Source: a virus (taxonomy: Duplodnaviria > Caudoviricetes). From it: a stretch of DNA of 61,568 nt. Below, one piece after another: positions 1-61,568 of the stretch (position 1 is its first letter; each line of letters opens with the position of its first letter). The notes under the pieces are model-generated. The model was not told the DNA's origin, ran no database searches, and saw only the letters and a list, made by a program, of their open reading frames with translations. The stretch spans positions 1 through 61,568 of the IMG/VR virus record IMGVR_UViG_3300030107_002736; one strand, written 5' to 3'. Position numbers and translations under genes: made by a program.

Positions 1-100
1 TATACGACAAGCAATGAAATAAGCGGAACAAACTATTCTGCTAAAGGAAACACGCTAACAAGGGTAGACCCCTCAACTAGTGGAACAACAGCCCTTACCG
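1..100. repeat. Terminal direct repeat (assembly overlap), left copy
   Basis: 1-100 matches 61469-61568 except at position 99 (C vs T). It falls inside a gene that reads through the junction, so the contig is circular. Confidence 0.95.
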
Positions 101-291
101 ACTTTGCAGACACTTCGTGGTCTACTGCAACGTTTACGGCTAGGGGCGCACTAATCTTTAATGAAGACACTAGTGGTGATACGTCTGTGCTTGTCTTGGA
201 TTTTGGTGCAGATAAAACCGCTACTGCTGGAACTTTTACAATTGCTTTTCCTGCAGCAGATGCGAGTAACGCAATTATTCGCATAGCCTAA
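1..291 (+). CDS. Virion structural protein, 3' part (starts at 61328)
   Basis: Frame 1 is open: YTTSNEISGTNY...LDFGADKTATAGTFTIAFPAADASNAIIRIA, stop TAA 289-291. Absent from the ORF track because it is split. Confidence 0.8.
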   Translation, partial: YTTSNEISGTNYSAKGNTLTRVDPSTSGTTALTDFADTSWSTATFTARGALIFNEDTSGDTSVLVLDFGADKTATAGTFTIAFPAADASNAIIRIA

Positions 292-292
292 G

Positions 293-931
293 ATGGCAAA
301 TGTAACAGGCTGGGGTCGGTCTACATGGGACTCCGGCACTTGGGGTGAAGCTGTACCTGTTGAAGAAACAGGTGTAGCCGGTACGGGTGCAGTTGGTTCT
401 GTAACAGTAACAGGCGATGCCAATGTTACTGAAACAGGATTGGCAGGAACTGGTGCGGTAGGAAGTGTAACCGTAACAGGAACAGCAAGTGTTGCTCCTA
501 CGGGCATAGCAGCAACGGGAGCGGTAGGAAGTGTAACAGTAACTGGGACAGCAAATGTTTCAGTTACTGGATTGGCCGGAACTAGCGCATTAAGTTCAGT
601 AACAGTTACGGCAGATGCAAACATTACAGTTACTGGGTTAACAGCCACGGGGGCTGTAAGCTCGGTAACAGCAACTGGCGGGACCGGGGTAACAGTAAGT
701 GCTACTGGCGTAGTAGGTACTGCGGGAATACAAAGTGTAAATGTATGGGGATTAATAGATGACTCACAGACACCAAACTGGGCAGCGGTTAGCGACTCGC
801 AGACTCCTGGCTGGTCGGGTGTTTCTGACTCACAAACCCCTAGCTGGTCAGAAGTTTCGGATTCACAAAGCCCCAGCTGGTCTAGTGTCAGTGACACACA
901 GTCGCCAAGCTGGGAAGTTATAAAGACATAA
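293..931 (+). CDS. Tail-associated repeat protein (V/T/G-rich beta repeats, C-terminal DSQTPxW repeats)
   Basis: 212 aa with repeated GxxGTGAVGSVTVTG units. Sits just before the tail fibre. Confidence 0.7.
   Translation: MANVTGWGRSTWDSGTWGEAVPVEETGVAGTGAVGSVTVTGDANVTETGLAGTGAVGSVTVTGTASVAPTGIAATGAVGSVTVTGTANVSVTGLAGTSALSSVTVTADANITVTGLTATGAVSSVTATGGTGVTVSATGVVGTAGIQSVNVWGLIDDSQTPNWAAVSDSQTPGWSGVSDSQTPSWSEVSDSQSPSWSSVSDTQSPSWEVIKT
761..925 (+). repeat. Five tandem 33-bp coding repeats (DSQTPxWSxVS)
   Basis: Units start at 761, 794, 827, 860 and 893, with synonymous divergence between copies. Confidence 0.9.
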
Positions 932-946
932 CCATAGGAAATAAGC

Positions 947-2830
947 ATGGGAACTTATGTAAACAATCTGAGGCTGTTGGAGATTGCAACAGGTGGCGAA
1001 GACGGTACCTGGGGCACTAAAACCAACACAAACCTTGAGCTTATTGCCGATGCTTTTGGTTCTGGGACAGAAGCGATCACAACGAACGCTGATACCCACA
1101 CAACGACTATCGCAGATGGTGCGGCTGATGAAGGCCGAGCACTTTTCCTTAAGTACACAGGAACACTCGACTCTGCTTGCACAATTACCATTGCACCTAA
1201 CACGGTTAACAAGCTGTGGTTTATTGAGAACGCTACGAGCGGATCTCAAAACATCATTATTAGTCAGGGTTCTGGTGCCAACATTACGATTGGTAACGGT
1301 AAGGTTGCCGCAGTCTATACGGACGGTGCGGGTGGTGGTGCTGCAGTACTGGATGTCTTTGCTGACTTAGAAATAAGTAGCACACTCACTGTAGCTGGCA
1401 ATGTTACAATGTCAGCAGATGCAACCGTGGGGGACGATCTCACACTTCTTAGCGATGCTGCCGTTCTTGGCTTTGGTGCAGACACTGACGTAACGCTAAC
1501 ACATGTTGCAGATACCGGGTTGCTACTTAACTCTACAATGGCAATCCAGTTTAATGATGCCAGTCAATACATCAATGCTCCTTCAAATGCCATACTGGAC
1601 ATTAACGCAACAGACGAGATTGAGCTTAACGCCACCCTAGCAGACGTTAATGCAAACCTAGATGTGTCGGGTACGATAGTTGGAGCAAGCACCATTGAGG
1701 GCACAACGATTACCGCTACCACAGCGTTTGTCCCCGATGCGTCAGATGGAGCCGCTCTGGGTACAGCTTCATTAGAGTTTAGTGACCTATTCTTGGCAGA
1801 TGAAGCGGTAATATCATTCGGTGACGATGACGATGTAACCCTGACCCATGTTGCAGACACGGGCCTGTTGCTTAATAGCACAATGGCCTTGCAGTTTAAC
1901 GATGCGTCTCAGTACATCAATGCACCTTCGGCTACCGTTCTGGATATTAACGCTACTGATGAAATTGAGCTTAACGCGACAGCCGTTGATCTAAACGGCA
2001 CACTAGATGTGTCAGGCACGACCACACTGGGCGGCACACTTACAGTTAATGCCGGAGCCGTCTTCAACGAAGCTTCTGCTGATGTTGACTTTCGTATTGA
2101 AGGCAACGGAGACGCAAACCTTTTTTATGCAGACGCAGGAAACGACCACGTTGGTATTGGCGTAGCAACGCCCCATGCCAAACTTACAATTAAAGATGCA
2201 CAAGACATCTCAATGGATGCTAGTGCAAGTGGTCAGCTTGCTATTACAGGAAATGGTTACAGTGGTGCTATCGCACTAGACGGTAGCAACATGAATATCT
2301 ACAACAATGCTGGCTCAATAGGCATGGTTTTTGGCACCAATGAAACTGCTCGAATGAGCATTTCAAGCGGTGGCACAGTCAATGTGGTTGGGGAGCTTAC
2401 CGCAGGAACAAAGACGTTCCGAATTGACCATCCTTTGCCAAGCATGACGGACACGCACACACTGTCTCATGCAAGCATTGAGGGTCCGCAAGCCGACCTT
2501 ATGTACCGTGGCAGCGTCGATCTTCAAGGGGGTGCTGCAACAATTGACTTAGATGAGGCCGCAAGAATGACTAGCGGCACATGGGCGGTTCTTTGCCGCA
2601 ATCCTCAAGTCTGGGTGCAGAACGAAACAGGTTGGACTCAAGTCCGTGGGTCTGTTTCAGGTTCTACACTTACTATTTCTGCACAAGACAGTGACTGCAC
2701 GGATACTGTGTCATGGCTAGTAGTTGCTGAAAGAAACGATAGTCACTACACGGATTCAAAATCAACTGACGACGATGGACTTTTCAGACTAGAAAGAAAC
2801 AAGGCAGAGTCTAAGGAAAATGGAGAGTGA
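947..2830 (+). CDS. Tail fibre / receptor-binding protein
   Basis: 627 aa. N-terminal virion-anchor-type segment (GTWGTKTNTNLELI), beta-rich repeats, internal duplication, and a C-terminal KTFRIDHP...HASIEGP...YRG domain typical of fibre ends. Confidence 0.8.
   Translation: MGTYVNNLRLLEIATGGEDGTWGTKTNTNLELIADAFGSGTEAITTNADTHTTTIADGAADEGRALFLKYTGTLDSACTITIAPNTVNKLWFIENATSGSQNIIISQGSGANITIGNGKVAAVYTDGAGGGAAVLDVFADLEISSTLTVAGNVTMSADATVGDDLTLLSDAAVLGFGADTDVTLTHVADTGLLLNSTMAIQFNDASQYINAPSNAILDINATDEIELNATLADVNANLDVSGTIVGASTIEGTTITATTAFVPDASDGAALGTASLEFSDLFLADEAVISFGDDDDVTLTHVADTGLLLNSTMALQFNDASQYINAPSATVLDINATDEIELNATAVDLNGTLDVSGTTTLGGTLTVNAGAVFNEASADVDFRIEGNGDANLFYADAGNDHVGIGVATPHAKLTIKDAQDISMDASASGQLAITGNGYSGAIALDGSNMNIYNNAGSIGMVFGTNETARMSISSGGTVNVVGELTAGTKTFRIDHPLPSMTDTHTLSHASIEGPQADLMYRGSVDLQGGAATIDLDEAARMTSGTWAVLCRNPQVWVQNETGWTQVRGSVSGSTLTISAQDSDCTDTVSWLVVAERNDSHYTDSKSTDDDGLFRLERNKAESKENGE
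1487..2020 (+). repeat. Internal duplication of about 63 aa in the tail fibre (1487-1675 vs 1832-2020)
   Basis: DVTLTHVADTGLLLNSTMAxQFNDASQYINAPS...LDVSGT occurs twice, 345 nt apart. Confidence 0.9.
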
Positions 2831-2831
2831 T

Positions 2832-3050
2832 ATGACCACCTTCCTGTCTTTACTTGCCATACCAGCCGCCGCAGGGGCCGCTTATGGTGGAGTAAAGGCG
2901 GGACTAAACGGGGCTAAACAGTCTCTTGCTCAAATTGAACGTACCGTAAACCGTATCGGAACAAAGGTAGATACACATGGCGAACGTCTCGCATCAGTCG
3001 AAGCAGAAACAGCAAACCTCAAAGAAAGGCTCTCCAGTAGAAAAAACTGA
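2832..3050 (+). CDS. Small membrane protein with coiled coil
   Basis: Hydrophobic N-terminus followed by a heptad segment. GGAGAG RBS before ATG 2832. Confidence 0.55.
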   Translation: MTTFLSLLAIPAAAGAAYGGVKAGLNGAKQSLAQIERTVNRIGTKVDTHGERLASVEAETANLKERLSSRKN

Positions 3051-3246
3051 TGAGTTTTCGCAACCGGAGCAACAAAAAGTAATGTTATCAGTTGAGCAAG
3101 CAGAGTTGTTTAAACGCTTGCTTGCAGCAATGACAGACGCGCAAAACAATTTAAACTTTGCGCTTTTGGCTGCGAACATCGACGGTGAATCAATTGTAGG
3201 CGGACATCTGGATGGAGATGCTCCGCATTTCATAACCAAAAAGTAA
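2977..3246 (+). CDS. Hypothetical protein (true start uncertain, probably downstream of 2977)
   Basis: The ORF fills the gap up to the next ATG at 3247. Confidence 0.45.
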   Translation: MANVSHQSKQKQQTSKKGSPVEKTDEFSQPEQQKVMLSVEQAELFKRLLAAMTDAQNNLNFALLAANIDGESIVGGHLDGDAPHFITKK

Positions 3247-5625
3247 ATGCCCTTCATGAAAATATCACCTAGTCCGGGTATGTTTACGGACGGGACTAGG
3301 TACACCGCAGAAGGAACTTGGTACGACGCTGACAAGGTAAGGTTTCGTAAAGGCTTTGCTGAAAAGTTGGGCGGTTGGACTAAGTACGTTACTGCTTCAT
3401 TTCTGGGCACATGCAGAAAGCTGCACGACTGGGTTACAGATGGGGGCAGCAAGTACATAGGTATTGGCACACACCTAAAACTTTATGTCAACTTAGGCGG
3501 TGGGTACTACGACATTACCCCCGTTCGCAGCACGGTAAGCCTCGGCACTGATCCGATAGCTACTGTTAGCGGAACCGCAGTTATAACAATCACTACATCC
3601 AGTGCTCACGGTGCGGTGGTTGGAGACTATGTAACTATAGCTGGTGCTACCGCGTCCGGTGGGATTGGCACGGGAAGCATTAATAAGGAGCACCGAGTTG
3701 TGGCCTTAGGTGCGCCGGACGGAACAAACCCAACAACAAAGTTTCGTGTTGTTTGTGATGCAAGAGCATCTTCAACGGATACCGGAGAAGGTGGGGCGAG
3801 TGTAACCGCTGCGTTTCAAATAAACACAGGTTTGGACACGTTTGTTGATGGGGGTGGCTTTGGTTCAGGAACCTGGGGGTCGTCCACTTGGGGGTCTGCA
3901 ACCTCCGTAGGGCAAGCCACGCAGTTACGAATATGGTCAGTAGATAACTTTGGTGACGATATGCTCGCCTGCGTTCGTCAGGGTAAGATTTTTTACTGGG
4001 ATGAAAGCAACGGAACCTCGACCCGAGCAATACCGTTAGAAGAGGTTGTGCGAAGGTCTGTAACCCTTTTATCTAATCCCATATCAGTAACAAACACCTC
4101 AAGCGTTATTACCGTAACGGACAAGGGTGGACATGGGGCCGTAGCGGGAGACAAGGTTACCCTGTCTGGCGCATCCGCTGTAGGTGGAGTAGACGCAGCA
4201 AACATCAACAAAGAACACACGATTGCAACTGTGCCAACCAAGACTACGTTTACAGTTGATACGGGCGATGCCGCCTCTAGCACTACAACGGGTGGCGGCA
4301 CGAGTGTTGCGGCAAGCTATAAAGCAGGAACCTACTACCCTCCTGTAGGTGCCTACCAAGTTTTAATGTCTGACGTTGGACGCCATGTAGTTGCACTTGG
4401 GTGCACGGGCGTAAACTCCACTGCGATTAACCCCTTAAATGTTAGGTGGTCAAGCTCTGAAACCGTGGGAACGTGGCAGCCACTGTCTACAAATAGTGCT
4501 GGTGGGCAGGAGTTATCTTCTGGGTCAGAGATTGTCGGCGGACTTGCTGTAAGACAGGAAATATTAATTTGGACTGACGCCGGTATTACCAGCATGAGAT
4601 ATGTCGGAAGCCCTTACTATTTTGCGTTTACGGAAGTAGCAAGGGGTATGTCGATGATTTCGCAAAACGCAGCAGTAAATGCAAATGGTCGTGTCTTCTT
4701 TATGGATCGTGGAGACTTTTATGTTTATGCTGGATCAGTGCAAAAACTTAAATGCCCAGTGCTTACCACTGTGTTTGATGATTTTGATTTAGGCCAGCGA
4801 CAAAAAGTTGCTTGTGGCCACAACCCAGACTTTTCTGAGGTAACATGGTTTTATCCGTCAGAGTCAGGTAGTGGCGAAAACGACAAGTATGTTACATACA
4901 ACTACGAAGACAATATTTGGTACACAGGGACACTTGTTCGCGGTGGATGGAACCAGGCCAACACCAAGTCGTACCCCTTGGCATCTTCTATTATTTCAAA
5001 AGATTTATCTGAAAATCCCTTTACAACAAACACTGACTCTACCAGCAATGTGTCTATTAGTAGCACTGCCCACGGGCTGTCCGTAGGAGACACCGTTTTT
5101 ATTTCTAATGCGTCTGCAACTGGTGGTCTGTCAGCAACTTTGTTAAACAATCAGCACACTGTTGTTACGGTAACAGATGCCGATAACTACACAATTACAC
5201 TGGCTGACGCAGCTACTGCCGACACAGGTGGCGGAGGCGCTGTAAAAGTTAATCACGAAAACGTGCTTTACAGCCACGAAAACGGGTACGACGACGACGG
5301 CTCAGCGATGACAGCGTACATCGAAACTGCTGACATGGATTTAGGCGAGGGAGATAAAACCTGGTCTATACATAGAATTATTCCTGACTTTTACTTTACT
5401 GGTGCTGAGTCAAGTGACGAAGTAACGGTCAGCCTTAACGGTCACAACTTTCCAGCAGACTCTCAAGCATCTATTGCTTCAGTTGCGTTTACGCCAAGCA
5501 CTGCTGAGGGGTTTGTTCGTGCAAGGGCTCGACAGGTGTCAATGAAAGTTGAAAGCACTGGAGTGGGGTACGGATGGCGTCTTGGCTTTGTTAGGCTAGA
5601 TGGCAGGGCGGATAGCAGACGATGA
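3247..5625 (+). CDS. Tail nozzle / DNA-stabilisation protein (P22 gp10 / T7 gp12-like role) with three inserted beta-sandwich modules
   Basis: 792 aa with beta-propeller-like composition. Three HG[AL]xxGDxVxI modules. Positioned before the internal protein genes. Confidence 0.7.
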   Translation: MPFMKISPSPGMFTDGTRYTAEGTWYDADKVRFRKGFAEKLGGWTKYVTASFLGTCRKLHDWVTDGGSKYIGIGTHLKLYVNLGGGYYDITPVRSTVSLGTDPIATVSGTAVITITTSSAHGAVVGDYVTIAGATASGGIGTGSINKEHRVVALGAPDGTNPTTKFRVVCDARASSTDTGEGGASVTAAFQINTGLDTFVDGGGFGSGTWGSSTWGSATSVGQATQLRIWSVDNFGDDMLACVRQGKIFYWDESNGTSTRAIPLEEVVRRSVTLLSNPISVTNTSSVITVTDKGGHGAVAGDKVTLSGASAVGGVDAANINKEHTIATVPTKTTFTVDTGDAASSTTTGGGTSVAASYKAGTYYPPVGAYQVLMSDVGRHVVALGCTGVNSTAINPLNVRWSSSETVGTWQPLSTNSAGGQELSSGSEIVGGLAVRQEILIWTDAGITSMRYVGSPYYFAFTEVARGMSMISQNAAVNANGRVFFMDRGDFYVYAGSVQKLKCPVLTTVFDDFDLGQRQKVACGHNPDFSEVTWFYPSESGSGENDKYVTYNYEDNIWYTGTLVRGGWNQANTKSYPLASSIISKDLSENPFTTNTDSTSNVSISSTAHGLSVGDTVFISNASATGGLSATLLNNQHTVVTVTDADNYTITLADAATADTGGGGAVKVNHENVLYSHENGYDDDGSAMTAYIETADMDLGEGDKTWSIHRIIPDFYFTGAESSDEVTVSLNGHNFPADSQASIASVAFTPSTAEGFVRARARQVSMKVESTGVGYGWRLGFVRLDGRADSRR

Positions 5626-5825
5626 GCCTAAAGACATACAGGCCCTTAAATGTGGCCCCAGAGAAGTATGAGCAGTATGATGAACAACTGTCTCGAAGGA
5701 CAATAGAACAAAACCTTCAAGATGTTAGCAGTGATATACATTCTGTAAAAACACAAAGCGATAAAGATAGTTCTTTGTCGTTACGGAAGTATCAGTTTCT
5801 ATTGCTAGGAGCTAGTAATGGCTGA
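5622..5825 (+). CDS. Hypothetical virion protein
   Basis: ATGA overlap with the upstream gene; 67 aa. Confidence 0.6.
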   Translation: MSLKTYRPLNVAPEKYEQYDEQLSRRTIEQNLQDVSSDIHSVKTQSDKDSSLSLRKYQFLLLGASNG

Positions 5826-6150
5826 TACATTAAAGGTACTGGGACAAACAGCGCCTTCAGATACGAATAACGCGGATCTGTATACTGTGCCTGAGGACAC
5901 TCAGACCACGGTAAGCTCGCTTGTCGCCTGCAATCTCACAGGGAACACGCCCTCGTTTAGAGTGGCGATTCGTCCGCTGGGTGCTACCGTAGTAAATGAA
6001 CACTACATCTACTACGACAAGGCTTTGGCCGCTAACGACTCTGTTTTTATAATCATTGGCATCACGCTAAGTGATGATGATGTAGTAACAGTCAGGTCAT
6101 CAGCCGCAGATGAAATAGCATTTACTTTGTTTGGCGTGGAGACAAGCTGA
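5818..6150 (+). CDS. Small beta-rich virion/tail protein
   Basis: 110 aa with an LYTVP motif and all-beta pattern; coupled to its neighbours. Confidence 0.65.
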   Translation: MADTLKVLGQTAPSDTNNADLYTVPEDTQTTVSSLVACNLTGNTPSFRVAIRPLGATVVNEHYIYYDKALAANDSVFIIIGITLSDDDVVTVRSSAADEIAFTLFGVETS

Positions 6151-6151
6151 G

Positions 6152-9100
6152 ATGTATATACCTCATGACTCACCTATTAGGCAGCGCATTATGCTGCAGC
6201 AAATGCAGCAAGCGTTACCTAGGACTATGGGTGGGTTTGGTGGCGGTAGGGGTGCTGGCAGGTTTGGTGGCGGCATGAACCAAGCAATGAGGGTGCCACC
6301 TAGCCCTTTTCGTGCTCCCCCCATGGCAGAATCAATAGCAACCGACGATAGGATAGCTATGCCTGGGTCCCCACCGGCTGGCGCGGGCTTTGCTCGCCCC
6401 ATGTCCGCAAGTGAACAAGGGCAAGCTCAGGTAGGTGGCCCTCCAACCAAATGGACAATGGAAATCAAGCCTGCAAGTGCCAGTAACGGGGGAGAGATCC
6501 CTAGCCTGGAAGAGCTGCTTGCGTTTTTAGGCCGCCCTCAGGAAGAACCTAGGCATTCTCCCGCCCGAAGATTACCCGGCTACGAGGCACCTAGGAACTA
6601 CAACCCGTTCGGCTCTGAAGTACCAGTGTTGCGTCAGACTCCACCAGGAGATTTGTCAGAAGAGGGCTTAACAAGAATGTCTGACATCATCTACGATTAC
6701 GATGAGTCTCGGCCAGCAGACTTTCAAATGGAACTAACTCGGTCCAAGCTTAGACAGCTTGAGGCCGAAGCCAGGGCACGTTTGGCCGCAGAGCAGGCGG
6801 CTGCCGCACCTGCTGCTACACCTACTGTTAAGACTGCTGCCGCACCTGCTGCCGCACCTGCCGCCGCACCTGCAGAAAGCATGGAGGGGTCTGAAGCCAA
6901 TCCAATACAGCTTGAAGGATTGGATGTTGTAGTTCCTAGAACAATGCAAAAAGAAAGAGAAGTGTTTAGGCGCAGGTCGCATCCAGGAGGGATGCCTAGC
7001 TGGGAAAGAACTTCGATAAACACCCGGCCACAAACAGATCCCTTTACAGGCAGGGCAGCAAACCAGCTTACTGAACGAGAAATAAGAGAGCTGTACCTTG
7101 AGCCTCAACGTAGGCGGGAAGATAGACGGGAAGAAATAGAAGCTTTGATGGATGCAGAAATAGTAAAGCGAGAACTGCCGCTGACTTTTGCATCTATGGC
7201 TGAGCCATCTCTTCCTGACTCAGACTCAATGAGAGAGCTGCGGCTTGCTCGGATGATGGAGTCAATGACACCCGCTCGGGAATTTGAGGCTGCAAGCTTT
7301 TTACCTGAAAGCGTTCGTGTCCCAGAAGTGATGCCACTCGGCGTTCAAGGCACTGTGCCTGAGCCAGCGGTCGGCAGGGACCCATTTAACATTAGATATG
7401 AGCACCCTTACAGAAAGCCTGTAACTAATATTGAAGACGACTTAGATCATTTTGCTTTTCCCATAGAGGGTGTAACCGCAAGCGTAGATCCCACTGAATG
7501 GATAATGACAGAAGTGGGGCTTCGTCCCCGGCTTCCGGGCGGAGGCGCTGGCGACTATGTAAACTTTAGACGTGGTGTTGATTTTGATGATCTTAGAAAA
7601 TCAGCAGACGAATTAGCTGGCGAATACTATTTAAGGTATGGCAGATACCCTGAGGGATTTGATCCTTCTGGCTTTGCTGGTGGTGGAGAAATTCCAATGG
7701 TGTACGCAGGGGGTGGGTACATTCCTGCTTATGGGTTAGGTGGTTGGTTAAAAAGTGCGGCAAAGGGTTTAGGCAAGGTCGCACTAGGGGCTGCACCTTT
7801 AGCTGCAGGTTTTTTCGGTGGCCCGCTTGCGAGTGCCGGAGTAGGTGCGCTGATCGGCGGAATTAAAAACAAAAGCCTTAAAGGTGCCCTGATGGGCGGA
7901 GCAATGGGATACCTTGGGGGCAAGGGAATACAAGCCCTAAAGGGTGGCATTGGCGATGCGGTAGCGCAAAAAGGGTTTGCAGACCTTGGGCTCTTGGGCA
8001 AGGCCCAGGCGGTTGCCGGACAAGGGTTGGGTAGCCTAAAAAGCGTAGCAATGGATCCTGCAAAAATGGCTATGCTGTACCCAATGATGGGTAACTTGTC
8101 TGGACAAATAGAAGCAGACAGGGCTGAGGAGTCTGGTGGTCCTTCGGCGGAGGTTCCAGGCTACTCAGCGCACCAGCAAATGCTTGAAAATCCGCAACAA
8201 GTGCTACCACAAAGCGCACTGTCGGGAACAGCACAGGGTAGCGGTCTTCCTGTAATGACTGCTGCGCTTGGTGGGATGCTACCCCATACCGTGGCCGCTT
8301 ACAGGCGTGGCGGGGAAATGGAAAGAGAAGGTGGTAGGTCGGGTAGGCGTAGGCGTAGACAGAGTAACAGGCCAACTATTCCATCTGCGATGGAAGAACT
8401 TTTACCCGAAACAACCCGCGCTCGTCAAAAGACTGGAAGGGGTACCTCTCGCGAAGAAGGTCGCCACCAAGTTGGTGATCGCATGGATGAGAACCAAGCG
8501 AGAATGACAGGAAAGCTTGGTGTCGAAGATGAGTTTGGAAACGTAGACGAATCGGCTGAAATTGAAAACAGACGCGCAATCGCACAGGGAAGACCAGCAG
8601 ATGACATAGCAAGTGTTGCGGGGGGATTTGTAGAAAACACAAGCCCATATGATCCTACGCCAACAAGTCTTTCGGGGGTTCAGAACCCGATGCTACAAGG
8701 CGACCCAATGCCTGCTTCTGCTGCGCCAAGAGAGCAAACACCATTTGATACGGGCACTCAAGCAGCACACCCAGATTACATACCTGGACTGCACCCTGAA
8801 TCAATGATGTACACTGGACCAACTGGTGACCTAAACACGGTTGGGCTAAACCCGTTTGCACCTCAAGACACTAGTGGTCTTAGCGAACAACAAAGAGCGT
8901 TTATCGAAAGAATGGGCGGTGCCCAGCCTGCAGCGGGTGGTGGCGGAAAAGACTCAACTGATCCTGACTACGTTACGCGACCGGCTGACACAGGAACACC
9001 CCCAGGGCTTTCAACGCCACCAGACCTCACGGGCACTCCGGTATCCGTAAATACGGGCGCAGGCGCTACCGCAAACCTTACAGAGGCACAGCTAAGAGGA

Positions 9101-9814
9101 ACGGCACCGCTACCTGCAACAAACCAAGCGTTTTTGGACACACTTCCAAATACGGTAGCAAATCCAAACACAGGTCCTACAGCAGCAGAGTACCAAGCGA
9201 TGTTGGCACCTCAACCTGAACCGCCCGCAGAAGAACCTGAAGGAAAGGCTGAGGGTGGACAGGTGGGCGAAAGACTTGATGTTCCTCCAGCATCTAGTGT
9301 GGAAGATGTTCCAGAAGAAATCCAACAGCTTGTAGAAAAGGCGTTGATGGGCGAAATGCCAAGCGATATGGTGCAGCAATTGTTTGCAGAGATAGAACAA
9401 TTGTTTCCAGGGTTTATTGCCGCACAAGCTAATGAGCTTCGCGCAAGAAGGCAGTCAGCGAACGGTTTTAGTGACGTAATATCAGAAGGCTATATACCTT
9501 TTTATAATGACGGCATGCCAGAAGCAATGGGTGCCGTTGACGATAGACTTGCTGTGGCTGCGCCTCCGGGCTATTCGGACGAGGAAGTAAAAGCTGGACT
9601 ACAGAGGGCTCTTGCCACTGGGGGCAAAGTGCCTATTGGTGCAGTTGTTAGGGGTGGCGAGTATGTAATCAACCCCCATGACACACAAGCAAGAATTGAC
9701 CAAATAGCCGATGCAGCAACAATGGCAGCAGCCAAAAACCCAGACCTAGCAGGCGGTGCCGCTTGGGAAGCCACAACAGAAGAATTAGAAACAATGAGAG
9801 CTAGAAATGCCTAA
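6152..9814 (+). CDS. Large low-complexity internal virion (ejection-type) protein
   Basis: About 1220 aa from ATG 6152. P/A/G-rich, with a Gly-rich membrane-like segment (LAAGFFGGPLASAGVGALIGG), repeated xxGGx[IV] motifs and C-terminal GGEYVI. Confidence 0.65.
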   Translation: MYIPHDSPIRQRIMLQQMQQALPRTMGGFGGGRGAGRFGGGMNQAMRVPPSPFRAPPMAESIATDDRIAMPGSPPAGAGFARPMSASEQGQAQVGGPPTKWTMEIKPASASNGGEIPSLEELLAFLGRPQEEPRHSPARRLPGYEAPRNYNPFGSEVPVLRQTPPGDLSEEGLTRMSDIIYDYDESRPADFQMELTRSKLRQLEAEARARLAAEQAAAAPAATPTVKTAAAPAAAPAAAPAESMEGSEANPIQLEGLDVVVPRTMQKEREVFRRRSHPGGMPSWERTSINTRPQTDPFTGRAANQLTEREIRELYLEPQRRREDRREEIEALMDAEIVKRELPLTFASMAEPSLPDSDSMRELRLARMMESMTPAREFEAASFLPESVRVPEVMPLGVQGTVPEPAVGRDPFNIRYEHPYRKPVTNIEDDLDHFAFPIEGVTASVDPTEWIMTEVGLRPRLPGGGAGDYVNFRRGVDFDDLRKSADELAGEYYLRYGRYPEGFDPSGFAGGGEIPMVYAGGGYIPAYGLGGWLKSAAKGLGKVALGAAPLAAGFFGGPLASAGVGALIGGIKNKSLKGALMGGAMGYLGGKGIQALKGGIGDAVAQKGFADLGLLGKAQAVAGQGLGSLKSVAMDPAKMAMLYPMMGNLSGQIEADRAEESGGPSAEVPGYSAHQQMLENPQQVLPQSALSGTAQGSGLPVMTAALGGMLPHTVAAYRRGGEMEREGGRSGRRRRRQSNRPTIPSAMEELLPETTRARQKTGRGTSREEGRHQVGDRMDENQARMTGKLGVEDEFGNVDESAEIENRRAIAQGRPADDIASVAGGFVENTSPYDPTPTSLSGVQNPMLQGDPMPASAAPREQTPFDTGTQAAHPDYIPGLHPESMMYTGPTGDLNTVGLNPFAPQDTSGLSEQQRAFIERMGGAQPAAGGGGKDSTDPDYVTRPADTGTPPGLSTPPDLTGTPVSVNTGAGATANLTEAQLRGTAPLPATNQAFLDTLPNTVANPNTGPTAAEYQAMLAPQPEPPAEEPEGKAEGGQVGERLDVPPASSVEDVPEEIQQLVEKALMGEMPSDMVQQLFAEIEQLFPGFIAAQANELRARRQSANGFSDVISEGYIPFYNDGMPEAMGAVDDRLAVAAPPGYSDEEVKAGLQRALATGGKVPIGAVVRGGEYVINPHDTQARIDQIADAATMAAAKNPDLAGGAAWEATTEELETMRARNA

Positions 9815-11993
9815 GAAAAAAATGTACCCAGGCTACCCACACGGTGGACAAGTAGGGCCTGATCCCAAGCCAGAAGGTAGGCGCAGTATACTTGCTGGAA
9901 TTATGGCTCTTCTTAATAGGGGCCAAGAGCAAGACAGTGTTATGGGAGCCAGGATGGATGAGGCTGCAGCCAGTCGTCAAGCTAAAGATGATTTTCAAAG
10001 GTTCTTGATGGGTCGTGAAAACTCAAATTTAATGGAGCCAGACGAATTTGGCATTCAGCGCCCACTTCCTCCCGTCTTGTCAAGCGAGAATTTTGATCTT
10101 CTCTCAGATCGTGAGATAATGAAGGGTTTGTCGGATTTGTGGATCCAAGAAGGCATGGAAGATCTGGGTCCTGCAATGAACGCATATAATGCAGCAAGTG
10201 GTTTGCGAGTGACCGGACCAACTATGCCCTTTAAACGAAGGATGGTAGATGTAGCTGACCGATCAATCCTTTATGGCGACCCAGAGACTGACGTTATGTT
10301 TAGTGACGGGCCCAGGGTTGTTGCCTCAGATAGAGATCCACTCGACAAGTGGAACATACCAAGACGGGAATCTATACAAAACTATCTGGATTCTATTGCT
10401 CCTTTGGGTAGAGCGTCTGGTGGCATTATTGGGCTTAGTAACGGTGGGATTCCTGCTGGTGGATCAGCAGTTACAAGCCATCAGCTAAACCCAGCCGTTG
10501 CGCAACAATATGCAAACCTGACTGACAGGATTGTTACTGAGGGACAAAGGCAGTACGCGGCGTCCCCAAATCAAAGAATTGCTGGCATTGACCCTGCCAC
10601 ACAAACAGCACTCATGGGCAGAGAGCAGTATGCCATGGGTCCTGGGCCTATGGGTACCCAGCAGGCTGCACAGTCTTACGGTCAAGCTGGTCAAATGATT
10701 CAAGGTGGCTATGGTCAGCTTGGTGGGATTGGAGCGCAACAACAAAATCTTGCAGGTCAGTTTGGTCTTCAGGGACAACAGGCACGAAATCTTGCAATGC
10801 AAGACGCTCGCGGTCTTGCGGGCCTTGGAGCACAGGCGAGAATGCAGGGGCAGACGGCTGGCGCTGGAATGCTACAGTCAGGCTTAGCTGCACAACAGGA
10901 ACAGCAGTTATTAGGTGGAAGACAGGGTGCTCTTGGTACGGGTGCGATGTCGGCTATCGGACAAACAGGTGCTGGCTTAGCAGCGCAGGGTGGTATGCGC
11001 CAAACGGGGGCAAACCTGCAAGACTACATGTCCCAATACACAAAGGGTGTTGTTGACCCGCAGCTTGAAGCGTTAAGGGAGTTTCAACAAATACAGGGAC
11101 AGCAAGCTGGCTCACAAGAAGCTATGATGGGCACACAAGGAAGCATGAGGGCTGGTGTTGAATCAGCGCAAAGAGCCCAGGATGTTTCTCAGCAGGCTGC
11201 AAATATTATCGGTAGTGCACAACAAGATGCGCTTAGAAATGCACAGCAAGCGTTTCAGGCCGACAGGGCAGCCGCGATGCAGGGCCTTCAAGGACAGCTT
11301 GGAGCACAGCAGGCGGGTGCCCAGATTGGACTTTCAGGGCTCGGCGCACAACAGGCTGCTGCCGGACAAGGCGCACAATTTGGCATGCAGGGTCAGCAAC
11401 AAGCGTTTGGTGCACAACAAGCAGGCATGGGCCAAGGCCTACAGGCGTCACAGGCTGCGGCCAACCTCGGCCAACAGGGCTATCAAGCACAGCTTGGCGC
11501 AATGGGCCAGCAAGGTCAAATGCTTGGTCAGGCCGGTCAGACAGCACAAGCTATGGGCGGAATGGGTAGCCAGATGGCCGGTGTCGCAAGTGGTCAGGCA
11601 AACCTTGGTGCACAACAACAACAGCAACAAATGGCAAGAATGCAGGACCTAATGGGTGTTGGTGGCTATAGGCAGGACAGGCAGCAGCAATTGCTTAACC
11701 TGCAGGAGCAGGACCGCATGAACGCCATGAACCAAGAGCGACAGAATATTAACTGGCAGCTTGGCGCAATGGGCAGCCTGCCGTATCAAGGCTCTACAAT
11801 ACAAAGCGCCCATATGCCGCAGCAACAAGGCCCGACTGGGTTCCAACAAATGGCTTCTACAGGTTTAGCGGGGATGGGCGCGTACAACGCATTCAGGAAT
11901 CAGACCCAACGGAACCAAAACCAATACCCTGTTCAAAACCAAGGAATGGGGCAGAAGGTTCCAAATCAAACAAAAAATCAACTGATCGACTAA
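9807..11993 (+). CDS. Q/G/A-rich internal virion protein (DNA pilot / ejection tube candidate)
   Basis: 728 aa with a long Gln/Gly/Ala coiled-coil-like region. Lies in the ejection-protein position. Confidence 0.65.
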   Translation: MPKKKMYPGYPHGGQVGPDPKPEGRRSILAGIMALLNRGQEQDSVMGARMDEAAASRQAKDDFQRFLMGRENSNLMEPDEFGIQRPLPPVLSSENFDLLSDREIMKGLSDLWIQEGMEDLGPAMNAYNAASGLRVTGPTMPFKRRMVDVADRSILYGDPETDVMFSDGPRVVASDRDPLDKWNIPRRESIQNYLDSIAPLGRASGGIIGLSNGGIPAGGSAVTSHQLNPAVAQQYANLTDRIVTEGQRQYAASPNQRIAGIDPATQTALMGREQYAMGPGPMGTQQAAQSYGQAGQMIQGGYGQLGGIGAQQQNLAGQFGLQGQQARNLAMQDARGLAGLGAQARMQGQTAGAGMLQSGLAAQQEQQLLGGRQGALGTGAMSAIGQTGAGLAAQGGMRQTGANLQDYMSQYTKGVVDPQLEALREFQQIQGQQAGSQEAMMGTQGSMRAGVESAQRAQDVSQQAANIIGSAQQDALRNAQQAFQADRAAAMQGLQGQLGAQQAGAQIGLSGLGAQQAAAGQGAQFGMQGQQQAFGAQQAGMGQGLQASQAAANLGQQGYQAQLGAMGQQGQMLGQAGQTAQAMGGMGSQMAGVASGQANLGAQQQQQQMARMQDLMGVGGYRQDRQQQLLNLQEQDRMNAMNQERQNINWQLGAMGSLPYQGSTIQSAHMPQQQGPTGFQQMASTGLAGMGAYNAFRNQTQRNQNQYPVQNQGMGQKVPNQTKNQLID

Positions 11994-12003
11994 GAGAAGA
12001 GCA

Positions 12004-13737
12004 ATGGCGCGACTAAGCTTTGTAGAACAGGAACGAATTGCACGGAACATGACCGATGCTGATATTCTGGGTGAATATGAGCAGGAAGGTTCCGTATTAC
12101 CTCCTGGGATTCAGATTGATAAAAATGTTCTTCTTGGTGAGATGGATGGTCGTACCTACGTTCGCGATGCTACAAGTGCCGCCCAAGCAGCCGCTAACAT
12201 GCCCCCAGGAACCGTGGCAGACCAACGAGTAGAGAAGTTTAGGGGAAACATGCAGGGTGTACAGCAGCTATTGGCTGCAGGACCTCAGGGCATGCCTCCA
12301 GAAATGGGTCCACAAATGGCATACGGTGGGGGCATTATCGAATTAGCAAACGGTGGGGGCGTTGAAGACAAGGGCTGGAACAGAGAAGACGAGGGTGCTC
12401 TTATGGCACTTGGTCGTGGTGCGATGGGCCTTACCACTGGCGCAACCGACTGGCAGGGTTTAAAAGATCAAGGTTTTTTAAAAACCGCCGGAAACGTAGC
12501 CCTTACGGGAGCCCTTGCTATTCCAGGTATAGGCTGGGCAGGCGGCGCAGCAGCAAAGGCGTTACCATTGGCTTTAAGAGGTGCTAGAGGTCTTTATAGC
12601 CTTAGGACTCCTACTGGAATTGGAAGGGCTTTAAAGGCTGGCGGACAAAGCAATAGCGCAATAGCTAGAGGGCTTACCCGTGCATTTGGGGGACGCTTTA
12701 ATCCAAATTTAGCTATAAGAGGTTCAGGGTTTAGAAGAGATACAGCTCTTGACCGTCTTTTTGGCCGTGGGCAGTCAATGATTAGAACTGGTAACCTTGC
12801 AGGGTCCAGGGGTGCACCTCAAATAATTGGTTACGGAGCTGCGGGACAAAGGGCCTTGGGCAGAGCAGGTCTTGGTGGCCTTATGGCATACGGCATGTTT
12901 GGTCCTGACGCAGGCGACATGCAGGAAGAAGCCGCTGCTATCGCAGAAGAAGAAGGAATGAGCCTAGAAGAAGCAATGCTTAAGATATTAGAGGAACAGG
13001 GGCTCTTGGGTGACCAAGGTGGTAGCCCAAGTGGAATGGGGAGCGCCCTTGAAGGTGACCTGGGCCGAGCGTTTATGAACCGCAGGGACAATCTGTTGAG
13101 GTATGAAGAGTGGTTAAGAACAGGGACAACTGAAGAAGATGAACTAGACGCTCTTTTGAGACAGCGCGGTCAGGACGTTCTTGACAGAAATGATCCTGAA
13201 TTCGATAGAAACAACCTGTTGACACAACTAGCTATTGGCGGAGCAAGAGCTGTAAGGGACCCCGACACTGCTGTTGAAAGTCTTGCGGATACTGCAAATA
13301 TTATTACCGCACAAGGCGAACAGCAAAGAGCCAGGCGCGAGGCGCTTGACGATCTGGCATTTGAGCTTAGCGCAATGCCGGTAGAAAGGGCTGCAGAGAG
13401 ATCAAGGCAGAGTGTTGCGCCACAACTTGACGCAGCGGTGGCTGATCTACAACAGCAAATTGCAAGCCTTGCTGGCATTGACATGCAAACTAGACGTGCG
13501 CTTGAGTCAGCTATGATGCAGATTAGTGCAGCAAACGAATTCAACCCAGCGCACTTGCCTCACATAGAAAATATGATGATAGGAATGGTAGAACACGGTA
13601 TAGTACCCGAAGAGGCTGGCGTAGAGCTTCTCAACAACTTCTACGGCCTCATGTCAGATCGAATGAAAGCTGAAGCCGCAGGGTACCAAATGGGCGGAAG
13701 AAACAATCCGCTTGGGCGAGTATTATTTAATCAGTAA
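12004..13737 (+). CDS. Internal virion (ejection-type) protein
   Basis: 577 aa with AYGGGII / ANGGGV motifs, a Gly-rich hydrophobic segment and a helical C-terminus. Confidence 0.6.
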   Translation: MARLSFVEQERIARNMTDADILGEYEQEGSVLPPGIQIDKNVLLGEMDGRTYVRDATSAAQAAANMPPGTVADQRVEKFRGNMQGVQQLLAAGPQGMPPEMGPQMAYGGGIIELANGGGVEDKGWNREDEGALMALGRGAMGLTTGATDWQGLKDQGFLKTAGNVALTGALAIPGIGWAGGAAAKALPLALRGARGLYSLRTPTGIGRALKAGGQSNSAIARGLTRAFGGRFNPNLAIRGSGFRRDTALDRLFGRGQSMIRTGNLAGSRGAPQIIGYGAAGQRALGRAGLGGLMAYGMFGPDAGDMQEEAAAIAEEEGMSLEEAMLKILEEQGLLGDQGGSPSGMGSALEGDLGRAFMNRRDNLLRYEEWLRTGTTEEDELDALLRQRGQDVLDRNDPEFDRNNLLTQLAIGGARAVRDPDTAVESLADTANIITAQGEQQRARREALDDLAFELSAMPVERAAERSRQSVAPQLDAAVADLQQQIASLAGIDMQTRRALESAMMQISAANEFNPAHLPHIENMMIGMVEHGIVPEEAGVELLNNFYGLMSDRMKAEAAGYQMGGRNNPLGRVLFNQ

Positions 13738-13757
13738 CAACTCCGAGTCTTAGCAAT

Positions 13758-16700
13758 ATGCCACAATGGAAAAAGTTACCGGATGGCAGTTGGGATTTTG
13801 TTCCTGATAATATCTCAATTTATAATCAGCTATCCCAGCCGTACTCAAGTTACGATTGGTCACAGTTTTCTGCACAGAGTTCTCCGTTTCAGGCCCGAGA
13901 AAGACAGCAGGATGGCAGCCTTTTTGGGTCTGCAATTGAAGGCCTAAAAAGTATTCCTGCTGGGTTTGTTGATGTCCCTGCACGAATACTTCAGTCCGGT
14001 ATAGGTGCTGTTACACCCTTTGCTGACCTGCCAATTGAAAAACGTTTGCGGGAAGCGGCAAGAAGGCGTCAGCAGGAAGGGTTTGTTTTTAGGCGAGATC
14101 CGACTTACTTGGACGCATTTCTTCCAGACGTGGGAGCAGGCCTTGGCCAAGTCGGTGCCCTTTCTCTTTTGGGTAGACTTGCTACCAGAATGGGTCCATA
14201 CGGACTAATTGCTGGTGGTGTAGCTCTTGGCATAAGCGAACAGATTAATCGGATGGCAGACCAGGAGCAAAAGTCTGGCAAAGACATTCCGTGGTATACT
14301 GAAACGCCCGCCCACCTTATTGGAGGATTGATCGGGCTTTCTGAGATGGTAACGCCACTTAGGTTACTCAAGGGTTTTCCTGGCGCAGCAAAGAGTCCGT
14401 TCTTTAAGCGCATGATCAGGCAAAGCAGGCCAGCAACAGCAGTTTTTTCGGCTGCAGGTATGCGTTCGGCGTTAGGTAGCACGGGGGCGGAGGCGCTACA
14501 AGAAGGCTTTGCTCAGGGTTTGCAATCCGCTACAGCCAGAGGCTTGTACGACCCTGACGCGCTCAAAGACGTGGCACACTCAATGATGGAAGAGGCCAAG
14601 GTCGGCGGTGTCGTTGGTGGTATAGCGGATGTCCTGGCCACATCAATGCGTGGCTACAACATCAGAGGTATGGGCTACGACACAGAAGACCATTTTCAAG
14701 AAGAAGTGTCGCTACAAAGGGCTGATGCTCGGCGGCGTAAAAGCAAGGAAGCAGAAGATTTTTTTAAGGAATTGGACTCAAGTCTGGTTCGTAGGGACAT
14801 AGACCCGATTCTGAAAGAGTACGGAATATCTGAAGGGCTTGCCGAAGATATCCATACCTTGTTTCACGGCGCACATGCAGACATGCCCCTGCACCTTGAG
14901 CACTCGTTAGCGTCTGGAGAGCTAGACGTAGAAACAATGGCGGTGCTAAGGAACAGGTTTAGCGCGAACGCGGAGCGAGCGGCGGCGCAACTGGAAAAAT
15001 TGTCGAACAAAAGCAAAAGCCCGTTACAAAGACGACAGCTTTATAGGGGAGCAAAGGCCATTAGAGAAATCTTGGGCAAGCGCCTATCAGCTCTCGACAA
15101 AAGAATTGAGTTAGCAGGCTACGGGATTGTAAAGCTGGGGGGACTGACAGATTCGACGCAATACCAAGCCATTAGATCTGATGCAAACATTCCCGAGGTT
15201 GTTGACTCTTCTTGGGACACAATCGTTGGTATTGGCCACCAGCGAGACGCTGCCATTAAAGCGGGACAACCGATGCCTGAATACAAAACCATTCTAGAAG
15301 ACTACATGGGTGGTTCAGCCGGTAGGATAGGTCTCTTTAGGATGGCCGAAGTACTGGGTGTTCACGGAGGCCCAGGGTCAGATGCGATTGATGTGGATCG
15401 GGTAGAAAGCAATGGGCACATACCCGACAAAACACTGTCATCTTCGGAGGCAGCAAATTTTTCCTTAGGTGATGTAGGAAGGGTTTTGTTTGGCCGCAAA
15501 GGAGACAGGGGGGTTATAGCTGGCCTGCAATACACAGACGACCTAGGACTTTCTGCAGAGCTTGAAACAATCAATGAAAGAATAAAAACACTAGAAGGTG
15601 AGCTGGATAAGGCATACACAGAGCACCCACGGTTTCGCGAAGTTGCGGAGGCAAAAAAGGGTGAGGTATATGAGTCTGATGATGCGTGGACCCTAGATAA
15701 AAACAAAAACATTGAAAACTGGTTATTAAAAAGCTCGCAAATTTCAAGCCTGATTGCAGGAGAAAACTTTAAAAGAAATGAACTGTACTCAAGGATGGTT
15801 CTTCAGCGGCTGCTTCATGCCAAACGAGTGTTCGACACCCCAGGCACGGACCCTCAAACCTATCGACAAAACAAAAAACTAAAACTAGAAGCTGCCAACG
15901 ACTTAGAGCTTACCACGTCCAAGGACCCCAATGAGCAGGAGGCCGCACTTGATGCGTGGTTACAACAATCAATTGAAGATGCGCAGAACACCTACGACAG
16001 AAGCGTGGAGCGTCAGGCAAGGCTAGATGCGCGTAAGGCAGAAATTGAAAAGAAAATTGCTTCCACAGAAGACGAATCGCTTCTTGTTGAATTGCGTCAA
16101 CAACAGGTACACGACGTTGATGCGCACAAAATGTTTACAAGGGACACTTCCGCAGCACAGCTTGCTCGTTTAGCCACATTTTTTAATAAAGATGTCAGGG
16201 CTAGACGAGATGCAATTGATCAGCGTTTAATGATGAGAGCGTATGCTGACATCAGTGGTTGGGCGTCGAGAAACGATCATCGTCTTACGGTAGCTGAGTC
16301 AGGACAGACTACATCAAGGGAACTGAAAAAATTTATAGAAGATGTCCTGCCAACCCGCTTAAAAAGACATGAAACAATTCAAGAAAATTTAACACGAACA
16401 TACGAAAAGCTAAGAGGCTCAGCCAAGAAGTCCCCAACCTTTGAATCACTGGTCAGGGCACAGTTTGGCGATGGGCGGGACTCAGTAAGAAAGTACGAAG
16501 AAGCTTACGGTCTCGTTACGGCTGATGACGTTGAAACTTTGCTAAAAAGCAAAAATATTTTTTTAAGGGGTGGGGTTCCAGGAAAAGACAAAGACAAGGC
16601 GGTCAAAGGGAACATTGGAAAAACCCTTGAGCGAAGGCTGGGGACGGGTGTAGAAAGCAGGCCCTTTAAATCTCTTCTTCAAAACCTGACTGGTGCCAAG

Positions 16701-19700
16701 AGCTGGGCTACTGCAAGCCCTGGCCAACGCCTGCTTATGTACTCGCGTTTGCTCCAGCTTCCTGCGCACCGGATGACGCTAGACCCTCGTGGCAAGGTGG
16801 ACTCAGAGGGCGGTGGGTTCATGCCGTTATTCCTGCCAACATTTGAGCACAACCCAAAGGCAGATGAATACCTTGAGTCAATCATGGATGTTCTTATCAG
16901 GCCTTACGCATTTAAAGATGAGCGAGCAATTCCTGGTGAACAGAGACGCACAGTTCAAAACATCAGAAATGTAATTGAACAGCAACGAACTCAGGCTGGC
17001 CAAGAGTTTGATGGAATAGAGTTTGATGAGGCACTGGCAACACTTATTGAATCAGGGGTCCTTGATCACGGAGAAAGCTCAGACGCAGACCTTATAGAAG
17101 AGGGCGCTATACTTAGGCCCAGCGAAGGGTCCCTCGCCCCAACAAGAGAGGGGCAACTTGGAAGCCCGAGCAACCCCAAGACAGCAGAAACGGTCCCCGA
17201 ACTAGAAGATGTGTTGACATTTACAGAGGCTGGTGAAGGTGGCTTAAAAACCAAGGTTGATTTTAACTATCGGGGCCATCCACTGTCGGCTATTACTCTG
17301 GGGCATAAAACAATTATCACGGTTGATAATGAATACAGCTCAGATATTCAGTTCGGTGACATACTAGAACTAGACGATCCAACCGGACTAGAAGACGAAA
17401 TTCGACGGATTGGCGATGAGTACGAAAAGGGGTTAATAACGGACCAGATGATGGACTTTTTCTTGTCTAAAGCTGGGCACCGGATACTAGTAAGGGCTGG
17501 AGGACAAGGAACTCCTTTGGCCTGGAGATTTAACTATGCCACGTTAAGCGATATCGCTACACAGTTATCCAACTACAGGGACGGAATATCGAATCCAAAG
17601 GTTCGCACAGCGAACGCTGCGAAGGTTGCAAGAATCGACGGGGCAACTGAACCCGTCGAGTTTGATAAAGCCAGGGTGGTTCCCATGAGATATAGGGATG
17701 GCGACCAAGGTTTAGCCATGCGACCTGGGCTCGAAGGAGCAACAACGCTTGATTTGATTAGGCAAGGACTGAGGACCTCCACTAGCCGACAAAAGAGATT
17801 TCCTATCACGGTTGGGCAAATCATCAAGGTGCAGGGCAAGGACCGGAGCGACTATGATTTTGTGCGCGTTACGTCTGGCTGGAAAAGCCTAGACGAAGTT
17901 GATCAGGCAACATGGACCGAAATGGAAGGGTGGGGCGCTGAAGCATATGAGAAGCTGCGCAAAAAAGGGTATTCCTACTTTACCTACGAAAGGGTAGACC
18001 CAAGCGAGATTGCTAGTAAGTCACGGGACGCAGAAAAGGCTGCAATCGCTACAGCTGTTGTTGGAGAGGTCAATGATCAGCTTGACCCGCTTGGCAACTC
18101 AAAGCTTTCAAGATACATGGAAGCCTTGAAGCCAAGCTTTACGGCCTTCCATTTCGGTACACGGCTATTCAAAAATGAAGCAGACTTGCCGGACCCATCC
18201 GACCTTGTGACTGACGGGATGCAATTGATTAGGCTGGAAAAGCCCTTCACCAGCGAAGATGTTATATGGGTGTCTACCGATATTGGCGTAACTGCATCAA
18301 CTGTCTCTGATTTAAGTAATGTTGTTCCTGTGGAAAGGGTGCTTCGGGCTGTCGTAGATGGGGAGCTGCAGGGAGTATACAAAGCTGTTGACCTTGCAAT
18401 TGAGGCAAGGGCGTCCATTGTTATGGACAAGAAAGACGAGGTTGCCCCTGACGATGTGGCCCAGAAGGAGCTGATAGCCTATCTCGAAGACAAGGGCTAT
18501 GTCAGGATGCCAGAAGATAGTTCAGTGGCCGCGCCAATAGCTGATGAGGGTGGTGACGCTTCCGATTACAGAATAAGAGCTTGGGCACAAAGAAAAAAAG
18601 ACAGGTCGATTGCAAAGAGATTCAACCCCGAAAGTTCTAATAGTGGTGTCTGGGTTTACAACGGTGCCGTAGACTGGGCGCAACAAAACAACTCCTCTGC
18701 GCGTCCATACGCGCAGCTCGTCAAGGACGGGGCTGTAACGATTCCAGTGAAACCGTTCGAGTCATTCGACATACCAGATTGGACGGAGTATGCGGCTTTT
18801 CTGGAGGACATTAGAACTGAATACGCAAAGTCTGGAGTGCTTCCTTATTTGACCGAAGCGGGTTTTGGTGAACTAGATGCTAAACAAAAAATCAGGAACC
18901 AGTTAATACGAAACCCGAGTCTTTTAACGCCAGCAAGCTCAGTCGTGCATGATTATTATAGCGACAAGACAACAAGCGGTCTCACTATTATAGGAGAGTT
19001 ACTGTCTAAACGCAGAAGCAAAGAAGATCGTCTTGATTTTTTAAGACAAGTGCTTCCGGTTATCAATCAAGTGGAACGGGAGTCGCGCACCCTGGGCCCC
19101 ACCATTGAAGAATGGAAAGACATTCTTTCAACGGTAGGATTAAAGCATGTTCCCTATTCAGAGTTTATGCCAGACGTAGATGTAGATGACATTAGTGACG
19201 ACGATTTAAAAAAGTACGAGGAAGAATCTCGTCAGATACTGGGCGACAACACGAGGCTTGATGGAATAGAATTTTCAAAAGAAGACTTGGTTTGGCAGAG
19301 AAGGTACCAGCTACTGCACGATTTGGTGGCCCCTGAGGCCAAGGCCTTTTTTGTAGTTGGAAGCGCCCCCGATGCAGACTACCTGGGTTTTTCGAGCAAC
19401 TTTGGAAGCGATGCCCAAGTGGAAAGGGATGACGAGCAGTACACGTTTATTAATCGCGCTAAGATGTTGCAGTCGTTCGAGCTTTCTGGAGAAAAAGCCG
19501 TTCCCGTCTGGAAGGTTCAGGGCGGCATTGTGACCAAGGACCAAGTAGTTAGGGGTGGCGACACTGACTCAACTTTCTACGCAAACGTAAGGAAGTTTAC
19601 CCCTGACGGTGTTCCCGGCCTTGGGCCGGATGGGTTTGAACGCATTGAAGACTCGTTGGTTATGCTAATAGCCCACGAAAAAGCTCACAGTTTTATAACT

Positions 19701-22700
19701 GCCCAGCTTGTTGGAACAGAAAGGGGTCAGTTCGATAAGGGGCAGGGGGATATAAGTAGCGCCATCTATGAAGACGTAATCAACAACTACGCCTTAAACG
19801 AACTGCCAAGATTGGCGTGGGCAGCCCTCAGGTCTCGTATGGAAACGAGGCGGCTAGACAAGCTCAGGGCTGCGCCCAAGTCGTTTAAGGCTGACACCGT
19901 TAGCCCCAACCTTAACATCATAGAAGGTGCGCGGAGGATGCCGCTCGGTGGCGACTTTGTATCCGACGTAATAGAGCGTCAGGCAGAGCTTGAAGACCAG
20001 TCACCAAGGTCTGACTACCACAAGCACGTCAGAGAAAACAAAAAAATATTTGAGGCCAAAGCAAGCGCAGTCAGGGTCAAAGAAATACTTAATGATCCGA
20101 AGATGAAAAAGCATGTCGATGATGCTGTACGCAGATGGAACAAGCAAAACGAAAAGAAGATCACCAGAAAAGAGTATATAGAAAGATATGCTTCTCAGAT
20201 AACCTCTACGCTTGGGTTGCAGGCATTAGAGGATGCTGGTGTCTTGGAGTCGGTCTCGGGCCGACTAAGGCGAGCGGAAAACATTCCGGCAACGGAATCA
20301 GTTCTTCGCTTCAACACTTCCGAAGGATCAAAAATACTTAGTGAGTTGATTGTGGGTGACGCTGTACCCACATCAATAGAAGCTCGGGCCTCTGCAGTCA
20401 GGAGAGCCCATCTGGAAGAATCACAAAAGCGTTTTGGGCACCTCAAAACCGAAGCCCTTATCACGTTAGCCAAGTTGAGGGTGCCCGATAACATCAAAAC
20501 TCAGTTTGTTGACGATATAGATGGTCTGTTTCAGGGGAACAGTGAGGTAATGGTCAGAGGGGAAATGCTACCCCAAACAAGAGCTGCCGTTTACGACTCT
20601 GCAGCAAACAGAATTATTATCAACCTGGCCGCCATCGACCCTGATAACATGATGGACGCAGAGATGGTTATTCGCGAGGCCGTGACCCACGAGGCAATCC
20701 ACGCGCTTAAGGCCAGGGGTCATTTTTACGAAAGCGAGCTAAGCCACCTTAGAGCGTATGTAAGAAACAACGTGGTTCCAGAGGAGTGGGACAAGGAAGC
20801 TCACGACATGGGACTGACTTGGTTTGAGAGGGAGGTTTACCGCCAAAAAGAATCAAACCTGGGTGAGCTTGAGGTAGAGGAAGAGTCGATTCTGGCGTTA
20901 ATGCAGGCCTTAAGCCAAGACGGTGTGCCCGAGGCGCGTGAAGGTGGTAGTGGTGCCAAGCTGCGTAAAACTAAAAACCGGATGATGGAATTCTTTGATG
21001 CGGTTGTTGGCGCAGCCAAGGAAACGGATATCGGCGGCGTTATGAAAATATTTTCTGCCGTAGAGTCTGGCGCTGTGGGTATGCGGGGTGCTGGGTACAG
21101 AGGAGAGACGGACTTTGACGCTGAAAAAGATGAGATTAGGTCCATGCGTCTGTCTCGTTACGCAGACCCTGCCGAACTGCAAGAGCTGACAAAAGCTATT
21201 GCCTTGCGAGATGCTGCACCAAACGAATCTATGAGGTCTAAGGAGCAGGAAAAAGTAGACAAGATCGCTGACCGGATAGTGGGCAGAAGGTCCAGGATAC
21301 AGGAGTCGGCAAATCCTGTTGACGGAGTACAGGCCATAGACAATGAACGCAGGGCCGTTGAAGAGGTCAGGGCGACAAACTCCTACGCTATTCCCCTCTT
21401 GGGCAACAAGATGTGGACCGCAAAGGACAACCGACAAGCCAGAGATGCCGCACTGGATGAGTATTTCAGAATAAAGAAAGGTGAGTCCGGGTACACGATG
21501 CCTCGTGACTGGATGAACATGTTTGACAATCAAACAAGGAACACCACAACCCTTGAAGATTTAGTCAAAGAAGCGATAGAGAACGGGCTGGTTACGCCAA
21601 CAGCGAAGGGTGGCAGTTTCAAGAAGAGCCTTGAAGAGGGTGTGCTTGGTCCTGACAGCATATCAGGAAACAACCCAGAAGAGACTCTTGAAAATATTAA
21701 AACGTCAAGGGATCAGCTTAGGTATCAATTCCTTGATCGTCGTCAGTGGGTTGTTAAGCAAACTGACAGGTTGCTTGAGTTACAAAACAGAGCCTCTATA
21801 GATGCAGAAACAGCAGCTTTGGTTGCGATCAGAAACGCTGACAACGCAGTAAACTGGCTTGAAGGAATAATGGAGCGCGGCCCAATGTCGTACCTAGGGC
21901 AGAGCACTTCTAGGGGCAGTTGGGATATTGCGCCCGTGTACGACGACCAGCTTCAAGAGAAGTACGGCGGGGACGGTCAGGTTGGTAGCCTGCTTGACAT
22001 ATTTGCTTTTATTGCCAACCCGAAGGATGAGCAGGCTGCCGCCGTATATGGTATGGCCAAGCGTATCCGGTGGACCAGGCTTCGCAGGGACGAGACAAGG
22101 GCTCAGGTGTACCCAGACCCAATGCGACCAAACATCGAACGTGATCTTCAAAGCCCAGAATTAGCTAGTCAGCTACGAATGTTCGACGAAGCCTACGAAA
22201 GAATAAACCCCAAGAACAAAAAAACTGGCGAGCGGATGTGGTCTGAAGCTTTCCTTGATAAGGTTATTGAGGATACCGAGGCAAACAACGAGCACATCAT
22301 AGAGTTCTGGGATCACTATCAAGCCTTTAACAGAGCAATGATAGAGACTTCTTACAGGGCTGGACTTCTTACTAGGTCTCAGCGGGATGAGTGGATAGCA
22401 ATGCCATACACTCCGTTCTATCGCGACACCTCAAAGGAGGACCAAAGTCCGATTGGCTCATCTGGCGAGATGGTCAAGCGAGGGAAGGTGATGGTTGAGC
22501 GGGCCATCAGGGGAAGCTTTGAGCCCATAAAGTCCGACCTGGTGTCGAACATTATGGAGAACACTCAAGCCCTGATTAGAGATATGACTATGAATGTCGC
22601 TACCGCCCGAACTGCAAGGGATGCGGTTTCGTTAGGTGACGCGGAACAGGTTTCCGTGAGCGACATGCGCTCGGCTTTGGATGACAGGATCGTTCGCGTC

Positions 22701-24518
22701 ATGGAGAATGGCAAGGCAACCTACTACAGGTTTGCCGACCCTCAGTTGGCAATGTCGGTAATGATGCTGGGCTTTAATCCTAAAAAGCAGTTAGCAGATT
22801 TGTTTGGCGGAACCGATAAGGGCAAGGCCCTGTCCAAAATAATGACTGGACCGGCACAGCTCCTAAGAACGAGCGTGACAAAGACCCCAGCGTTCCATCA
22901 AAAAAATATTTTTAGAGATTCTTGGAATGCAAGCACCCTTATCGGTGGTGGCCCCGGACTTCTCCTGGACTCTCTTAAAAACGCAATTGACCCCAGCTCC
23001 CTAAGAAGGGCGCAGGAGAAAGGGCTGTCAGTTGGTATTGATTTTGTTGCCAACCCTGACGAGTACGGGCTGGAGATGCGCAAGCAGCTCGACCGTAGCA
23101 AGATAGACTGGACGAATCCACTGTCACCTGTTGCGGCAATGTGGCACTTCCTTGGCAGGCTTTCAAAGCAGTCAGAGGTTGCGACAAGACTTGCCGTGTA
23201 CGACAGGGTGATGGCGTTAACTGGAGACAGGGCCCTTGCTCAATACTTGGCTATAGAAATTATGAACTATGGTCGAAGGGGCGCGAATCAGGCTTTTAGT
23301 ACATTCTTGTCCACTGTCCCCTTTATGAACGGTAGGCTGCAGGGTCTTGATGTTCTGTACAGGGGGATCAGGTCTGGCGGCAGAAGCGGTCGCGGTGTTT
23401 CGGATATTCCGGGCATATGGGGCTACGGCCTGAGCAAGGACCAGTACAAAGATCTTCCTTTGTGGAAGAGAAATAGATCTCAGTTAGTTGGAAGAGGTAT
23501 GCAACTCACTGCTGCTACAATGCTGTACTATTTAATGATGCACGACGACGAAGAATATCAAGGGCTTCGTGACGAGGAGAAAGCGGACAACTGGCTACTT
23601 CCTTTGTCGGGTCATGCGTGGTTTAAGTTGCCGATTCCTTTTGAGGTCGGCGTACTTTTTAAAGTTATTCCTGAACAGCTAATGATGGCTATTCTCGAAA
23701 AAGAACACACGCTTGGTGACGCAGGAGCGGAAGCCGTTCGGCAGCTTAGAACATCTTTAAGCTTTGGTGCCCCGCAGTTCATTGCTCCCTTGTATAACGC
23801 TGCTCGCAACTACGACACCTACAGAAAGGATGCCATTGTAGATCAGTGGACTGCGTTGCGTGAGCCAAACCAGCAAAGGGAGATGTACACAAGCAATGTG
23901 GCTCGCTCTATAGCAGATACCGTAAACGCGATTCCTGGGATGAGAGAGATAGATTTTCTGTCCTCTCCCATGAAAGTCGAATACTTGATGCGCCAGTATC
24001 TGGGCACTATGGGGATGTACGGAATCACGATAGCTGATAGGGTGGCGCGTCAAGGGTATCTTCCGTTACCCAACTGGTCGGACAAAGAAAACATTGTAGG
24101 CACCAGCCTTGATTTTGATTTTGAATCCGTTCTTGGTGGCCCAGGGGTTGTGAATGTTCCACTCTTAGGGGATCTGTTAACAGACCCACGGGTGGGAGCA
24201 GGTAGACAACAAGACTTTTACGAGGTCTTGGGGGAGCTTGACGAAGTTGTAGCTACGCTAAACTCAATTAACGAAACAGACCGCAGGGAAGGGTTTGCTT
24301 ACGCACAAAAACACAGGGCGATGCTGGCACAGAAAAACAGGCTCAGCCACCTGCGGAATCAAATGCGAGCGTGGAGAATCCGCAGGGAGGCGCTACAAAA
24401 AAGAGGTGGCAGCATGACCATCGACGAAAAGCGAGCACAGTACTTACGCATGCTTGAAACACGAGAAGGCATATTAACTGGCGTTAGAGATATTATGGCC
24501 AAAGTAAGGGGCGCATAA
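13758..24518 (+). CDS. Giant polyvalent virion protein (ASCH-like domain, two HExxH motifs, C-terminal LPD38-like domain)
   Basis: 3586 aa. HEKAH at 19674-19688 and HEAIH at 20688-20702. LIRQGLRTSTSR...VRVT ASCH-like segment at about 17690-18000. NYGRRG...VPFMNGRLQG...KLPIPFEVG resembles LPD38. Confidence 0.75.
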   Translation: MPQWKKLPDGSWDFVPDNISIYNQLSQPYSSYDWSQFSAQSSPFQARERQQDGSLFGSAIEGLKSIPAGFVDVPARILQSGIGAVTPFADLPIEKRLREAARRRQQEGFVFRRDPTYLDAFLPDVGAGLGQVGALSLLGRLATRMGPYGLIAGGVALGISEQINRMADQEQKSGKDIPWYTETPAHLIGGLIGLSEMVTPLRLLKGFPGAAKSPFFKRMIRQSRPATAVFSAAGMRSALGSTGAEALQEGFAQGLQSATARGLYDPDALKDVAHSMMEEAKVGGVVGGIADVLATSMRGYNIRGMGYDTEDHFQEEVSLQRADARRRKSKEAEDFFKELDSSLVRRDIDPILKEYGISEGLAEDIHTLFHGAHADMPLHLEHSLASGELDVETMAVLRNRFSANAERAAAQLEKLSNKSKSPLQRRQLYRGAKAIREILGKRLSALDKRIELAGYGIVKLGGLTDSTQYQAIRSDANIPEVVDSSWDTIVGIGHQRDAAIKAGQPMPEYKTILEDYMGGSAGRIGLFRMAEVLGVHGGPGSDAIDVDRVESNGHIPDKTLSSSEAANFSLGDVGRVLFGRKGDRGVIAGLQYTDDLGLSAELETINERIKTLEGELDKAYTEHPRFREVAEAKKGEVYESDDAWTLDKNKNIENWLLKSSQISSLIAGENFKRNELYSRMVLQRLLHAKRVFDTPGTDPQTYRQNKKLKLEAANDLELTTSKDPNEQEAALDAWLQQSIEDAQNTYDRSVERQARLDARKAEIEKKIASTEDESLLVELRQQQVHDVDAHKMFTRDTSAAQLARLATFFNKDVRARRDAIDQRLMMRAYADISGWASRNDHRLTVAESGQTTSRELKKFIEDVLPTRLKRHETIQENLTRTYEKLRGSAKKSPTFESLVRAQFGDGRDSVRKYEEAYGLVTADDVETLLKSKNIFLRGGVPGKDKDKAVKGNIGKTLERRLGTGVESRPFKSLLQNLTGAKSWATASPGQRLLMYSRLLQLPAHRMTLDPRGKVDSEGGGFMPLFLPTFEHNPKADEYLESIMDVLIRPYAFKDERAIPGEQRRTVQNIRNVIEQQRTQAGQEFDGIEFDEALATLIESGVLDHGESSDADLIEEGAILRPSEGSLAPTREGQLGSPSNPKTAETVPELEDVLTFTEAGEGGLKTKVDFNYRGHPLSAITLGHKTIITVDNEYSSDIQFGDILELDDPTGLEDEIRRIGDEYEKGLITDQMMDFFLSKAGHRILVRAGGQGTPLAWRFNYATLSDIATQLSNYRDGISNPKVRTANAAKVARIDGATEPVEFDKARVVPMRYRDGDQGLAMRPGLEGATTLDLIRQGLRTSTSRQKRFPITVGQIIKVQGKDRSDYDFVRVTSGWKSLDEVDQATWTEMEGWGAEAYEKLRKKGYSYFTYERVDPSEIASKSRDAEKAAIATAVVGEVNDQLDPLGNSKLSRYMEALKPSFTAFHFGTRLFKNEADLPDPSDLVTDGMQLIRLEKPFTSEDVIWVSTDIGVTASTVSDLSNVVPVERVLRAVVDGELQGVYKAVDLAIEARASIVMDKKDEVAPDDVAQKELIAYLEDKGYVRMPEDSSVAAPIADEGGDASDYRIRAWAQRKKDRSIAKRFNPESSNSGVWVYNGAVDWAQQNNSSARPYAQLVKDGAVTIPVKPFESFDIPDWTEYAAFLEDIRTEYAKSGVLPYLTEAGFGELDAKQKIRNQLIRNPSLLTPASSVVHDYYSDKTTSGLTIIGELLSKRRSKEDRLDFLRQVLPVINQVERESRTLGPTIEEWKDILSTVGLKHVPYSEFMPDVDVDDISDDDLKKYEEESRQILGDNTRLDGIEFSKEDLVWQRRYQLLHDLVAPEAKAFFVVGSAPDADYLGFSSNFGSDAQVERDDEQYTFINRAKMLQSFELSGEKAVPVWKVQGGIVTKDQVVRGGDTDSTFYANVRKFTPDGVPGLGPDGFERIEDSLVMLIAHEKAHSFITAQLVGTERGQFDKGQGDISSAIYEDVINNYALNELPRLAWAALRSRMETRRLDKLRAAPKSFKADTVSPNLNIIEGARRMPLGGDFVSDVIERQAELEDQSPRSDYHKHVRENKKIFEAKASAVRVKEILNDPKMKKHVDDAVRRWNKQNEKKITRKEYIERYASQITSTLGLQALEDAGVLESVSGRLRRAENIPATESVLRFNTSEGSKILSELIVGDAVPTSIEARASAVRRAHLEESQKRFGHLKTEALITLAKLRVPDNIKTQFVDDIDGLFQGNSEVMVRGEMLPQTRAAVYDSAANRIIINLAAIDPDNMMDAEMVIREAVTHEAIHALKARGHFYESELSHLRAYVRNNVVPEEWDKEAHDMGLTWFEREVYRQKESNLGELEVEEESILALMQALSQDGVPEAREGGSGAKLRKTKNRMMEFFDAVVGAAKETDIGGVMKIFSAVESGAVGMRGAGYRGETDFDAEKDEIRSMRLSRYADPAELQELTKAIALRDAAPNESMRSKEQEKVDKIADRIVGRRSRIQESANPVDGVQAIDNERRAVEEVRATNSYAIPLLGNKMWTAKDNRQARDAALDEYFRIKKGESGYTMPRDWMNMFDNQTRNTTTLEDLVKEAIENGLVTPTAKGGSFKKSLEEGVLGPDSISGNNPEETLENIKTSRDQLRYQFLDRRQWVVKQTDRLLELQNRASIDAETAALVAIRNADNAVNWLEGIMERGPMSYLGQSTSRGSWDIAPVYDDQLQEKYGGDGQVGSLLDIFAFIANPKDEQAAAVYGMAKRIRWTRLRRDETRAQVYPDPMRPNIERDLQSPELASQLRMFDEAYERINPKNKKTGERMWSEAFLDKVIEDTEANNEHIIEFWDHYQAFNRAMIETSYRAGLLTRSQRDEWIAMPYTPFYRDTSKEDQSPIGSSGEMVKRGKVMVERAIRGSFEPIKSDLVSNIMENTQALIRDMTMNVATARTARDAVSLGDAEQVSVSDMRSALDDRIVRVMENGKATYYRFADPQLAMSVMMLGFNPKKQLADLFGGTDKGKALSKIMTGPAQLLRTSVTKTPAFHQKNIFRDSWNASTLIGGGPGLLLDSLKNAIDPSSLRRAQEKGLSVGIDFVANPDEYGLEMRKQLDRSKIDWTNPLSPVAAMWHFLGRLSKQSEVATRLAVYDRVMALTGDRALAQYLAIEIMNYGRRGANQAFSTFLSTVPFMNGRLQGLDVLYRGIRSGGRSGRGVSDIPGIWGYGLSKDQYKDLPLWKRNRSQLVGRGMQLTAATMLYYLMMHDDEEYQGLRDEEKADNWLLPLSGHAWFKLPIPFEVGVLFKVIPEQLMMAILEKEHTLGDAGAEAVRQLRTSLSFGAPQFIAPLYNAARNYDTYRKDAIVDQWTALREPNQQREMYTSNVARSIADTVNAIPGMREIDFLSSPMKVEYLMRQYLGTMGMYGITIADRVARQGYLPLPNWSDKENIVGTSLDFDFESVLGGPGVVNVPLLGDLLTDPRVGAGRQQDFYEVLGELDEVVATLNSINETDRREGFAYAQKHRAMLAQKNRLSHLRNQMRAWRIRREALQKRGGSMTIDEKRAQYLRMLETREGILTGVRDIMAKVRGA

Positions 24519-24519
24519 G

Positions 24520-24936
24520 ATGGCGGTTGACTCACCAGTCTGGCACCTTCGCAGAGAACTAGAGAAAGGCGATGCGGTGTGGGGGCGCTTGTACAACAAA
24601 GATGATGGCCACGACTTCTGGACTATTGAGAACTCAGCAAAATTAATTCCTGCAGGGTTGCACCCGTGCGTAAAAGACTACTATCACCGTGGGAATTACC
24701 CGACGTTTGAAATTATTGTTGAGGGCAGGGACCGCCTGTTGTTTCACGCGGCTAATTATGCGAACGAACTTGAGGGCTGCATTGCCCCTGGAAAAAGCAG
24801 GGGTGAGACAGAGGACGGCAGGCTTGCAGTATGGAGTAGCAAGAGGGCCTTTAATGAATTTTGGGAAATAGTAAAAGACGAAGATTCTTTTTTGCTTTTA
24901 ATCGAAGACTTAACTGAGGACAGCAACGATGAGTAG
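24520..24936 (+). CDS. DUF5675-like protein, candidate endolysin
   Basis: TIE..IPAG..., GRDRLLFHAAN...LEGCIAPG motif set; followed by membrane proteins. Confidence 0.7.
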   Translation: MAVDSPVWHLRRELEKGDAVWGRLYNKDDGHDFWTIENSAKLIPAGLHPCVKDYYHRGNYPTFEIIVEGRDRLLFHAANYANELEGCIAPGKSRGETEDGRLAVWSSKRAFNEFWEIVKDEDSFLLLIEDLTEDSNDE

Positions 24937-25162
24937 GTTTTTAAGTGTGTTTAAGGACAACAACGACTGGAATGAAAAGACTATTATCGGAGCAATTTCT
25001 TTTGCGATGATGGTTACTACTGCTGTCGTTGACGTAACAACCGGGGTGTGGGGAATGGAACTTCAAATTCAAGAATTTATTTATAATAGTTTCTTGATCA
25101 TCACCCTGGGGTGCTTCTCAATTAGTGGTATTGAAAAGTGGGCACCTCAACGAGATGACTGA
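24929..25162 (+). CDS. Holin-like protein (2 TM)
   Basis: 77 aa with two hydrophobic segments, next to the candidate endolysin. Confidence 0.55.
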   Translation: MSRFLSVFKDNNDWNEKTIIGAISFAMMVTTAVVDVTTGVWGMELQIQEFIYNSFLIITLGCFSISGIEKWAPQRDD

Positions 25163-25554
25163 TGGCAGTGCTAAGCGATGAGACCCACATCTCCATGCCT
25201 TTGCGTAACCTCCTGTCTATTGTGGCAGGGGTTGCGGTGGGGGTGTGGGCTTACTTTGGAATCGTTGAGCGACTGAACAACATCGAAACTTCATTGATGA
25301 TGATGGAGCAAGACGTTGAACTAAATTCAGAGTTCAGGGTTCGTTGGCCTAGGGGTGAACTAGGTTCGCTTCCAGCAGACGCAGAGCAGTTCATGCTGTT
25401 AGGCCACCTTGAAACACAGCTTGAAAAACTGGTCGAAGAGGTGGAGTCAGGAAGTGCCCCTTTTGATCAGCAGCAAGAGCTTACGCTTCAATGGTACGCT
25501 CAACGTATTTCTGAGCTTGAATCGCAGGTCGAAGACATAAGGGCGCGAAGGTAA
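25162..25554 (+). CDS. Membrane-anchored coiled-coil protein
   Basis: N-terminal TM (LLSIVAGVAVGVWAYFGI) plus coiled coil. Confidence 0.6.
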   Translation: MAVLSDETHISMPLRNLLSIVAGVAVGVWAYFGIVERLNNIETSLMMMEQDVELNSEFRVRWPRGELGSLPADAEQFMLLGHLETQLEKLVEEVESGSAPFDQQQELTLQWYAQRISELESQVEDIRARR

Positions 25555-25841
25555 TGGCTAATGGTATATCTAAGGCAACCTCCCTCCCTGCGATAAGTGT
25601 AGGTTTTGCAATATCTATATTGGTTGCTACATGGGTGGCAGGCGGTAGATTTGAGGGCATGGAGAGGGCTGACTCTCAGGCAATGGTTGAGATAGAAGAC
25701 ATAAGGGACAGGCAAAGAAAGTACATAGGACAGCAGGGAAGCCTGACCCTTCAGATTGAAGAACTACAAGACTTAGTAACCGCACTTGAAAGAGAGATTG
25801 CTCTCCTGAAGGTGAGGCTAGAAATAGAAAACAATGAGTAA
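25554..25841 (+). CDS. Membrane-anchored coiled-coil protein
   Basis: TM segment followed by heptads; TAATG coupling. Confidence 0.55.
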   Translation: MANGISKATSLPAISVGFAISILVATWVAGGRFEGMERADSQAMVEIEDIRDRQRKYIGQQGSLTLQIEELQDLVTALEREIALLKVRLEIENNE

Positions 25842-26646
25842 TGGAATTGCGTCCTTAGACCCTGACGACCCAAAGAAAGCTGCGCATCCTTGGCGTTTCT
25901 CCCGAAGCCATCCGGCTGGCAACCTTGCGTTGCCTATGAACATTCGCCAATTGGCCGCAGACGTGATAGGCAAACAATTTCGCGAACGACTTGGACTTGA
26001 GTCGTTGGGTAGCCTTATTGGTGAAAGAGAAATTACTGAGGCAGATTTAAGACCCGCAGAGTTGAGGGCGTTACGGGAAGCGGCTGTCAGGGCCATGGGA
26101 AACCAGGCCCTTAGCAGGGCCAGTATTGGGTATCGTCATTACGACACCACTGACGAAGATGCTTATGCGGATGTGGGGGCAGCAAGAATGCTTTCACCAC
26201 TGTCGGTTCTTGATAAGCTCTTTGACCCCAACTACAGCATGAAGACAACAATAGGGCAGGGGAACCTTGAGCGTGATCCAGACACCGGAGAATACTACGT
26301 CTACGATCAGTATAATTTTAACGAAAGAAGGCCTGAGCCAACCCCCCTTATAGGGACAAGGGAGGAGCCTGGTGCCATGCGTATTTTTGGTGGAAGGATG
26401 GCGCAGTCTGGTGCCTATGGCCTGCCTAGGGCGATTGGCTCTGCGTATGGAAGCCCGGAGGGTGAGGGCAGCCGTGTTCGTATTAACTTAGGGGATCTTG
26501 AAGACGCTCTTGCAAGAGGTCGCGGAGAGGAGGTTAACCCACTAAGAAAAGGCCTTAGTTATTTAGCTGGTTTGTTGAGGCGTGGGCCAAGGGTTCCCGA
26601 TGCGCCACCACCAATAGCTGACCCACTAAACCCCTTGATAGACTAA
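25834..26646 (+). CDS. Hypothetical protein (possible minor virion protein)
   Basis: 270-aa ORF coupled to its neighbours. Confidence 0.6.
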   Translation: MSNGIASLDPDDPKKAAHPWRFSRSHPAGNLALPMNIRQLAADVIGKQFRERLGLESLGSLIGEREITEADLRPAELRALREAAVRAMGNQALSRASIGYRHYDTTDEDAYADVGAARMLSPLSVLDKLFDPNYSMKTTIGQGNLERDPDTGEYYVYDQYNFNERRPEPTPLIGTREEPGAMRIFGGRMAQSGAYGLPRAIGSAYGSPEGEGSRVRINLGDLEDALARGRGEEVNPLRKGLSYLAGLLRRGPRVPDAPPPIADPLNPLID

Positions 26647-26650
26647 CTAG

Positions 26651-26866
26651 ATGGATTGCCTGCGGTGTGGCGAGGAAAATGACGACGATGCTGACTTCTG
26701 TTGGTTTTGCGGGTGGGCGTTTATAGGAGATTCTACAATCTGCTCAACGTGCAATCAAACCTTAAAAAAATATGAGGAGTGTGAGGGATGTACTGACGAG
26801 AGCGACAAGGATGCTTGGACAAGTAACGACCTTGATGACTGGTACCATCTAGCAGAGGAGATCTGA
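26651..26866 (+). CDS. Zinc-ribbon protein
   Basis: Four CxxC pairs (CLRC, CWFC, CSTC, CEGC) and an acidic tail. Confidence 0.6.
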   Translation: MDCLRCGEENDDDADFCWFCGWAFIGDSTICSTCNQTLKKYEECEGCTDESDKDAWTSNDLDDWYHLAEEI

Positions 26867-26867
26867 G

Positions 26868-27710
26868 ATGAAACACCTAGTCGTATTCTTTGGAGATTTG
26901 CATTGTGGTTCAACGGTGGGCCTGTGTCCGCCCGAAGGTATAGAGCTTGACGATGGCGGGATGTACATGCCCAACAAAGGGCAACAGTGGCTGTGGAGCA
27001 ACTGGGAAGAGGCGTGGGCTAAGATCAAGTCCATCAAAAGACACAACAGACGCGCCAAGCTACATCTTGTAATCAACGGTGACGCCACTGACGGCGACCA
27101 CCACCGCACCACCCAGATCGCAACGGGCCACGAAGGAGTGCATGTGGGTTGTGCCATCGAATCCCTCCGAGTGCCCTTGGCACTTAAACCCGACAGTGTG
27201 CATGTGATAAGGGGTACGTCTGCTCATGTCGGTAGAGCAGGAGGCCTAGAAGAGGGTATGGCAAAAGCCCTTAAGGGTATGGGTTGGCCCGTTGTTGAAG
27301 ACCCCGACACCGGAACACTCTCTTCTTATACGCGAAGCATAAAGGTTGGCGACTTTGTGTTTGACGTGAAGCACCACGGTCGCATGGGAAGAAGGGCGCA
27401 CACCAAGGGTCCGTACATGCGCTGGTACGCACAAGATATATTCTTCAACTACCTCATGGACGGAGAAGACCCACCCGACCTCGCTATTCGCTCACACTTT
27501 CACCAGTTCGCAGATAGCGGAGACATACATAAAGTAAAAACCAGAGCTGTGGCATTACCTGCGTGGCAGCTGGCTACGGAGTATGTGCACAGGGTTGCTG
27601 AGAGCCTGGCCGACGTAGGTCTTGTATATTTTGAGGTTGATGATGATGATTATAGGATGGGTAAAATACTTTTTACCCCCGATAGACCAACCACTGTGGA
27701 GGTAGGATGA
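26868..27710 (+). CDS. Calcineurin-like metallophosphoesterase
   Basis: GDLHCG, NGD, GTSAH, HHG and SHFH motifs in the canonical order. Confidence 0.8.
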   Translation: MKHLVVFFGDLHCGSTVGLCPPEGIELDDGGMYMPNKGQQWLWSNWEEAWAKIKSIKRHNRRAKLHLVINGDATDGDHHRTTQIATGHEGVHVGCAIESLRVPLALKPDSVHVIRGTSAHVGRAGGLEEGMAKALKGMGWPVVEDPDTGTLSSYTRSIKVGDFVFDVKHHGRMGRRAHTKGPYMRWYAQDIFFNYLMDGEDPPDLAIRSHFHQFADSGDIHKVKTRAVALPAWQLATEYVHRVAESLADVGLVYFEVDDDDYRMGKILFTPDRPTTVEVG

Positions 27711-27970
27711 GACCAGCGATCACAGAAGCCGACTTACTGGAGCAGGTACAGAACGCTTTAGATTTTGCAAGCGATCCCGAGGGTGCGGTGTCAACCAAGG
27801 AGTTGTCCGAAGCTCTCAACATACCAACCGAAAAAGTAAGGACCCGAATAAGAAAGCTCATTGAGCAAAACGTAGTTGAGGTTGTTAAGGTTCCACGAAC
27901 AAACATCGTTGGCGTGGTTCAGCACCAGTTCTGCTACCGCCTTGTTCAAAACCCGGAAGAAAACCCATGA
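27707..27970 (+). CDS. Winged-helix DNA-binding protein
   Basis: VSTKELSEALNIPTEKVRTRIRKLIEQNVV HTH pattern followed by a beta wing. Confidence 0.7.
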   Translation: MRPAITEADLLEQVQNALDFASDPEGAVSTKELSEALNIPTEKVRTRIRKLIEQNVVEVVKVPRTNIVGVVQHQFCYRLVQNPEENP

Positions 27971-28593
27971 GCAGGAATTATTTTTTACCAGTCCTGATCT
28001 TTGCCGGGCTTATATCATTTTGCGGAATTATTTTTAACAGCAATGCCGAAGCCAGGACTCGTGCTGCTGTCGCAGAGAGCAAGGTCGAAGAATTAGAAGC
28101 TGAACGAGTGGAGCTTGAGTCCGAATTGATGGAATCGAAGGAGGGCTACATCCTCCTGAAGGACAGCCTGGACCAAGCGCACGATTCTCTATCTGAAATT
28201 AGAGAATCTGCAAAAAACGACGCTCTCACAGCCTCTCTAAGCTACAACGAGAACCTTACTACACTACGGACTAGGCTGGAAGGTCAAAGTGGCTTAGAGG
28301 CCCTGCTGGACACCTTAGAATTGAATCATCAAAAAGAGGTGTCCGCATACCAGACTCAGATCGCTACATTGGAGGCGGATAACGCTTTACTGTGGCAAAG
28401 AGTCGAAAGTCTGGACTCAATGTGGGTTATGGAGCAGGATCTTAACGAAGCACTGAGGCTTGAGGTTGCCGCTCTTAACGAGCAGTCGGACGCATGGAAG
28501 AGTGTTGCTAACCGTAGCGTCTTCGGAAGGATCGGGGGTGCCGTTCCGTATATCTTAGCCGGTGTTGCTATTGGGTCGCTCGTACAAAACTAA
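27967..28593 (+). CDS. Coiled-coil protein with N- and C-terminal hydrophobic segments (spanin-like)
   Basis: TM at the N-terminus, long heptad region, hydrophobic C-terminus. Confidence 0.55.
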   Translation: MSRNYFLPVLIFAGLISFCGIIFNSNAEARTRAAVAESKVEELEAERVELESELMESKEGYILLKDSLDQAHDSLSEIRESAKNDALTASLSYNENLTTLRTRLEGQSGLEALLDTLELNHQKEVSAYQTQIATLEADNALLWQRVESLDSMWVMEQDLNEALRLEVAALNEQSDAWKSVANRSVFGRIGGAVPYILAGVAIGSLVQN

Positions 28594-28924
28594 GACACAC
28601 GAAAGACAGTTCGGGCCAAAGGCGGATTGGATTCGCAGGCTATCCTGTCACACCTGTGGCAAGTGGGGGCCCAGCGACCCCGCTCATATGAGGTCCCGTG
28701 GGGCTGGGGGTACAAGCGAACATCTTGTACCGCTTTGTCGGGACTGCCACATGGAGCAACACGCCAAGGGAATCAAGACTTTCTTTAAGAAGCATGGAAT
28801 AGATGATCACATGGCTTTGGCTGAAGAGTACCATCAGCGGTGGTTACGCAGGCAAAGCAAAGAGGGAGACGACAGGGACTTGCTTCACTACTTCTCCCTG
28901 CTAGAGTCCTCCGGTCTCCCGTAA
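28562..28924 (+). CDS. HNH / DUF968-like zinc-binding nuclease
   Basis: CHTC...DPAHMRSRGAGG...LVPLCRDCH motif. Confidence 0.75.
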   Translation: MLLLGRSYKTKTHERQFGPKADWIRRLSCHTCGKWGPSDPAHMRSRGAGGTSEHLVPLCRDCHMEQHAKGIKTFFKKHGIDDHMALAEEYHQRWLRRQSKEGDDRDLLHYFSLLESSGLP

Positions 28925-29173
28925 CCTCTGGACCATGTTGTCGTCAGAGGTTGCTTGATCCTGCCTGACCGCCTGCATTTTCCAGGTGGACTTACCGGCC
29001 CTGAGTCCATGGCGAATCCCTGCCCCCACTCCATACAGAACACACGCTGTCAAAATGCAGACAGTTCCGATATTCAAATATTTTTCTTTCCAGCTGTGTG
29101 TCTTTTTCATTTTGTTCCAAAAGAAAGGAGGCCGCCCTGTTGAAGTAAACAACAACAGTAGTAGCATGGTCAT
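28901..29173 (-). CDS. Hypothetical membrane protein
   Basis: One TM segment; start uncertain. Confidence 0.4.
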   Translation of the reverse strand: MTMLLLLLFTSTGRPPFFWNKMKKTHSWKEKYLNIGTVCILTACVLYGVGAGIRHGLRAGKSTWKMQAVRQDQATSDDNMVQRLRETGGL

Positions 29174-29220
29174 TTAAGTCAGGCTACGGGGAGGACCGCA
29201 GCTGTGACACCTCCGAACTC

Positions 29221-29397
29221 TTACGCCTCTATCGTTTTCTCTTTCTTAATGTACTGGGTTACGCAATGTACTATGTACCTAGTCCTGCTCCATCCTTTTC
29301 GTTCCGCCATCTGGCAGACATCATTGTAAAGTCCCCTTGGTACATGAAGAAGGACCTTCTTCTTCTCCCCTCTAGGTTGACTAGAACGGGAGCCCAT
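29221..29397 (-). CDS. Ribbon-helix-helix (Arc/CopG-like) DNA-binding protein
   Basis: KVLLHVP-RGLYNDVCQMAERKG-WSRTRYIVHCV fits the RHH pattern; start at ATG 29397. Confidence 0.65.
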   Translation of the reverse strand: MGSRSSQPRGEKKKVLLHVPRGLYNDVCQMAERKGWSRTRYIVHCVTQYIKKEKTIEA

Positions 29398-29677
29398 CGT
29401 CTTCCTCCTCCGACTCAGGCTCAGCCGCAGGGGCCTCGTCTGCCGGTCTGTCCAACTCCAACCTAAAGTTCTTGTAGGGCATCCCCGCCTTGGAGACGTT
29501 CTCCCACATCGCCACGCGCAATACCGGCATCTGCCCAGTCTTTGCCCGTTCAACCATCGCCTTCAGAAACTCCCTAGTGAATTCGATCTTGCCGACCTCA
29601 CTGGGATGCTTGTCGGTCTTTGCGTACTTGTTCTTAAATACTGCAAAGTCGAGCTTGGGGGCGTTCGCGTAATCCAT
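29381..29677 (-). CDS. Single-stranded DNA-binding protein-like
   Basis: Acidic C-terminal tail ending EEEDDGLPF; next to the annealing protein. Confidence 0.65.
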   Translation of the reverse strand: MDYANAPKLDFAVFKNKYAKTDKHPSEVGKIEFTREFLKAMVERAKTGQMPVLRVAMWENVSKAGMPYKNFRLELDRPADEAPAAEPESEEEDDGLPF

Positions 29678-29679
29678 CG

Positions 29680-30393
29680 TTACTTCTCCTCTGCTTTCGC
29701 ATCGTCAAGTTTAAGTGCTGCTTGTCCTACGTCCTTCAACTGTCTGATCAAGAGAGCCGCTTTCTCCTGGTCCCCACCTTTGATAGCCGCCTTGATGTCG
29801 GCTGTCGTCTTTCCGTCTGGCTCCCAGCCACTCTGATACAGATCGTTGGCCATGGTCCTCAGTTCTGCAACGAAGTCAAGCTCCGGCTCTTCTACCGCCT
29901 CAACCACTGGCTCAGGCACAACCTTGGACTTGGACTTCTTTTTCGGCGCAGACTTCTTGGGTGCTACCGGCTTGGATGACTCCTCATACGGTAGCGCATC
30001 TCCACTATATAGATAATTAGCGAGCCCGTAAAGACTAAAGCACTTTACGAGGCACCTTTGCTTTGCATCACTGACCGCCCTGCTGTCAGGATTGGCAATG
30101 GACTTCATCTTGTAGTCCATGACAGGCAACCACATGTCGCGCTTTACGTCTCCGATGGTCACGGAACAGGTCACCATAGCGGTGCCACCGTTGTAGTACG
30201 TCACATCCCTAGTGACTCCTTGGTCGTCCGTGGTTCCGTGCCACTTCACCTGCAAGTCAGGGTAGTGCTCCATCATTAGTCGCCACGCATGGGACCAACT
30301 CAGGTAAGTCAAACCCATCTTTTCTTCTGTGTACTTCGAGCAGTCAATCTTGGACAGGGTTGCCCAGATCTCCTGCGCTGTTGGCTTAGCCAT
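29680..30393 (-). CDS. Sak / DUF1071 (Rad52-like) single-strand annealing protein
   Basis: LTYLSWSHAW, MWLPVMD and QRCLVK motifs; start MAKPTAQ at 30393. Confidence 0.8.
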   Translation of the reverse strand: MAKPTAQEIWATLSKIDCSKYTEEKMGLTYLSWSHAWRLMMEHYPDLQVKWHGTTDDQGVTRDVTYYNGGTAMVTCSVTIGDVKRDMWLPVMDYKMKSIANPDSRAVSDAKQRCLVKCFSLYGLANYLYSGDALPYEESSKPVAPKKSAPKKKSKSKVVPEPVVEAVEEPELDFVAELRTMANDLYQSGWEPDGKTTADIKAAIKGGDQEKAALLIRQLKDVGQAALKLDDAKAEEK

Positions 30394-31210
30394 TAGACTT
30401 CTCCTCTGCTTGCCATTGTGAACAAAACTGTGATACATCACACCAAGACTCACACCTTATGTAACGACCTGGAATATCTCTGACATAGTAGCGTCCCGTT
30501 TTCTGCTTATTAATAAACGCCGTTGCGTCCCCCAAGGTGTCAAAGGTCTTGAGCTTTCCTCTTTCGTTTTCCACACCGTAGGTTCCCCGCGACCATCGCT
30601 CTTCCTTGGTGCAGGGTAGTGTGGCCTCCTTGGTGTGCACCTCAACTCTTTGGCGCACAAACCTGTCCCTTCTTTCCGAATGCCAAAGCGGAACGGAAAT
30701 CGGAACAATCATGGATTCTGGATAATTATTTTTACCGGCCCTGGACTGCATCCAGTCTCGGCAAATCGCAACGATAGTTAAGCTCTTCGCTTCCCTTCCG
30801 TTCTGCTCCAGAAGCCATGCGTACATGTTGAGTTGGGCTTCCCAGTCAGGCTTAAGCGCCTTCTGCACCGTGTAGACTGACGTAACCTTGTAGTCTGTAA
30901 GGTGCCCATCTTTATCTAGGTCAATCGCCCCCGATATGGTGACGCCCTCGCACTCACCAAAAAGCCTCTGCTCAACAATACCATCTCCGTACTTTTCCAA
31001 GGTGTTGTGTACACTCGTACCTAAAAGCATCCACACCCTGTCGCGAACATCAGCAGACAGTTTGTCCTCATGCTCGGCACGAAGCCTTGCGATCTGAGGT
31101 GGCTGAAGAAGCCCTGTCACACTGAAGTCTGCATCCCCCTTGGAGTACGAATCATCCTCCATGGCCCTGACAAATGCGTCAGGTGCCCCGTACTGATTGG
31201 TTAATGTCAC
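30386..31210 (-). CDS. PD-(D/E)XK exonuclease (Cas4-like)
   Basis: GTSVH, ISGAID, DYK and QLNMY motifs, C-terminal RCESWC...C; GTG start at 31210. Confidence 0.8.
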   Translation of the reverse strand: MTLTNQYGAPDAFVRAMEDDSYSKGDADFSVTGLLQPPQIARLRAEHEDKLSADVRDRVWMLLGTSVHNTLEKYGDGIVEQRLFGECEGVTISGAIDLDKDGHLTDYKVTSVYTVQKALKPDWEAQLNMYAWLLEQNGREAKSLTIVAICRDWMQSRAGKNNYPESMIVPISVPLWHSERRDRFVRQRVEVHTKEATLPCTKEERWSRGTYGVENERGKLKTFDTLGDATAFINKQKTGRYYVRDIPGRYIRCESWCDVSQFCSQWQAEEKSNG

Positions 31211-31446
31211 TCTGTTCTCCACACACCAAAGGTGTCGTTGTCTATTCTGCGACATGCGAAAACCCTACCCCACTTACTGCCGTAGCGGTGGCATGCCGAT
31301 CTCAACGCTGACTCATTCCTTCCGTCGTCAGGCCAGATGAATGACTGCCCCACCTCAAGCTCCTCCAGACTCTTAGCAACTCGTACAGAACGAGAGCTTT
31401 GTGCCGGAGGTAGTGGTACGTCGTCTCTTATTTCTCCGTACTTCAT
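31207..31446 (-). CDS. Small DNA-binding-like protein (paralogue 1)
   Basis: LEVGQSF...LRSA...FACR...GVWR. Confidence 0.65.
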   Translation of the reverse strand: MKYGEIRDDVPLPPAQSSRSVRVAKSLEELEVGQSFIWPDDGRNESALRSACHRYGSKWGRVFACRRIDNDTFGVWRTE

Positions 31447-31703
31447 TGAACCCTCCAGATTCCAATGCCGTAGTCAGTCACCCTGACACTAAATTTCTTG
31501 CCAAGTTTTTTTGATGTTCTCCAAGCGTAGCTTCTCACGGCGGCAATCCTTTCTGCCGCTTCGGATGGACCCATCGGAAGCTCAATAAGGCCATCAACCC
31601 CTATCGTTTCTAGGGGCAGGTCACCCCACTTCTTCTTCCGTCCAGGGTTCGGGGGCGGAGGCCCCACGTTCTCGTAAACCCTGAACCTTCTCTCTTCAGA
31701 CAT
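31443..31703 (-). CDS. Small DNA-binding-like protein (paralogue 2)
   Basis: LPLETIGV...VRSY...FSVR...GIWR, similar to its neighbour. Confidence 0.65.
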   Translation of the reverse strand: MSEERRFRVYENVGPPPPNPGRKKKWGDLPLETIGVDGLIELPMGPSEAAERIAAVRSYAWRTSKKLGKKFSVRVTDYGIGIWRVQ

Positions 31704-31923
31704 CTGCGTTTTCGTAGAAGTCTTCCAACTCTATTTGCAATTCGTCATCGCCTTCACTGCGAAGGCTCTCGTCAACTGCTGAGGCGTTCACCGCTCGCTT
31801 GACCGTGTAAATAGCCTTTATGGCTATCTCTGCTTCCTTGTGGGTCAGGGCGATGAACGGACCCTGGTCCTGCAACCGCCGGACATCGTTAAGGTTCATT
31901 GATTCGTAAACTTTTACAGCCAC
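31696..31923 (-). CDS. Hypothetical protein
   Basis: GTG start with an AGGAGG RBS. Confidence 0.6.
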   Translation of the reverse strand: MAVKVYESMNLNDVRRLQDQGPFIALTHKEAEIAIKAIYTVKRAVNASAVDESLRSEGDDELQIELEDFYENADV

Positions 31924-31943
31924 AACTACCTCCTTTTGTTAAG

Positions 31944-31972
31944 TTGCCAAACGGAGTGAACACGGTTATCGT
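31944..31972 (+). promoter_or_regulatory. Putative sigma70 promoter for rusA / primase-helicase
   Basis: TTGCCA-17 nt-TATCGT. Confidence 0.45.
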
Positions 31973-31993
31973 GGTATCCGTTAAGCGAGGGAA

Positions 31994-32022
31994 ATGATAC
32001 TTGAACGTGATATGAAACGCAA
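31994..32022 (-). promoter_or_regulatory. Putative sigma70 promoter for the recombination operon
   Basis: On the - strand, TTGCGT-17 nt-TATCAT; faces the + promoter. Confidence 0.5.
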
Positions 32023-32464
32023 GCCCATCGACAAAGATCCGTGCTGTGTTACGATAGTAGGTGAACCGGCATCAAAAGCCAACTCACGAAGGCTCGTAAC
32101 AGTCAAGGGCAGGGCAATGTTTATCAAGTCAAAGAAGGCCTTGAACTACAAGAGGGCCTTCGAGTTACAGTGTCCTGTTCGTGAACCGCTTTACGAAAAG
32201 GGTCAGGATCTGGTAGTGGCTATGAAAATCTACTACAAAACCAGAAGACCAGACCTAGATGAATCACTAATCCTTGATTTACTAGAAGGATTTGTCTATG
32301 AAAACGATAGACAAGTAAAGCTAAAGTATATCTCTTGGGGATTAGATAAGGTTAACCCTAGAACAGAGATAGTAATATCTACTATAGATAATAAAGAGTT
32401 AGTTATTAATACTTTGTTAGAGATAGTAGAAAAGGAAACTGGAGAGGATGCAGGTATCGAATGA
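31994..32464 (+). CDS. rusA: RusA-like Holliday junction resolvase
   Basis: GEPASKANSRR, RRPDLD, ILDLL and YENDRQV...NPR motifs. Confidence 0.8.
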   Translation: MILERDMKRKPIDKDPCCVTIVGEPASKANSRRLVTVKGRAMFIKSKKALNYKRAFELQCPVREPLYEKGQDLVVAMKIYYKTRRPDLDESLILDLLEGFVYENDRQVKLKYISWGLDKVNPRTEIVISTIDNKELVINTLLEIVEKETGEDAGIE

Positions 32465-34202
32465 GATAAAGCGTTTAGGCTCCGGCCTCAGGGTCGGTCA
32501 GCACAAACGAGCATGTCCTGAGTGTCAGGGCACAAGAACAAAGAACAGAAAAGACAAGCCACTTTCGATCAAGGTGGACACGGAGGGAGTGCAGTACATG
32601 TGCCACCATTGTGGTACAGAGGGAGGGTGGATGCACAACAATTCAACCATAGGTGTTACGGATTACAGAAGGGAGCCAAAGATGCAGTCGAAGCCAATTG
32701 TTATTGAGAAGAAGACAGTGAATGAGGTGGCACTAGCATACCTCAGAGACAGGAAGATTTCGGACGAAGTAATTGAGAAGCACACAGTGTGCTCTGAGTA
32801 CAGGTTCAACGGCACGGTCACCCCTGCGGTTGGATTCCTGTACACCAAGGGCGACACAATTGAAGCCGCAAAGTGGAGGAGCGCGGACGGCAAGAAGCAC
32901 TTCTCACAAGAAAATGTATGCACAGATTTCTTTAATTTAGATAGCTACGTTGACGGCAACGACATCCTCATCTGTGAGGGTGAGATGGATGCGCTGGCGT
33001 GGATGAGTTGCGACCTTCCTGAGAACCTTACCGTACTGTCCATACCCAACGGGGCACCGGCAGGGGTTAAGGACGGGAAGATTGACCCCAAGGATGACAA
33101 GAAGTTCGGGTACATCTGGAGGGCAGAGAGGCAGTTGGCTACGGCTGGCAGGGTCCTGCTCAATACAGATAACGATGGGCCTGGCACCGCACTACAGAAG
33201 GAGATCATTCGCCGTATCGGTGGCTCAAAGGCTTGGGTTATCTCCTTAGGTGAGTACAAGGATGCCGCTGAGGCTATAGCTGACAAGGGCACCACCTTCC
33301 TAGAGAACGCCTTAGACAACGCCACGGTCCTGCCGATCATTGGTGTCCACACGGTGAACGACATCTTTGATTCGGTCGTGAACCTGTACGAGCAGGGCCA
33401 AGTGAAGGGTGCATCCACGGGCTTAACCTCCTTGGATGAGTACATGCAGGTGCCCGCCGGTATGCTTACGATAGTGACGGGCTTTCCTGCATCCGGTAAG
33501 TCGGATCTGATTGACCAGATCTGCGTTAACCTGGCCAAGAGTCATAACTGGAAAACAGTTTTCTGTAGCTTTGAGAAGCCAGCCAACTACCACTATGCAC
33601 AGCTCGCACAGAAGGTGGTTGACCGCCCGTTCTTTACGGACAAGAGCGTCAACCGCATGACCCAAGAAGAGATGGAATTCGCTAGACAGGTCATGGAGGA
33701 CTCCTTCGTGTTCATGGACAGCCGTGGTGGTGGAGCTATGGACATCGACAGCATACTCAGCAAGGCCTCTGAGTGCGTTCTGCGGTACGGCAGTCGCATA
33801 CTGGTTATCGACCCCTATAACTACATCGACATGGGTGGAGGGCGTGAGACAGATGCCATCAGCCAGATGCTCACGAAGATTCAGCAGTGGGCTAAGAATC
33901 ATGATGCACATGTGTTCTTCATTGCGCACCCTGCCAAGCTCTCCAGTGAGCGCAGGAGTGGGAAGAAGGTTGTCGTTACTGGGTTGGACATAAGCGGATC
34001 TCACACATGGTTCAGTAAGGCAGACATAGGACTCACGGTATGGAGGCACCCCAAGGACGAAGAGCCACCTGAGGCTCACGTTTGGAAGGCCCGTTGGAAC
34101 TGGGTGGGCAAGAACGGATCATGCCCATTGCACTACGATGTGAACAGCGGTCGGTGGCATGACTTCAGCCCCGCCTTTGATGATTACGACTGGGAGTTCT
34201 GA
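32448..34202 (+). CDS. Primase-helicase (T7 gp4 / Twinkle-like)
   Basis: Zn finger CPEC...CHHC, TOPRIM EGEMD and DND, Walker A GFPASGKS, SF4 motifs VIDPYN and AHPAK. Confidence 0.9.
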   Translation: MQVSNEIKRLGSGLRVGQHKRACPECQGTRTKNRKDKPLSIKVDTEGVQYMCHHCGTEGGWMHNNSTIGVTDYRREPKMQSKPIVIEKKTVNEVALAYLRDRKISDEVIEKHTVCSEYRFNGTVTPAVGFLYTKGDTIEAAKWRSADGKKHFSQENVCTDFFNLDSYVDGNDILICEGEMDALAWMSCDLPENLTVLSIPNGAPAGVKDGKIDPKDDKKFGYIWRAERQLATAGRVLLNTDNDGPGTALQKEIIRRIGGSKAWVISLGEYKDAAEAIADKGTTFLENALDNATVLPIIGVHTVNDIFDSVVNLYEQGQVKGASTGLTSLDEYMQVPAGMLTIVTGFPASGKSDLIDQICVNLAKSHNWKTVFCSFEKPANYHYAQLAQKVVDRPFFTDKSVNRMTQEEMEFARQVMEDSFVFMDSRGGGAMDIDSILSKASECVLRYGSRILVIDPYNYIDMGGGRETDAISQMLTKIQQWAKNHDAHVFFIAHPAKLSSERRSGKKVVVTGLDISGSHTWFSKADIGLTVWRHPKDEEPPEAHVWKARWNWVGKNGSCPLHYDVNSGRWHDFSPAFDDYDWEF

Positions 34203-34293
34203 CAAGGTGTCAGGTGTCAGAGCTGCAGATACTCAAAACCAGAAATATTTTTATCTGAGTGCAGCAGGGGGTCGCCAGTAGTTCTGACCCCTC

Positions 34294-34348
34294 CCCCGTC
34301 TCTAGGTTTTTCTCGCGAAAGTCGTACCTAGGGGCGGGGTTTCTGTTT
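34294..34348 (+). terminator. Intrinsic terminator-like hairpin at the convergence point
   Basis: CCCCGTCTCTAGGT / ACCTAGGGGCGGGG 14-bp stem followed by TTTCTGTTT. Confidence 0.6.
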
Positions 34349-34352
34349 AGAG

Positions 34353-34643
34353 CTACTCCCCATAGAGAAAGTCTATCCAGCTACTAGTTGTGATGAACGC
34401 GGGCGTACCATCACCCGCCCATGCACCTAGTTGGTTGTAGTCAAAGTATTCAAAGGCCTCGTCTCTGGTAGAGCCATTGTCTATGAGCTTCTGGATAACC
34501 TTCTCCTTGTCATAAACGACAATCCTTGGGAGGCCAAACCTCTCCAAGACTCCCGCAATACAGTCGTCGTAGCCATCCATCGTAAGTGCTACGCTGTCGT
34601 CGCCAAGGTGCATCTGCACCCTCTCCATGTGATTAGACATCAC
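34353..34643 (-). CDS. Conserved-type phage hypothetical protein
   Basis: DGYDDCIAG...EAFEYFDYNQLGAWAGDGTP. Confidence 0.7.
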   Translation of the reverse strand: MMSNHMERVQMHLGDDSVALTMDGYDDCIAGVLERFGLPRIVVYDKEKVIQKLIDNGSTRDEAFEYFDYNQLGAWAGDGTPAFITTSSWIDFLYGE

Positions 34644-34851
34644 TCCCCCTCCTGCTGAATAGTTAAAAAGATGTACAGCACTAAAAGAAAAACACCGAAT
34701 ACAATTTCCATTTGTTACCTCACGATAGAGCCGAGAAACAAAGAGAGCACTACAAGGTCAAGGATAAAGTCCAATGACTGAATAACTAATACGAGTACAG
34801 CGGCAACGCACAGCCAACCCAGCAGCGACTCAAGAATATTTTTATTCATCT

Positions 34852-35481
34852 TCAGGACTTTGTTTTGTTTTGTGTATACCCAGCCATTAAAGATCTGTAA
34901 CTAAAGTTCTTGCCAAGGGCTTCTTCGATTCCAATCTGCTCTGTTTCAAACCCCAACACCCCACCCTCAGGGTGCCTGTAATAGCACACAGCACTGACGG
35001 TAGCCTGACCATAGACAAACCGGCGGCCAAGCTCAGTCAGCCTCCACATCCCCGAAGAACGCTTGTCCTGCAAAGGGTCCTTGGACATACGCTCAATGAG
35101 CCCCCAGTACCGAAGCTTTGCGTAGTCTCCACCGCCATTGATTGCGCCAGAAGATGGAACGTGATGGTATCTGCGTAGGGACTCACTCTTGGATACATAA
35201 GACGGAAGATTGCTTTTCTTTGTGTCCATGTAGGCAAGCCAACAAAGAACCCTAGCGTATGATCCCATCTTGTAGGCGTACACCTTACTCCTGCCCCCAC
35301 ACAAGGTGCACTTTGAGATAGGTTGCCTAGAGAGTTCTCTAAGCTCGTCCAAAGGGGTGGAAAAGCTGTCGGGGTACTGAAACGCCTCGGGGTCATTGAC
35401 GGGTTCTCTCGCTTCGTCGAACAGCGATGTCTGTCTCTCGTCACGCATTGCGTCCTCTAACCAATCGTTCAACTGAGCCAT
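34852..35481 (-). CDS. Hypothetical protein (CxxC plus a winged-helix-like segment)
   Basis: 209 aa with CTLC, KLRYWGLIE and GMWRLTELG; GAGGAG RBS. Confidence 0.65.
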   Translation of the reverse strand: MAQLNDWLEDAMRDERQTSLFDEAREPVNDPEAFQYPDSFSTPLDELRELSRQPISKCTLCGGRSKVYAYKMGSYARVLCWLAYMDTKKSNLPSYVSKSESLRRYHHVPSSGAINGGGDYAKLRYWGLIERMSKDPLQDKRSSGMWRLTELGRRFVYGQATVSAVCYYRHPEGGVLGFETEQIGIEEALGKNFSYRSLMAGYTQNKTKS

Positions 35482-35571
35482 GTTTACTCGCTCCTCTCTT
35501 AGAAATTTTAATTTAAATAACTTAAACCCAGAAAAATATTTTCATATTACCCAGTTTCTAGTACACCTTTA

Positions 35572-35600
35572 TTGACTATCCTTACATTAGTTCATATCAT
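35572..35600 (+). promoter_or_regulatory. Strong sigma70-type promoter antisense to the early operon
   Basis: TTGACT-17 nt-TATCAT with AT-rich upstream sequence and no + strand ORF downstream. Confidence 0.7.
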
Positions 35601-35605
35601 TCATG

Positions 35606-35686
35606 GCATACTACGATCCTCCTCTCTCGTAGTGGTTAACAAAAAAGGTGATGCACCCTCCTCCTGTGCGTCCCACCCCTTGGTTA
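35606..35686 (+). ncRNA. Putative small RNA with two hairpins exposing anti-Shine-Dalgarno loops
   Basis: TACTACGA[TCCTCCTCTC]TCGTAGTG and GATGCAC[CCTCCTCCT]GTGCGTC, with G-U pairs on the + strand, directly after the promoter. Confidence 0.6.
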
Positions 35687-35687
35687 G

Positions 35688-36311
35688 TCAGTCAGGCTCC
35701 GGCTCACTACCCAAGGGGTTTTTTGTTTGACCGAACAACTCCATCACATCTAGCCACTCGTCTGCGGGGACGGGCTCGTAAGAGGGGCCTTCAGAGTTGA
35801 ACCTCGCGATTGTAGGCACACGCTTGGCAAACTCCGTCTCCGCTCTTGTTAGCATCACCCTGTACCCATGCCCAACGACAAAGCAGGCTCCCCCTTCATT
35901 AACCACTTGGTCGGCAACCTTGCTCAGGTGCCTAGATTCTTTCCAGTCTGGCTTGGATTCCGTGTCGGTGTAAATAACTAAACCATTACCCAGGCCGTCG
36001 TTATGATTCTCTATCACAGCTACGCCACCCGCCCTGTCAGGCCTGTCGTCTAATGTGCCCTTGCCGTCCAGCCACATACAGGCAAAGAGTTGACACTCGG
36101 CAGGGTGCTCGCCGTAGATGCCACACCCCTCGCTTGTTAGGTGCTCGCACTGTACTCCGGCAGGTTTGTCCAGCTCGCGAATGTACATGGCGGTGCAACA
36201 CTCCGTGCAAGGCCCACACTTACGAAGCCTGCCCTGTGGCAATTTGGGATTGATCACAAGGCCTTTCCTGTTCCTGACCCAACCCTTCCTCTCCTTCCGC
36301 ATCCTTTTCAT
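35688..36311 (-). CDS. YkgJ-like CxxCxxCC cysteine-cluster protein
   Basis: CGPCTECC...CEHL...GCGIY..HP.EC.LF.C.W motif. Confidence 0.75.
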   Translation of the reverse strand: MKRMRKERKGWVRNRKGLVINPKLPQGRLRKCGPCTECCTAMYIRELDKPAGVQCEHLTSEGCGIYGEHPAECQLFACMWLDGKGTLDDRPDRAGGVAVIENHNDGLGNGLVIYTDTESKPDWKESRHLSKVADQVVNEGGACFVVGHGYRVMLTRAETEFAKRVPTIARFNSEGPSYEPVPADEWLDVMELFGQTKNPLGSEPEPD

Positions 36312-36322
36312 ACTCGCTCCTC

Positions 36323-36715
36323 CTAGTTGATACCGCCCTCACCAAAAGAACTTTCCAGTTCATAGCTTTGTGTCTCCTCGTGAAGCTCAGCCATTGCCTC
36401 CTCTAGTTGTTCATCCTCTTGAAACAACTCAACCATCTTGGGCATCACACTGTAGAAATTGTTGAGAAACGGCATCAGTGTGGCACCGACGTGCTCAATA
36501 AACCTTTCCAAGTTCTCTTCGGACTCCATGTCCGCATCCTCGCCGCCCATCTTATCACTGAAGTCGTTCATCTCTTCGTTTAGTTGTGCCCCAAGGTTAA
36601 AGATGTCAGCCATGAGGTTATACATCTTTGTGCTGTGAACAACCTTCTTAGTATGAAGCTCCAACGCCCGCTTACTCATATCTCTTTCGCGCTTGTGTCG
36701 CCGCCTCTGGTTCAT
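36323..36715 (-). CDS. Hypothetical helical acidic protein
   Basis: AGGAGG RBS; 130 aa. Confidence 0.65.
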   Translation of the reverse strand: MNQRRRHKRERDMSKRALELHTKKVVHSTKMYNLMADIFNLGAQLNEEMNDFSDKMGGEDADMESEENLERFIEHVGATLMPFLNNFYSVMPKMVELFQEDEQLEEAMAELHEETQSYELESSFGEGGIN

Positions 36716-36723
36716 GCGTCCTC

Positions 36724-37074
36724 CTAGTAGTGAGTGTTGCTAAAGAACTTCTTGATTAATCCCAGGAACCAAGAAAAAATATTTATCATACGCCTGGAGC
36801 TGTCGGCAATTGCCGTAACGAAACGACGATTGCCAGATCTCTTCCAGCTAAACGCCTCAATGCTCTGGCATTTAGCTCGGGACATTGGACCGTTGCAGAT
36901 CTCAGGAGAATCCCAACAGTCAAAGGTCATACTGCAACCCCTGTTCTTGCAGGCGTAGAGTTCCATGTACCCTGCCTTGCACACTAGCACGGGGTCGTGG
37001 CCTTTCTTGACGGCACTCCTTATGGACCGGCGAACAAGACGCTTGGCACTCTTGGTCCTGACTCCTTCGTTCAT
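36724..37074 (-). CDS. Hypothetical Cys-rich protein
   Basis: ATGA-coupled ORF; 116 aa. Confidence 0.55.
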   Translation of the reverse strand: MNEGVRTKSAKRLVRRSIRSAVKKGHDPVLVCKAGYMELYACKNRGCSMTFDCWDSPEICNGPMSRAKCQSIEAFSWKRSGNRRFVTAIADSSRRMINIFSWFLGLIKKFFSNTHY

Positions 37075-37298
37075 TCTGAATCCTTGTATTGAAGATGTTC
37101 TAGGGGATCTACGAGCGCGTCCCAGTCTGGTGCAAACCCTAGCCCTTTGTCACCGAACAGGCCAGAGAAGGCCATCTCCATCCGCGTGGGCATAACGTGT
37201 ACCGTGTTGCAGGACTCGCAACATCTACCCTTGCGAACAGGTGCCGCATTGTGGTCAGCCCCAAAGATTCCTCCGTCACAAATTGCACACTTAGCCAT
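37071..37298 (-). CDS. Small zinc-finger protein
   Basis: CAIC...HNAAPV..GRCCESCN..V.P.R. Confidence 0.7.
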   Translation of the reverse strand: MAKCAICDGGIFGADHNAAPVRKGRCCESCNTVHVMPTRMEMAFSGLFGDKGLGFAPDWDALVDPLEHLQYKDSE

Positions 37299-37443
37299 CG
37301 TTATTCTCCTCAGGCTGAAGTGCCCAGTTAAGTAATTCGTGAATTCTATCTAGGTATTCCTCTAGTTTGTCAACGCGAGCCATGATCTTCTCCACTTGCG
37401 CCAACACATCCTCTTTGTCAGACATAATTATTTCTCCTTGGGT

Positions 37444-38670
37444 TTAGATTTTGATTACGGTGCCGAACACCTTGGTTTGTCCTGCGTAATTGTAAGTCGG
37501 TGTCTCGAATGTGGTTGCCCATAGCACGGGGTACGGGGGACGCTTGCAAGTAACCGAACCCATCCCGTCAGTAAAGTAGACAAGGGCGGCAACATCACTC
37601 TCCCTTCGGTTCTCCTTGAGCCAAGTAAAGATCGGAGTGAACGATGTTCCTCCACCACCAAAGATGTCCAACTCCATGCACTCTGCACCCTGACCGTTCC
37701 TGAGGTTGTACTCCCACCACGGCGTATCTGTGTTGGGATTTATATGGATGCGCCTATCCACATAAGCAACCATAATCTTACTTAGCCTGAGTCGCTTGGC
37801 CGTGGCGACCAGTGTCTCACGGGCCTTGTCGAAATCATCCAGTCCCATAGATGCAGATGAATCAATCACGCAGTACAAAGTCTGGGGTCGCCTCTCCGGG
37901 GTCGGTATAAATATATCTTTGGATAGCCATCTTTTGTTGGGTCGCTTGAAGCTACGGTAACTCTTGACGCTCTTGGCTAACCACCTCTTCAGTATGCTGA
38001 GTGCTCGGGCGTCTGCGTAGTTGCTGTCCTTGACCTTGGTGCTCATGCTTGCGTCACCCAGCCCCATCGCTCTCTCTTGAAGCGCGGCCTCCTCGACGCG
38101 CTCCATGATCTCTTGCTCTAGTTCAAGGATCTCTTCTTCAGTGCCCTCGCACTCGGGCGCGTCCATAATCCTGCCAGTACAACCCTTGGTCGGCTTACGT
38201 CGCTCACCCGGAGGCGGGGGCGGAGGTGGCTGCCACCCCTCGGCAATTAATATTTTACACACTCGCTCGGCGGACCCCTCAAACTTACTGTTCAGAACCT
38301 TGTGGTTCGGGGGCCATGTGATCCCGTTGTCGGGCAGAACAAAGTCCTTACCGTAGTTTGCGCTTTGTTTGATCCACTCATTGATGACCATATCACAGGC
38401 TATGTTCCATAGCTCTGGGTGGATGTCCCCACGCCGTGTGTGGTGCAGGTTAGATACATGAACCGCTTCGTGTATGATCACACCCGCCAGTTCAGCATCA
38501 CTTAATGGTGCGACCCACTCAGGGTTGGCGTAGATGGTTGCCCCATCGGTCGCCATCGTGCCTTCGCCTATCTCTTGGATAGGTAAGCCACCCATCATGG
38601 TGTACGCCCCAGGTGCCGCTTGAAATAACTTTGCTCTGACTTTCTTTATTCTTTGAATCGTGTCAGACAT
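37444..38670 (-). CDS. DUF2201-like metallopeptidase fused to a vWA domain
   Basis: TMATDG, HEAVH and WNIACD in the N-terminal part; IDSSASM, GGGGT and FTDG in the vWA part. Confidence 0.85.
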   Translation of the reverse strand: MSDTIQRIKKVRAKLFQAAPGAYTMMGGLPIQEIGEGTMATDGATIYANPEWVAPLSDAELAGVIIHEAVHVSNLHHTRRGDIHPELWNIACDMVINEWIKQSANYGKDFVLPDNGITWPPNHKVLNSKFEGSAERVCKILIAEGWQPPPPPPPGERRKPTKGCTGRIMDAPECEGTEEEILELEQEIMERVEEAALQERAMGLGDASMSTKVKDSNYADARALSILKRWLAKSVKSYRSFKRPNKRWLSKDIFIPTPERRPQTLYCVIDSSASMGLDDFDKARETLVATAKRLRLSKIMVAYVDRRIHINPNTDTPWWEYNLRNGQGAECMELDIFGGGGTSFTPIFTWLKENRRESDVAALVYFTDGMGSVTCKRPPYPVLWATTFETPTYNYAGQTKVFGTVIKI

Positions 38671-38679
38671 AACTCCTCC

Positions 38680-39687
38680 TTAGTTAAGCCAATCTTCTAG
38701 TGCATCTACTTGGGACTGCCGTGTTACCTCTGCGATATCTTCTAGTGTTTTCTTGACCTCCTTCCTCATGGTGTCATCCTCTCCGCTCAAGGCCTTGCGA
38801 GCATCGGCCAACGACCCACCGCCAATCGCCTCTATCTTGCTCACAAGATCCCGTGTCATGGATGCGGCTTGGGTAAGCTCTGCGTTCTCAAGAGCTTTGG
38901 TCCACTGCTCCGCTCGTTCGGCGGCACTCTGTAGTTTCTGCCAACCCTTGGTCTTGGGCAGAGAGTTTCCGGCCCGACTGTCACCCTCATTGAAGACGTA
39001 GCCATCAATGCCCTCAATGATTCCAGCCACCTCACCCATAATGGTTTCGGCAACACTATTTACTGCGTTAGATATTTTTCTTTCTGCTTCCAGCTTGGCA
39101 TCAGCCTTCATCCTTTCCATTACTTGCTCAGGATGGGACACTCGGATGTCATTCTCAATCCCACTGATATCATTGAGTGGTTTAATCCACACCTTCCAAG
39201 TGTAGCATTTCCTTAGCTCATCAACTGGGATAAAGTAATCTTGGAATCTACCGTTTAGTTCCGTGAGGGCTTCCGCTCTCATCCTGTCCCACTGGCTGTA
39301 TAGCTCCGTCTCAAGCACTCGCTCCCACTCCTGACGGTAGCGAGTCATCTCAGCCTCGTACTCAGATATCTTACTGGCATCCAACAGGTAGTCAGCATTA
39401 CTGACCCGCCCACCGTAATCGTTATTGCGACTGGTGGACCAGGGCACGGTCATGCTCTTCATGTAGTTACGCGCCCGTGCCACAACCGCATTGAGCTTGC
39501 GCTGAACAGCTTGGTCCATGACCACGACTTGCCCACGCGCCTTGCTCTCCAGTATACCCGTAGCCTCGGCACCTCCCTTGGCTACGTCTTTGTCCGACTT
39601 GATCCCACCCCTCTGAGTTACCTCTAGGCTAGTGAGACAGAACGCTTTCCAGAGTTCTTTGATGTCGTTGTCTACATTGTTCTGCAT
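38680..39687 (-). CDS. Helical protein of the AAA+/vWA cluster (DUF3150-like position)
   Basis: 335 aa, helical, with TVPW; lies between the ATPase and vWA genes. Confidence 0.6.
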   Translation of the reverse strand: MQNNVDNDIKELWKAFCLTSLEVTQRGGIKSDKDVAKGGAEATGILESKARGQVVVMDQAVQRKLNAVVARARNYMKSMTVPWSTSRNNDYGGRVSNADYLLDASKISEYEAEMTRYRQEWERVLETELYSQWDRMRAEALTELNGRFQDYFIPVDELRKCYTWKVWIKPLNDISGIENDIRVSHPEQVMERMKADAKLEAERKISNAVNSVAETIMGEVAGIIEGIDGYVFNEGDSRAGNSLPKTKGWQKLQSAAERAEQWTKALENAELTQAASMTRDLVSKIEAIGGGSLADARKALSGEDDTMRKEVKKTLEDIAEVTRQSQVDALEDWLN

Positions 39688-39702
39688 TGTTCCTCCCTTG
39701 GT

Positions 39703-40854
39703 TTAGAAGTGGAAATCTCCACAGTCATGGAGGTGGCGTCCCCACGCTACCTCCTTAGTGATGTCCTCATTCACTGCCTTCGCCATGTGTGCGAAGGTTA
39801 CTTCCATCTCCTCCCCGAACAATCTCATGAACGGGAATAATTTATTTACTACGGCAGGGTTCTTCTTCACACGCTTCGCAAGCATGGCGGTCATAGCACA
39901 GAGTGTCTGCCTGCCATTGTGAGTCACGTTGTTTCTGATCTGTTCGATCTCAGACGCATGTGCATCGGGATCGTCGATCATAGCATCAATGTCACCTAGC
40001 TTGCTCATGGCCTTGTGCATAGCGAATAGCTCTGCCCCTGCATGGATACCGATGAAGCCCTCAGCAATACCTCTACCCAGATTTGTGTCTAAGTCGATTG
40101 CCCCCGCAACCATTAGGTCACTGAGCCGCTTCGCCTGTCTTGCGCAATTGAACGGCTGACCTTCCTCGGAACCCTTGGCATGCTGAGTGAACAGCCAGTC
40201 ATCTCCGAATGCTTTTGCGCAGGCCATGATGAGCGAGTCCAGCTCTCCTGCGTGGAAGTTCATCCATGATTGGGTATCATTACTTACCTCAATGATACAC
40301 GCCCTAGACACCAGATCGGATTGCAGATCTACCGATCCTGCATTGTCCTCAACCCTGTTGCCTGTAGCTACGATGCGCATACCATCCGGCTTTATCCACG
40401 CATCACCCAACCTACCTTCATTGATTATGGATGATATCGACTTGAAGTGCTCTTCTTCCTTGGCAACCTCATCCAACAAAAGCGTATTGTGGATAAGATT
40501 TTTAGGCCCCCAAGTGTGGTCGGCCCCTGCAAGGAAGGACGCCGCTATCGTCTGATAGACGGTGCCCTCATCACCCCGCACAAAGTTGGGGAACATGACT
40601 TCTTCCTTACCCTTGGCGCTGATGTTGATGAAGGTGTAGGTGGGCGAGCCATCGTGTGGCCGCTCAACACTACTATCAATGGGCTCCTCGCCCTTCTCCT
40701 CAATCGCCCTCCTCTTGACGATCTCTCTTGCGATGTCGGTCTTACCCGCACCGTTCCGGCCAAGAAGCAGTACCGCAACGCCCTCCTTCAAGAGCATTGT
40801 TCCTGCTTCGGTGGCCTCCTCACAGCTTAGCTGTATTCGAGGATTACCTCTCAT
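39703..40854 (-). CDS. MoxR-like AAA+ ATPase
   Basis: Walker A GRNGAGKT, Walker B LLLDE, sensor ATGN, and LVSR. Confidence 0.85.
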   Translation of the reverse strand: MRGNPRIQLSCEEATEAGTMLLKEGVAVLLLGRNGAGKTDIAREIVKRRAIEEKGEEPIDSSVERPHDGSPTYTFINISAKGKEEVMFPNFVRGDEGTVYQTIAASFLAGADHTWGPKNLIHNTLLLDEVAKEEEHFKSISSIINEGRLGDAWIKPDGMRIVATGNRVEDNAGSVDLQSDLVSRACIIEVSNDTQSWMNFHAGELDSLIMACAKAFGDDWLFTQHAKGSEEGQPFNCARQAKRLSDLMVAGAIDLDTNLGRGIAEGFIGIHAGAELFAMHKAMSKLGDIDAMIDDPDAHASEIEQIRNNVTHNGRQTLCAMTAMLAKRVKKNPAVVNKLFPFMRLFGEEMEVTFAHMAKAVNEDITKEVAWGRHLHDCGDFHF

Positions 40855-41068
40855 CTCCTGCTCCTCCTGACTTTGTGGGTGAAAAATTCACCCGTGAAAC
40901 ATCCTCTCAAACTTCTCAATAAATTTAATTGATATTTTATTTTCGTAAAGACTCCCCTCCTCTGGGTTTCGTAGGCATGACACATCTGTCTCGCACTTGT
41001 TCGCCTGGTTCGAGCTGCGAGATTAAAAATATTTCTGGTTTTCAACATGTCCCAGGCGCATCAACGTG

Positions 41069-41659
41069 TCACTCTACTCCTCCAAACTGTTCGGATCTTG
41101 CAACAACCTTGCTGTGATAGTCCTGACATCTGACATTCCGACATCCGTTGTATCCAAGCAATCCGTCACGCTCGCTCCCGTACCTTCGGATCATGTCCGC
41201 AAGCACGGCCCCTCCCCTGCACACTGAGCCCGACACGCCCCGCATGGGGCCTTCGCACTCCCAAGCATCCCTGTGCATCGGCATGACTTGGTATAGGCCA
41301 ATGGCTCCGGCGTAGCTTACCGCCGTTGTATCAAGCCACGGGTTCTCCACCATCAGCACACCGATCATTGTTGAAAGGGGTAGCTCGTACCTATCACTGA
41401 CCGCACGAACCTCATCTGCTATCCTGCGTATGGCACCTTCGTCCGCACATCCATCACCACTGCACGGCCACCGATTCTGCCAGAGATAAAGCGCGACCGT
41501 ATCCACTTGTGCAACAATAGGTTCCAGTTGCACGACAGGAACCTCGGCCCGCTCGCAACTCACGAGTGAAAAACCCAAGGTTAAAACTGAAAAGCAGAAA
41601 TATATTTTTATCACCCGGCCCTGTGCACAAGATTTCTTGTGTCGAAACCTATTCATCAT
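41069..41659 (-). CDS. Lytic transglycosylase (SLT-like), probable lipoprotein
   Basis: VLMVEN catalytic Glu, AVSYAGAIGLYQVMP and YNG; signal peptide with an LVSC lipobox; true start probably downstream of 41659. Confidence 0.8.
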   Translation of the reverse strand: MMNRFRHKKSCAQGRVIKIYFCFSVLTLGFSLVSCERAEVPVVQLEPIVAQVDTVALYLWQNRWPCSGDGCADEGAIRRIADEVRAVSDRYELPLSTMIGVLMVENPWLDTTAVSYAGAIGLYQVMPMHRDAWECEGPMRGVSGSVCRGGAVLADMIRRYGSERDGLLGYNGCRNVRCQDYHSKVVARSEQFGGVE

Positions 41660-41897
41660 ATACAGTTCGGGCCCGCACCACCCAATACTTAGGGTCGTAC
41701 TCTCGGGCGTGGTCCTTATCTAGCCATGACACCATGTGCCGAAGGACTTGGGTGTTACCCATTTCCTCAAGCCCCTTGCAGAAATTCTCCAAGGATCTGA
41801 TGTCTTCATACTTCTCCCACTCACCGTTGGTGTGCTTGGCAAGTGTTCTCGCCACCTTCTCGTACAGTCTCATGATCCTGACTCCTCTACCAAGCAA
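41649..41897 (-). CDS. Hypothetical early protein
   Basis: Coupled ORF; the likely start is the internal MRLYEK. Confidence 0.5.
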   Translation of the reverse strand: MLGRGVRIMRLYEKVARTLAKHTNGEWEKYEDIRSLENFCKGLEEMGNTQVLRHMVSWLDKDHAREYDPKYWVVRARTVYDE

Positions 41898-42262
41898 GTC
41901 CGTAGCTCTTGAGCGTACCCGTTGATACGGATGGCCCCATCTAACATATGGTTCGGGTTGGGAGCCTGAGCCATTGCCCTTAAGAGACTTTCGTAGTGGC
42001 CCACGGATATCATTCGGAGCATATCAGCCTCACGGGTAGCTTGCTCTAGTCGCAACTTCAGATCGTCAATAGCGGCATCTTTATACTCAGCTTCTGATTC
42101 TTTTTGCCCTAAGACATGGCAGACATTATCTGCTAACTGCTCCACCGCTTCCTTCTTGGTGAGCTTCATGTACTGATCAGTCAGCATGTCGAACCTCTCC
42201 TTCCGTTTCCGCTCACGCTTCCGCGCCCTTCTCTTCTCTTCCTTCCTCCACTTATTCCACAT
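41870..42262 (-). CDS. Hypothetical early protein with a basic N-terminus and coiled coil
   Basis: AGGAGGAG RBS; 130 aa. Confidence 0.55.
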   Translation of the reverse strand: MWNKWRKEEKRRARKRERKRKERFDMLTDQYMKLTKKEAVEQLADNVCHVLGQKESEAEYKDAAIDDLKLRLEQATREADMLRMISVGHYESLLRAMAQAPNPNHMLDGAIRINGYAQELRTCLVEESGS

Positions 42263-42443
42263 CGTTCTTCTCCTCCTTAGACCTGTTTAAGACCACAACG
42301 TGTGCGCCCAACCTTTCCGCAAGTGTGAAATATGCAGGGTTTAGGTTGCGTTTTGAAATGAACATTCTGCCGATCCTAGAATCTTTCCTAGGCATCCCAT
42401 AATGTTTCTCCAAGTACATTTCCTCCTCACTTAATTCACTCAT
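42252..42443 (-). CDS. Hypothetical early protein
   Basis: ATG 42443 preceded by GAGAGGAGGAGG. Confidence 0.55.
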   Translation of the reverse strand: MSELSEEEMYLEKHYGMPRKDSRIGRMFISKRNLNPAYFTLAERLGAHVVVLNRSKEEKNDVE

Positions 42444-42601
42444 CTTCCTCCTCCTCTCTCTCGTCAAACATAGGGTGAACAATTGGTGCCATCAGTATAC
42501 GCAAGATGGCATTCACTTCTACGATTAGCATCGTGTTCTTGCGTTCAATGCGCTCAAAGGTCCGGTTATACGCACGTTCCTCTCGTTCGCGCTGATCCTC
42601 T

Positions 42602-42991
42602 CTAGTCAACGTCATAGTATTCCTTTAGTTGGGTTGCCGCATCCTCAAGGCCTCTTTGCCTGTCCTGCTCCTTGGACCATTCTTCGGCAGTCCAAAATTG
42701 CTCTGGGGTTATGAGCCCCGTCGCCCTGAGGTGCATCTGTTCACGTTCAATGAGATACTTCATGCGAGTCGGCGACTGTCCCAACAACCACTTCGCATTT
42801 ATGACGATGTTCTTTCCGTCGTTGCTCATGGTTTTGGTACCAGAAGGAAACTTTTCTTCAATTAATTCTTTAGCCCTGGCCCTCGCCCCGTCCTCCATCC
42901 GGTCCATGACACGACCAAACAGAAACACATTGAGAACGATGAACCAGAATAGTCCCATTGCACATAGGACAACACTGATCAAGGTTATCAT
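42602..42991 (-). CDS. Hypothetical membrane-anchored early protein
   Basis: N-terminal TM; ATGA coupling. Confidence 0.6.
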   Translation of the reverse strand: MITLISVVLCAMGLFWFIVLNVFLFGRVMDRMEDGARARAKELIEEKFPSGTKTMSNDGKNIVINAKWLLGQSPTRMKYLIEREQMHLRATGLITPEQFWTAEEWSKEQDRQRGLEDAATQLKEYYDVD

Positions 42992-43200
42992 ATCAATACT
43001 CCAGTAGAAAGATATTCGTTAAGGATGGCACCCAACTCACTGGCCTCGACATCTACAGGCGGGGACCGATCCACTTCAAACTCAAGCAGATCTCCGTAGC
43101 TATCCTGCACTACTTTGATATGCTTTCCTGCCAAGCGAGAGCACGGCCACCTCATGCGCCACTCGCTCGGTACCTCCAACTCTATCGTGATTGTCATCAC
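42988..43200 (-). CDS. Hypothetical early protein
   Basis: Coupled ORF; 70 aa. Confidence 0.6.
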   Translation of the reverse strand: MMTITIELEVPSEWRMRWPCSRLAGKHIKVVQDSYGDLLEFEVDRSPPVDVEASELGAILNEYLSTGVLI

Positions 43201-43478
43201 TCACCCTCCAACTTTTTGGGTGAATTTTTCACCCCGTCATTGCTTGGGTCCCGATAGGACTGGATCACCCATCTGCCGTTGCGACCATCACGGCAATCCC
43301 AACACACACGAGCGGGAAGGTACTCAATCGGCCACTTCTCCTCCTTCTTCTTCCGCATCGGCTCCCGCTCCCCACATTCTACACACACCTCGACGTTGAA
43401 AGTCCTAGGCTCTTTGCCAACCTCCCCTTCCGTCACCTGTGTGAACCTGCGCTGTACTGCTCCATGCTTGTCAGTCAT
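43197..43478 (-). CDS. Hypothetical zinc-finger early protein
   Basis: CVEC...CWDC; contains one copy of the 17-bp palindrome. Confidence 0.6.
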   Translation of the reverse strand: MTDKHGAVQRRFTQVTEGEVGKEPRTFNVEVCVECGEREPMRKKKEEKWPIEYLPARVCWDCRDGRNGRWVIQSYRDPSNDGVKNSPKKLEGE

Positions 43479-43756
43479 ACTGATCTCCTTTCTTTGCCAT
43501 CGTTATGGTACGGCCACGCCCGTGCTTCAAACCTTGCTATCTCCTCTACCTCTTCGGCCACTGCATCCAGAAATGCGTCGTCATTCTCAAACGAGGAGCG
43601 GTATTCGCTATCGTATCGGCACCGTGTTGTGCCGAATCTGCCATCGTAATCCACAACGGTATCTAGTGTGCCATCATCGCCTATGGATACAGATTGTCTT
43701 GGGGTAGGCGTATAGGAAGAACCCACAAAGATTCCGCCAATCGTTAGTACGCTCAT
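43475..43756 (-). CDS. Hypothetical early protein
   Basis: ATGA-coupled ORF; 93 aa. Confidence 0.6.
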   Translation of the reverse strand: MSVLTIGGIFVGSSYTPTPRQSVSIGDDGTLDTVVDYDGRFGTTRCRYDSEYRSSFENDDAFLDAVAEEVEEIARFEARAWPYHNDGKERRSV

Positions 43757-43995
43757 ACTAATTCTCCGTCAGAAGTTTTTACGAGTTCGTCCCCTAGGTA
43801 CACCCGACCATCACGCATGAACGTGACAGCATCTATATGTCTACACCAAAGACCGAACACAGATTGGATGTGACCTTGCTCAATACAGATACACACGTTT
43901 GCTATACCTCTCTCGACATACATCGTCGGAGTTATTTCCCTCCGACTCTCCCCGTCCAGAAACGCACGGGCTTCATGGTAGTTACTGATAGTCAT
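43753..43995 (-). CDS. Hypothetical early protein
   Basis: ATG 43995 with a GGAGG RBS and ATGA coupling. Confidence 0.55.
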   Translation of the reverse strand: MTISNYHEARAFLDGESRREITPTMYVERGIANVCICIEQGHIQSVFGLWCRHIDAVTFMRDGRVYLGDELVKTSDGELV

Positions 43996-44456
43996 GATGG
44001 CCTCCAAGGGTTTGGGTCGAAACCAATGTCGTCGGCTCCCCACAGACGGGGATCGAAGTGTGGCTTTCCTAACACTGGCTCGTTCTGAAGCAGGTCGTGG
44101 GGGTTGTGCAACGACAGCCTTGCCTGAAGGATACGAACATCACAATGGTCTAGGTTGGGTGCTATTCCGTAGTGGTATCGTTCGCTCAGCATCCACTCCG
44201 CGAAAGCAATCTGGGCATCATCATAGTGAGTGAAGAAGACAAGCCCGCCGTTGGACAGCTTTAGGTTTGACTCGGGTCCCTCACGTTGCAACATATATTT
44301 GCAACCACCCACGCGATCTTCGTTATCCACCAAGTACCAAACATTGGGGACTACAGTCTCCACCTCGCGCTCGCCTTTGAACTGAACGGAGCTGACTGTC
44401 CGAACACGCTCCCCCTTTTCATAGTGGAAAAGCGCAACTACATACTTGCCGTTCAT
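43992..44456 (-). CDS. Hypothetical early protein
   Basis: Likely start MNGKYVV at 44456 (GAGGGG RBS, ATGA overlap). Confidence 0.6.
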   Translation of the reverse strand: MNGKYVVALFHYEKGERVRTVSSVQFKGEREVETVVPNVWYLVDNEDRVGGCKYMLQREGPESNLKLSNGGLVFFTHYDDAQIAFAEWMLSERYHYGIAPNLDHCDVRILQARLSLHNPHDLLQNEPVLGKPHFDPRLWGADDIGFDPNPWRPS

Positions 44457-44620
44457 ACTGATCCCCTCTTGCCCGTCCACTTGAGCAACTTGTCCTTGTC
44501 CTTGGTGGTCAACTTGTACTCCATCCCCAACCGCACAGGTTGCGGTACGGGTGGCGCGTCCACGAATGGCTTCGCGGTGTCGATCATCCACGCCATCCTG
44601 TCATCAGATACCTTACGCAT
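44453..44620 (-). CDS. Small hypothetical protein (55 aa, not in the ORF track)
   Basis: AGGAGGAG RBS; MRKVSDDRMAWMIDTAKPF...; its stop overlaps the next ATG. Confidence 0.55.
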   Translation of the reverse strand: MRKVSDDRMAWMIDTAKPFVDAPPVPQPVRLGMEYKLTTKDKDKLLKWTGKRGSV

Positions 44621-44684
44621 CTAACTCCTCCTGACTTTCTAGGTGAAATTTTCACCCAAAATTGGTTTACCGAATGCAAACCAA

Positions 44685-44733
44685 CTCCCGTGGGGGGAGT
44701 CGAACCCCCGACCTACCCTACTCTGACACGGGT
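44685..44733 (-). ncRNA. Truncated tRNA-like element (acceptor stem plus T arm, no anticodon arm)
   Basis: ACCCGTG-17 nt-GGGGG TTCGACT CCCCC-CACGGGA-G; intergenic. Confidence 0.6.
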
Positions 44734-44745
44734 ACGTTCAATTGA

Positions 44746-45324
44746 TCAGCCCTCCATCTCCTCCCACTTCCTGAAGTCGCTCTCGTTCTGCTTGCGCCAC
44801 TCTGCCAACGTGGGTGCACTGGCTTCCGATGCAGCAGTTACAACACGGCCAGGCTGATTGTGAGGACCGTACTCATACGTCCCGTCCTCCATGACCTTAC
44901 CGATGTAGCACCTAGGTAGTCGCTTCTTAACGCGACCGACCGGCTGAATCTTAGCTCTCAGCGGTGGTGCTACCCTTACCACCTTGATGTCCTTGGGTTC
45001 AACCCTTACTCTCTTCACTACTGGTGCAGGTCGTGCCTTTTTGGGTGAAATTTTCACCCGCTTTAGCCTCGCTCGCTCCCGTGCTTCCTCGACTGTCCAT
45101 GCTTCCTGCCTCTGGATGTCAACGGGAACCTGACGATTCGTACGACGCGCTTCGTTCATCGCCTCAACTGGCTCAGGCCAGGGGAAGGGCAACTCATCCT
45201 CCACCTTCTTGATGATACGGTAGGCATCGACTATCGACTCGGCGTTGCGAGCACGAACCCACACAACTGGGTTGATACGCTCAAGGCAAGCGGGAACATA
45301 CCGCTCAACCTCTCTCTTTCTCAC
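44746..45324 (-). CDS. First gene of the early operon, basic hypothetical protein
   Basis: GTG start with an AGGAGAGGA RBS; R/K/V/P-rich; contains a palindrome copy. Confidence 0.6.
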   Translation of the reverse strand: MRKREVERYVPACLERINPVVWVRARNAESIVDAYRIIKKVEDELPFPWPEPVEAMNEARRTNRQVPVDIQRQEAWTVEEARERARLKRVKISPKKARPAPVVKRVRVEPKDIKVVRVAPPLRAKIQPVGRVKKRLPRCYIGKVMEDGTYEYGPHNQPGRVVTAASEASAPTLAEWRKQNESDFRKWEEMEG

Positions 45325-45429
45325 TCCTCTCCTCCTGCTCTTGCCGTCACTTTCGAGGTGAAATTTTCACCCAAAAGGTCACAGCGTGGACCCCCCCCCG
45401 CCCGAAGGCGGTTTTCTTCATCACCTATA

Positions 45430-45458
45430 AATATAATCGAAAAATAGTATTTTGTATA
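45430..45458 (-). promoter_or_regulatory. Putative early-operon promoter
   Basis: - strand TATACA-17 nt-TATATT in an AT-rich patch flanked by the CACCTATA/TATAGGTG inverted repeat. A CCGCC-TTCG-GGCGG hairpin follows at about 45397-45411. Confidence 0.45.
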
Positions 45459-45522
45459 TAGGTGGGTACCCCCAGTTTCATGGAGATAATCACGGTGAAT
45501 TTTTCACCCAAGATGTCACCTC

Positions 45523-45551
45523 TTGACCTAACATATCCCTAATGATAGGAT
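45523..45551 (+). promoter_or_regulatory. Putative terS promoter
   Basis: TTGACC-17 nt-TAGGAT with an extended -10 TG; ATG 45557 is 5 nt downstream. Confidence 0.55.
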
Positions 45552-45556
45552 GCTAT

Positions 45557-45997
45557 ATGCCTAACCCACCCACGATTACGCCTAAGCAGTCTGCTTTCGC
45601 AGGCTTCGTAGCTAAGGGACACTCCTATGCGGAGGCCTATCGCAAGGCGTATGATGCGAGCAAGATGAGCAAGCAGGTAGTGTGGAACAACAGCTCCAAG
45701 CTCGCCAAGAATCCACGGGTAAAGGAAGCTATCGAAGGACTGAAGGCTGACACCCAGGTGGTGAAGCAAACCCACGAGAAGCTAAACAACGACTGGATTA
45801 TCCAGAAGCTCAGGGCTGAGGCAGTAGACGACACCAACTCCCCGTCCAACAGGATACGGGCACTTGAACTACTGGGTAAAGCAGGAGGACTATTCGAGGA
45901 GTCCACCCACGTCACGTTTGAGAACAGGTCATCCGATGACCTAGAGAAAGAGCTGATGGACAAGCTCGCCATGTGGTCGTCAGCTAGTAAAGCGTAG
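45557..45997 (+). CDS. terS: Terminase small subunit
   Basis: TPKQSAFA...AEAYRKAY...SSKLAKNPRVKEAI...RIRALELLGK..GLF, typical of TerS. Confidence 0.85.
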   Translation: MPNPPTITPKQSAFAGFVAKGHSYAEAYRKAYDASKMSKQVVWNNSSKLAKNPRVKEAIEGLKADTQVVKQTHEKLNNDWIIQKLRAEAVDDTNSPSNRIRALELLGKAGGLFEESTHVTFENRSSDDLEKELMDKLAMWSSASKA

Positions 45998-46244
45998 GGT
46001 TAGGAACACCCCCCAAAAACTAGCTTTAGGTTGGTGAGATAGAATCTCCTCACACAATCCTAACCTAACGACCTGTACCTCGGTGCTGACAGGGTGCACA
46101 TGGTGACCTATGGGGTGAAAATTTCACCCTAAAAGTGACTTGCCGACCCGTACCTCGGTGCGGGCGGAGGTTGCGGTCTCCCGCGAAGGTTGGAGGGGCC
46201 CCGACGAAGAGGTAGAGATGCGACGAAGGTTGCGGGGACCCACT

Positions 46245-46300
46245 AAAAAAAGTCTGAACACAGACCTAGATTCGCTTGCGAATCCAGGTCGCATGTTCAG
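46245..46300 (-). terminator. Second intrinsic terminator of the orphan gene
   Basis: Long - strand hairpin (GACCTGGATTCG/CGAATCTAGGTC, G-U on the - strand) followed by T7. Confidence 0.6.
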
Positions 46301-46321
46301 TCCTTTAATTTGGGCCTCGAC

Positions 46322-46360
46322 AAAAAAAAGCGGGAGCCGGGTTGTTAGCCCGACCCCCGC
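46322..46360 (-). terminator. Intrinsic terminator of the orphan gene
   Basis: GCGGGGGTCGGG / CCCGGCTCCCGC followed by T8, about 21 nt after the stop codon. Confidence 0.85.
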
Positions 46361-46381
46361 AGTTAGAGTTAACAGGTCACC

Positions 46382-47368
46382 TTAGGCCCAAGGATCCTCT
46401 TTAGTGGGCTGGATGCGAAGCACCTCCGGCGTAGCTAGATCCTCCAAGCAACGCATATCGGATTCGATCTTAGACTTCGCCCGTGCCATCCCACGATGCT
46501 TCGCCTCCAGCTGGTCGTAGAGGGCGTTAAGCTTCATGGTTCCCGCGATGACAATCGACATCGTGTAGTTATGAGGCTTCTGGCCCCACACGATGTCAGT
46601 CACGCGCTCGCCGTCCTCGGTGTCCCGCATGGTGTACTCGGAACGAGGGTTACGAAGCACCCAGAGGGTGTCGGGATCTCCCACTGGATGACCGTAAAGC
46701 ACCAGCTGAGTGTCATCGGCGATGAACTCACGATGAACCTGGAAAGCCATACGGGAGATCTCCACCCACTTAGCTGGCTTACCCATAACGGCACCGCTCA
46801 AGACGGCGAGCATTTCACGCGCATGACCCTCAGAGAGCAGAGAAGCGCAAATGTTCTGGATATCCCTACGCTTCCCTGTCCAGGGACGGTGGGCAGTCTT
46901 GCCCCAATCTGTCCGCGAGCCCGCAGGCTGTGTCGGGACAGGAGTTTCCTGTTGGTCGGCAACGGGAAGCGCGTTCCACTCAGTCATAGCCCGAACATAT
47001 TCGGCTTGAGCGGAGTCGTAAGCCCGCCAGCCGACGCGCTTGGAGGCGTGGAGCATGCCGTTATAAACATCATTGAACAACTGTATGACTGCCGCACGAG
47101 GCATAGACGCCTTAAGCTTTCCAGCCTTCGTGAAGTGGTCGGACAGGAAGTCGGTCAGGCGTCCCAGTATGAGTTGCATCTGCTGGTGGGCCTTCGTCGT
47201 AGCTTTGGCCGTCTCTTTGGCCTTAGGACCGACTTGTGCAATGATGTTGGCCACGTCGGCGACATACTCACTGAGGGCTTTGAAACCCTCGTGGCAGACG
47301 CGAGTGACTGTACCGCGAAGCTTCTCGGCCTTAGCGAGAGCCTGCGGGGACTGTGTTACCTCATCCAT
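46382..47368 (-). CDS. Orphan 328-aa protein, stand-alone transcription unit
   Basis: Likely start ATG 47368 (GAGGT RBS), its own terminators, no recognisable motif. Confidence 0.75.
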   Translation of the reverse strand: MDEVTQSPQALAKAEKLRGTVTRVCHEGFKALSEYVADVANIIAQVGPKAKETAKATTKAHQQMQLILGRLTDFLSDHFTKAGKLKASMPRAAVIQLFNDVYNGMLHASKRVGWRAYDSAQAEYVRAMTEWNALPVADQQETPVPTQPAGSRTDWGKTAHRPWTGKRRDIQNICASLLSEGHAREMLAVLSGAVMGKPAKWVEISRMAFQVHREFIADDTQLVLYGHPVGDPDTLWVLRNPRSEYTMRDTEDGERVTDIVWGQKPHNYTMSIVIAGTMKLNALYDQLEAKHRGMARAKSKIESDMRCLEDLATPEVLRIQPTKEDPWA

Positions 47369-47411
47369 GTTAACTACCTCGTAGTTATGGATCTGTGTGC
47401 CGTAAAGCGAA

Positions 47412-47957
47412 TCTCTACAGCTGACGCAATACCACGGGGTGCGCTCGACTGGGGATGTCAAGGGCAAGAGATTCCAGTGTCGCATACTTGCGACCGAATC
47501 TCTTGGGCCGAAGGCCTAGCACCCTTGATATTCCTCGTTTTCGGCAGTTATAAACAAAGGCTTCGCGTAAGCGCGAAGTCCTCATTGCACTTAGAACTTA
47601 GAACAATGGTTTGTTCTAGGTTCTTATGTGCAATACGAAAACCGTGCACCGTGATATTGGAAAGCTGTAGAGAGCATTGGTAGCTTTCTTTAGAGTGCAG
47701 ACCTTGAACGCGAAGCCAAGGTCGGCAGAGTCAGTTGACTATCCTTCTAGGTTTGGTCCTACAGTGTCTAGTCCCTAGTAGATTGAAGTTAACTTAGGTA
47801 TCTAGACTGTCAGGACCAAACCAATAAACAAAAGTTAGTTGACTGACGCCTCTCTAAAGAAAGCCTTGCCGGTACAAAGAAAAGGGTAGATCGACGCTTG
47901 TTACTACATGGCCGAACTTTTCTTTGCTGAGTTTTTAGCCTCGGGGTAAAAACTCAG
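47412..47957 (+). ncRNA. Large multi-domain structured element (ncRNA or folded ssDNA)
   Basis: At least 12 nested helices of 7-22 bp, with non-Watson-Crick pairs mostly G-T on the + strand. Confidence 0.6.
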
Positions 47958-48038
47958 GGGTTGGGTGGACAGATGGGGAAGGGAAGTGCTGGGTGGGGCT
48001 GTGTGCTGTTGCTACTGTGATTGTGGTTAGGCTGTTCA

Positions 48039-48102
48039 GTAAACAGATGGACGACCCCTAGTGGGGGGGAACCCCCCTCTTTGGGGTTGGCCGTCTGTTT
48101 AC
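48039..48102 (+). other. Long GC-rich hairpin with GAA triloop (pac/ori candidate)
   Basis: GTAAACAGATGG/CCGTCTGTTTAC, CGACCCC/GGGGTTG and GGGGGG-GAA-CCCCCC. Confidence 0.55.
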
Positions 48103-48178
48103 ATATAAACAGTGTTTTGCACATCCTACCACCAATTTTTGATAATGTCACGGCCCCGTCTAGTCTTTGTCACATGGC

Positions 48179-48270
48179 CTAGTATTATCTATATAGATTT
48201 ACTAGGTTCTTTTAGATAGGTAATTACTATAGATATTATTTATAGTACTATACTATAGATACTATATAGA
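48179..48270. repeat. AT-rich patch with TACTATAGATA / CTATATAG repeats (origin-like)
   Basis: TACTATAGATA at 48225 and 48251; much lower GC than the flanks. Confidence 0.55.
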
Positions 48271-48278
48271 GGGGCCCC

Positions 48279-48401
48279 GTGAAGATAAAAGTTTTTGGTG
48301 CAATACTGGTTTTACTAACCCTTTTTTCGTGCGCTACGAACACGGGCACCTGTTGGGAGGGCCTTGATCGGATTGACCCGGAGTGCCCATATGAGTCATG
48401 A
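48279..48401 (+). CDS. Small 40-aa lipoprotein (not in the ORF track)
   Basis: MKIKVFGAILVLLTLFSC-ATNTGTCWEGLDRIDPECPYES; GAGGGG RBS, GTG start, LFSC lipobox. Confidence 0.6.
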   Translation: MKIKVFGAILVLLTLFSCATNTGTCWEGLDRIDPECPYES

Positions 48402-48810
48402 GGAGGATAAGGGTCCTGCGCCTATCACAATGGACGACCTGGCGTATATCTTACCCAGGGCGGTAGAAGCGTATCGGGCTGCTGCGATTCGTGACAGGCC
48501 TAAACAAGTGGGGTATATTGCGATGAACATGACCCCTGAAGAAGTGGTGGAAAGATTTCCTGATTTCTTTTGCTTATATTCCGAGGGTAAGCTACAATTC
48601 ATCGGTGAAACAGCAGAGGAAATCCTAGAGACCTACCTGACTGGGCTAGGTTATAAACGATGCAGCCAACAATGGTTTGAGCTTGCGCATGTGGTCGTGA
48701 ACATGGCCGCCGAAGAAGGGAGAGATATTGAGTCAATCGTCAAAGAAGTCCGACCAACCAGAACAAACAAAAACAGAGCGCGAAACAGCAAGCCACCTAA
48801 GGTACCTTGA
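48391..48810 (+). CDS. Hypothetical protein
   Basis: Likely start MSHEEDKG at 48391. Confidence 0.55.
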   Translation: MSHEEDKGPAPITMDDLAYILPRAVEAYRAAAIRDRPKQVGYIAMNMTPEEVVERFPDFFCLYSEGKLQFIGETAEEILETYLTGLGYKRCSQQWFELAHVVVNMAAEEGRDIESIVKEVRPTRTNKNRARNSKPPKVP

Positions 48811-48961
48811 TCGCCTCAAGCACTCTGAAAAGCTTCGCCTGTATGCCCAACTCCTGCTCTCATCACAAAGGGCACAAATAAAAAACTATCATGCGAAGTC
48901 AGAAGCCCTCAGAAAAGATGCCGAGGAAATACTTTTGTACTTTCAAAAGCATGTAGACTGA
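48728..48961 (+). CDS. Hypothetical protein
   Basis: Its stop overlaps the terL ATG. Confidence 0.45.
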   Translation: MSQSSKKSDQPEQTKTERETASHLRYLDRLKHSEKLRLYAQLLLSSQRAQIKNYHAKSEALRKDAEEILLYFQKHVD

Positions 48962-50454
48962 TGACCCTGGATATGGCCGCTATTGCGGCAACCATTCGTT
49001 CGCTTCCACCAGACCAACAAAGGGAAGCAATCGAAGTCATTGAGTTGATTAACGAGGTTAAACGTAGAGAGGCATCGGAGAAGGACTTTCTTTCGTTTGT
49101 AAAAGAAGTTTGGCCTGCCTTTATTGAGGGCGAGCATCACAAGATTATGTCCGATGCGTTTAATCGGATTGCTGATGGGACCCTGAAACGGCTTATTGTT
49201 AATATGCCGCCACGACATACTAAGTCAGAGTTTGCGTCTCATCTTTTTCCCGCCTGGTATCTGGGAAGGTTTCCAGATAAAAAAGTCATCCAGACAGCAC
49301 ACACCGCAGAGCTTGCTGTTGGGTTCGGTCGTAAGGTTCGTAACTTGGTAGGTTCAGAAGTCTATCAAAAAATATTTCACGACGTTTCGCTTAGCTCAGA
49401 CTCCAAGGCTGCGGGACGTTGGAGCACCAACAGAAAAGGTGAGTACTTCGCTATTGGTGTTGGCGGTGCTGTTACAGGTAAGGGTGCCGACATTTTAATC
49501 GTAGATGATCCTCACTCAGAGCAGGAAGCTGCACTTAACGACCCTTCCGTGTACGACAAGACGTATGAGTGGTACACCTCTGGTCCTCGTCAGAGATTAC
49601 AGCCTGGTGGGGCGATTTGTCTGGTAATGACTCGCTGGTCCAAGAAAGACCTGACGGGAAGCATTATTAAAGCATCAATTGAGCGTGGTGGCGCAGACGA
49701 GTGGGAGGTTATTGAGTTTCCTGCCATACTTCCGAGCGGAAGACCGTTGTGGCCTGGGTTCTGGCCAATTGATCAGCTTGAGGCTTTGAAAGCAGAACTG
49801 CCGGTTAGCAAGTGGAGCGCCCAGTACCAGCAGGACCCCACGTCAGAACAGGCAGCTATCATCAAGCGTGAGTGGTGGAACGAGTGGACAAAGAAAAGTC
49901 CGCCACCGTGCGACTTCGTTATTCAGTCCTGGGACACGGCATTCCTTGCAAAGGAAACAGCAGACTACAGTGCCTGTACAACATGGGGTGTGTTCAACGA
50001 CGAAGACGGTGTATCAAACATTATTTTGCTTGATGCTCTTCAGGAACGCCTGGAGTTCCCAGACTTAAAGCAACGTGCCTATGAGATGTATAAGCAATAC
50101 GAACCAGACGCCTTTATCGTGGAAGCAAAAGCTGCTGGGACTCCACTGATTTTTGAATTGAGGAGGATGGGTATTCCGGTGGGAGAATACACACCCAGTC
50201 GAGGCAAAGATAAAATTGCTCGCGTAAATGCAATTTCCGATCTATTTTCCTCCGGTCACGTCTGGGCACCAAAAACAAGGTGGGCAGAGCTGGTTATGGA
50301 AGAGTTTGCTGCTTTTCCCACCGGCGACCACGACGACCTTGTGGACTCATCTACACAGGCACTGATGAGATTTCGTCAGGGTGGCTTTATCAGGATAGCA
50401 AGTGATGAAGAAGATGAAGAGTTGTTACCAATGAGAAAAGCTGATTATTACTGA
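48961..50454 (+). CDS. terL: Terminase large subunit
   Basis: NMPPRHTKS (Walker A), LIVDDPH (Walker B), MTRW, SWDTA and HDDLVDS nuclease motifs. Confidence 0.95.
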   Translation: MTLDMAAIAATIRSLPPDQQREAIEVIELINEVKRREASEKDFLSFVKEVWPAFIEGEHHKIMSDAFNRIADGTLKRLIVNMPPRHTKSEFASHLFPAWYLGRFPDKKVIQTAHTAELAVGFGRKVRNLVGSEVYQKIFHDVSLSSDSKAAGRWSTNRKGEYFAIGVGGAVTGKGADILIVDDPHSEQEAALNDPSVYDKTYEWYTSGPRQRLQPGGAICLVMTRWSKKDLTGSIIKASIERGGADEWEVIEFPAILPSGRPLWPGFWPIDQLEALKAELPVSKWSAQYQQDPTSEQAAIIKREWWNEWTKKSPPPCDFVIQSWDTAFLAKETADYSACTTWGVFNDEDGVSNIILLDALQERLEFPDLKQRAYEMYKQYEPDAFIVEAKAAGTPLIFELRRMGIPVGEYTPSRGKDKIARVNAISDLFSSGHVWAPKTRWAELVMEEFAAFPTGDHDDLVDSSTQALMRFRQGGFIRIASDEEDEELLPMRKADYY

Positions 50455-51335
50455 TGGACGAAGAAAGTTTCCTTGACCGGATAGACAGACTTTTGTCGCC
50501 GGAAACCCCAGAAGAAATAGCTCGTGATTTTGCTATGGGGGCCCACCCCGTGACAGGAACAGCTATGGATGCCGGAAACTTTCTTATGGGTATACGGAAC
50601 AGGGATGTTCCACGAGCGGGAATTAGTGCCCTTGCTGCACTCCTGCCGTTTGTTGGAGCGGGAACCCTTAGGCGGGTTGGTGAGGGTGCTGCTAGAAAGT
50701 TTATCGGAAAACAGCCTCCTCAGGTAAAGAGGCCAAGAGGTATTAAAAGCATAAGGTCCGATGCTAGGGAGAGCCCTTGGGACCCCGATCCATATGCGGA
50801 ATTTAATTTCTGGGACGATTACGACTCATACCCTCTCGACATGAGACCGTACCGGCACAATGTAACATATTTAGACTCTGGTAACAGGCCGGGGGGCTGG
50901 CCGAGGGAGTCTGAGTTTGAATTCTATACTAAACCGACCCACGTAGGGGACGAGTATGTTCGTCGCACCAGGCGCGGTTCTGACCAGCTAGAGATGTTTC
51001 CAGAAGTTGATTTAGAAGTAGAGATACCTCCTACACACACCTCAGTTGGTAGAAGTGGCATAAGAAGCTTGGGGCGAGCCGTAATAGAAGATTTTGAAAA
51101 AACACATCAGGGGCTGCTTAATGTTGGTAGCCTTAGCGGCGTGAGAGTAACCGGCACTCGTGGGACAGGAAATCTCTCAACTGATAAAATAATAAGTATG
51201 TTGCCGGAAAAAATAAGAAGAACAATGCCTAACGCCGTGAACCAACAAGAGCAATTTTCTAGCTGGATGGAAGAGGTCGCCATACCGTACATTGAACATA
51301 ATATGTCCCTTCCTCGAAGTTTTTTCTTTAAATAA
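50454..51335 (+). CDS. Head-module insert with a pre-toxin-like N-terminal helical hairpin
   Basis: PVTGTAMDAGNFL...AGISALAALLPFVG resembles PT-TG-type segments; C-terminus unrecognised. Confidence 0.5.
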   Translation: MDEESFLDRIDRLLSPETPEEIARDFAMGAHPVTGTAMDAGNFLMGIRNRDVPRAGISALAALLPFVGAGTLRRVGEGAARKFIGKQPPQVKRPRGIKSIRSDARESPWDPDPYAEFNFWDDYDSYPLDMRPYRHNVTYLDSGNRPGGWPRESEFEFYTKPTHVGDEYVRRTRRGSDQLEMFPEVDLEVEIPPTHTSVGRSGIRSLGRAVIEDFEKTHQGLLNVGSLSGVRVTGTRGTGNLSTDKIISMLPEKIRRTMPNAVNQQEQFSSWMEEVAIPYIEHNMSLPRSFFFK

Positions 51336-51345
51336 ATATTAAGAG

Positions 51346-51374
51346 TTGACTAATACACAGAATCTCTCCATTCT
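51346..51374 (+). promoter_or_regulatory. Putative portal/head operon promoter
   Basis: TTGACT-17 nt-CATTCT with an AT-rich UP region. Confidence 0.45.
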
Positions 51375-51406
51375 GTATATTGGCTTATCGCGCAGAGGAA
51401 TGTTTT

Positions 51407-53878
51407 GTGGCAATAGACAAGTCTATCGAACCTCTTTTCAACCAAGATGATTTTGAGATGGGTCCCGAGGGGCTCACTGTGGTTGAAGAAATGGGTGCAC
51501 CCGACGACTCACTCGTTACCGAAATGGATGACGGTAGCGTTGTAGTTGACTTTGACCCTCTGGCAGATTTGCTGGAAAACCAGGACGAGTTTTCGTCAAA
51601 CCTTGCTGAATTTGTTGAGGAGGGTGAACTCAACACATTGGCGTCTGATCTTGTTTCAAAGTTTGAATCTGACAAGAGTAGCCGGGGCGACTGGGAAGAC
51701 ACATACGAGCAAGGCTTAGACCAATTAGGTCTTGAAATTGAAGAGCGTACACAGCCATGGGCTGGAGCCTGCGGGGTCTTTCACCCCATGCTGTCTGAAG
51801 CCGTAGTTCGATTCCAAAGTCAAACTATTCAGGAAATCATGCCTGCGCAGGGTCCCGTTAAGACTCATGTGTGGGGCAAGTTCACCCCTGAGAGACAGGC
51901 ACAGGCAAAGCGTGTTCAAGAGTACATGAACTATCAGCTTATTGAGGTTATGACTGAGTACAGGTCAGAGACCGAAAAGCTGTTGTTTAGCTTGCCGCTT
52001 GCAGGTAGCGCGTTTCGCAAGATCTACTTTGACCCATCGCTTGGCAGGCCAACGTCAATGTTTGTGCCTGCAGAAGATTTTGTAGTAGCGTACAATGAGT
52101 CGGAGCTAGAGCAGGCAGAGCGTTATACCCATGTAATGAATCGAAGCACCAACCAGATTAAGAAGTTGCAGGTTAGTGGTTTTTACAGAGATGTAGAACT
52201 CACGCCCTCCAACATCGAAGAAAACGCAATTACAGACAAACTCAATGAAATTGGAGGCGTAAGGCCGTCCTACGAGACGGATGAACGGCACCAGCTTCTT
52301 GAGATGCACGTTGATGTTGACCTGCCCGGATACGAAGATCCTGACGGCGTTGCGCTGCCCTATGTAATTACAATCGACAAGGGCAGCAACACGATTCTTT
52401 CGATCTACCGAAACTGGTCAGAGGACGATCCACACAGGATTAAAAAACAACACTTTGTCCACTACGGGTATGTTCCTGGCATTGGGTTCTACAACCTTGG
52501 CCTGATTCATATGATTGGTGGACTAGCCAAGTCCGCGACCAGCCTGCTTAGACAGCTGGTGGACGCGGGCACACTATCCAATTTGCCCGGAGGATTAAAG
52601 ACTCGTGGACTCAGAATTAAAGGTGACGACACCCCCATTATGCCAGGGGAGTTTAGGGATGTTGATGTGCCTGGCGGGGCTATTCGTGACAACATCACCT
52701 TCCTTCCTTATAAGGAACCTTCTTCGGTCCTTTACCAGTTACTGGGCAACATTGTAGAAGAAGGCCGTCGATTTGCTTCGATGGCTGACATGAAGATTGC
52801 TGACATGAATCAAGAGGCTCCGGTCGGCACAACGCTTGCGATCATGGAACGTGCCATGAAAGTGCAAAGCGCGATTCAGGCACGGATACACGCCAGCCTT
52901 AAGCAAGAGTACAAGATTCTTGCAGAAATTATTAGCGATTATACAGATCCGGCATATCCCTACGAGACCGACGAAGGTGAGGCGATTAAGGCCGAGGATT
53001 TTGATGATCGCATTGATGTGATTCCTGTGTCAGATCCAAACGCCTCCTCAATGGCGCAAAGGATTATGCAATACCAAGCAGCCCTGCAATTAGCTGCGCA
53101 GGCACCGGGCCTGTACGATATGCCATTGCTTCATAGGCAGATGATGGAGCTGATCGGTATTCCTAATGCTGACAAGGTTGTTCCAAATCAAGAGGAAGTG
53201 GAGCCGAAAGATCCGCTTACCGAAAACCAGAACATGCTTACCATGGCCCCGGTTAAAGCGTTTGAGTGGCAAGATCACGACGCGCATATGCGGGTGCACA
53301 TGGCACTTAAAAATGATCCGCAACTTGCCCAGGAAGTACAAAACAGTCCTGCGGGTGGGGGAATCAGTGGCGCACTAGATGCACACATCAGAGAACACTT
53401 AGCGTTTATTTTCCGCAAGCAAATAGAGGAAGAGCTTGGTATTCAGTTGCCGCCTGCAAGCGAAAGACTTCCAGAAAGACTAGAGGCAAAACTCAGCAGA
53501 CTTGTTGCGGATGCCTCAGACCAAATGATGGGCAAGAAGCAAGCCCAGCAGCAGGCAGAAATAAACGCACAACAGCAACAAGATCCAATTATACAAATGC
53601 GCGAACGCGAAGTTGCGACCCGCGAACAGGAAGTTCAGCGCAAGCAGGCCGCAGATATGGCCAAGCAGCAGCTTGATCAGCAGAAATTGCAGCTTGAACG
53701 TGAGAAAATTGCCAGCAAGGAGCGGATTGACATGGCAGAACTGACCTTAGAGGAGCAAGCACTGATACTCAAGGCTGAAATTGAGTCCGAAAAGAACGAT
53801 GCGGACATCCAGTTAAAGGGTTTTCAGCTTGGGCAGCAGCTTGGTAAAGATATAGAGGGTGGAAACGATGGCAGATGA
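51407..53878 (+). CDS. Portal protein (P22-like, long C-terminal coiled coil)
   Basis: Follows terL; PWAGACGVFHPMLSEAVVRFQ and GSAFRKIYFD; Q-rich barrel-like tail; GTG 51407 with a GAGGA RBS. Confidence 0.9.
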   Translation: MAIDKSIEPLFNQDDFEMGPEGLTVVEEMGAPDDSLVTEMDDGSVVVDFDPLADLLENQDEFSSNLAEFVEEGELNTLASDLVSKFESDKSSRGDWEDTYEQGLDQLGLEIEERTQPWAGACGVFHPMLSEAVVRFQSQTIQEIMPAQGPVKTHVWGKFTPERQAQAKRVQEYMNYQLIEVMTEYRSETEKLLFSLPLAGSAFRKIYFDPSLGRPTSMFVPAEDFVVAYNESELEQAERYTHVMNRSTNQIKKLQVSGFYRDVELTPSNIEENAITDKLNEIGGVRPSYETDERHQLLEMHVDVDLPGYEDPDGVALPYVITIDKGSNTILSIYRNWSEDDPHRIKKQHFVHYGYVPGIGFYNLGLIHMIGGLAKSATSLLRQLVDAGTLSNLPGGLKTRGLRIKGDDTPIMPGEFRDVDVPGGAIRDNITFLPYKEPSSVLYQLLGNIVEEGRRFASMADMKIADMNQEAPVGTTLAIMERAMKVQSAIQARIHASLKQEYKILAEIISDYTDPAYPYETDEGEAIKAEDFDDRIDVIPVSDPNASSMAQRIMQYQAALQLAAQAPGLYDMPLLHRQMMELIGIPNADKVVPNQEEVEPKDPLTENQNMLTMAPVKAFEWQDHDAHMRVHMALKNDPQLAQEVQNSPAGGGISGALDAHIREHLAFIFRKQIEEELGIQLPPASERLPERLEAKLSRLVADASDQMMGKKQAQQQAEINAQQQQDPIIQMREREVATREQEVQRKQAADMAKQQLDQQKLQLEREKIASKERIDMAELTLEEQALILKAEIESEKNDADIQLKGFQLGQQLGKDIEGGNDGR

Positions 53879-54056
53879 CGTATTGTCGCTGCTCAGAAAG
53901 AAAATTCGTGAACAAATGAATGAAATTGCCGACCAATTAGCCGTAGGAACGGCCTCAACCATGGAAGAATACCGCAAAATGTGCGGAATGATTGAGGGGT
54001 TGGCGTGGACAGAGCGCGAAATCCTTGATTTAGAGCAAAGATTAAGGGAAATGTAG
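53868..54056 (+). CDS. Small helical head-module protein
   Basis: EEYRKMCGMIEGL motif; lies between portal and GroES. Confidence 0.65.
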   Translation: MADDVLSLLRKKIREQMNEIADQLAVGTASTMEEYRKMCGMIEGLAWTEREILDLEQRLREM

Positions 54057-54057
54057 C

Positions 54058-54237
54058 GTGAAATGGCAATCTTTGGTCCAATTGGGCAAGTATTTTGGGG
54101 TTATCAAGCCAAAAGACGCTGATTCTTGGGTTGAAGACGAAAATCACGAAGATGAACTGCGGTTTCACTTTGAAATAGACGAAAACGGGGCCCTTTGGGC
54201 TGTTCCCGAGAACGAAAAAGAAGAACCTTCTAATTAG
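54058..54237 (+). CDS. Small acidic hypothetical protein (59 aa)
   Basis: GTG-start frame VKWQSLVQLGKYFG...EEPSN filling the gap. Confidence 0.4.
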   Translation: MKWQSLVQLGKYFGVIKPKDADSWVEDENHEDELRFHFEIDENGALWAVPENEKEEPSN

Positions 54238-54281
54238 AAGCGCAACGTCCGAAAGGATGCCACAATTCAACGAGAGGTCTA

Positions 54282-54680
54282 ATGACTACACTCGCGCAGG
54301 AAGTACAAGAGGACACTGTTGTCCCAAATGAAGAGCTTGGTCGCACAGCTTCACAGCTTCCCGAGCCTAAGGGGTACAAACTACTGATCGCCCTTCCCGA
54401 AATCGAAGAGATAACGGATGGCGGCATCATTAAGTCCCATCAGTCACAGCAAAACGAAGCAATTTCTACTGTTGTGGGATTTGTTCTTAAGTCAGGGCCC
54501 GATGCCTACTCAAGTTTTACCAGGTTTCCTAGTGGCCCTTACTGTAAAGAGGGAGACTGGGTTGTTTTCCGTGCGTTTAGCGGTACAAGAATCAAGATTC
54601 ACGGAAAAGAGTTTCGTTTAATCAATGATGACACTGTAGAGGCGGTCGTAGAAGACCCCAGAGGCGTGGAAAGGGCCTAA
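54282..54680 (+). CDS. groES: GroES-like co-chaperonin
   Basis: PKGYKLLI...TDGGII...VLKSGP...KEGDWVVF...LINDDTVEAVV. Confidence 0.85.
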   Translation: MTTLAQEVQEDTVVPNEELGRTASQLPEPKGYKLLIALPEIEEITDGGIIKSHQSQQNEAISTVVGFVLKSGPDAYSSFTRFPSGPYCKEGDWVVFRAFSGTRIKIHGKEFRLINDDTVEAVVEDPRGVERA

Positions 54681-54681
54681 A

Positions 54682-55710
54682 ATGAGCGAAGAAACCGGAA
54701 GGACCCCAGACGAAGAAAGGTTTTTGGGGGTAAGGACGACTATTGAGCCACCCGAGCCTGAGCAAAAACAGGCGGAGGAGGTTTGGGATGTTGAGGTCGT
54801 TGACGACCGCCCGGAAGTCGACAGAAGGTTTCCTGACCCGCTGAATGACAAAACAAAAGAGGCCATGGCGAAGGCCGCGCAGGAAGAAGACGAAGACGAA
54901 CTTGAAAGTTACGGCAACAAGGTTCAAAAAAGAATTAACAAGCTGAAACGTCAGCGACATGATGAGCGCAGGGCCAAAGAGGCTCTGGAGCGCATGAATA
55001 CAGAGGCAATTGGGTACAGCCAGGCGTTACAGACAGAAAACCAAAGACTGCTAAGACTTGTTCAGGATTCACAGTCTGCACTTACGCAACAGGCGCAGAG
55101 CAGGGCCCAAATAGCCCTAGCAAAAGCGGAAGAAAACTTTAAAAGGGCACATGAGGTCGGTGAAGCGGAGCTGATTGCAGAAGCGCAAAAGGATCTTACA
55201 CAAGCACAGCTTGCTCAAAACTGGGCCCCTCGTATCTCACAGGACATTGTAGAAAACTGGAAGAGACAGGTTCAGGCCGAAGAAAGGCAAATGGCCCAGG
55301 CTCAACCACAGCAACAGTATGCCCAAGAAGAGTATCAGCCTGACGAAAAAGCGGTTGCGTGGCAGCAAGAGAACGAATGGTTTGGTCAAGACGCCGAACT
55401 AACAAGCTTTGCATACGGAGTGCATAACAGACTTGTTAATGACGAAGGTGTTGACCCCGCGTCAGATGAATACTATCAATTAATAGATCAACGCATGAAA
55501 GAAGTCTTTCCTGCGCAATTCGGTGGAGGCAATACTGTTGCCGAAACTGCACCACGTCGCAAAGCAACACCCGTGGTAGCGCCCGCTTCACGAAACAGCG
55601 GTGCAACACCACGCAAGGTCACATTGACCGCAACACAAGTAAAACTCGCGGAACGCTTAGGCCTGACTGCGCAGCAATATGCTGCACAAGTCATGAAAGA
55701 GAGAAATTAA
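54682..55710 (+). CDS. Capsid scaffolding protein
   Basis: Acidic coiled coil, NEWFG and C-terminal AERLGLTAQQYA; upstream of the capsid gene. Confidence 0.7.
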   Translation: MSEETGRTPDEERFLGVRTTIEPPEPEQKQAEEVWDVEVVDDRPEVDRRFPDPLNDKTKEAMAKAAQEEDEDELESYGNKVQKRINKLKRQRHDERRAKEALERMNTEAIGYSQALQTENQRLLRLVQDSQSALTQQAQSRAQIALAKAEENFKRAHEVGEAELIAEAQKDLTQAQLAQNWAPRISQDIVENWKRQVQAEERQMAQAQPQQQYAQEEYQPDEKAVAWQQENEWFGQDAELTSFAYGVHNRLVNDEGVDPASDEYYQLIDQRMKEVFPAQFGGGNTVAETAPRRKATPVVAPASRNSGATPRKVTLTATQVKLAERLGLTAQQYAAQVMKERN

Positions 55711-55711
55711 A

Positions 55712-56176
55712 ATGGCTGAAGAACGCGCATCACGGGAACCAAGATCACTGGACAGTCGTGAAAACGAAGCCCGTCCAATGATGTGGGAGCCTGCCTCAAT
55801 TCTGCCCGACCCTGATCCCCAGGACGGGTGGGTCTTTAGATGGATTAGAACATCCATGGTTGGATCTTCTGACAATACCAATGTTTCCAAAAGATTTAGG
55901 GAAGGTTGGGATCCTGTCAAAGCCGAAGACCATCCAGAGCTTCAAATCCAAAGTGACCACAAGTCCGAATGGGGAAGCAAAGGGCACATTGAAGTCGGCG
56001 GACTATTGCTCTGCAAGGCTCCACAAGAAATTGTGGAACAAAGGCGTGATTATTACCAGCGACATGCTGACGCTCAGATGCAAGCTGTTGACAACAATTA
56101 TATGCGGGAGAACGATCCAAGGATGCCTGTTCTCGCGCCTGACAGAAAAACTCGTGTAGCGTTTGGCAAAAGCTAA
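55712..56176 (+). CDS. Head-module protein
   Basis: GWVFRWIR, REGWDPV and VGGLLLC motifs; head operon position. Confidence 0.7.
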   Translation: MAEERASREPRSLDSRENEARPMMWEPASILPDPDPQDGWVFRWIRTSMVGSSDNTNVSKRFREGWDPVKAEDHPELQIQSDHKSEWGSKGHIEVGGLLLCKAPQEIVEQRRDYYQRHADAQMQAVDNNYMRENDPRMPVLAPDRKTRVAFGKS

Positions 56177-56214
56177 AGCTGCAGTACAATTAATTTCTAA
56201 TTTAGGAACACGAA

Positions 56215-56832
56215 ATGGCTACATCAGCTTCACCATATGGTGCGCGGCCAATCGGTACCCTAAGCGCCTCTGGCTCATGGACAGCCAAGGTTCGGCAACT
56301 GCCGATTGCTAGTGGGTATGGAACCGCCATCTTTAATGGCGATTTCGTAAAGTGTGTTGCGGACGGTGACATTGAGAAGGATACTGGCACCACCGCACTA
56401 ACGACTTGCGGAATCTTTGTGGGTTGTTCCTATACGCCAAGCACAACGAATCAGAAGACCTTTAATACGCAGTGGCCTGCGTCTACGGTTGCTTCTGATG
56501 CGATGGCTTACGTTATCGACGACCCTTTTGTTGTATTTCAAATGCAGGGCGACGAAGCACTGAACACCACAGATCGCGGACTTAACGCGGCTGTTGTTCA
56601 GACTGCTGGTAGCACTTCGATTGGAAAGTCCAAGAATGCTTTGGATGCTTCAACACCAGCTACCACGAATACGCTTCCGCTCCGTATTCTTGATTTTGTT
56701 GACGGACCAATGAGCCTAGCTCCGGTCGGTACAACTGCAAGTGACGCCTACCCCGACGTAATTGTGAAGTTTAACGCAGCGTCGAGTGGGTCAGCCTCCA
56801 ATCACCAGTATCTTAACGCCACTGGCTTGTAA
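56215..56832 (+). CDS. Capsid decoration / minor capsid protein
   Basis: 205 aa, beta-rich, immediately upstream of the major capsid gene. Confidence 0.65.
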   Translation: MATSASPYGARPIGTLSASGSWTAKVRQLPIASGYGTAIFNGDFVKCVADGDIEKDTGTTALTTCGIFVGCSYTPSTTNQKTFNTQWPASTVASDAMAYVIDDPFVVFQMQGDEALNTTDRGLNAAVVQTAGSTSIGKSKNALDASTPATTNTLPLRILDFVDGPMSLAPVGTTASDAYPDVIVKFNAASSGSASNHQYLNATGL

Positions 56833-56844
56833 GGAGATTGATCA

Positions 56845-57780
56845 ATGGCTATTTCACGCGCACAACTTCTAAAGGAACTCCTCCCTGGACTTAACGCTCT
56901 CTTTGGAATGGAGTATGCACGTTATGATGACGAGCACTCCGAGATATATGAGACGGAAAGCTCAGATCGTTCCTTTGAAGAAGAAGTGAAGCTTTCGGGC
57001 TTCGACGCAGCCCCCGTCAAAGACGAGGGATCTGCGATTTCCTACGATGCTGCACAGGAGAGCTTTACGGCTCGTTACAACCATGAGACTATCGCCATGG
57101 GCTTCGCCATTACGGAAGAAGCCATGGAAGACAATCTCTATGACTCCCTGTCGGCTCGTTACACTAAGGCCCTGGCTCGTGCCATGGCTCACACCAAGCA
57201 GGTCAAGGCTGTTGTTCCTCTGAACAACGGGTTTACCAACGCTTACCAGAGCGGCGATGGTGTTAACCTTTTCACAGCGTCTGGTGACGGTGTAACTGGT
57301 GGTGACGGTCACCCACTCGTTTCGGGTGGTAAGAACTCAAACCGTCCAGCTACAGCTGTTGACCTCAACGAGACCTCTCTTGAGGCTGCTGTGATTCAGA
57401 TTGGCAAGTGGACGGACGAGCGTGGTCTAATGATCGCTGCACGGCCCCAGACGCTTGTGATCCCGCCCGACTTGCAGTTTGTCGCGGCACGGGTAATGCA
57501 GTCTGAGCTTCGCCCCGGAACTGCCGACAACGACATCAACGCTGTGCGTTCGATGGGTGTTGTTCCTGGCGGAACTGTTGTGAACCACTATCTCACAGAT
57601 ACGGACGCATGGTTCCTGCTGACGGATGTTCCGAACGGCATGAAGCACTTCAATCGTGTTGCACTTGAGACGAGCATGGACGGTGACTTTGACACCGGAA
57701 ACGTTCGCTACAAGGCTCGCGAGCGGTACAGCTTTGGAGTTTCCGATCCCCTAGGGATCTGGGGATCACCCGGAGCGTAA
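56845..57780 (+). CDS. Major capsid protein (HK97 fold, Mu gpT-like)
   Basis: MAISRAQLLKELLPGLNALFG..., PQTLVIPPDL, YLTDTDAWFL and RERYSFG; AGGAG RBS and a downstream terminator. Confidence 0.9.
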   Translation: MAISRAQLLKELLPGLNALFGMEYARYDDEHSEIYETESSDRSFEEEVKLSGFDAAPVKDEGSAISYDAAQESFTARYNHETIAMGFAITEEAMEDNLYDSLSARYTKALARAMAHTKQVKAVVPLNNGFTNAYQSGDGVNLFTASGDGVTGGDGHPLVSGGKNSNRPATAVDLNETSLEAAVIQIGKWTDERGLMIAARPQTLVIPPDLQFVAARVMQSELRPGTADNDINAVRSMGVVPGGTVVNHYLTDTDAWFLLTDVPNGMKHFNRVALETSMDGDFDTGNVRYKARERYSFGVSDPLGIWGSPGA

Positions 57781-57787
57781 TTTGGTT

Positions 57788-57835
57788 GGGGGTGGGAGCG
57801 CAATGTCGCTTCTGCCCCCTTCCTTGTTTTTTTTT
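57788..57835 (+). terminator. Intrinsic terminator after the capsid gene
   Basis: GGGGGTGGGAGCG / CGCTTCTGCCCCC stem followed by a T-rich tail including T9. Confidence 0.75.
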
Positions 57836-57881
57836 CCTGACTACCGAAAACGGTAGACACTAGCCAAGACAGGAGAATGTA

Positions 57882-58466
57882 ATGGCTGACACTACTTTTA
57901 GTGGTAATGTCCGGGCAGAAGGCGGCCTTGAGCAGGTAACCAAGAACGCCACAACTGGTGCATTTACCACAAACTTTGATGTAGACACTAGTGGTAACGT
58001 GTCGGGTACTGGTACGCTAAAGCTGACTGGTGCCACGAACATGGTCGCAGACTATGAGTCGATTACCACAGCAACCAAAACTCTAACAGCAGCCGATTCC
58101 GGCACTGTTTTTGGGTTCAACAAAGCAGACGGTATCGTAGTTACGCTCCCAACCCCAGCGGCTGGAATTATCTACACTTTTCTTGTAGAGACTACGTTTA
58201 CGTCAGCGGGTCAGATTAAGACCGCTACGACTGACGGCACCGATGGCTTCTTGGGAACCGCCTTCCTGTTTGACACAGGAGAGATTGGCGAAACTGACAA
58301 CTTCCACCCCACGTCATCAAACGATGTTATTGATTTGGGTGCTGTTGAGCAGGGCTGGCTTACTGGTGGTTTTATTAGGCTTACAGGCGTTAACACGACG
58401 ACTTGGTTTGTAGAAGCTTTCTTGATGGGTGACGGAACGCTAGCGACTCCGTTTACGGACAGTTAA
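57882..58466 (+). CDS. Virion structural protein (head fibre/spike-like)
   Basis: MADTTFSGNVR..., TLTAADSG...VTLP; T/G-rich. Confidence 0.65.
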   Translation: MADTTFSGNVRAEGGLEQVTKNATTGAFTTNFDVDTSGNVSGTGTLKLTGATNMVADYESITTATKTLTAADSGTVFGFNKADGIVVTLPTPAAGIIYTFLVETTFTSAGQIKTATTDGTDGFLGTAFLFDTGEIGETDNFHPTSSNDVIDLGAVEQGWLTGGFIRLTGVNTTTWFVEAFLMGDGTLATPFTDS

Positions 58467-58565
58467 AATTAATTAAACAAGATAGGGCCACCCATCCGTT
58501 TGGGTGGGTGGCCAGATCTTCTGCCATGGGTAGGGTAGGACCCTTGTTCCCATAAGGAGATTTAA

Positions 58566-58964
58566 ATGGCCGACGCAGTAACTTCGCAAACTTTGCAAGA
58601 TGGCGACAAATCTGTCGTTATGAAGTTCACCAATATTTCTGATGGGTCAGGCGAGGCCGCCGTCAAGAAGGTGGACGTTTCCGCACTCCAGACCCAATCA
58701 GGCACAGGTGCCGCATGCACTGGTGTATCAATTCAACAGATTTGGTACGAATGCAATGGCATGAGCGTAGATCTTTTGTGGGATGCGTCTACAGACGTGA
58801 TTGCGTGGACCCTTAGCGGTTATGGGTTTTTTGATTTTAGATCGGCTGGACCGATTATCAACAACGCATCTAGCCCAACTGGTGACATTATGTTTACCAC
58901 CACGGGACACGCAAGCGGTGATCGTTATGCGATTATGTTGAAGATGGGCAAGAGCTACGAATAA
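58566..58964 (+). CDS. Virion structural protein
   Basis: MADAVTSQTLQDG...KFTNISDGSGE...TGDIMFTT; AGGAG RBS. Confidence 0.7.
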   Translation: MADAVTSQTLQDGDKSVVMKFTNISDGSGEAAVKKVDVSALQTQSGTGAACTGVSIQQIWYECNGMSVDLLWDASTDVIAWTLSGYGFFDFRSAGPIINNASSPTGDIMFTTTGHASGDRYAIMLKMGKSYE

Positions 58965-59224
58965 TGCCTTTTAAGAGCGATAAGCAACGAGGATGGATGT
59001 TTGCCAACAAGCCCTCAATGGCCTCTAGGTGGGTTTCTGAAAAGGCTGACGGAGGAGAGGTTCTGACTCCGGGCATAATAAAAGCATCTATTAAAAACTC
59101 CATGAAAGACATGAGGCAGTTTTCAGCCAACAGGGCAAAAGGCCGTATAGGTAATGGCTCTAAAATGCCCTCTAAGTGTGTAAGCAATCAGCAACTTGCT
59201 ATGAAGAAGTTTAAGGAGAACTGA
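58964..59224 (+). CDS. Small basic protein
   Basis: MPFKSDKQRGWMFANKP..., contains KADGGEV. Confidence 0.6.
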   Translation: MPFKSDKQRGWMFANKPSMASRWVSEKADGGEVLTPGIIKASIKNSMKDMRQFSANRAKGRIGNGSKMPSKCVSNQQLAMKKFKEN

Positions 59225-59406
59225 TGCCTGCTAAAAAAAAGAAAAAAGCTGTTACTAAAAAGCTGACAAAAAGACAGACAGATGCTCTTGCAAAACACAA
59301 AAAGCATCATACTCCAAAACACATGGCGTTTATGCGTAAGAGCATGAGGGCTGGTGCTAGTTTTACAAAAGCCCATAAAGATGCTATGAAGAAGGTAGGC
59401 AAATAA
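59224..59406 (+). CDS. Small Lys-rich protein
   Basis: HKKHHTPKHMAFMRKSM...FTKAHK; coupled to its neighbours. Confidence 0.65.
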   Translation: MPAKKKKKAVTKKLTKRQTDALAKHKKHHTPKHMAFMRKSMRAGASFTKAHKDAMKKVGK

Positions 59407-60080
59407 TGGCTACCTCTGGAACAGCAACCTTTAACCTAGAAATAGCAGAGGTTATAGAAGAAGCCTTTGAGCGGTGTGGAATGCAATCAAGGACAGGTTA
59501 CGATATTGAAACCGCAAGGCGGTCGCTAAACCTATTAAGTCTTGAGTGGGCAAACCGTGGGCTAAATTTTTGGTGCGTTGAAGAAGGTACCGCAAGCACA
59601 GTTGCAAGCACCTCAACGGTTACGTTGCCAGCAGATACAGTGGATTTGATTGAGTATTTTATCCGCGACGGGACAGGCACAAGCCAAAACGACTTACCAC
59701 TTTCTCGTTTTAGTGTCTCCCAGTACGCAACAATACCCAACAAAAAAACAGAAGGCCGTCCAGTCAACATCTACATTGACAAACAAAGAGCGGCCCCGGT
59801 AGCCTACCTGTGGCCCACACCCGACAAGGTGTACACGTTTGGCTACCAAAGAATTAGGCGTATTGAGGACACGGGGTCAGTAGGGTCTACAAACCCCGAT
59901 GTACCTGCACGTTTTCTTCCAGCCTTGGTTTCAGGCTTAGCGTTTCGTATTTCGCAAAAATACCCTGAAGCATTTCCTCGCTCTATGGAATTAAAACAGG
60001 AATACGAATTTCAGTGGGATCTTGCACAACAGGAAGACCGCGACCGCGCTTCGGTGCACTTTGTGCCAGGTGGTTATTAA
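59406..60080 (+). CDS. Head-tail adaptor / tail tubular protein
   Basis: IEEAFERCG...ARRSLNLL..EWANRG, YATIPNK..GRP and YLWPTPD. Confidence 0.7.
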   Translation: MATSGTATFNLEIAEVIEEAFERCGMQSRTGYDIETARRSLNLLSLEWANRGLNFWCVEEGTASTVASTSTVTLPADTVDLIEYFIRDGTGTSQNDLPLSRFSVSQYATIPNKKTEGRPVNIYIDKQRAAPVAYLWPTPDKVYTFGYQRIRRIEDTGSVGSTNPDVPARFLPALVSGLAFRISQKYPEAFPRSMELKQEYEFQWDLAQQEDRDRASVHFVPGGY

Positions 60081-60415
60081 TGGCTCGGTTTGCTAACGGT
60101 AAATACGCTTTCGGTTTCTGTGATCGCACCGGCTTTAGATACAAACTGAAGGACTTGGTACCTCAAGTGAAAGCGGGTCGAATGACTGGCCTTATGGTTG
60201 GTCGCGACATGCTTGACGAGGACCAGCCTCAAAATTTCTTAGGTAGACTTGGCGATTACACTGACCCGGAAGCGATTCGTGACCCTAGGCCAGACATTGC
60301 GGAAGACACAAGCAGAAGACTGTTTGCTTTTGATCCGGTTGGAAACGGCGGAGCAGATGGCTCTGGAAATATTGTTGCACATGCAAGAGTTGGAACAGTA
60401 ACGGTGACGACATGA
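60080..60415 (+). CDS. Conserved-type virion-module protein
   Basis: MARFANGKYAFGFCDRTGFRY...DPEAIRDPRPD; ATG overlaps the upstream TAA. Confidence 0.65.
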   Translation: MARFANGKYAFGFCDRTGFRYKLKDLVPQVKAGRMTGLMVGRDMLDEDQPQNFLGRLGDYTDPEAIRDPRPDIAEDTSRRLFAFDPVGNGGADGSGNIVAHARVGTVTVTT

Positions 60416-61044
60416 ACTACACTGAACTAACAGCAGCGATTAAGGACTACACAAATAACACAGGCACGGACTTTACTGCTGCTATACCTACCTTTGTAAA
60501 GCAAACCGAACAACGTATTTATCGCTCTGTAAATCTTTCGGTAAACAGAAAAAATGTCGCTGGCACCATGACTGACGGTAACGCGTACCTGGAAATGCCG
60601 TCAGACTTCTTGTTTCCACTGTCACTGTCTATTACAAGTGGCAGCAACCAGTCGTTCTTATTGAACAAAGATGCAAACTTCATTAGGTCTACATATCCAA
60701 ATGCCGCCACGGAAGGGACGCCCAAGTATTACGGGGTCTTTGACGTAAACACGTTTATTATTGGTCCTACGCCTGACTCTAACTACACAACCGAGTTGCA
60801 TTACTATTACATGCCCAACTCCATTGTTACAGATGGGACGTCGTGGCTTGGAACAAATGCAGATACGGCATTGCTTTATGGTTGTTTAGTAGAAGCTTAT
60901 ACCTACATGAAGGGTGAGGCGGACATGATGCAACTGTACCAACAAAGGTTTAATGAAGCTTTGCAGTTACTTAAAATTGAAGCAGAAGGTCGCGCAACAA
61001 CAGATGAGTATAGGGATGGCACAATCAGGATGGGTGTGGCCTAG
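60412..61044 (+). CDS. Second adaptor-like tail protein
   Basis: MNYTELTAAIKDY, GTPKYY, GPTPDSNY and LLYGCLVEAY. Confidence 0.7.
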   Translation: MNYTELTAAIKDYTNNTGTDFTAAIPTFVKQTEQRIYRSVNLSVNRKNVAGTMTDGNAYLEMPSDFLFPLSLSITSGSNQSFLLNKDANFIRSTYPNAATEGTPKYYGVFDVNTFIIGPTPDSNYTTELHYYYMPNSIVTDGTSWLGTNADTALLYGCLVEAYTYMKGEADMMQLYQQRFNEALQLLKIEAEGRATTDEYRDGTIRMGVA

Positions 61045-61328
61045 TGTTTGATCTTGATTCAGGCGTGGGAAGTGTAACCGTAACAACAAGCGTTAACGGC
61101 AACCTTGGTCCTAGTCACTGGGCCGAAAGAGCGGCTGACACAATAGTTTCGGTTGGAAGTAATTCACATCCTACTATTGCTGAACAGGCTAAAGCGTTTA
61201 AATCATATATACATAAAGCTGTGCAATATTACATATGGGAAGCGGTTAAAGAGGACCGCTCCAAGGTCATTACCCTGTTAAGGTCAGCAGGTCATAATGA
61301 TTTGGCTAACTCGGTGGAGAAACTCTAA
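61044..61328 (+). CDS. Hypothetical protein
   Basis: GTG start overlapping the previous stop; 94 aa. Confidence 0.6.
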   Translation: MFDLDSGVGSVTVTTSVNGNLGPSHWAERAADTIVSVGSNSHPTIAEQAKAFKSYIHKAVQYYIWEAVKEDRSKVITLLRSAGHNDLANSVEKL

Positions 61329-61568
61329 TGGCTATATCTCAGGCAATGTGTACCTCGTTTAAAAAGGAGTTGTTAGAAGCAAAGCACAACTTCCTCAACT
61401 CCGGTGGTAACACTTTTAAAATTGCTCTGTACACGAGTAGTGCTTCACTAGGTGCCAGCACAACAGCGTATACGACAAGCAATGAAATAAGCGGAACAAA
61501 CTATTCTGCTAAAGGAAACACGCTAACAAGGGTAGACCCCTCAACTAGTGGAACAACAGCCCTTACTG
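61328..61568 (+). CDS. Virion structural protein, 5' part (continues at 1-291; 143 aa in total)
   Basis: ATG at 61328 overlaps the TAA of the previous gene. MAISQAMCTSFKKELLEAKHNF... reads in frame across the junction. Lies in the tail gene cluster. Confidence 0.8.
   Translation, partial: MAISQAMCTSFKKELLEAKHNFLNSGGNTFKIALYTSSASLGASTTAYTTSNEISGTNYSAKGNTLTRVDPSTSGTTALT
61469..61568. repeat. Terminal direct repeat (assembly overlap), right copy
   Basis: Matches 1-100 at 99 of 100 positions. Confidence 0.95.

Follow-up and report, generated by a model that had tools for sequence, protein, structure and literature searches.

A complete IMG/VR virus genome of 61,568 bp (the whole stretch of DNA analysed here, hereafter the window) contains an intergenic gap (35482-35687) between two - strand genes for proteins of 209 and 207 aa, and from this gap a complete predicted transcription unit reads in the opposite direction (35572-35728, +). 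The unit consists of a promoter, a first hairpin, an A-rich linker, a second hairpin and a terminator hairpin with its U-tract; its parts and surroundings are collected in Table 1.

Table 1 Features of the predicted sRNA unit and of its surroundings in the window.
Feature	Position	Strand	Remarks
Packaging and virion genes	45.5 kb via record end to 28.9 kb	+	small and large terminase, portal, major head protein, 3,586-aa ORF
Recombination genes	28.9-31.3 kb	-	
RusA, primase/helicase	32.0-34.2 kb	+	
Leftward block	34.3-45.3 kb	-	small unknown genes, AAA ATPase, DUF2201/VWA protein, SLT transglycosylase
209-aa gene (phrog_2693)	34852-35481	-	divergent from the sRNA promoter; commonest sRNA neighbour
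-35 box TTGACT	35572-35577	+	joint 10/12 sigma-70 match with the -10 box
-10 box TATCAT	35595-35600	+	17-nt spacer from the -35 box
Predicted sRNA, ~120 nt	35606-35728	+	start (35606-08) placed from the -10 box, end (~35724-28) from the U-tract
Hairpin 1	35610-35633	+	stem ACUACGA/UCGUAGU, loop UCCUCCUCUC (35617-26)
A-rich single-stranded linker AACAAAAAA	35638-35646	+	
Hairpin 2	35647-35674	+	stem GG-GAUGCAC/GUGCGUC-CC, loop CCUCCUCCU (35657-65)
Terminator hairpin and U-tract	35675-35728	+	intrinsic terminator; hairpin 35675-35719, U6 at 35719-24, then GUUU
207-aa Cys-rich gene (phrog_9155)	35688-36311	-	convergent; last ~10 codons overlap the sRNA terminator
Candidate target site GAGAGAGGAGGA	42449-42460	-	in the RBS of a 63-aa ORF starting at 42443; exact complement of 35617-28; candidate only

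No tRNA gene was detected across the whole window, and its gene layout shows no recognisable phage RNA polymerase, integrase or repressor. The nearest cultured phages, judged by large terminase and major capsid protein, are marine or aquatic with genomes of 52-65 kb: Synechococcus phage MinM2 and Planktothrix phages (47-72% identity), Pelagibacter phages HTVC027P and HTVC023P (54-63%), Roseobacter phages CRP-901 and CRP-902 (33-52%), and phage DSL-LC04. Cultured phage DNA gave no match to positions 35300-35900. Where the leftward block is called early below, this is an assumption.

Other parts of the window deserve mention in their own right. The 3,586-aa ORF (13758-24518, +) of the virion block has no PHROG family at E ≤ 1e-5, and the same holds for its three large neighbours (1,227, 728 and 577 aa). 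A Mu-gpT-DE RNA motif from Rfam lies at 57835-57884 (+; 52.7 bits, gathering score 49), directly 3' of the major head protein gene (56845-57780). Of the terminator-like sites in the non-structural region, the strongest (46330-46360, -; a 12-bp stem with 10 G-C pairs, and T8) directly follows a - strand ORF (46382-47485, 367 aa, no family), which suggests that this ORF, and not the + strand ORF 46496-47683 overlapping it, is the real gene.

The sRNA promoter, TTGACT-17-TATCAT, had been noted as near-consensus in a preliminary description of the locus, and its 10 matches to the 12 sigma-70 positions make it the joint best such site within 28.5-48.4 kb. Promoter-like sites as a class are at chance level in this interval (16 seen, 15.4 expected), so the weight of the sRNA promoter rests on its conservation in relatives. 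The two hairpins reported with it, carrying the loops UCCUCCUCUC and CCUCCUCCU, both appear in the predicted fold. The reported length of about 80 nt, with an end near 35686, has to be revised to about 120 nt, because the third hairpin with its U6 run forms a terminator. The whole sRNA folds at -49.7 kcal/mol (z -6.32), a value equalled by none of 200 shuffles; the opposite strand, taken over 251 nt, also folds better than its shuffles (z -2.5). An A-run precedes hairpin 2 in every two-hairpin variant of the RNA, and the linker that contains it in the window may bind Hfq (as an ARN site) or may simply mirror a U-run of the - strand.

The same description had called the gap free of ORFs, and indeed no credible + strand gene lies downstream of the unit. 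Two + strand frames of 52 and 50 aa do exist, but they have no usable RBS and are not kept in relatives, and a conserved + strand peptide was accordingly rejected.

Between the sRNA promoter and the 209-aa gene sits one copy (35533-35542) of the perfect palindrome AAAATATTTT, which recurs at 16552-61, 21045-54 and 22903-12. These four sites amount to eight strand-matches where 0.48 are expected, and none of 100 shuffles has as many. An akin motif, AAAAT(A/T)ATTT, takes the same position in most relatives. The copy at 35533 may act on the 209-aa gene as its promoter or operator.

Relatives were collected through the 209-aa protein, which yielded 11 viral and 27 metagenome loci with 48-98% identity. 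Many of them carry the sRNA unit upstream of the 209-aa homologue, the 20 copies representing 13 distinct sequences. A covariance model built from the window and two near-identical copies only (R1) recovered diverged copies and, in L025-L027, copies that flank the 209-aa gene on its opposite side. It also matched the terminator hairpin on the reverse strand, and such matches vanished with the second-round model (R2). R2 matches 23 of 39 sources, one match each and all on the strand predicted by the promoter, and none of the 39 has a reverse-strand match at E ≤ 1; two further viral contigs are matched as well. Within the window, the sRNA is the only + strand match of either model, and R2 gives a single copy.

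Some members are reduced. Two of five distant records (G001 and G003) have a one-hairpin form which keeps the promoter, the anti-Shine-Dalgarno (anti-SD) hairpin and the terminator and has no hairpin 2. Another one-hairpin form occurs in G002, a complete genome with terminal repeats, where R2 missed it and a pattern scan found it; G002 had been intended as an sRNA-free control and was dropped from that role. Over all loci of relatives examined, the pattern scan returned family members only.

The genes beside the sRNA vary: some copies are placed upstream of the 209-aa gene and others downstream, and further copies adjoin the 207-aa gene (whose homologue is the direct neighbour in L002 and G002) or an inserted gene. 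In every one of these settings the sRNA brings its own promoter and terminator. TTGAC[T/C/G] with a 17-nt spacer is kept in every family member compared, while the sequence of the spacer is free. The -10 boxes of relatives (TATTAT, TAAGTT, TAGTTT, TACATT, TACCTT, TAGATT, TAGGTT and TAATAC) take the form TAnnnT, and a U-run stands 3' of the last hairpin on the + strand in all members.

Bacterial and archaeal species genomes contained no relative of the 209-aa protein, and the 207-aa protein has only remote matches among cultured phages. The hairpin 1 pattern matched three times in 185,579 species genomes without a credible copy: the one match inspected is a chance match inside coding sequence, and the other two fit model positions 6-27 only. 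A pattern scan of phage DSL-LC04 between 14 and 40 kb found no sRNA.

Two groups of relatives have additional elements nearby. In L021, L022 (~2340-2420, - strand) and L023 (~330-410), tandem direct repeats stand immediately upstream of the -35 box of the sRNA, AACTATCATT in three or four copies and then AGTAGTATCT in two; these could be regulator binding sites for the sRNA promoter, or iterons. In L006-L014, where the sRNA is not beside the 209-aa homologue, a long G/C-rich hairpin (for example CCTGGGGGTTGGGCG...CGCCAACCCCCCCCCAGG) follows the preceding gene; next comes a very strong RBS, GGAGAGGAGGAGG, and then the 209-aa homologue.

We then asked how the structure varies across the family. 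In the structural alignment A5 (10 distinct rows), which was fitted to the covariance model and leans towards the structure, 98.3% of cells are paired and 20 of 32 pairs have changed on both sides. The observed values are reached by none of 500 shuffles, except that the measure of further pair types, taken alone, is reached by 24 of 500; controls with slid partners are 33-46% paired. An alignment of 11 members by MAFFT, evaluated with RNAalifold, gave only five pairs because it is not a structural alignment, and the covariance-model alignments were used instead.

The three hairpins have changed to different degrees. In the terminator hairpin 12 of 16 pairs covary. Hairpin 2 has changed on both sides in seven of nine pairs across relatives while keeping a CCUCC-type loop, and its stem has been exchanged wholesale between clades (GAUGCAC, GAACGA, GAAGGA, ACGUAC, AAGUGCG, UUUCUUACUC). 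The stem of hairpin 1 is the most constant within A5, with six of seven pairs invariant; it covaries in distant variants (ACUACGG/CGUGGU, ACUAUAAG/CUUGUGGU, ACUACA/UGUAGU) and is a different stem in the L003 group. Across all clades the loops keep CCUCC/UCCUC. Such a sequence also appears in the terminator of L021-L023, whose apex is a small hairpin, UGAUC[UCCUCC]GAUCA, with a third anti-SD loop, and CUCC is found in the terminator loop of several other clades. Conservation of this kind supports selection on the anti-SD loops.

The -35 and -10 boxes kept at 17-nt spacing, the 3' U-run and the G-U cells are evidence for the + strand as the strand of the sRNA. G-U pairs had been proposed to favour this strand, and 22 of 301 cells in A5 are G-U pairs that would mismatch on the - strand; the effect is modest, and the folding energy of the whole RNA, which makes the + strand more stable in only 10 of 16 members, does not settle the strand. 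We consider it very probable that the unit is a real, conserved and stand-alone RNA gene read from the + strand.

What the loops might pair with was examined through the Shine-Dalgarno (SD) sites of the window, with gene starts set by a simple SD-independent rule and not by a gene caller. AGGAGGA, which had been reported before the starts at 36311, 36715, 38670, 40854, 42262 and 44620, does precede all six, and it occurs 19 times in all where 7.9 ± 2.6 copies are expected, 15 of the 19 on the - strand. The weaker SD sites attributed to late genes were likewise borne out, the median pairing energy being -8.65 kcal/mol in the leftward block (n=22) and -4.9 kcal/mol in late genes (n=40; p 0.0026). 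The same asymmetry exists in G002 (-9.8, n=18, vs -5.4, n=38; p 0.0077).

An early/late difference in predicted targeting, as the preliminary description had anticipated, is present between the blocks: predicted pairing with both loops is stronger in the leftward block (p 0.006 and 0.004) and the longest complement to the loops is longer there (p 0.002 and 0.0001). However, this difference largely restates SD strength, since any anti-SD sequence pairs with any strong SD site. A further comparison sets the loops against the 16S tail, taking the better of two loops against one tail and a generic motif which may not be that of the host; on these terms 12 of the 22 leftward SD sites match the loops over a longer stretch, 6 show no difference and 4 match the tail over a longer one (p 0.014, Wilcoxon), and for the 40 late SD sites the corresponding numbers are 14, 10 and 16 (p 0.82). 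The leftward sites are mostly AGGAGGAG, and the two bases after GGAGG are AG in five of nine. The longer match to the loops fits co-adaptation of the leftward SD sites and the sRNA loops, though only indirectly.

Candidates for a specific target fared less well. The 12-mer at 35617-28 is, as had been pointed out, exactly complementary to the RBS of the 63-aa ORF (Table 1), but the match is near chance: 0.31 matches with at most one mismatch are expected, and 2 of 100 shuffles reach two matches. The 63-aa gene was not found in the relatives G006 and G007 (51% and 45% complete), and near-matches to the 12-mer pattern in three relatives were no commoner than those to a reversed-pattern control. 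The complementary site lies in a purine-rich stretch that is also coding: a 59-aa ORF ending in an acidic tail (DEREEEEDE; 42436-42615, -) shares an ATGA stop/start overlap with the ORF that starts at 42443 (42252-42443, -), and the codons of the acidic tail double as a long SD, GAGAGAGAGGAGGAGG.

The other candidate is the neighbouring 209-aa gene, whose RBS, AGAGAGGAG, is predicted to pair over 9 nt with the hairpin 1 loop; in five of eight variants its start region takes the first or second place among the local genes. Loop and RBS show no sign of co-evolution across relatives, cognate pairs (-13.47 kcal/mol) having no advantage over non-cognate ones (-13.44 kcal/mol; p 0.47 by permutation), and the 209-aa gene was dropped as a conserved specific target. 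No specific target is thus supported, given the near-chance 12-mer match and the lack of any advantage for cognate pairing with the 209-aa gene.

Our preferred reading, to which we give slightly better than even credence, is that the RNA acts in trans as an anti-SD sRNA which masks strong ribosome-binding sites; it is preferred because only the loop sequence, and neither the stems nor the neighbours, is constant across the family. In such a scheme the host sigma-70 RNA polymerase would transcribe the sRNA from its own near-consensus promoter until the intrinsic terminator ends it. The RNA would display its two single-stranded C/U-rich loops with the CCUCC core of the 16S anti-Shine-Dalgarno, and some relatives have a third such loop in their terminator hairpin. 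By base-pairing with purine-rich SD regions of mRNAs, the loops would vie with 30S subunits for these regions, so that translation, and probably also the stability of the mRNA, would fall. Within this genome the loops match best to the long AGGAGGAG/GAGAGGAG sites before genes of the leftward non-structural operon; host mRNAs with strong SD sites are equally possible targets. Transcription of the sRNA, its pairing in vivo, its target set, a role in timing and Hfq binding at the A-rich linker and U-tail are all parts of this scheme that we infer. Of 20 public sequencing runs that contain this DNA, none was listed as an RNA run.

The preliminary idea of a global early off-switch stays a hypothesis, if a plausible one. 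A broader version of it, which we put forward as speculation and think unlikely to hold as a whole, would make the sRNA a mimic of the ribosomal tail that serves a cosmopolitan uncultured marine phage lineage as a genome-wide translational timer. Made constitutively from a host-type promoter and stabilised by its terminal hairpins, the RNA would accumulate during infection and out-titrate the extended, (GGA)n-type SD sites of the phage's non-structural genes and of strong-SD host mRNAs, so that ribosomes would pass to the weak-SD late structural genes, in an RNA counterpart of T4 RegB.

The main rival to the trans-acting anti-SD reading, improbable in our view, is that the RNA is a cis-antisense regulator, which would pair perfectly with the read-through leftward mRNA (with RNase III processing) or act by polymerase collision and so tune the downstream genes, usually the 209-aa gene. 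The geometry suits this role: the sRNA is convergent with the surrounding operon in every context seen, and its terminator overlaps the 3' end of the 207-aa gene. In L026 and L027, moreover, ~10 nt separate the -35 box from the RBS of the gene that follows in the operon, and the mRNA of that gene therefore carries the complement of the sRNA or starts inside it. On the other hand, the orientation may simply be inherited, and G002 has no further - strand gene after the sRNA. A purely cis-antisense RNA could do its work with any loop sequence, yet the loops stay of the CCUCC type through changes of the stems.

It is considerably less probable still that the function lies in the - strand mRNA, where the loops read GAGAGGAGGA and AGGAGGAGG and the GGAGG they contain would provide standby sites for ribosomes, stabiliser sites, GGA sites of the CsrA type or the RBS of a tiny leader ORF, with hairpin 2 and the U-run as an attenuator. 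In 11 of 16 members an ATG does stand behind the complement of hairpin 1, at a distance like that from an SD site, and the - strand fold surpasses its shuffles. Read on that strand, hairpin 2 and the A-run become a hairpin and then a U-run, which would allow part of the element to act for the operon. A conserved tiny - strand ORF, which the preliminary description had named as an outcome that would overturn its reading, was sought among the 16 members and rejected: the frames have 2-88 codons and unrelated sequences, and five members have none. Moreover, a - strand function leaves both the conserved -35/-10 boxes at fixed spacing and the conserved + strand terminator unexplained, and it would turn the 22 G-U cells into mismatches on a strand where R2 finds no copy.

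Least probable, and very doubtful, is a protein decoy or sponge that mimics the 16S rRNA 3' tail or titrates an RNA chaperone such as Hfq, drawing off host sRNA networks, or a factor such as a nuclease or defence sensor of the host that recognises the anti-SD tail: the near-invariance of the hairpin 1 stem (where covariation is tolerated elsewhere) hints at recognition beyond pairing and the A-rich linker and U-tail would resemble those of Hfq-binding sRNAs, but that stem does change in distant variants, one-hairpin variants have no A-run and no candidate protein partner was identified.

Uncultured marine phages have so far yielded few conserved families of non-coding RNA, and the present one is defined well enough for virome annotation, by its promoter, one or two C/U-rich hairpins, terminator and covariation. 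Should the trans-acting reading, with its masking of ribosome-binding sites, be true, it would offer a testable model of how a phage with no RNA polymerase of its own separates expression classes at the level of translation, and it would mean that a 'cuckoo'-type design has arisen, or been borrowed, outside alphaproteobacterial chromosomes. Were it only a local antisense element, it would add modestly to what is known of gene regulation in phages.

The immunity RNAs c4 (P1/P7) and sar (P22) are small RNAs with which a phage occludes the RBS of one of its own genes nearby; c4 uses two loops. Those RNAs have one neighbouring target and extended complementarity to it, whereas the cognate loop/RBS pairing of the sRNA described here is no better than the non-cognate and the sRNA does not overlap the RBS of its neighbour. 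The phage-encoded SprX (RsaOR) has a loop motif that is UCCC-like. It comes from converting phages of S. aureus, and its C-rich loop pairs with an mRNA RBS and blocks ribosome loading (PMC4005690). SprX differs in belonging to a temperate phage of a Gram-positive host, in having one defined host target (spoVG) and in showing no relation in sequence or architecture.

Closer in design are the cuckoo RNAs of Rhizobiales and Rhodobacterales, which have two to four adjacent hairpins with CCUCCUCCC loops (PMC4615179). According to PMC4615179 and PMC8034643, this group (CcsR1-4/RSs0680 and alpha-r14, including NfeR1) has in common with the phage sRNA its adjacent hairpins with anti-SD loops, variable stems and a terminator-like last hairpin. 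The preliminary description had cited cuckoo/CcsR RNAs as established bacterial sRNAs with anti-SD loops, and the Rfam search places their models nearest, but far below threshold. CcsR1 (RF02791) reached 20.5 bits against a gathering score of 65.3 (E 0.0048 in a 201-nt search) and ar14 (RF02344) 16.4 bits against 58.8, with the full model aligned in both cases; CcsR1 was not listed in the 401-nt or whole-window searches, and the cuckoo models matched none of nine relatives' loci. At gathering thresholds, Rfam 15 assigned only the Mu-gpT-DE motif in the whole window and no family to the sRNA.

The architecture in the window, two anti-SD hairpins and a terminator hairpin, is of the cuckoo type, but neither UCCUCCUCUC nor CCUCCUCCU is the exact cuckoo 9-mer, the loop core common to the whole family is only CCUCC/UCCUCUC, and some members have a single anti-SD hairpin. 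Cuckoo RNAs are carried by chromosomes and plasmids of Rhodobacterales and Rhizobiales, in contrast to the present sRNA, which lies on a complete virus genome, has a sigma-70 promoter of its own and neighbours phrog_9155 and phrog_2693 and not DUF1127. A DUF1127 (CcaF1-like) gene is the hallmark neighbour of CcsR loci (PMC8034643), and a search of the 61.6-kb genome for this domain (PF06568) gave nothing at E ≤ 1. The word 'phage' does not occur in the text of the cuckoo article (PMC4615179), and a 2025 review on phage sRNAs, which names c4, mentions Shine-Dalgarno once, for a host sRNA (PMC12197685). In the literature searched, at the level of abstracts and outside subscription journals and supplementary files, no account of a family of anti-SD sRNAs was found for marine or lytic phages.

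As in the class of trans-acting anti-SD regulators, the sRNA is an independent unit with a promoter and an intrinsic terminator (its transcription being predicted), and its accessible C/U-rich loop is kept while the stems covary. Judged by these sequence features, it belongs to a new family of conserved phage sRNAs that are built like anti-SD regulators. In bacteriophage T4, the endoribonuclease RegB inactivates early mRNAs through the GGAG of their Shine-Dalgarno sites. RegB is a protein nuclease and not an RNA, and it would stand as a functional analogy to the logic first proposed for this sRNA, that of silencing early genes with strong SD sites.

Follow-up and report, generated by a model that had tools for sequence, protein, structure and literature searches.

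In the phage genome studied here, a stretch of about 550 nt lying between the two main gene blocks, which have opposite orientations, folds far beyond chance expectation. We tentatively read it as a structured RNA not described before, fast-evolving and composed of three domains that fold independently. It is carried in a hypervariable cassette at the head of the leftward block of an HTVC023P-like marine podophage. The strand that folds in this phage may be the + strand (the terL direction).

Three domains of nested helices fold far beyond chance

The window, i.e., the whole stretch of viral DNA analysed, is 61,568 nt long. The minimum-energy fold of positions 47400-47970, computed as + strand RNA, contains 211 pairs. 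An earlier note on this DNA had listed three domains and their helices by reading the letters, and each listed helix is present in this fold:

47412..47673, + strand: domain 1, a multi-branch fold inside an 11-bp closing helix
47412-22/47663-73: closing helix of domain 1, 11 bp, zero G-U pairs
47451-64/47522-35: stem of the first arm of domain 1, 14 bp, three G-U pairs
47465-74/47496-505: inner helix of domain 1, 10 bp
47506-16: GGCC-GAA-GGCC hairpin of domain 1
47537-43/47636-42: stem of the second arm of domain 1, 7 bp
47558-82: hairpin of domain 1, 3+7 bp
47584-47634: hairpin of domain 1, 7+14 bp
47676..47873, + strand: domain 2, a closing helix of 7+13 bp around two hairpins
47683-95/47852-64: closing helix of domain 2, 13-bp part
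47676-82/47867-73: closing helix of domain 2, outer extension, 7 bp, three G-U pairs
47700-47723: short hairpin of domain 2
47730-47847: long interrupted hairpin of domain 2
47875..47957, + strand: domain 3, a pair of hairpins side by side
47875-84/47917-26: stem 1 of domain 3, 10 bp, with a branched tip
47927-37/47947-57: stem 2 of domain 3, 11 bp

In domain 1, the 14-bp arm bears a 10+6 bp hairpin plus the GGCC-GAA-GGCC hairpin, and the 7-bp arm bears a 10-bp hairpin and a 21-bp hairpin. The helices are nested within multi-branch domains and are not simple palindromes.

Folded as + strand RNA, 47400-47970 reached -246.8 kcal/mol versus -167.5 +/- 6.4 for dinucleotide shuffles, which served as the null (z -12.4; 0 of 100 shuffles as good). 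As - strand RNA it reached -229.9 kcal/mol versus -150.6 +/- 7.2 (z -11.0), and DNA parameters gave z -13.9 (+) and -12.6 (-). The comparison proposed in the earlier note, both strands folded with RNA and DNA parameters against dinucleotide shuffles, returned z beyond -10 in all cases. Domain 1 alone, as RNA, scored -131.5 kcal/mol (z -12.9) on + and -118.5 kcal/mol (z -10.7) on -. When 240-nt windows were slid along the whole 61.6-kb record, those from 47401 and 47641 took rank 1 on both strands, and the 560-nt folded stretch holds 3 of the record's 10 inverted-repeat pairs of at least 13 nt within 400 nt.

The folded stretch belongs to a hypervariable cassette

The stretch had been placed between terS (45542-45997) and terL (48961-50454), which is literally so, although a 328-aa minus-strand gene and a promoter region share that interval. 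To call it encoded in the packaging module is misleading, because the element is part of a hypervariable cassette in a divergent control region. This exchangeable cassette (46024-48054) consists of the folded stretch and the fast-evolving 328-aa gene, sits ahead of the conserved sigma-70-like promoter of the terL operon and differs between phages with 99% identical terL; homology to one related locus (L001) picks up again at 48055. The features of the region, in a linear record without end repeats, are:

46330..46360, - strand: intrinsic-terminator-like hairpin and T-run, predicted to end the transcript of the 328-aa gene
46382..47368, - strand: gene for the 328-aa protein (P0001), first gene of the leftward block
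47578-47561, - strand: terminator-like hairpin and T-run inside domain 1
47958..48036, + strand: G-rich tract (C-rich on -), seen by eye
48039..48102: inverted repeat of 31 nt, imperfect (77% complementary), with G7/C6 at its core
48118..48146, + strand: sigma-70-like promoter toward the terL operon, TGCACA-17-GATAAT in the scan (by eye, the -35 is TTGCAC)
48123..48151, - strand: candidate sigma-70-like promoter (GTGACA-17-TAGGAT, TG preceding the -10) directed at the 328-aa gene and the element
48183..48271: AT-rich stretch (GC 0.33) separating the promoter from the first + gene; CTATAGAT-type motifs recur in it as direct and inverted copies

Of the 12 pairs in the hairpin at 46330..46360, 10 are G-C, and TTTTTTTT comes after it. 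In 47800-48099 GC skew lies between +0.23 and +0.33, and, by eye, the related loci L003, L004, L005 and L007 have similar G-runs at the position of the G-rich tract. The inverted repeat at 48039..48102 marks the start of a block conserved among relatives, and the block 48040-48143 also occurs on other, deeper contigs with different flanks. The 23-nt block around the + promoter is unique in the record and conserved in L001, L003, L004, L005, L006, L007 and L008. The leftward site (48151-48123) is a consensus match only, in a region with 3 such sites versus 1.9 expected; it is the sole consensus promoter facing the 328-aa gene, and it lies beyond the folded element. From the element to the start codon of that gene, no promoter-like site was listed by the scan, which also gave no consensus + promoter before the element and no + terminator after it.

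What is the 328-aa protein? It had no Pfam or PHROG match, a word-seeded search returned the protein itself only, HMMER found only 7 representatives among 1.84 billion proteins, and no hit of a PDB profile search fell below E 0.05. Syntenic homologues are 23-26% identical while their terL proteins are 87-99% identical, and the family alignment contains no conserved stretch. The AlphaFold model (pLDDT 87.9) retrieved nothing at E<=0.001 from PDB or BFVD with Foldseek. A designed helical protein, the best VIA-align match (Z 7.8), was within the noise of helical models, and hhalign against HTVC027P gp33 and a 344-aa protein of L005 gave a probability of 0.1-0.2. A + ORF at 46496-47683 (395 aa, overlapping domain 1) appears by composition, as judged by eye, to be an antisense shadow of the 328-aa gene and not a hidden gene.

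Relatives of the folded element were largely absent from the sequence sets searched. A blastn search of 50,697 phage records gave no match; in 80 terL-anchored IMG/VR loci the conserved promoter block alone matched; the 30-nt core pattern of domain 1 was absent from IMG/VR; and a covariance model of domain 2 found no relative in 50 terL-anchored loci nor in a further locus (L083). Related phages invariably have a folded stretch at this single position, unrelated in sequence but equally folded. The terL of the window is 54-58% identical to that of cultured members of its phage group. In the cultured Pelagibacter phage HTVC027P, the analogous spacer, which separates the first leftward gene from the rightward block toward terL, is over-folded (z -4.4 and -3.7) and contains a full-length match to Flavobacterium-1 RNA (RF02976) on the leftward strand, at 90.2 bits versus a gathering score of 58.9.

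Wobble pairs lean to the + strand

In the folded stretch, 15 G-U pairs form on + (10 helix-internal) versus 9 on - (3 helix-internal); the internal pairs divide as 4 v 1 in domain 1, 5 v 1 in domain 2 and 0 v 1 in domain 3. A count by hand in the earlier note had given about nine versus one. Over the whole 571 nt, + folds 17 kcal/mol better, the same as the difference between the shuffles, and composition therefore fully accounts for the energy gap between the strands of the whole stretch. In domain 1, + is better by 13.0 kcal/mol, of which 4.6 is compositional and about 8.4 remains, and domain 3 has similar energies on both strands (-27.0 v -27.2). The claim of strand-specific folding on + is confirmed in part only: the internal wobble pairs and about 8 kcal/mol of domain 1 speak for it, the whole-stretch energy does not. 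The asymmetry toward + is modest.

The same measure was applied to the analogues. In the HTVC027P spacer, internal G-U pairs number 4 (+) v 12 (-), in agreement with the strand of the curated family. The L005 and L007 analogues favour + strongly (internal G-U 11 v 4, z -12.5 v -11.0; and 20 v 5, z -13.2 v -8.5), and that of L004 is also asymmetric toward +. The analogues of L001 (7 v 10) and L003 (3 v 6) lean to -.

Natural variants maintain base pairs

The folded stretch is contained in 20 runs from 14 studies, all of them DNA runs kept as contigs; variants were taken from contigs only, in four runs, and few haplotypes exist. A 96%-identical metagenome copy (L082), the sole copy from one metagenome scan, differs from the window at 22 positions by substitution. 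Two compensatory double changes were found: (i) at 47602/47615, at the tip of the 21-bp hairpin of domain 1, A-T became G-C, a haplotype present in all three runs covering both positions; and (ii) at 47705/47718, in domain 2, T-A became C-G and 9 nt of the loop were lost, both in L082 and in one run (X5). In 200,000 simulated trials of 22 random substitutions, at least two compensatory doubles arose in 0.9%.

One-sided changes between the window and L082 are roughly even between the strands. Pairing on + is preserved by three (47428, 47598 and 47856), of which 47428 and 47856 become A.C on -; the change at 47598, T.G to C-G in the tip of the 21-bp hairpin, was counted as mismatch repair on either strand. 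Three more changes, at 47659, 47899 and 47901, would form G.U wobbles on - but not on +; the latter two (T>C, domain 3) disrupt a 3-bp tip helix on +. Population variants concentrate at the tip of the 21-bp hairpin of domain 1. On one contig of another run (X9), 47677-47873, i.e., domain 2, is swapped for 318 other letters with the flanks intact.

Base pairs are maintained by compensatory change, a generic mark of structured RNA, here seen in few haplotypes. Compensatory changes and changes clustered at hairpin tips could also come from DNA-level template switching in quasi-palindromes. Between L005 and L007, RNAalifold counted 22 two-sided changes on + and one-sided changes of 20 v 6, counts that partly arise by construction; an unbiased pair-retention test of the same two kept 44 of 89 changed pairs versus a null of 36.2 +/- 4.3, a weak excess (z about 1-2).

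Alternative readings of the folded stretch

Could the RNA be made from the - strand? A minus-strand RNA, either a structured 5' leader of about 750 nt or a separate ncRNA upstream of the 328-aa gene, is a possibility that we consider doubtful, though a serious one. The transcript would begin at the conserved block's leftward promoter and cross first the C-rich tract and then all three domains, with control by attenuation, processing or stability. The earlier note had denied that the stretch is the 5' UTR of the adjacent gene. That denial is too firm, since the sole gene-facing consensus promoter is beyond the element, with none listed between element and start codon, and since the small RNA motif of the HTVC027P spacer is on the leftward strand. 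Also in keeping with a leader are the - strand terminator-like hairpin and T-run in domain 1, a similar - strand hairpin in L003 (4841-4817) directly before the start of the homologous gene, the joint swapping of gene and element as one cassette, the three changes that are wobble-compatible on - only, and the lean to - in L001 and L003. The adjoining leftward genes of HTVC027P, gp33 and gp34, are expressed as a separate early-to-middle cluster (PMC12753301). However, the internal wobble pairs favour + in the window (10 v 3), L004, L005 and L007, two variants become A.C on -, a bidirectional terminator-like hairpin in L007 separates the conserved promoter block from the folded element, and the leftward promoter is a weak consensus match whose spacing, by eye, is not kept in L003.

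Alternatively, the DNA itself could act in the divergent control region, which we think unlikely. It might serve as (i) a transcript-primed origin, with a folded region, a G-rich R-loop-prone tract and an AT-rich unwinding stretch, as in ColE1 or T7/T4; (ii) cruciform-forming repeats that absorb supercoiling between divergent promoters; or (iii) an injection or packaging signal, comparable to the repeat-rich T5 injection stop region. In favour, DNA parameters give folds just as extreme, with little difference between the strands, and long perfect helices are numerous. The element also occupies the space between the two large gene blocks of opposite orientation, and template switching can probably yield compensatory and tip-clustered changes without selection on an RNA. 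Against this, neither extruded cruciforms nor protein binding sites would usually show nested multi-branch pairing over 180-260 nt, the unequal wobble counts of the two strands in the window, L005 and L007 point to a single functional strand, and the repeat scan listed no iterons inside the element.

For an origin, the phage encodes a T7 gp4-like primase/helicase (phrog_239, E 3e-77), and the expected order on +, a G-rich tract and then AT-rich repeats, is present, with no consensus + promoter upstream. The ColE1 RNA II/RNA I system has a multi-stem-loop RNA of about 550 nt upstream of a G-rich segment, with variable loops that set specificity and an antisense partner. The G-rich and AT-rich stretches after the folded element resemble this arrangement, but ColE1 is a plasmid system and the element lacks a consensus upstream + promoter. 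The T5 injection stop region is described, in bioRxiv 10.1101/866236, as a large untranslated region by the early genes, full of repeats, inverted repeats and palindromes and defined by a conserved 8-DnaA-box array in the long terminal repeat. A region of this type was rejected here: DnaA boxes (TTWTNCACA) are neither enriched nor clustered (4 in the record versus 4.95 expected, the only one nearby at 48115), and no terminal repeat is known for this phage.

Finally, it is very improbable that the three domains are nested or tandem MITE-like mobile palindromic insertions with terminal inverted repeats and no phage function. In favour of this, every domain is closed by an inverted repeat of 11-20 bp, one run shows all of domain 2 exchanged from the base of its closing helix, and the cassette differs despite 99% identical terL. 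Against it, the closing repeats have no second copy in the record (domain 1 has one unrelated 1-mismatch site, domain 2 none), neither 185,579 species genomes nor IMG/VR contain the domain 2 repeat pair at a spacing of 140-170 nt, the searches with the domain 1 core and the domain 2 model found no relatives in the sets given above, and a folded stretch is always present in relatives at this single position. No further copies were found by these exact-match tests, which could miss diverged ones.

The folded stretch matches no Rfam family

At gathering score, Rfam 15 matched the whole window with Mu-gpT-DE alone (57835-57884). At E<=10, 45900-48400 gave five weak chance-level rows, none inside 47400-47970. 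The earlier note could match the stretch to no family, in agreement with Rfam at both thresholds. Flavobacterium-1 RNA gave no row at E<=10 in the region of the window and no match in the loci of 18 other relatives scanned. This motif, a candidate sRNA, reportedly comes from Weinberg et al. 2017. It resembles the folded element in filling the analogous divergent spacer in HTVC027P, but it is 121 nt long versus about 550 nt and lies on the leftward strand, whereas the wobble pairs of the window favour the rightward one. The main text of PMC5737381, as searched here, does not mention it.

A retron ncRNA (msr-msd), which would lie directly upstream of a reverse transcriptase gene, was rejected because neither the neighbouring 328-aa protein nor its 8 aligned relatives significantly match a reverse transcriptase or any other Pfam family, and the structure model of the protein has no convincing fold match. 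Hairpin promoters for an N4-like virion RNA polymerase are unsupported, since the 3586-aa protein has an LPD38 polyvalent-protein domain only and no PHROG match. The pRNA of phi29 keeps its secondary structure while its sequence diverges almost completely between relatives; it is about 120-174 nt long and serves phages whose packaged DNA is protein-capped and which have no small terminase. The idea of a packaging-module RNA points to this phage RNA, whose structure is likewise kept despite diverging sequence, but the present phage has both terS and terL. GOLLD and ROOL are Rfam models of conserved sequence and structure, typically near tRNA genes. They are similar to the element in being large (>500 nt), multi-domain, of unknown function and sometimes phage-borne (see also the ROOL/GOLLD passage of PMC5737381). 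However, neither model matches the folded element, the window has no tRNA genes, and the element consists of long near-perfect helices without sequence conservation between relatives.

Possible role and significance

What might the folded stretch do? If it is a + strand structured RNA, it would run antisense to the 5' region of the transcript of the 328-aa gene and end ahead of the conserved terL-operon promoter. Our best guess is a strain-specific regulator in the form of a stable RNA that would act as antisense or decoy, with specificity set by its variable hairpin tips. Such an RNA might titrate a host factor, or else time or restrain the expression of the fast-evolving early gene next to it. 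The short list of the earlier note, a large undescribed phage ncRNA or a folded ssDNA element, is still right. In a more speculative version, to which we give a low chance, the stretch would represent a new class of hypervariable modular RNA or ssDNA with swappable self-folding domains, located at a fixed place beside the first leftward gene of the abundant HTVC023P-like marine podophages. Its exchangeable hairpin tips would be determinants of strain specificity, for example in replication priming and incompatibility of co-infecting phages or as decoys against host nucleic-acid-sensing defence, and the element and the fast-evolving 328-aa protein would co-evolve as a ribonucleoprotein pair.

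Infection RNA-seq exists for the cultured relative HTVC027P, whose same spacer holds an Rfam motif, and the question is therefore directly testable. Extreme folding that persists over 400-600 nt while close strains swap the sequence makes this kind of stretch a strong candidate for an RNA not yet catalogued. Because the element always adjoins a hypervariable first gene, it may play a role in phage-host or phage-phage conflict.

Results

The folded stretch lies in the main divergent spacer

The window is an entire IMG/VR virus record, linear, of 61,568 bp and without end repeats (CheckV completeness 100%), and its large terminase is 54–58% identical to TerL of phage 023Pt_psg01, phage DSL-LC04 and Pelagibacter phages HTVC027P and HTVC023P. 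The earlier note had placed the folded element (47412–47957; folded here as 47400–47970) between terS and terL. Because rightward genes begin at about 48.3 kb and leftward ones at 47368, with terS standing isolated, the element lies inside the main divergent spacer rather than in a simple terS–terL gap:

47368 down to about 34.8 kb, minus: leftward gene block
45542–45997, plus: terS, an isolated rightward gene
46360–46330, minus: predicted terminator-like hairpin of the P0001 gene
46382–47368, minus: gene for P0001 (328 aa)
47369–48278: main divergent spacer, holding the element
right of the element: G-rich tract, then an imperfect inverted repeat with G7/C6, then a block conserved across relatives
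48118–48146, plus: predicted sigma-70-like promoter facing terL, in the conserved block
48151–48123, minus: predicted weaker sigma-70-like promoter facing left, in the same block
right of the promoter block: AT-rich stretch with CTATAGAT-type repeats
from about 48.3 kb, plus: rightward block with terL, portal and a Mu-gpT-like head protein
48961–50454, plus: terL
51380–53878, plus: portal

The first rightward ORF (48279–48401, plus; GTG start, 40 aa) opens with residues that, judged by eye, resemble a lipoprotein signal peptide with a terminal cysteine, and it overlaps, in another frame, a 148-aa ORF without family match (48364–48810, plus). An Rfam Mu-gpT-DE RNA (57835–57884, plus; 52.7 bits, gathering score 49) lies downstream of the Mu-gpT-like head gene (56845–57780) and directly upstream of an ORF starting at 57882. 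A 3586-aa protein (13758–24518, plus) has LPD38, a large polyvalent protein associated domain, as its single Pfam match (E 1.7e-28, residues 3264–3441) and no PHROG match.

The element is the most strongly folded part of the record

Every helix listed in the earlier note was present, where it had been read, in the plus-strand minimum-energy fold, which comprises three independently folding domains (47412–47673, 47676–47873 and 47875–47957). The fold exceeded dinucleotide shuffles on both strands with RNA and DNA parameters alike, and none of 100 shuffles matched the RNA plus-strand energy.

Fold energy of 47400–47970 (kcal/mol; element, dinucleotide shuffles, z)
RNA, plus: −246.8; −167.5 ± 6.4; −12.4
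RNA, minus: −229.9; −150.6 ± 7.2; −11.0
DNA, plus: −137.5; −69.7 ± 4.9; −13.9
DNA, minus: −133.1; −64.1 ± 5.5; −12.6

When the whole record was scanned in 240-nt sliding windows with GC correction, those starting at 47401 and 47641 ranked first on both strands. No Rfam family reached its gathering score within the element when the whole window was scanned, and none matched it at E ≤ 10 in a scan of 45900–48400; the window also contains no tRNA.

Which strand folds? The earlier note had named the plus strand. G-U pairs number 15 in the plus fold and 9 in the minus fold; 10 and 3 of these, respectively, are internal to helices (domains 1 to 3: 4 v 1, 5 v 1 and 0 v 1). Over the whole stretch the plus strand is better by 17 kcal/mol, an advantage that is compositional because it equals the gap between the two strands' shuffle sets. 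For domain 1 alone it is better by 13.0 kcal/mol, with a compositional share of 4.6. The internal-wobble measure correctly picked the leftward strand in HTVC027P (4 v 12), where the strand is fixed by a curated Rfam model. Thus, wobble pairs and the domain 1 excess side with the plus strand, the whole-stretch energy does not, and the call is a moderate lean only.

Pairing is maintained in natural variants

A copy 96% identical to the element was present in a single metagenome contig (L082). Across 47400–47970 it has 22 substituted positions and three indels: one nucleotide is deleted at 47445, nine are deleted from a loop, and one is inserted. Nine substitutions are at unpaired positions. At two pairs both partners changed and Watson-Crick pairing was retained (47602/47615, A-T to G-C; 47705/47718, T-A to C-G). 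Three one-sided changes kept the plus pair (47428, 47598, 47856) and five broke it (47595, 47659, 47663, 47899, 47901); three of these five (47659, 47899, 47901) would form wobble pairs on the minus strand. Random placement of 22 substitutions gave at least two compensatory doubles in 0.9% of 200,000 trials. The same hairpin-tip haplotype occurred in contigs from four independent marine DNA runs, the 47602 change in 4/4 and the 47615 change in all three covering that position. In a contig from one marine run (X9), domain 1 is retained, as is the beginning of domain 3, and the 197 nt of domain 2 are replaced by 318 other letters, with junctions at the base of its closing helix. Since paired changes, this domain swap and a concentration of changes in hairpin tips and domain bases all occur, pairing is maintained in natural variants and the domains behave as exchangeable units. 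Template switching in quasi-palindromes at the DNA level could be the source of the paired changes.

The element belongs to a swappable cassette

In L001, the closest relative (terL 99% identical), homology to the window stops at 46023, shortly after terS, and resumes at 48055; in place of the intervening 2.0 kb (46024–48054), L001 has 2.9 kb of unrelated DNA. The window's cassette includes the P0001 gene. P0001 matched nothing in Pfam or PHROG, and a search of 1.84 billion proteins yielded just 7 representatives; its AlphaFold model is confident (pLDDT 87.9) and largely helical with a C-terminal sheet, and gave no convincing match to a known fold. Syntenic homologues in L001, L003/L006 and L004 are only 23–31% identical. 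Gene and folded stretch are thus one conserved but very fast-evolving module.

A 395-aa open frame (46496–47683, plus), antisense to the 328-aa gene and extending into domain 1, looks by its composition like a shadow frame. A second untranslated stretch (46024–46380), between terS and the P0001 gene's 3′ end, holds several hairpins, two with ACCTCGGTGC-type loops, and its 240-nt windows rank among the record's more folded ones; by eye, L003 has similar hairpins with ACCTCA loops. The 15-nt palindrome GGTGAAATTTTCACC (≤2 mismatches) occurs at seven sites against 0.13 expected, all within the leftward block (40878, 43219, 44642, 45044, 45357, 45494, 46114), and L003 carries, by eye, the variant GGGGAAATTTTCCCC at the equivalent place. 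It looks like a candidate operator for a dimeric regulator co-varying between strains.

Unrelated folded stretches precede terL in relatives

Of 80 terL-anchored loci, twenty-five with enough upstream sequence were scanned for folding on the plus strand, and six of them contained, upstream of terL, a 240-nt window with residual z ≤ −3.5, one of them doubtful (L013, GC 0.11).

Full-element z in relatives (plus, minus; 40 shuffles, L001 20)
L001: −4.4, −3.4
L003: −8.8, −9.4
L004: −6.1, −7.8
L004, second stretch: −2.5, −0.8
L005: −12.5, −11.0
L007: −13.2, −8.5

The folded stretches of these five loci showed no sequence likeness to the window's element and no match to a covariance model of its domain 2. 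The L005 element is one giant imperfect hairpin (71% identity to its reverse complement across 456 nt) and is 68% identical to that of L007. RNAalifold on this pair kept 139 plus-strand pairs (20 one-sided, 22 two-sided changes) and 116 minus-strand pairs (6 and 20), counts that arise partly by construction; a structure predicted from one and tested on the other kept 44 of 89 changed pairs against 36.2 ± 4.3 when shuffled. The firmer statement is that both lineages are still extremely folded despite 32% divergence. Strand lean varies among these non-homologous elements, internal G-U pairs favoring plus in the window, L004, L005 and L007 and minus in L001, L003 and HTVC027P.

Hairpins preceded by an A-run and followed by a T-run, resembling bidirectional terminators, occur in the elements of L003 (4932–4949, 5171–5188; two near-copies of one hairpin) and L007 (1926–1943). 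In L028, 78 nt lying about 700 nt before terL (5239–5316, plus) match the Rfam model of tmRNA (60.6 bits, E 6.6e-21) and may represent a tRNA-like fragment.

In the cultured relative HTVC027P (MN698241.1), a 548-nt divergent spacer separates leftward gp34 from rightward gp35 (toward terL) and is also over-folded (z −4.4 and −3.7); gp32–gp34 and the spacer have 46–50% GC within a genome region of 33–37%. An Rfam scan found in it a full-length Flavobacterium-1 RNA (RF02976; locus 3247–3367, minus, about 80 nt upstream of gp34; 90.2 bits, gathering score 58.9, E 6e-18), which has no entry in the feature table of MN698241.1 and was found in this one of 19 loci scanned. By this match, at least one spacer of the class encodes a catalogued candidate sRNA, but its strand is opposite to the one favored by the window's wobble pairs. 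The HTVC027P transcriptome study (PMC12753301) reports gp33 and gp34 as an expression cluster of their own, early to middle in timing, and no phage-encoded RNA polymerase.

Discussion

How does the element act? A single-stranded functional fold is favored by the nested multi-branch pairing, by its upkeep through compensatory change and by the precedent of an Rfam-catalogued RNA in this spacer class, so action at the RNA level, plus- and minus-strand readings taken together, is the most likely reading and probably the right one. Because of the wobble asymmetry, a plus-strand RNA in this phage has a slight edge, as a tentative preference. A minus-strand leader or ncRNA, which would fit the predicted promoter and terminator layout and, by analogy, the leftward RNA of HTVC027P, is possible if somewhat doubtful. 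A DNA-level role, as transcript-primed origin, supercoil-absorbing cruciform array or injection/packaging signal, seems unlikely. Symmetrical DNA folds, perfect helices and the order of a G-rich and then an AT-rich stretch speak for it; DnaA boxes are not enriched and the giant 3586-aa protein offers only its polyvalent-protein domain and no polymerase. A MITE-like origin is very improbable, with no further copy found in the record, 185,579 species genomes or IMG/VR.

The element is real, exceptional in degree and absent from Rfam, and the module to which it belongs is conserved yet hypervariable in a lineage of abundant marine phages. It would belong with the large structured non-coding elements of phages, a known kind, its transcription being putative, and there is a real chance that it represents a new class.
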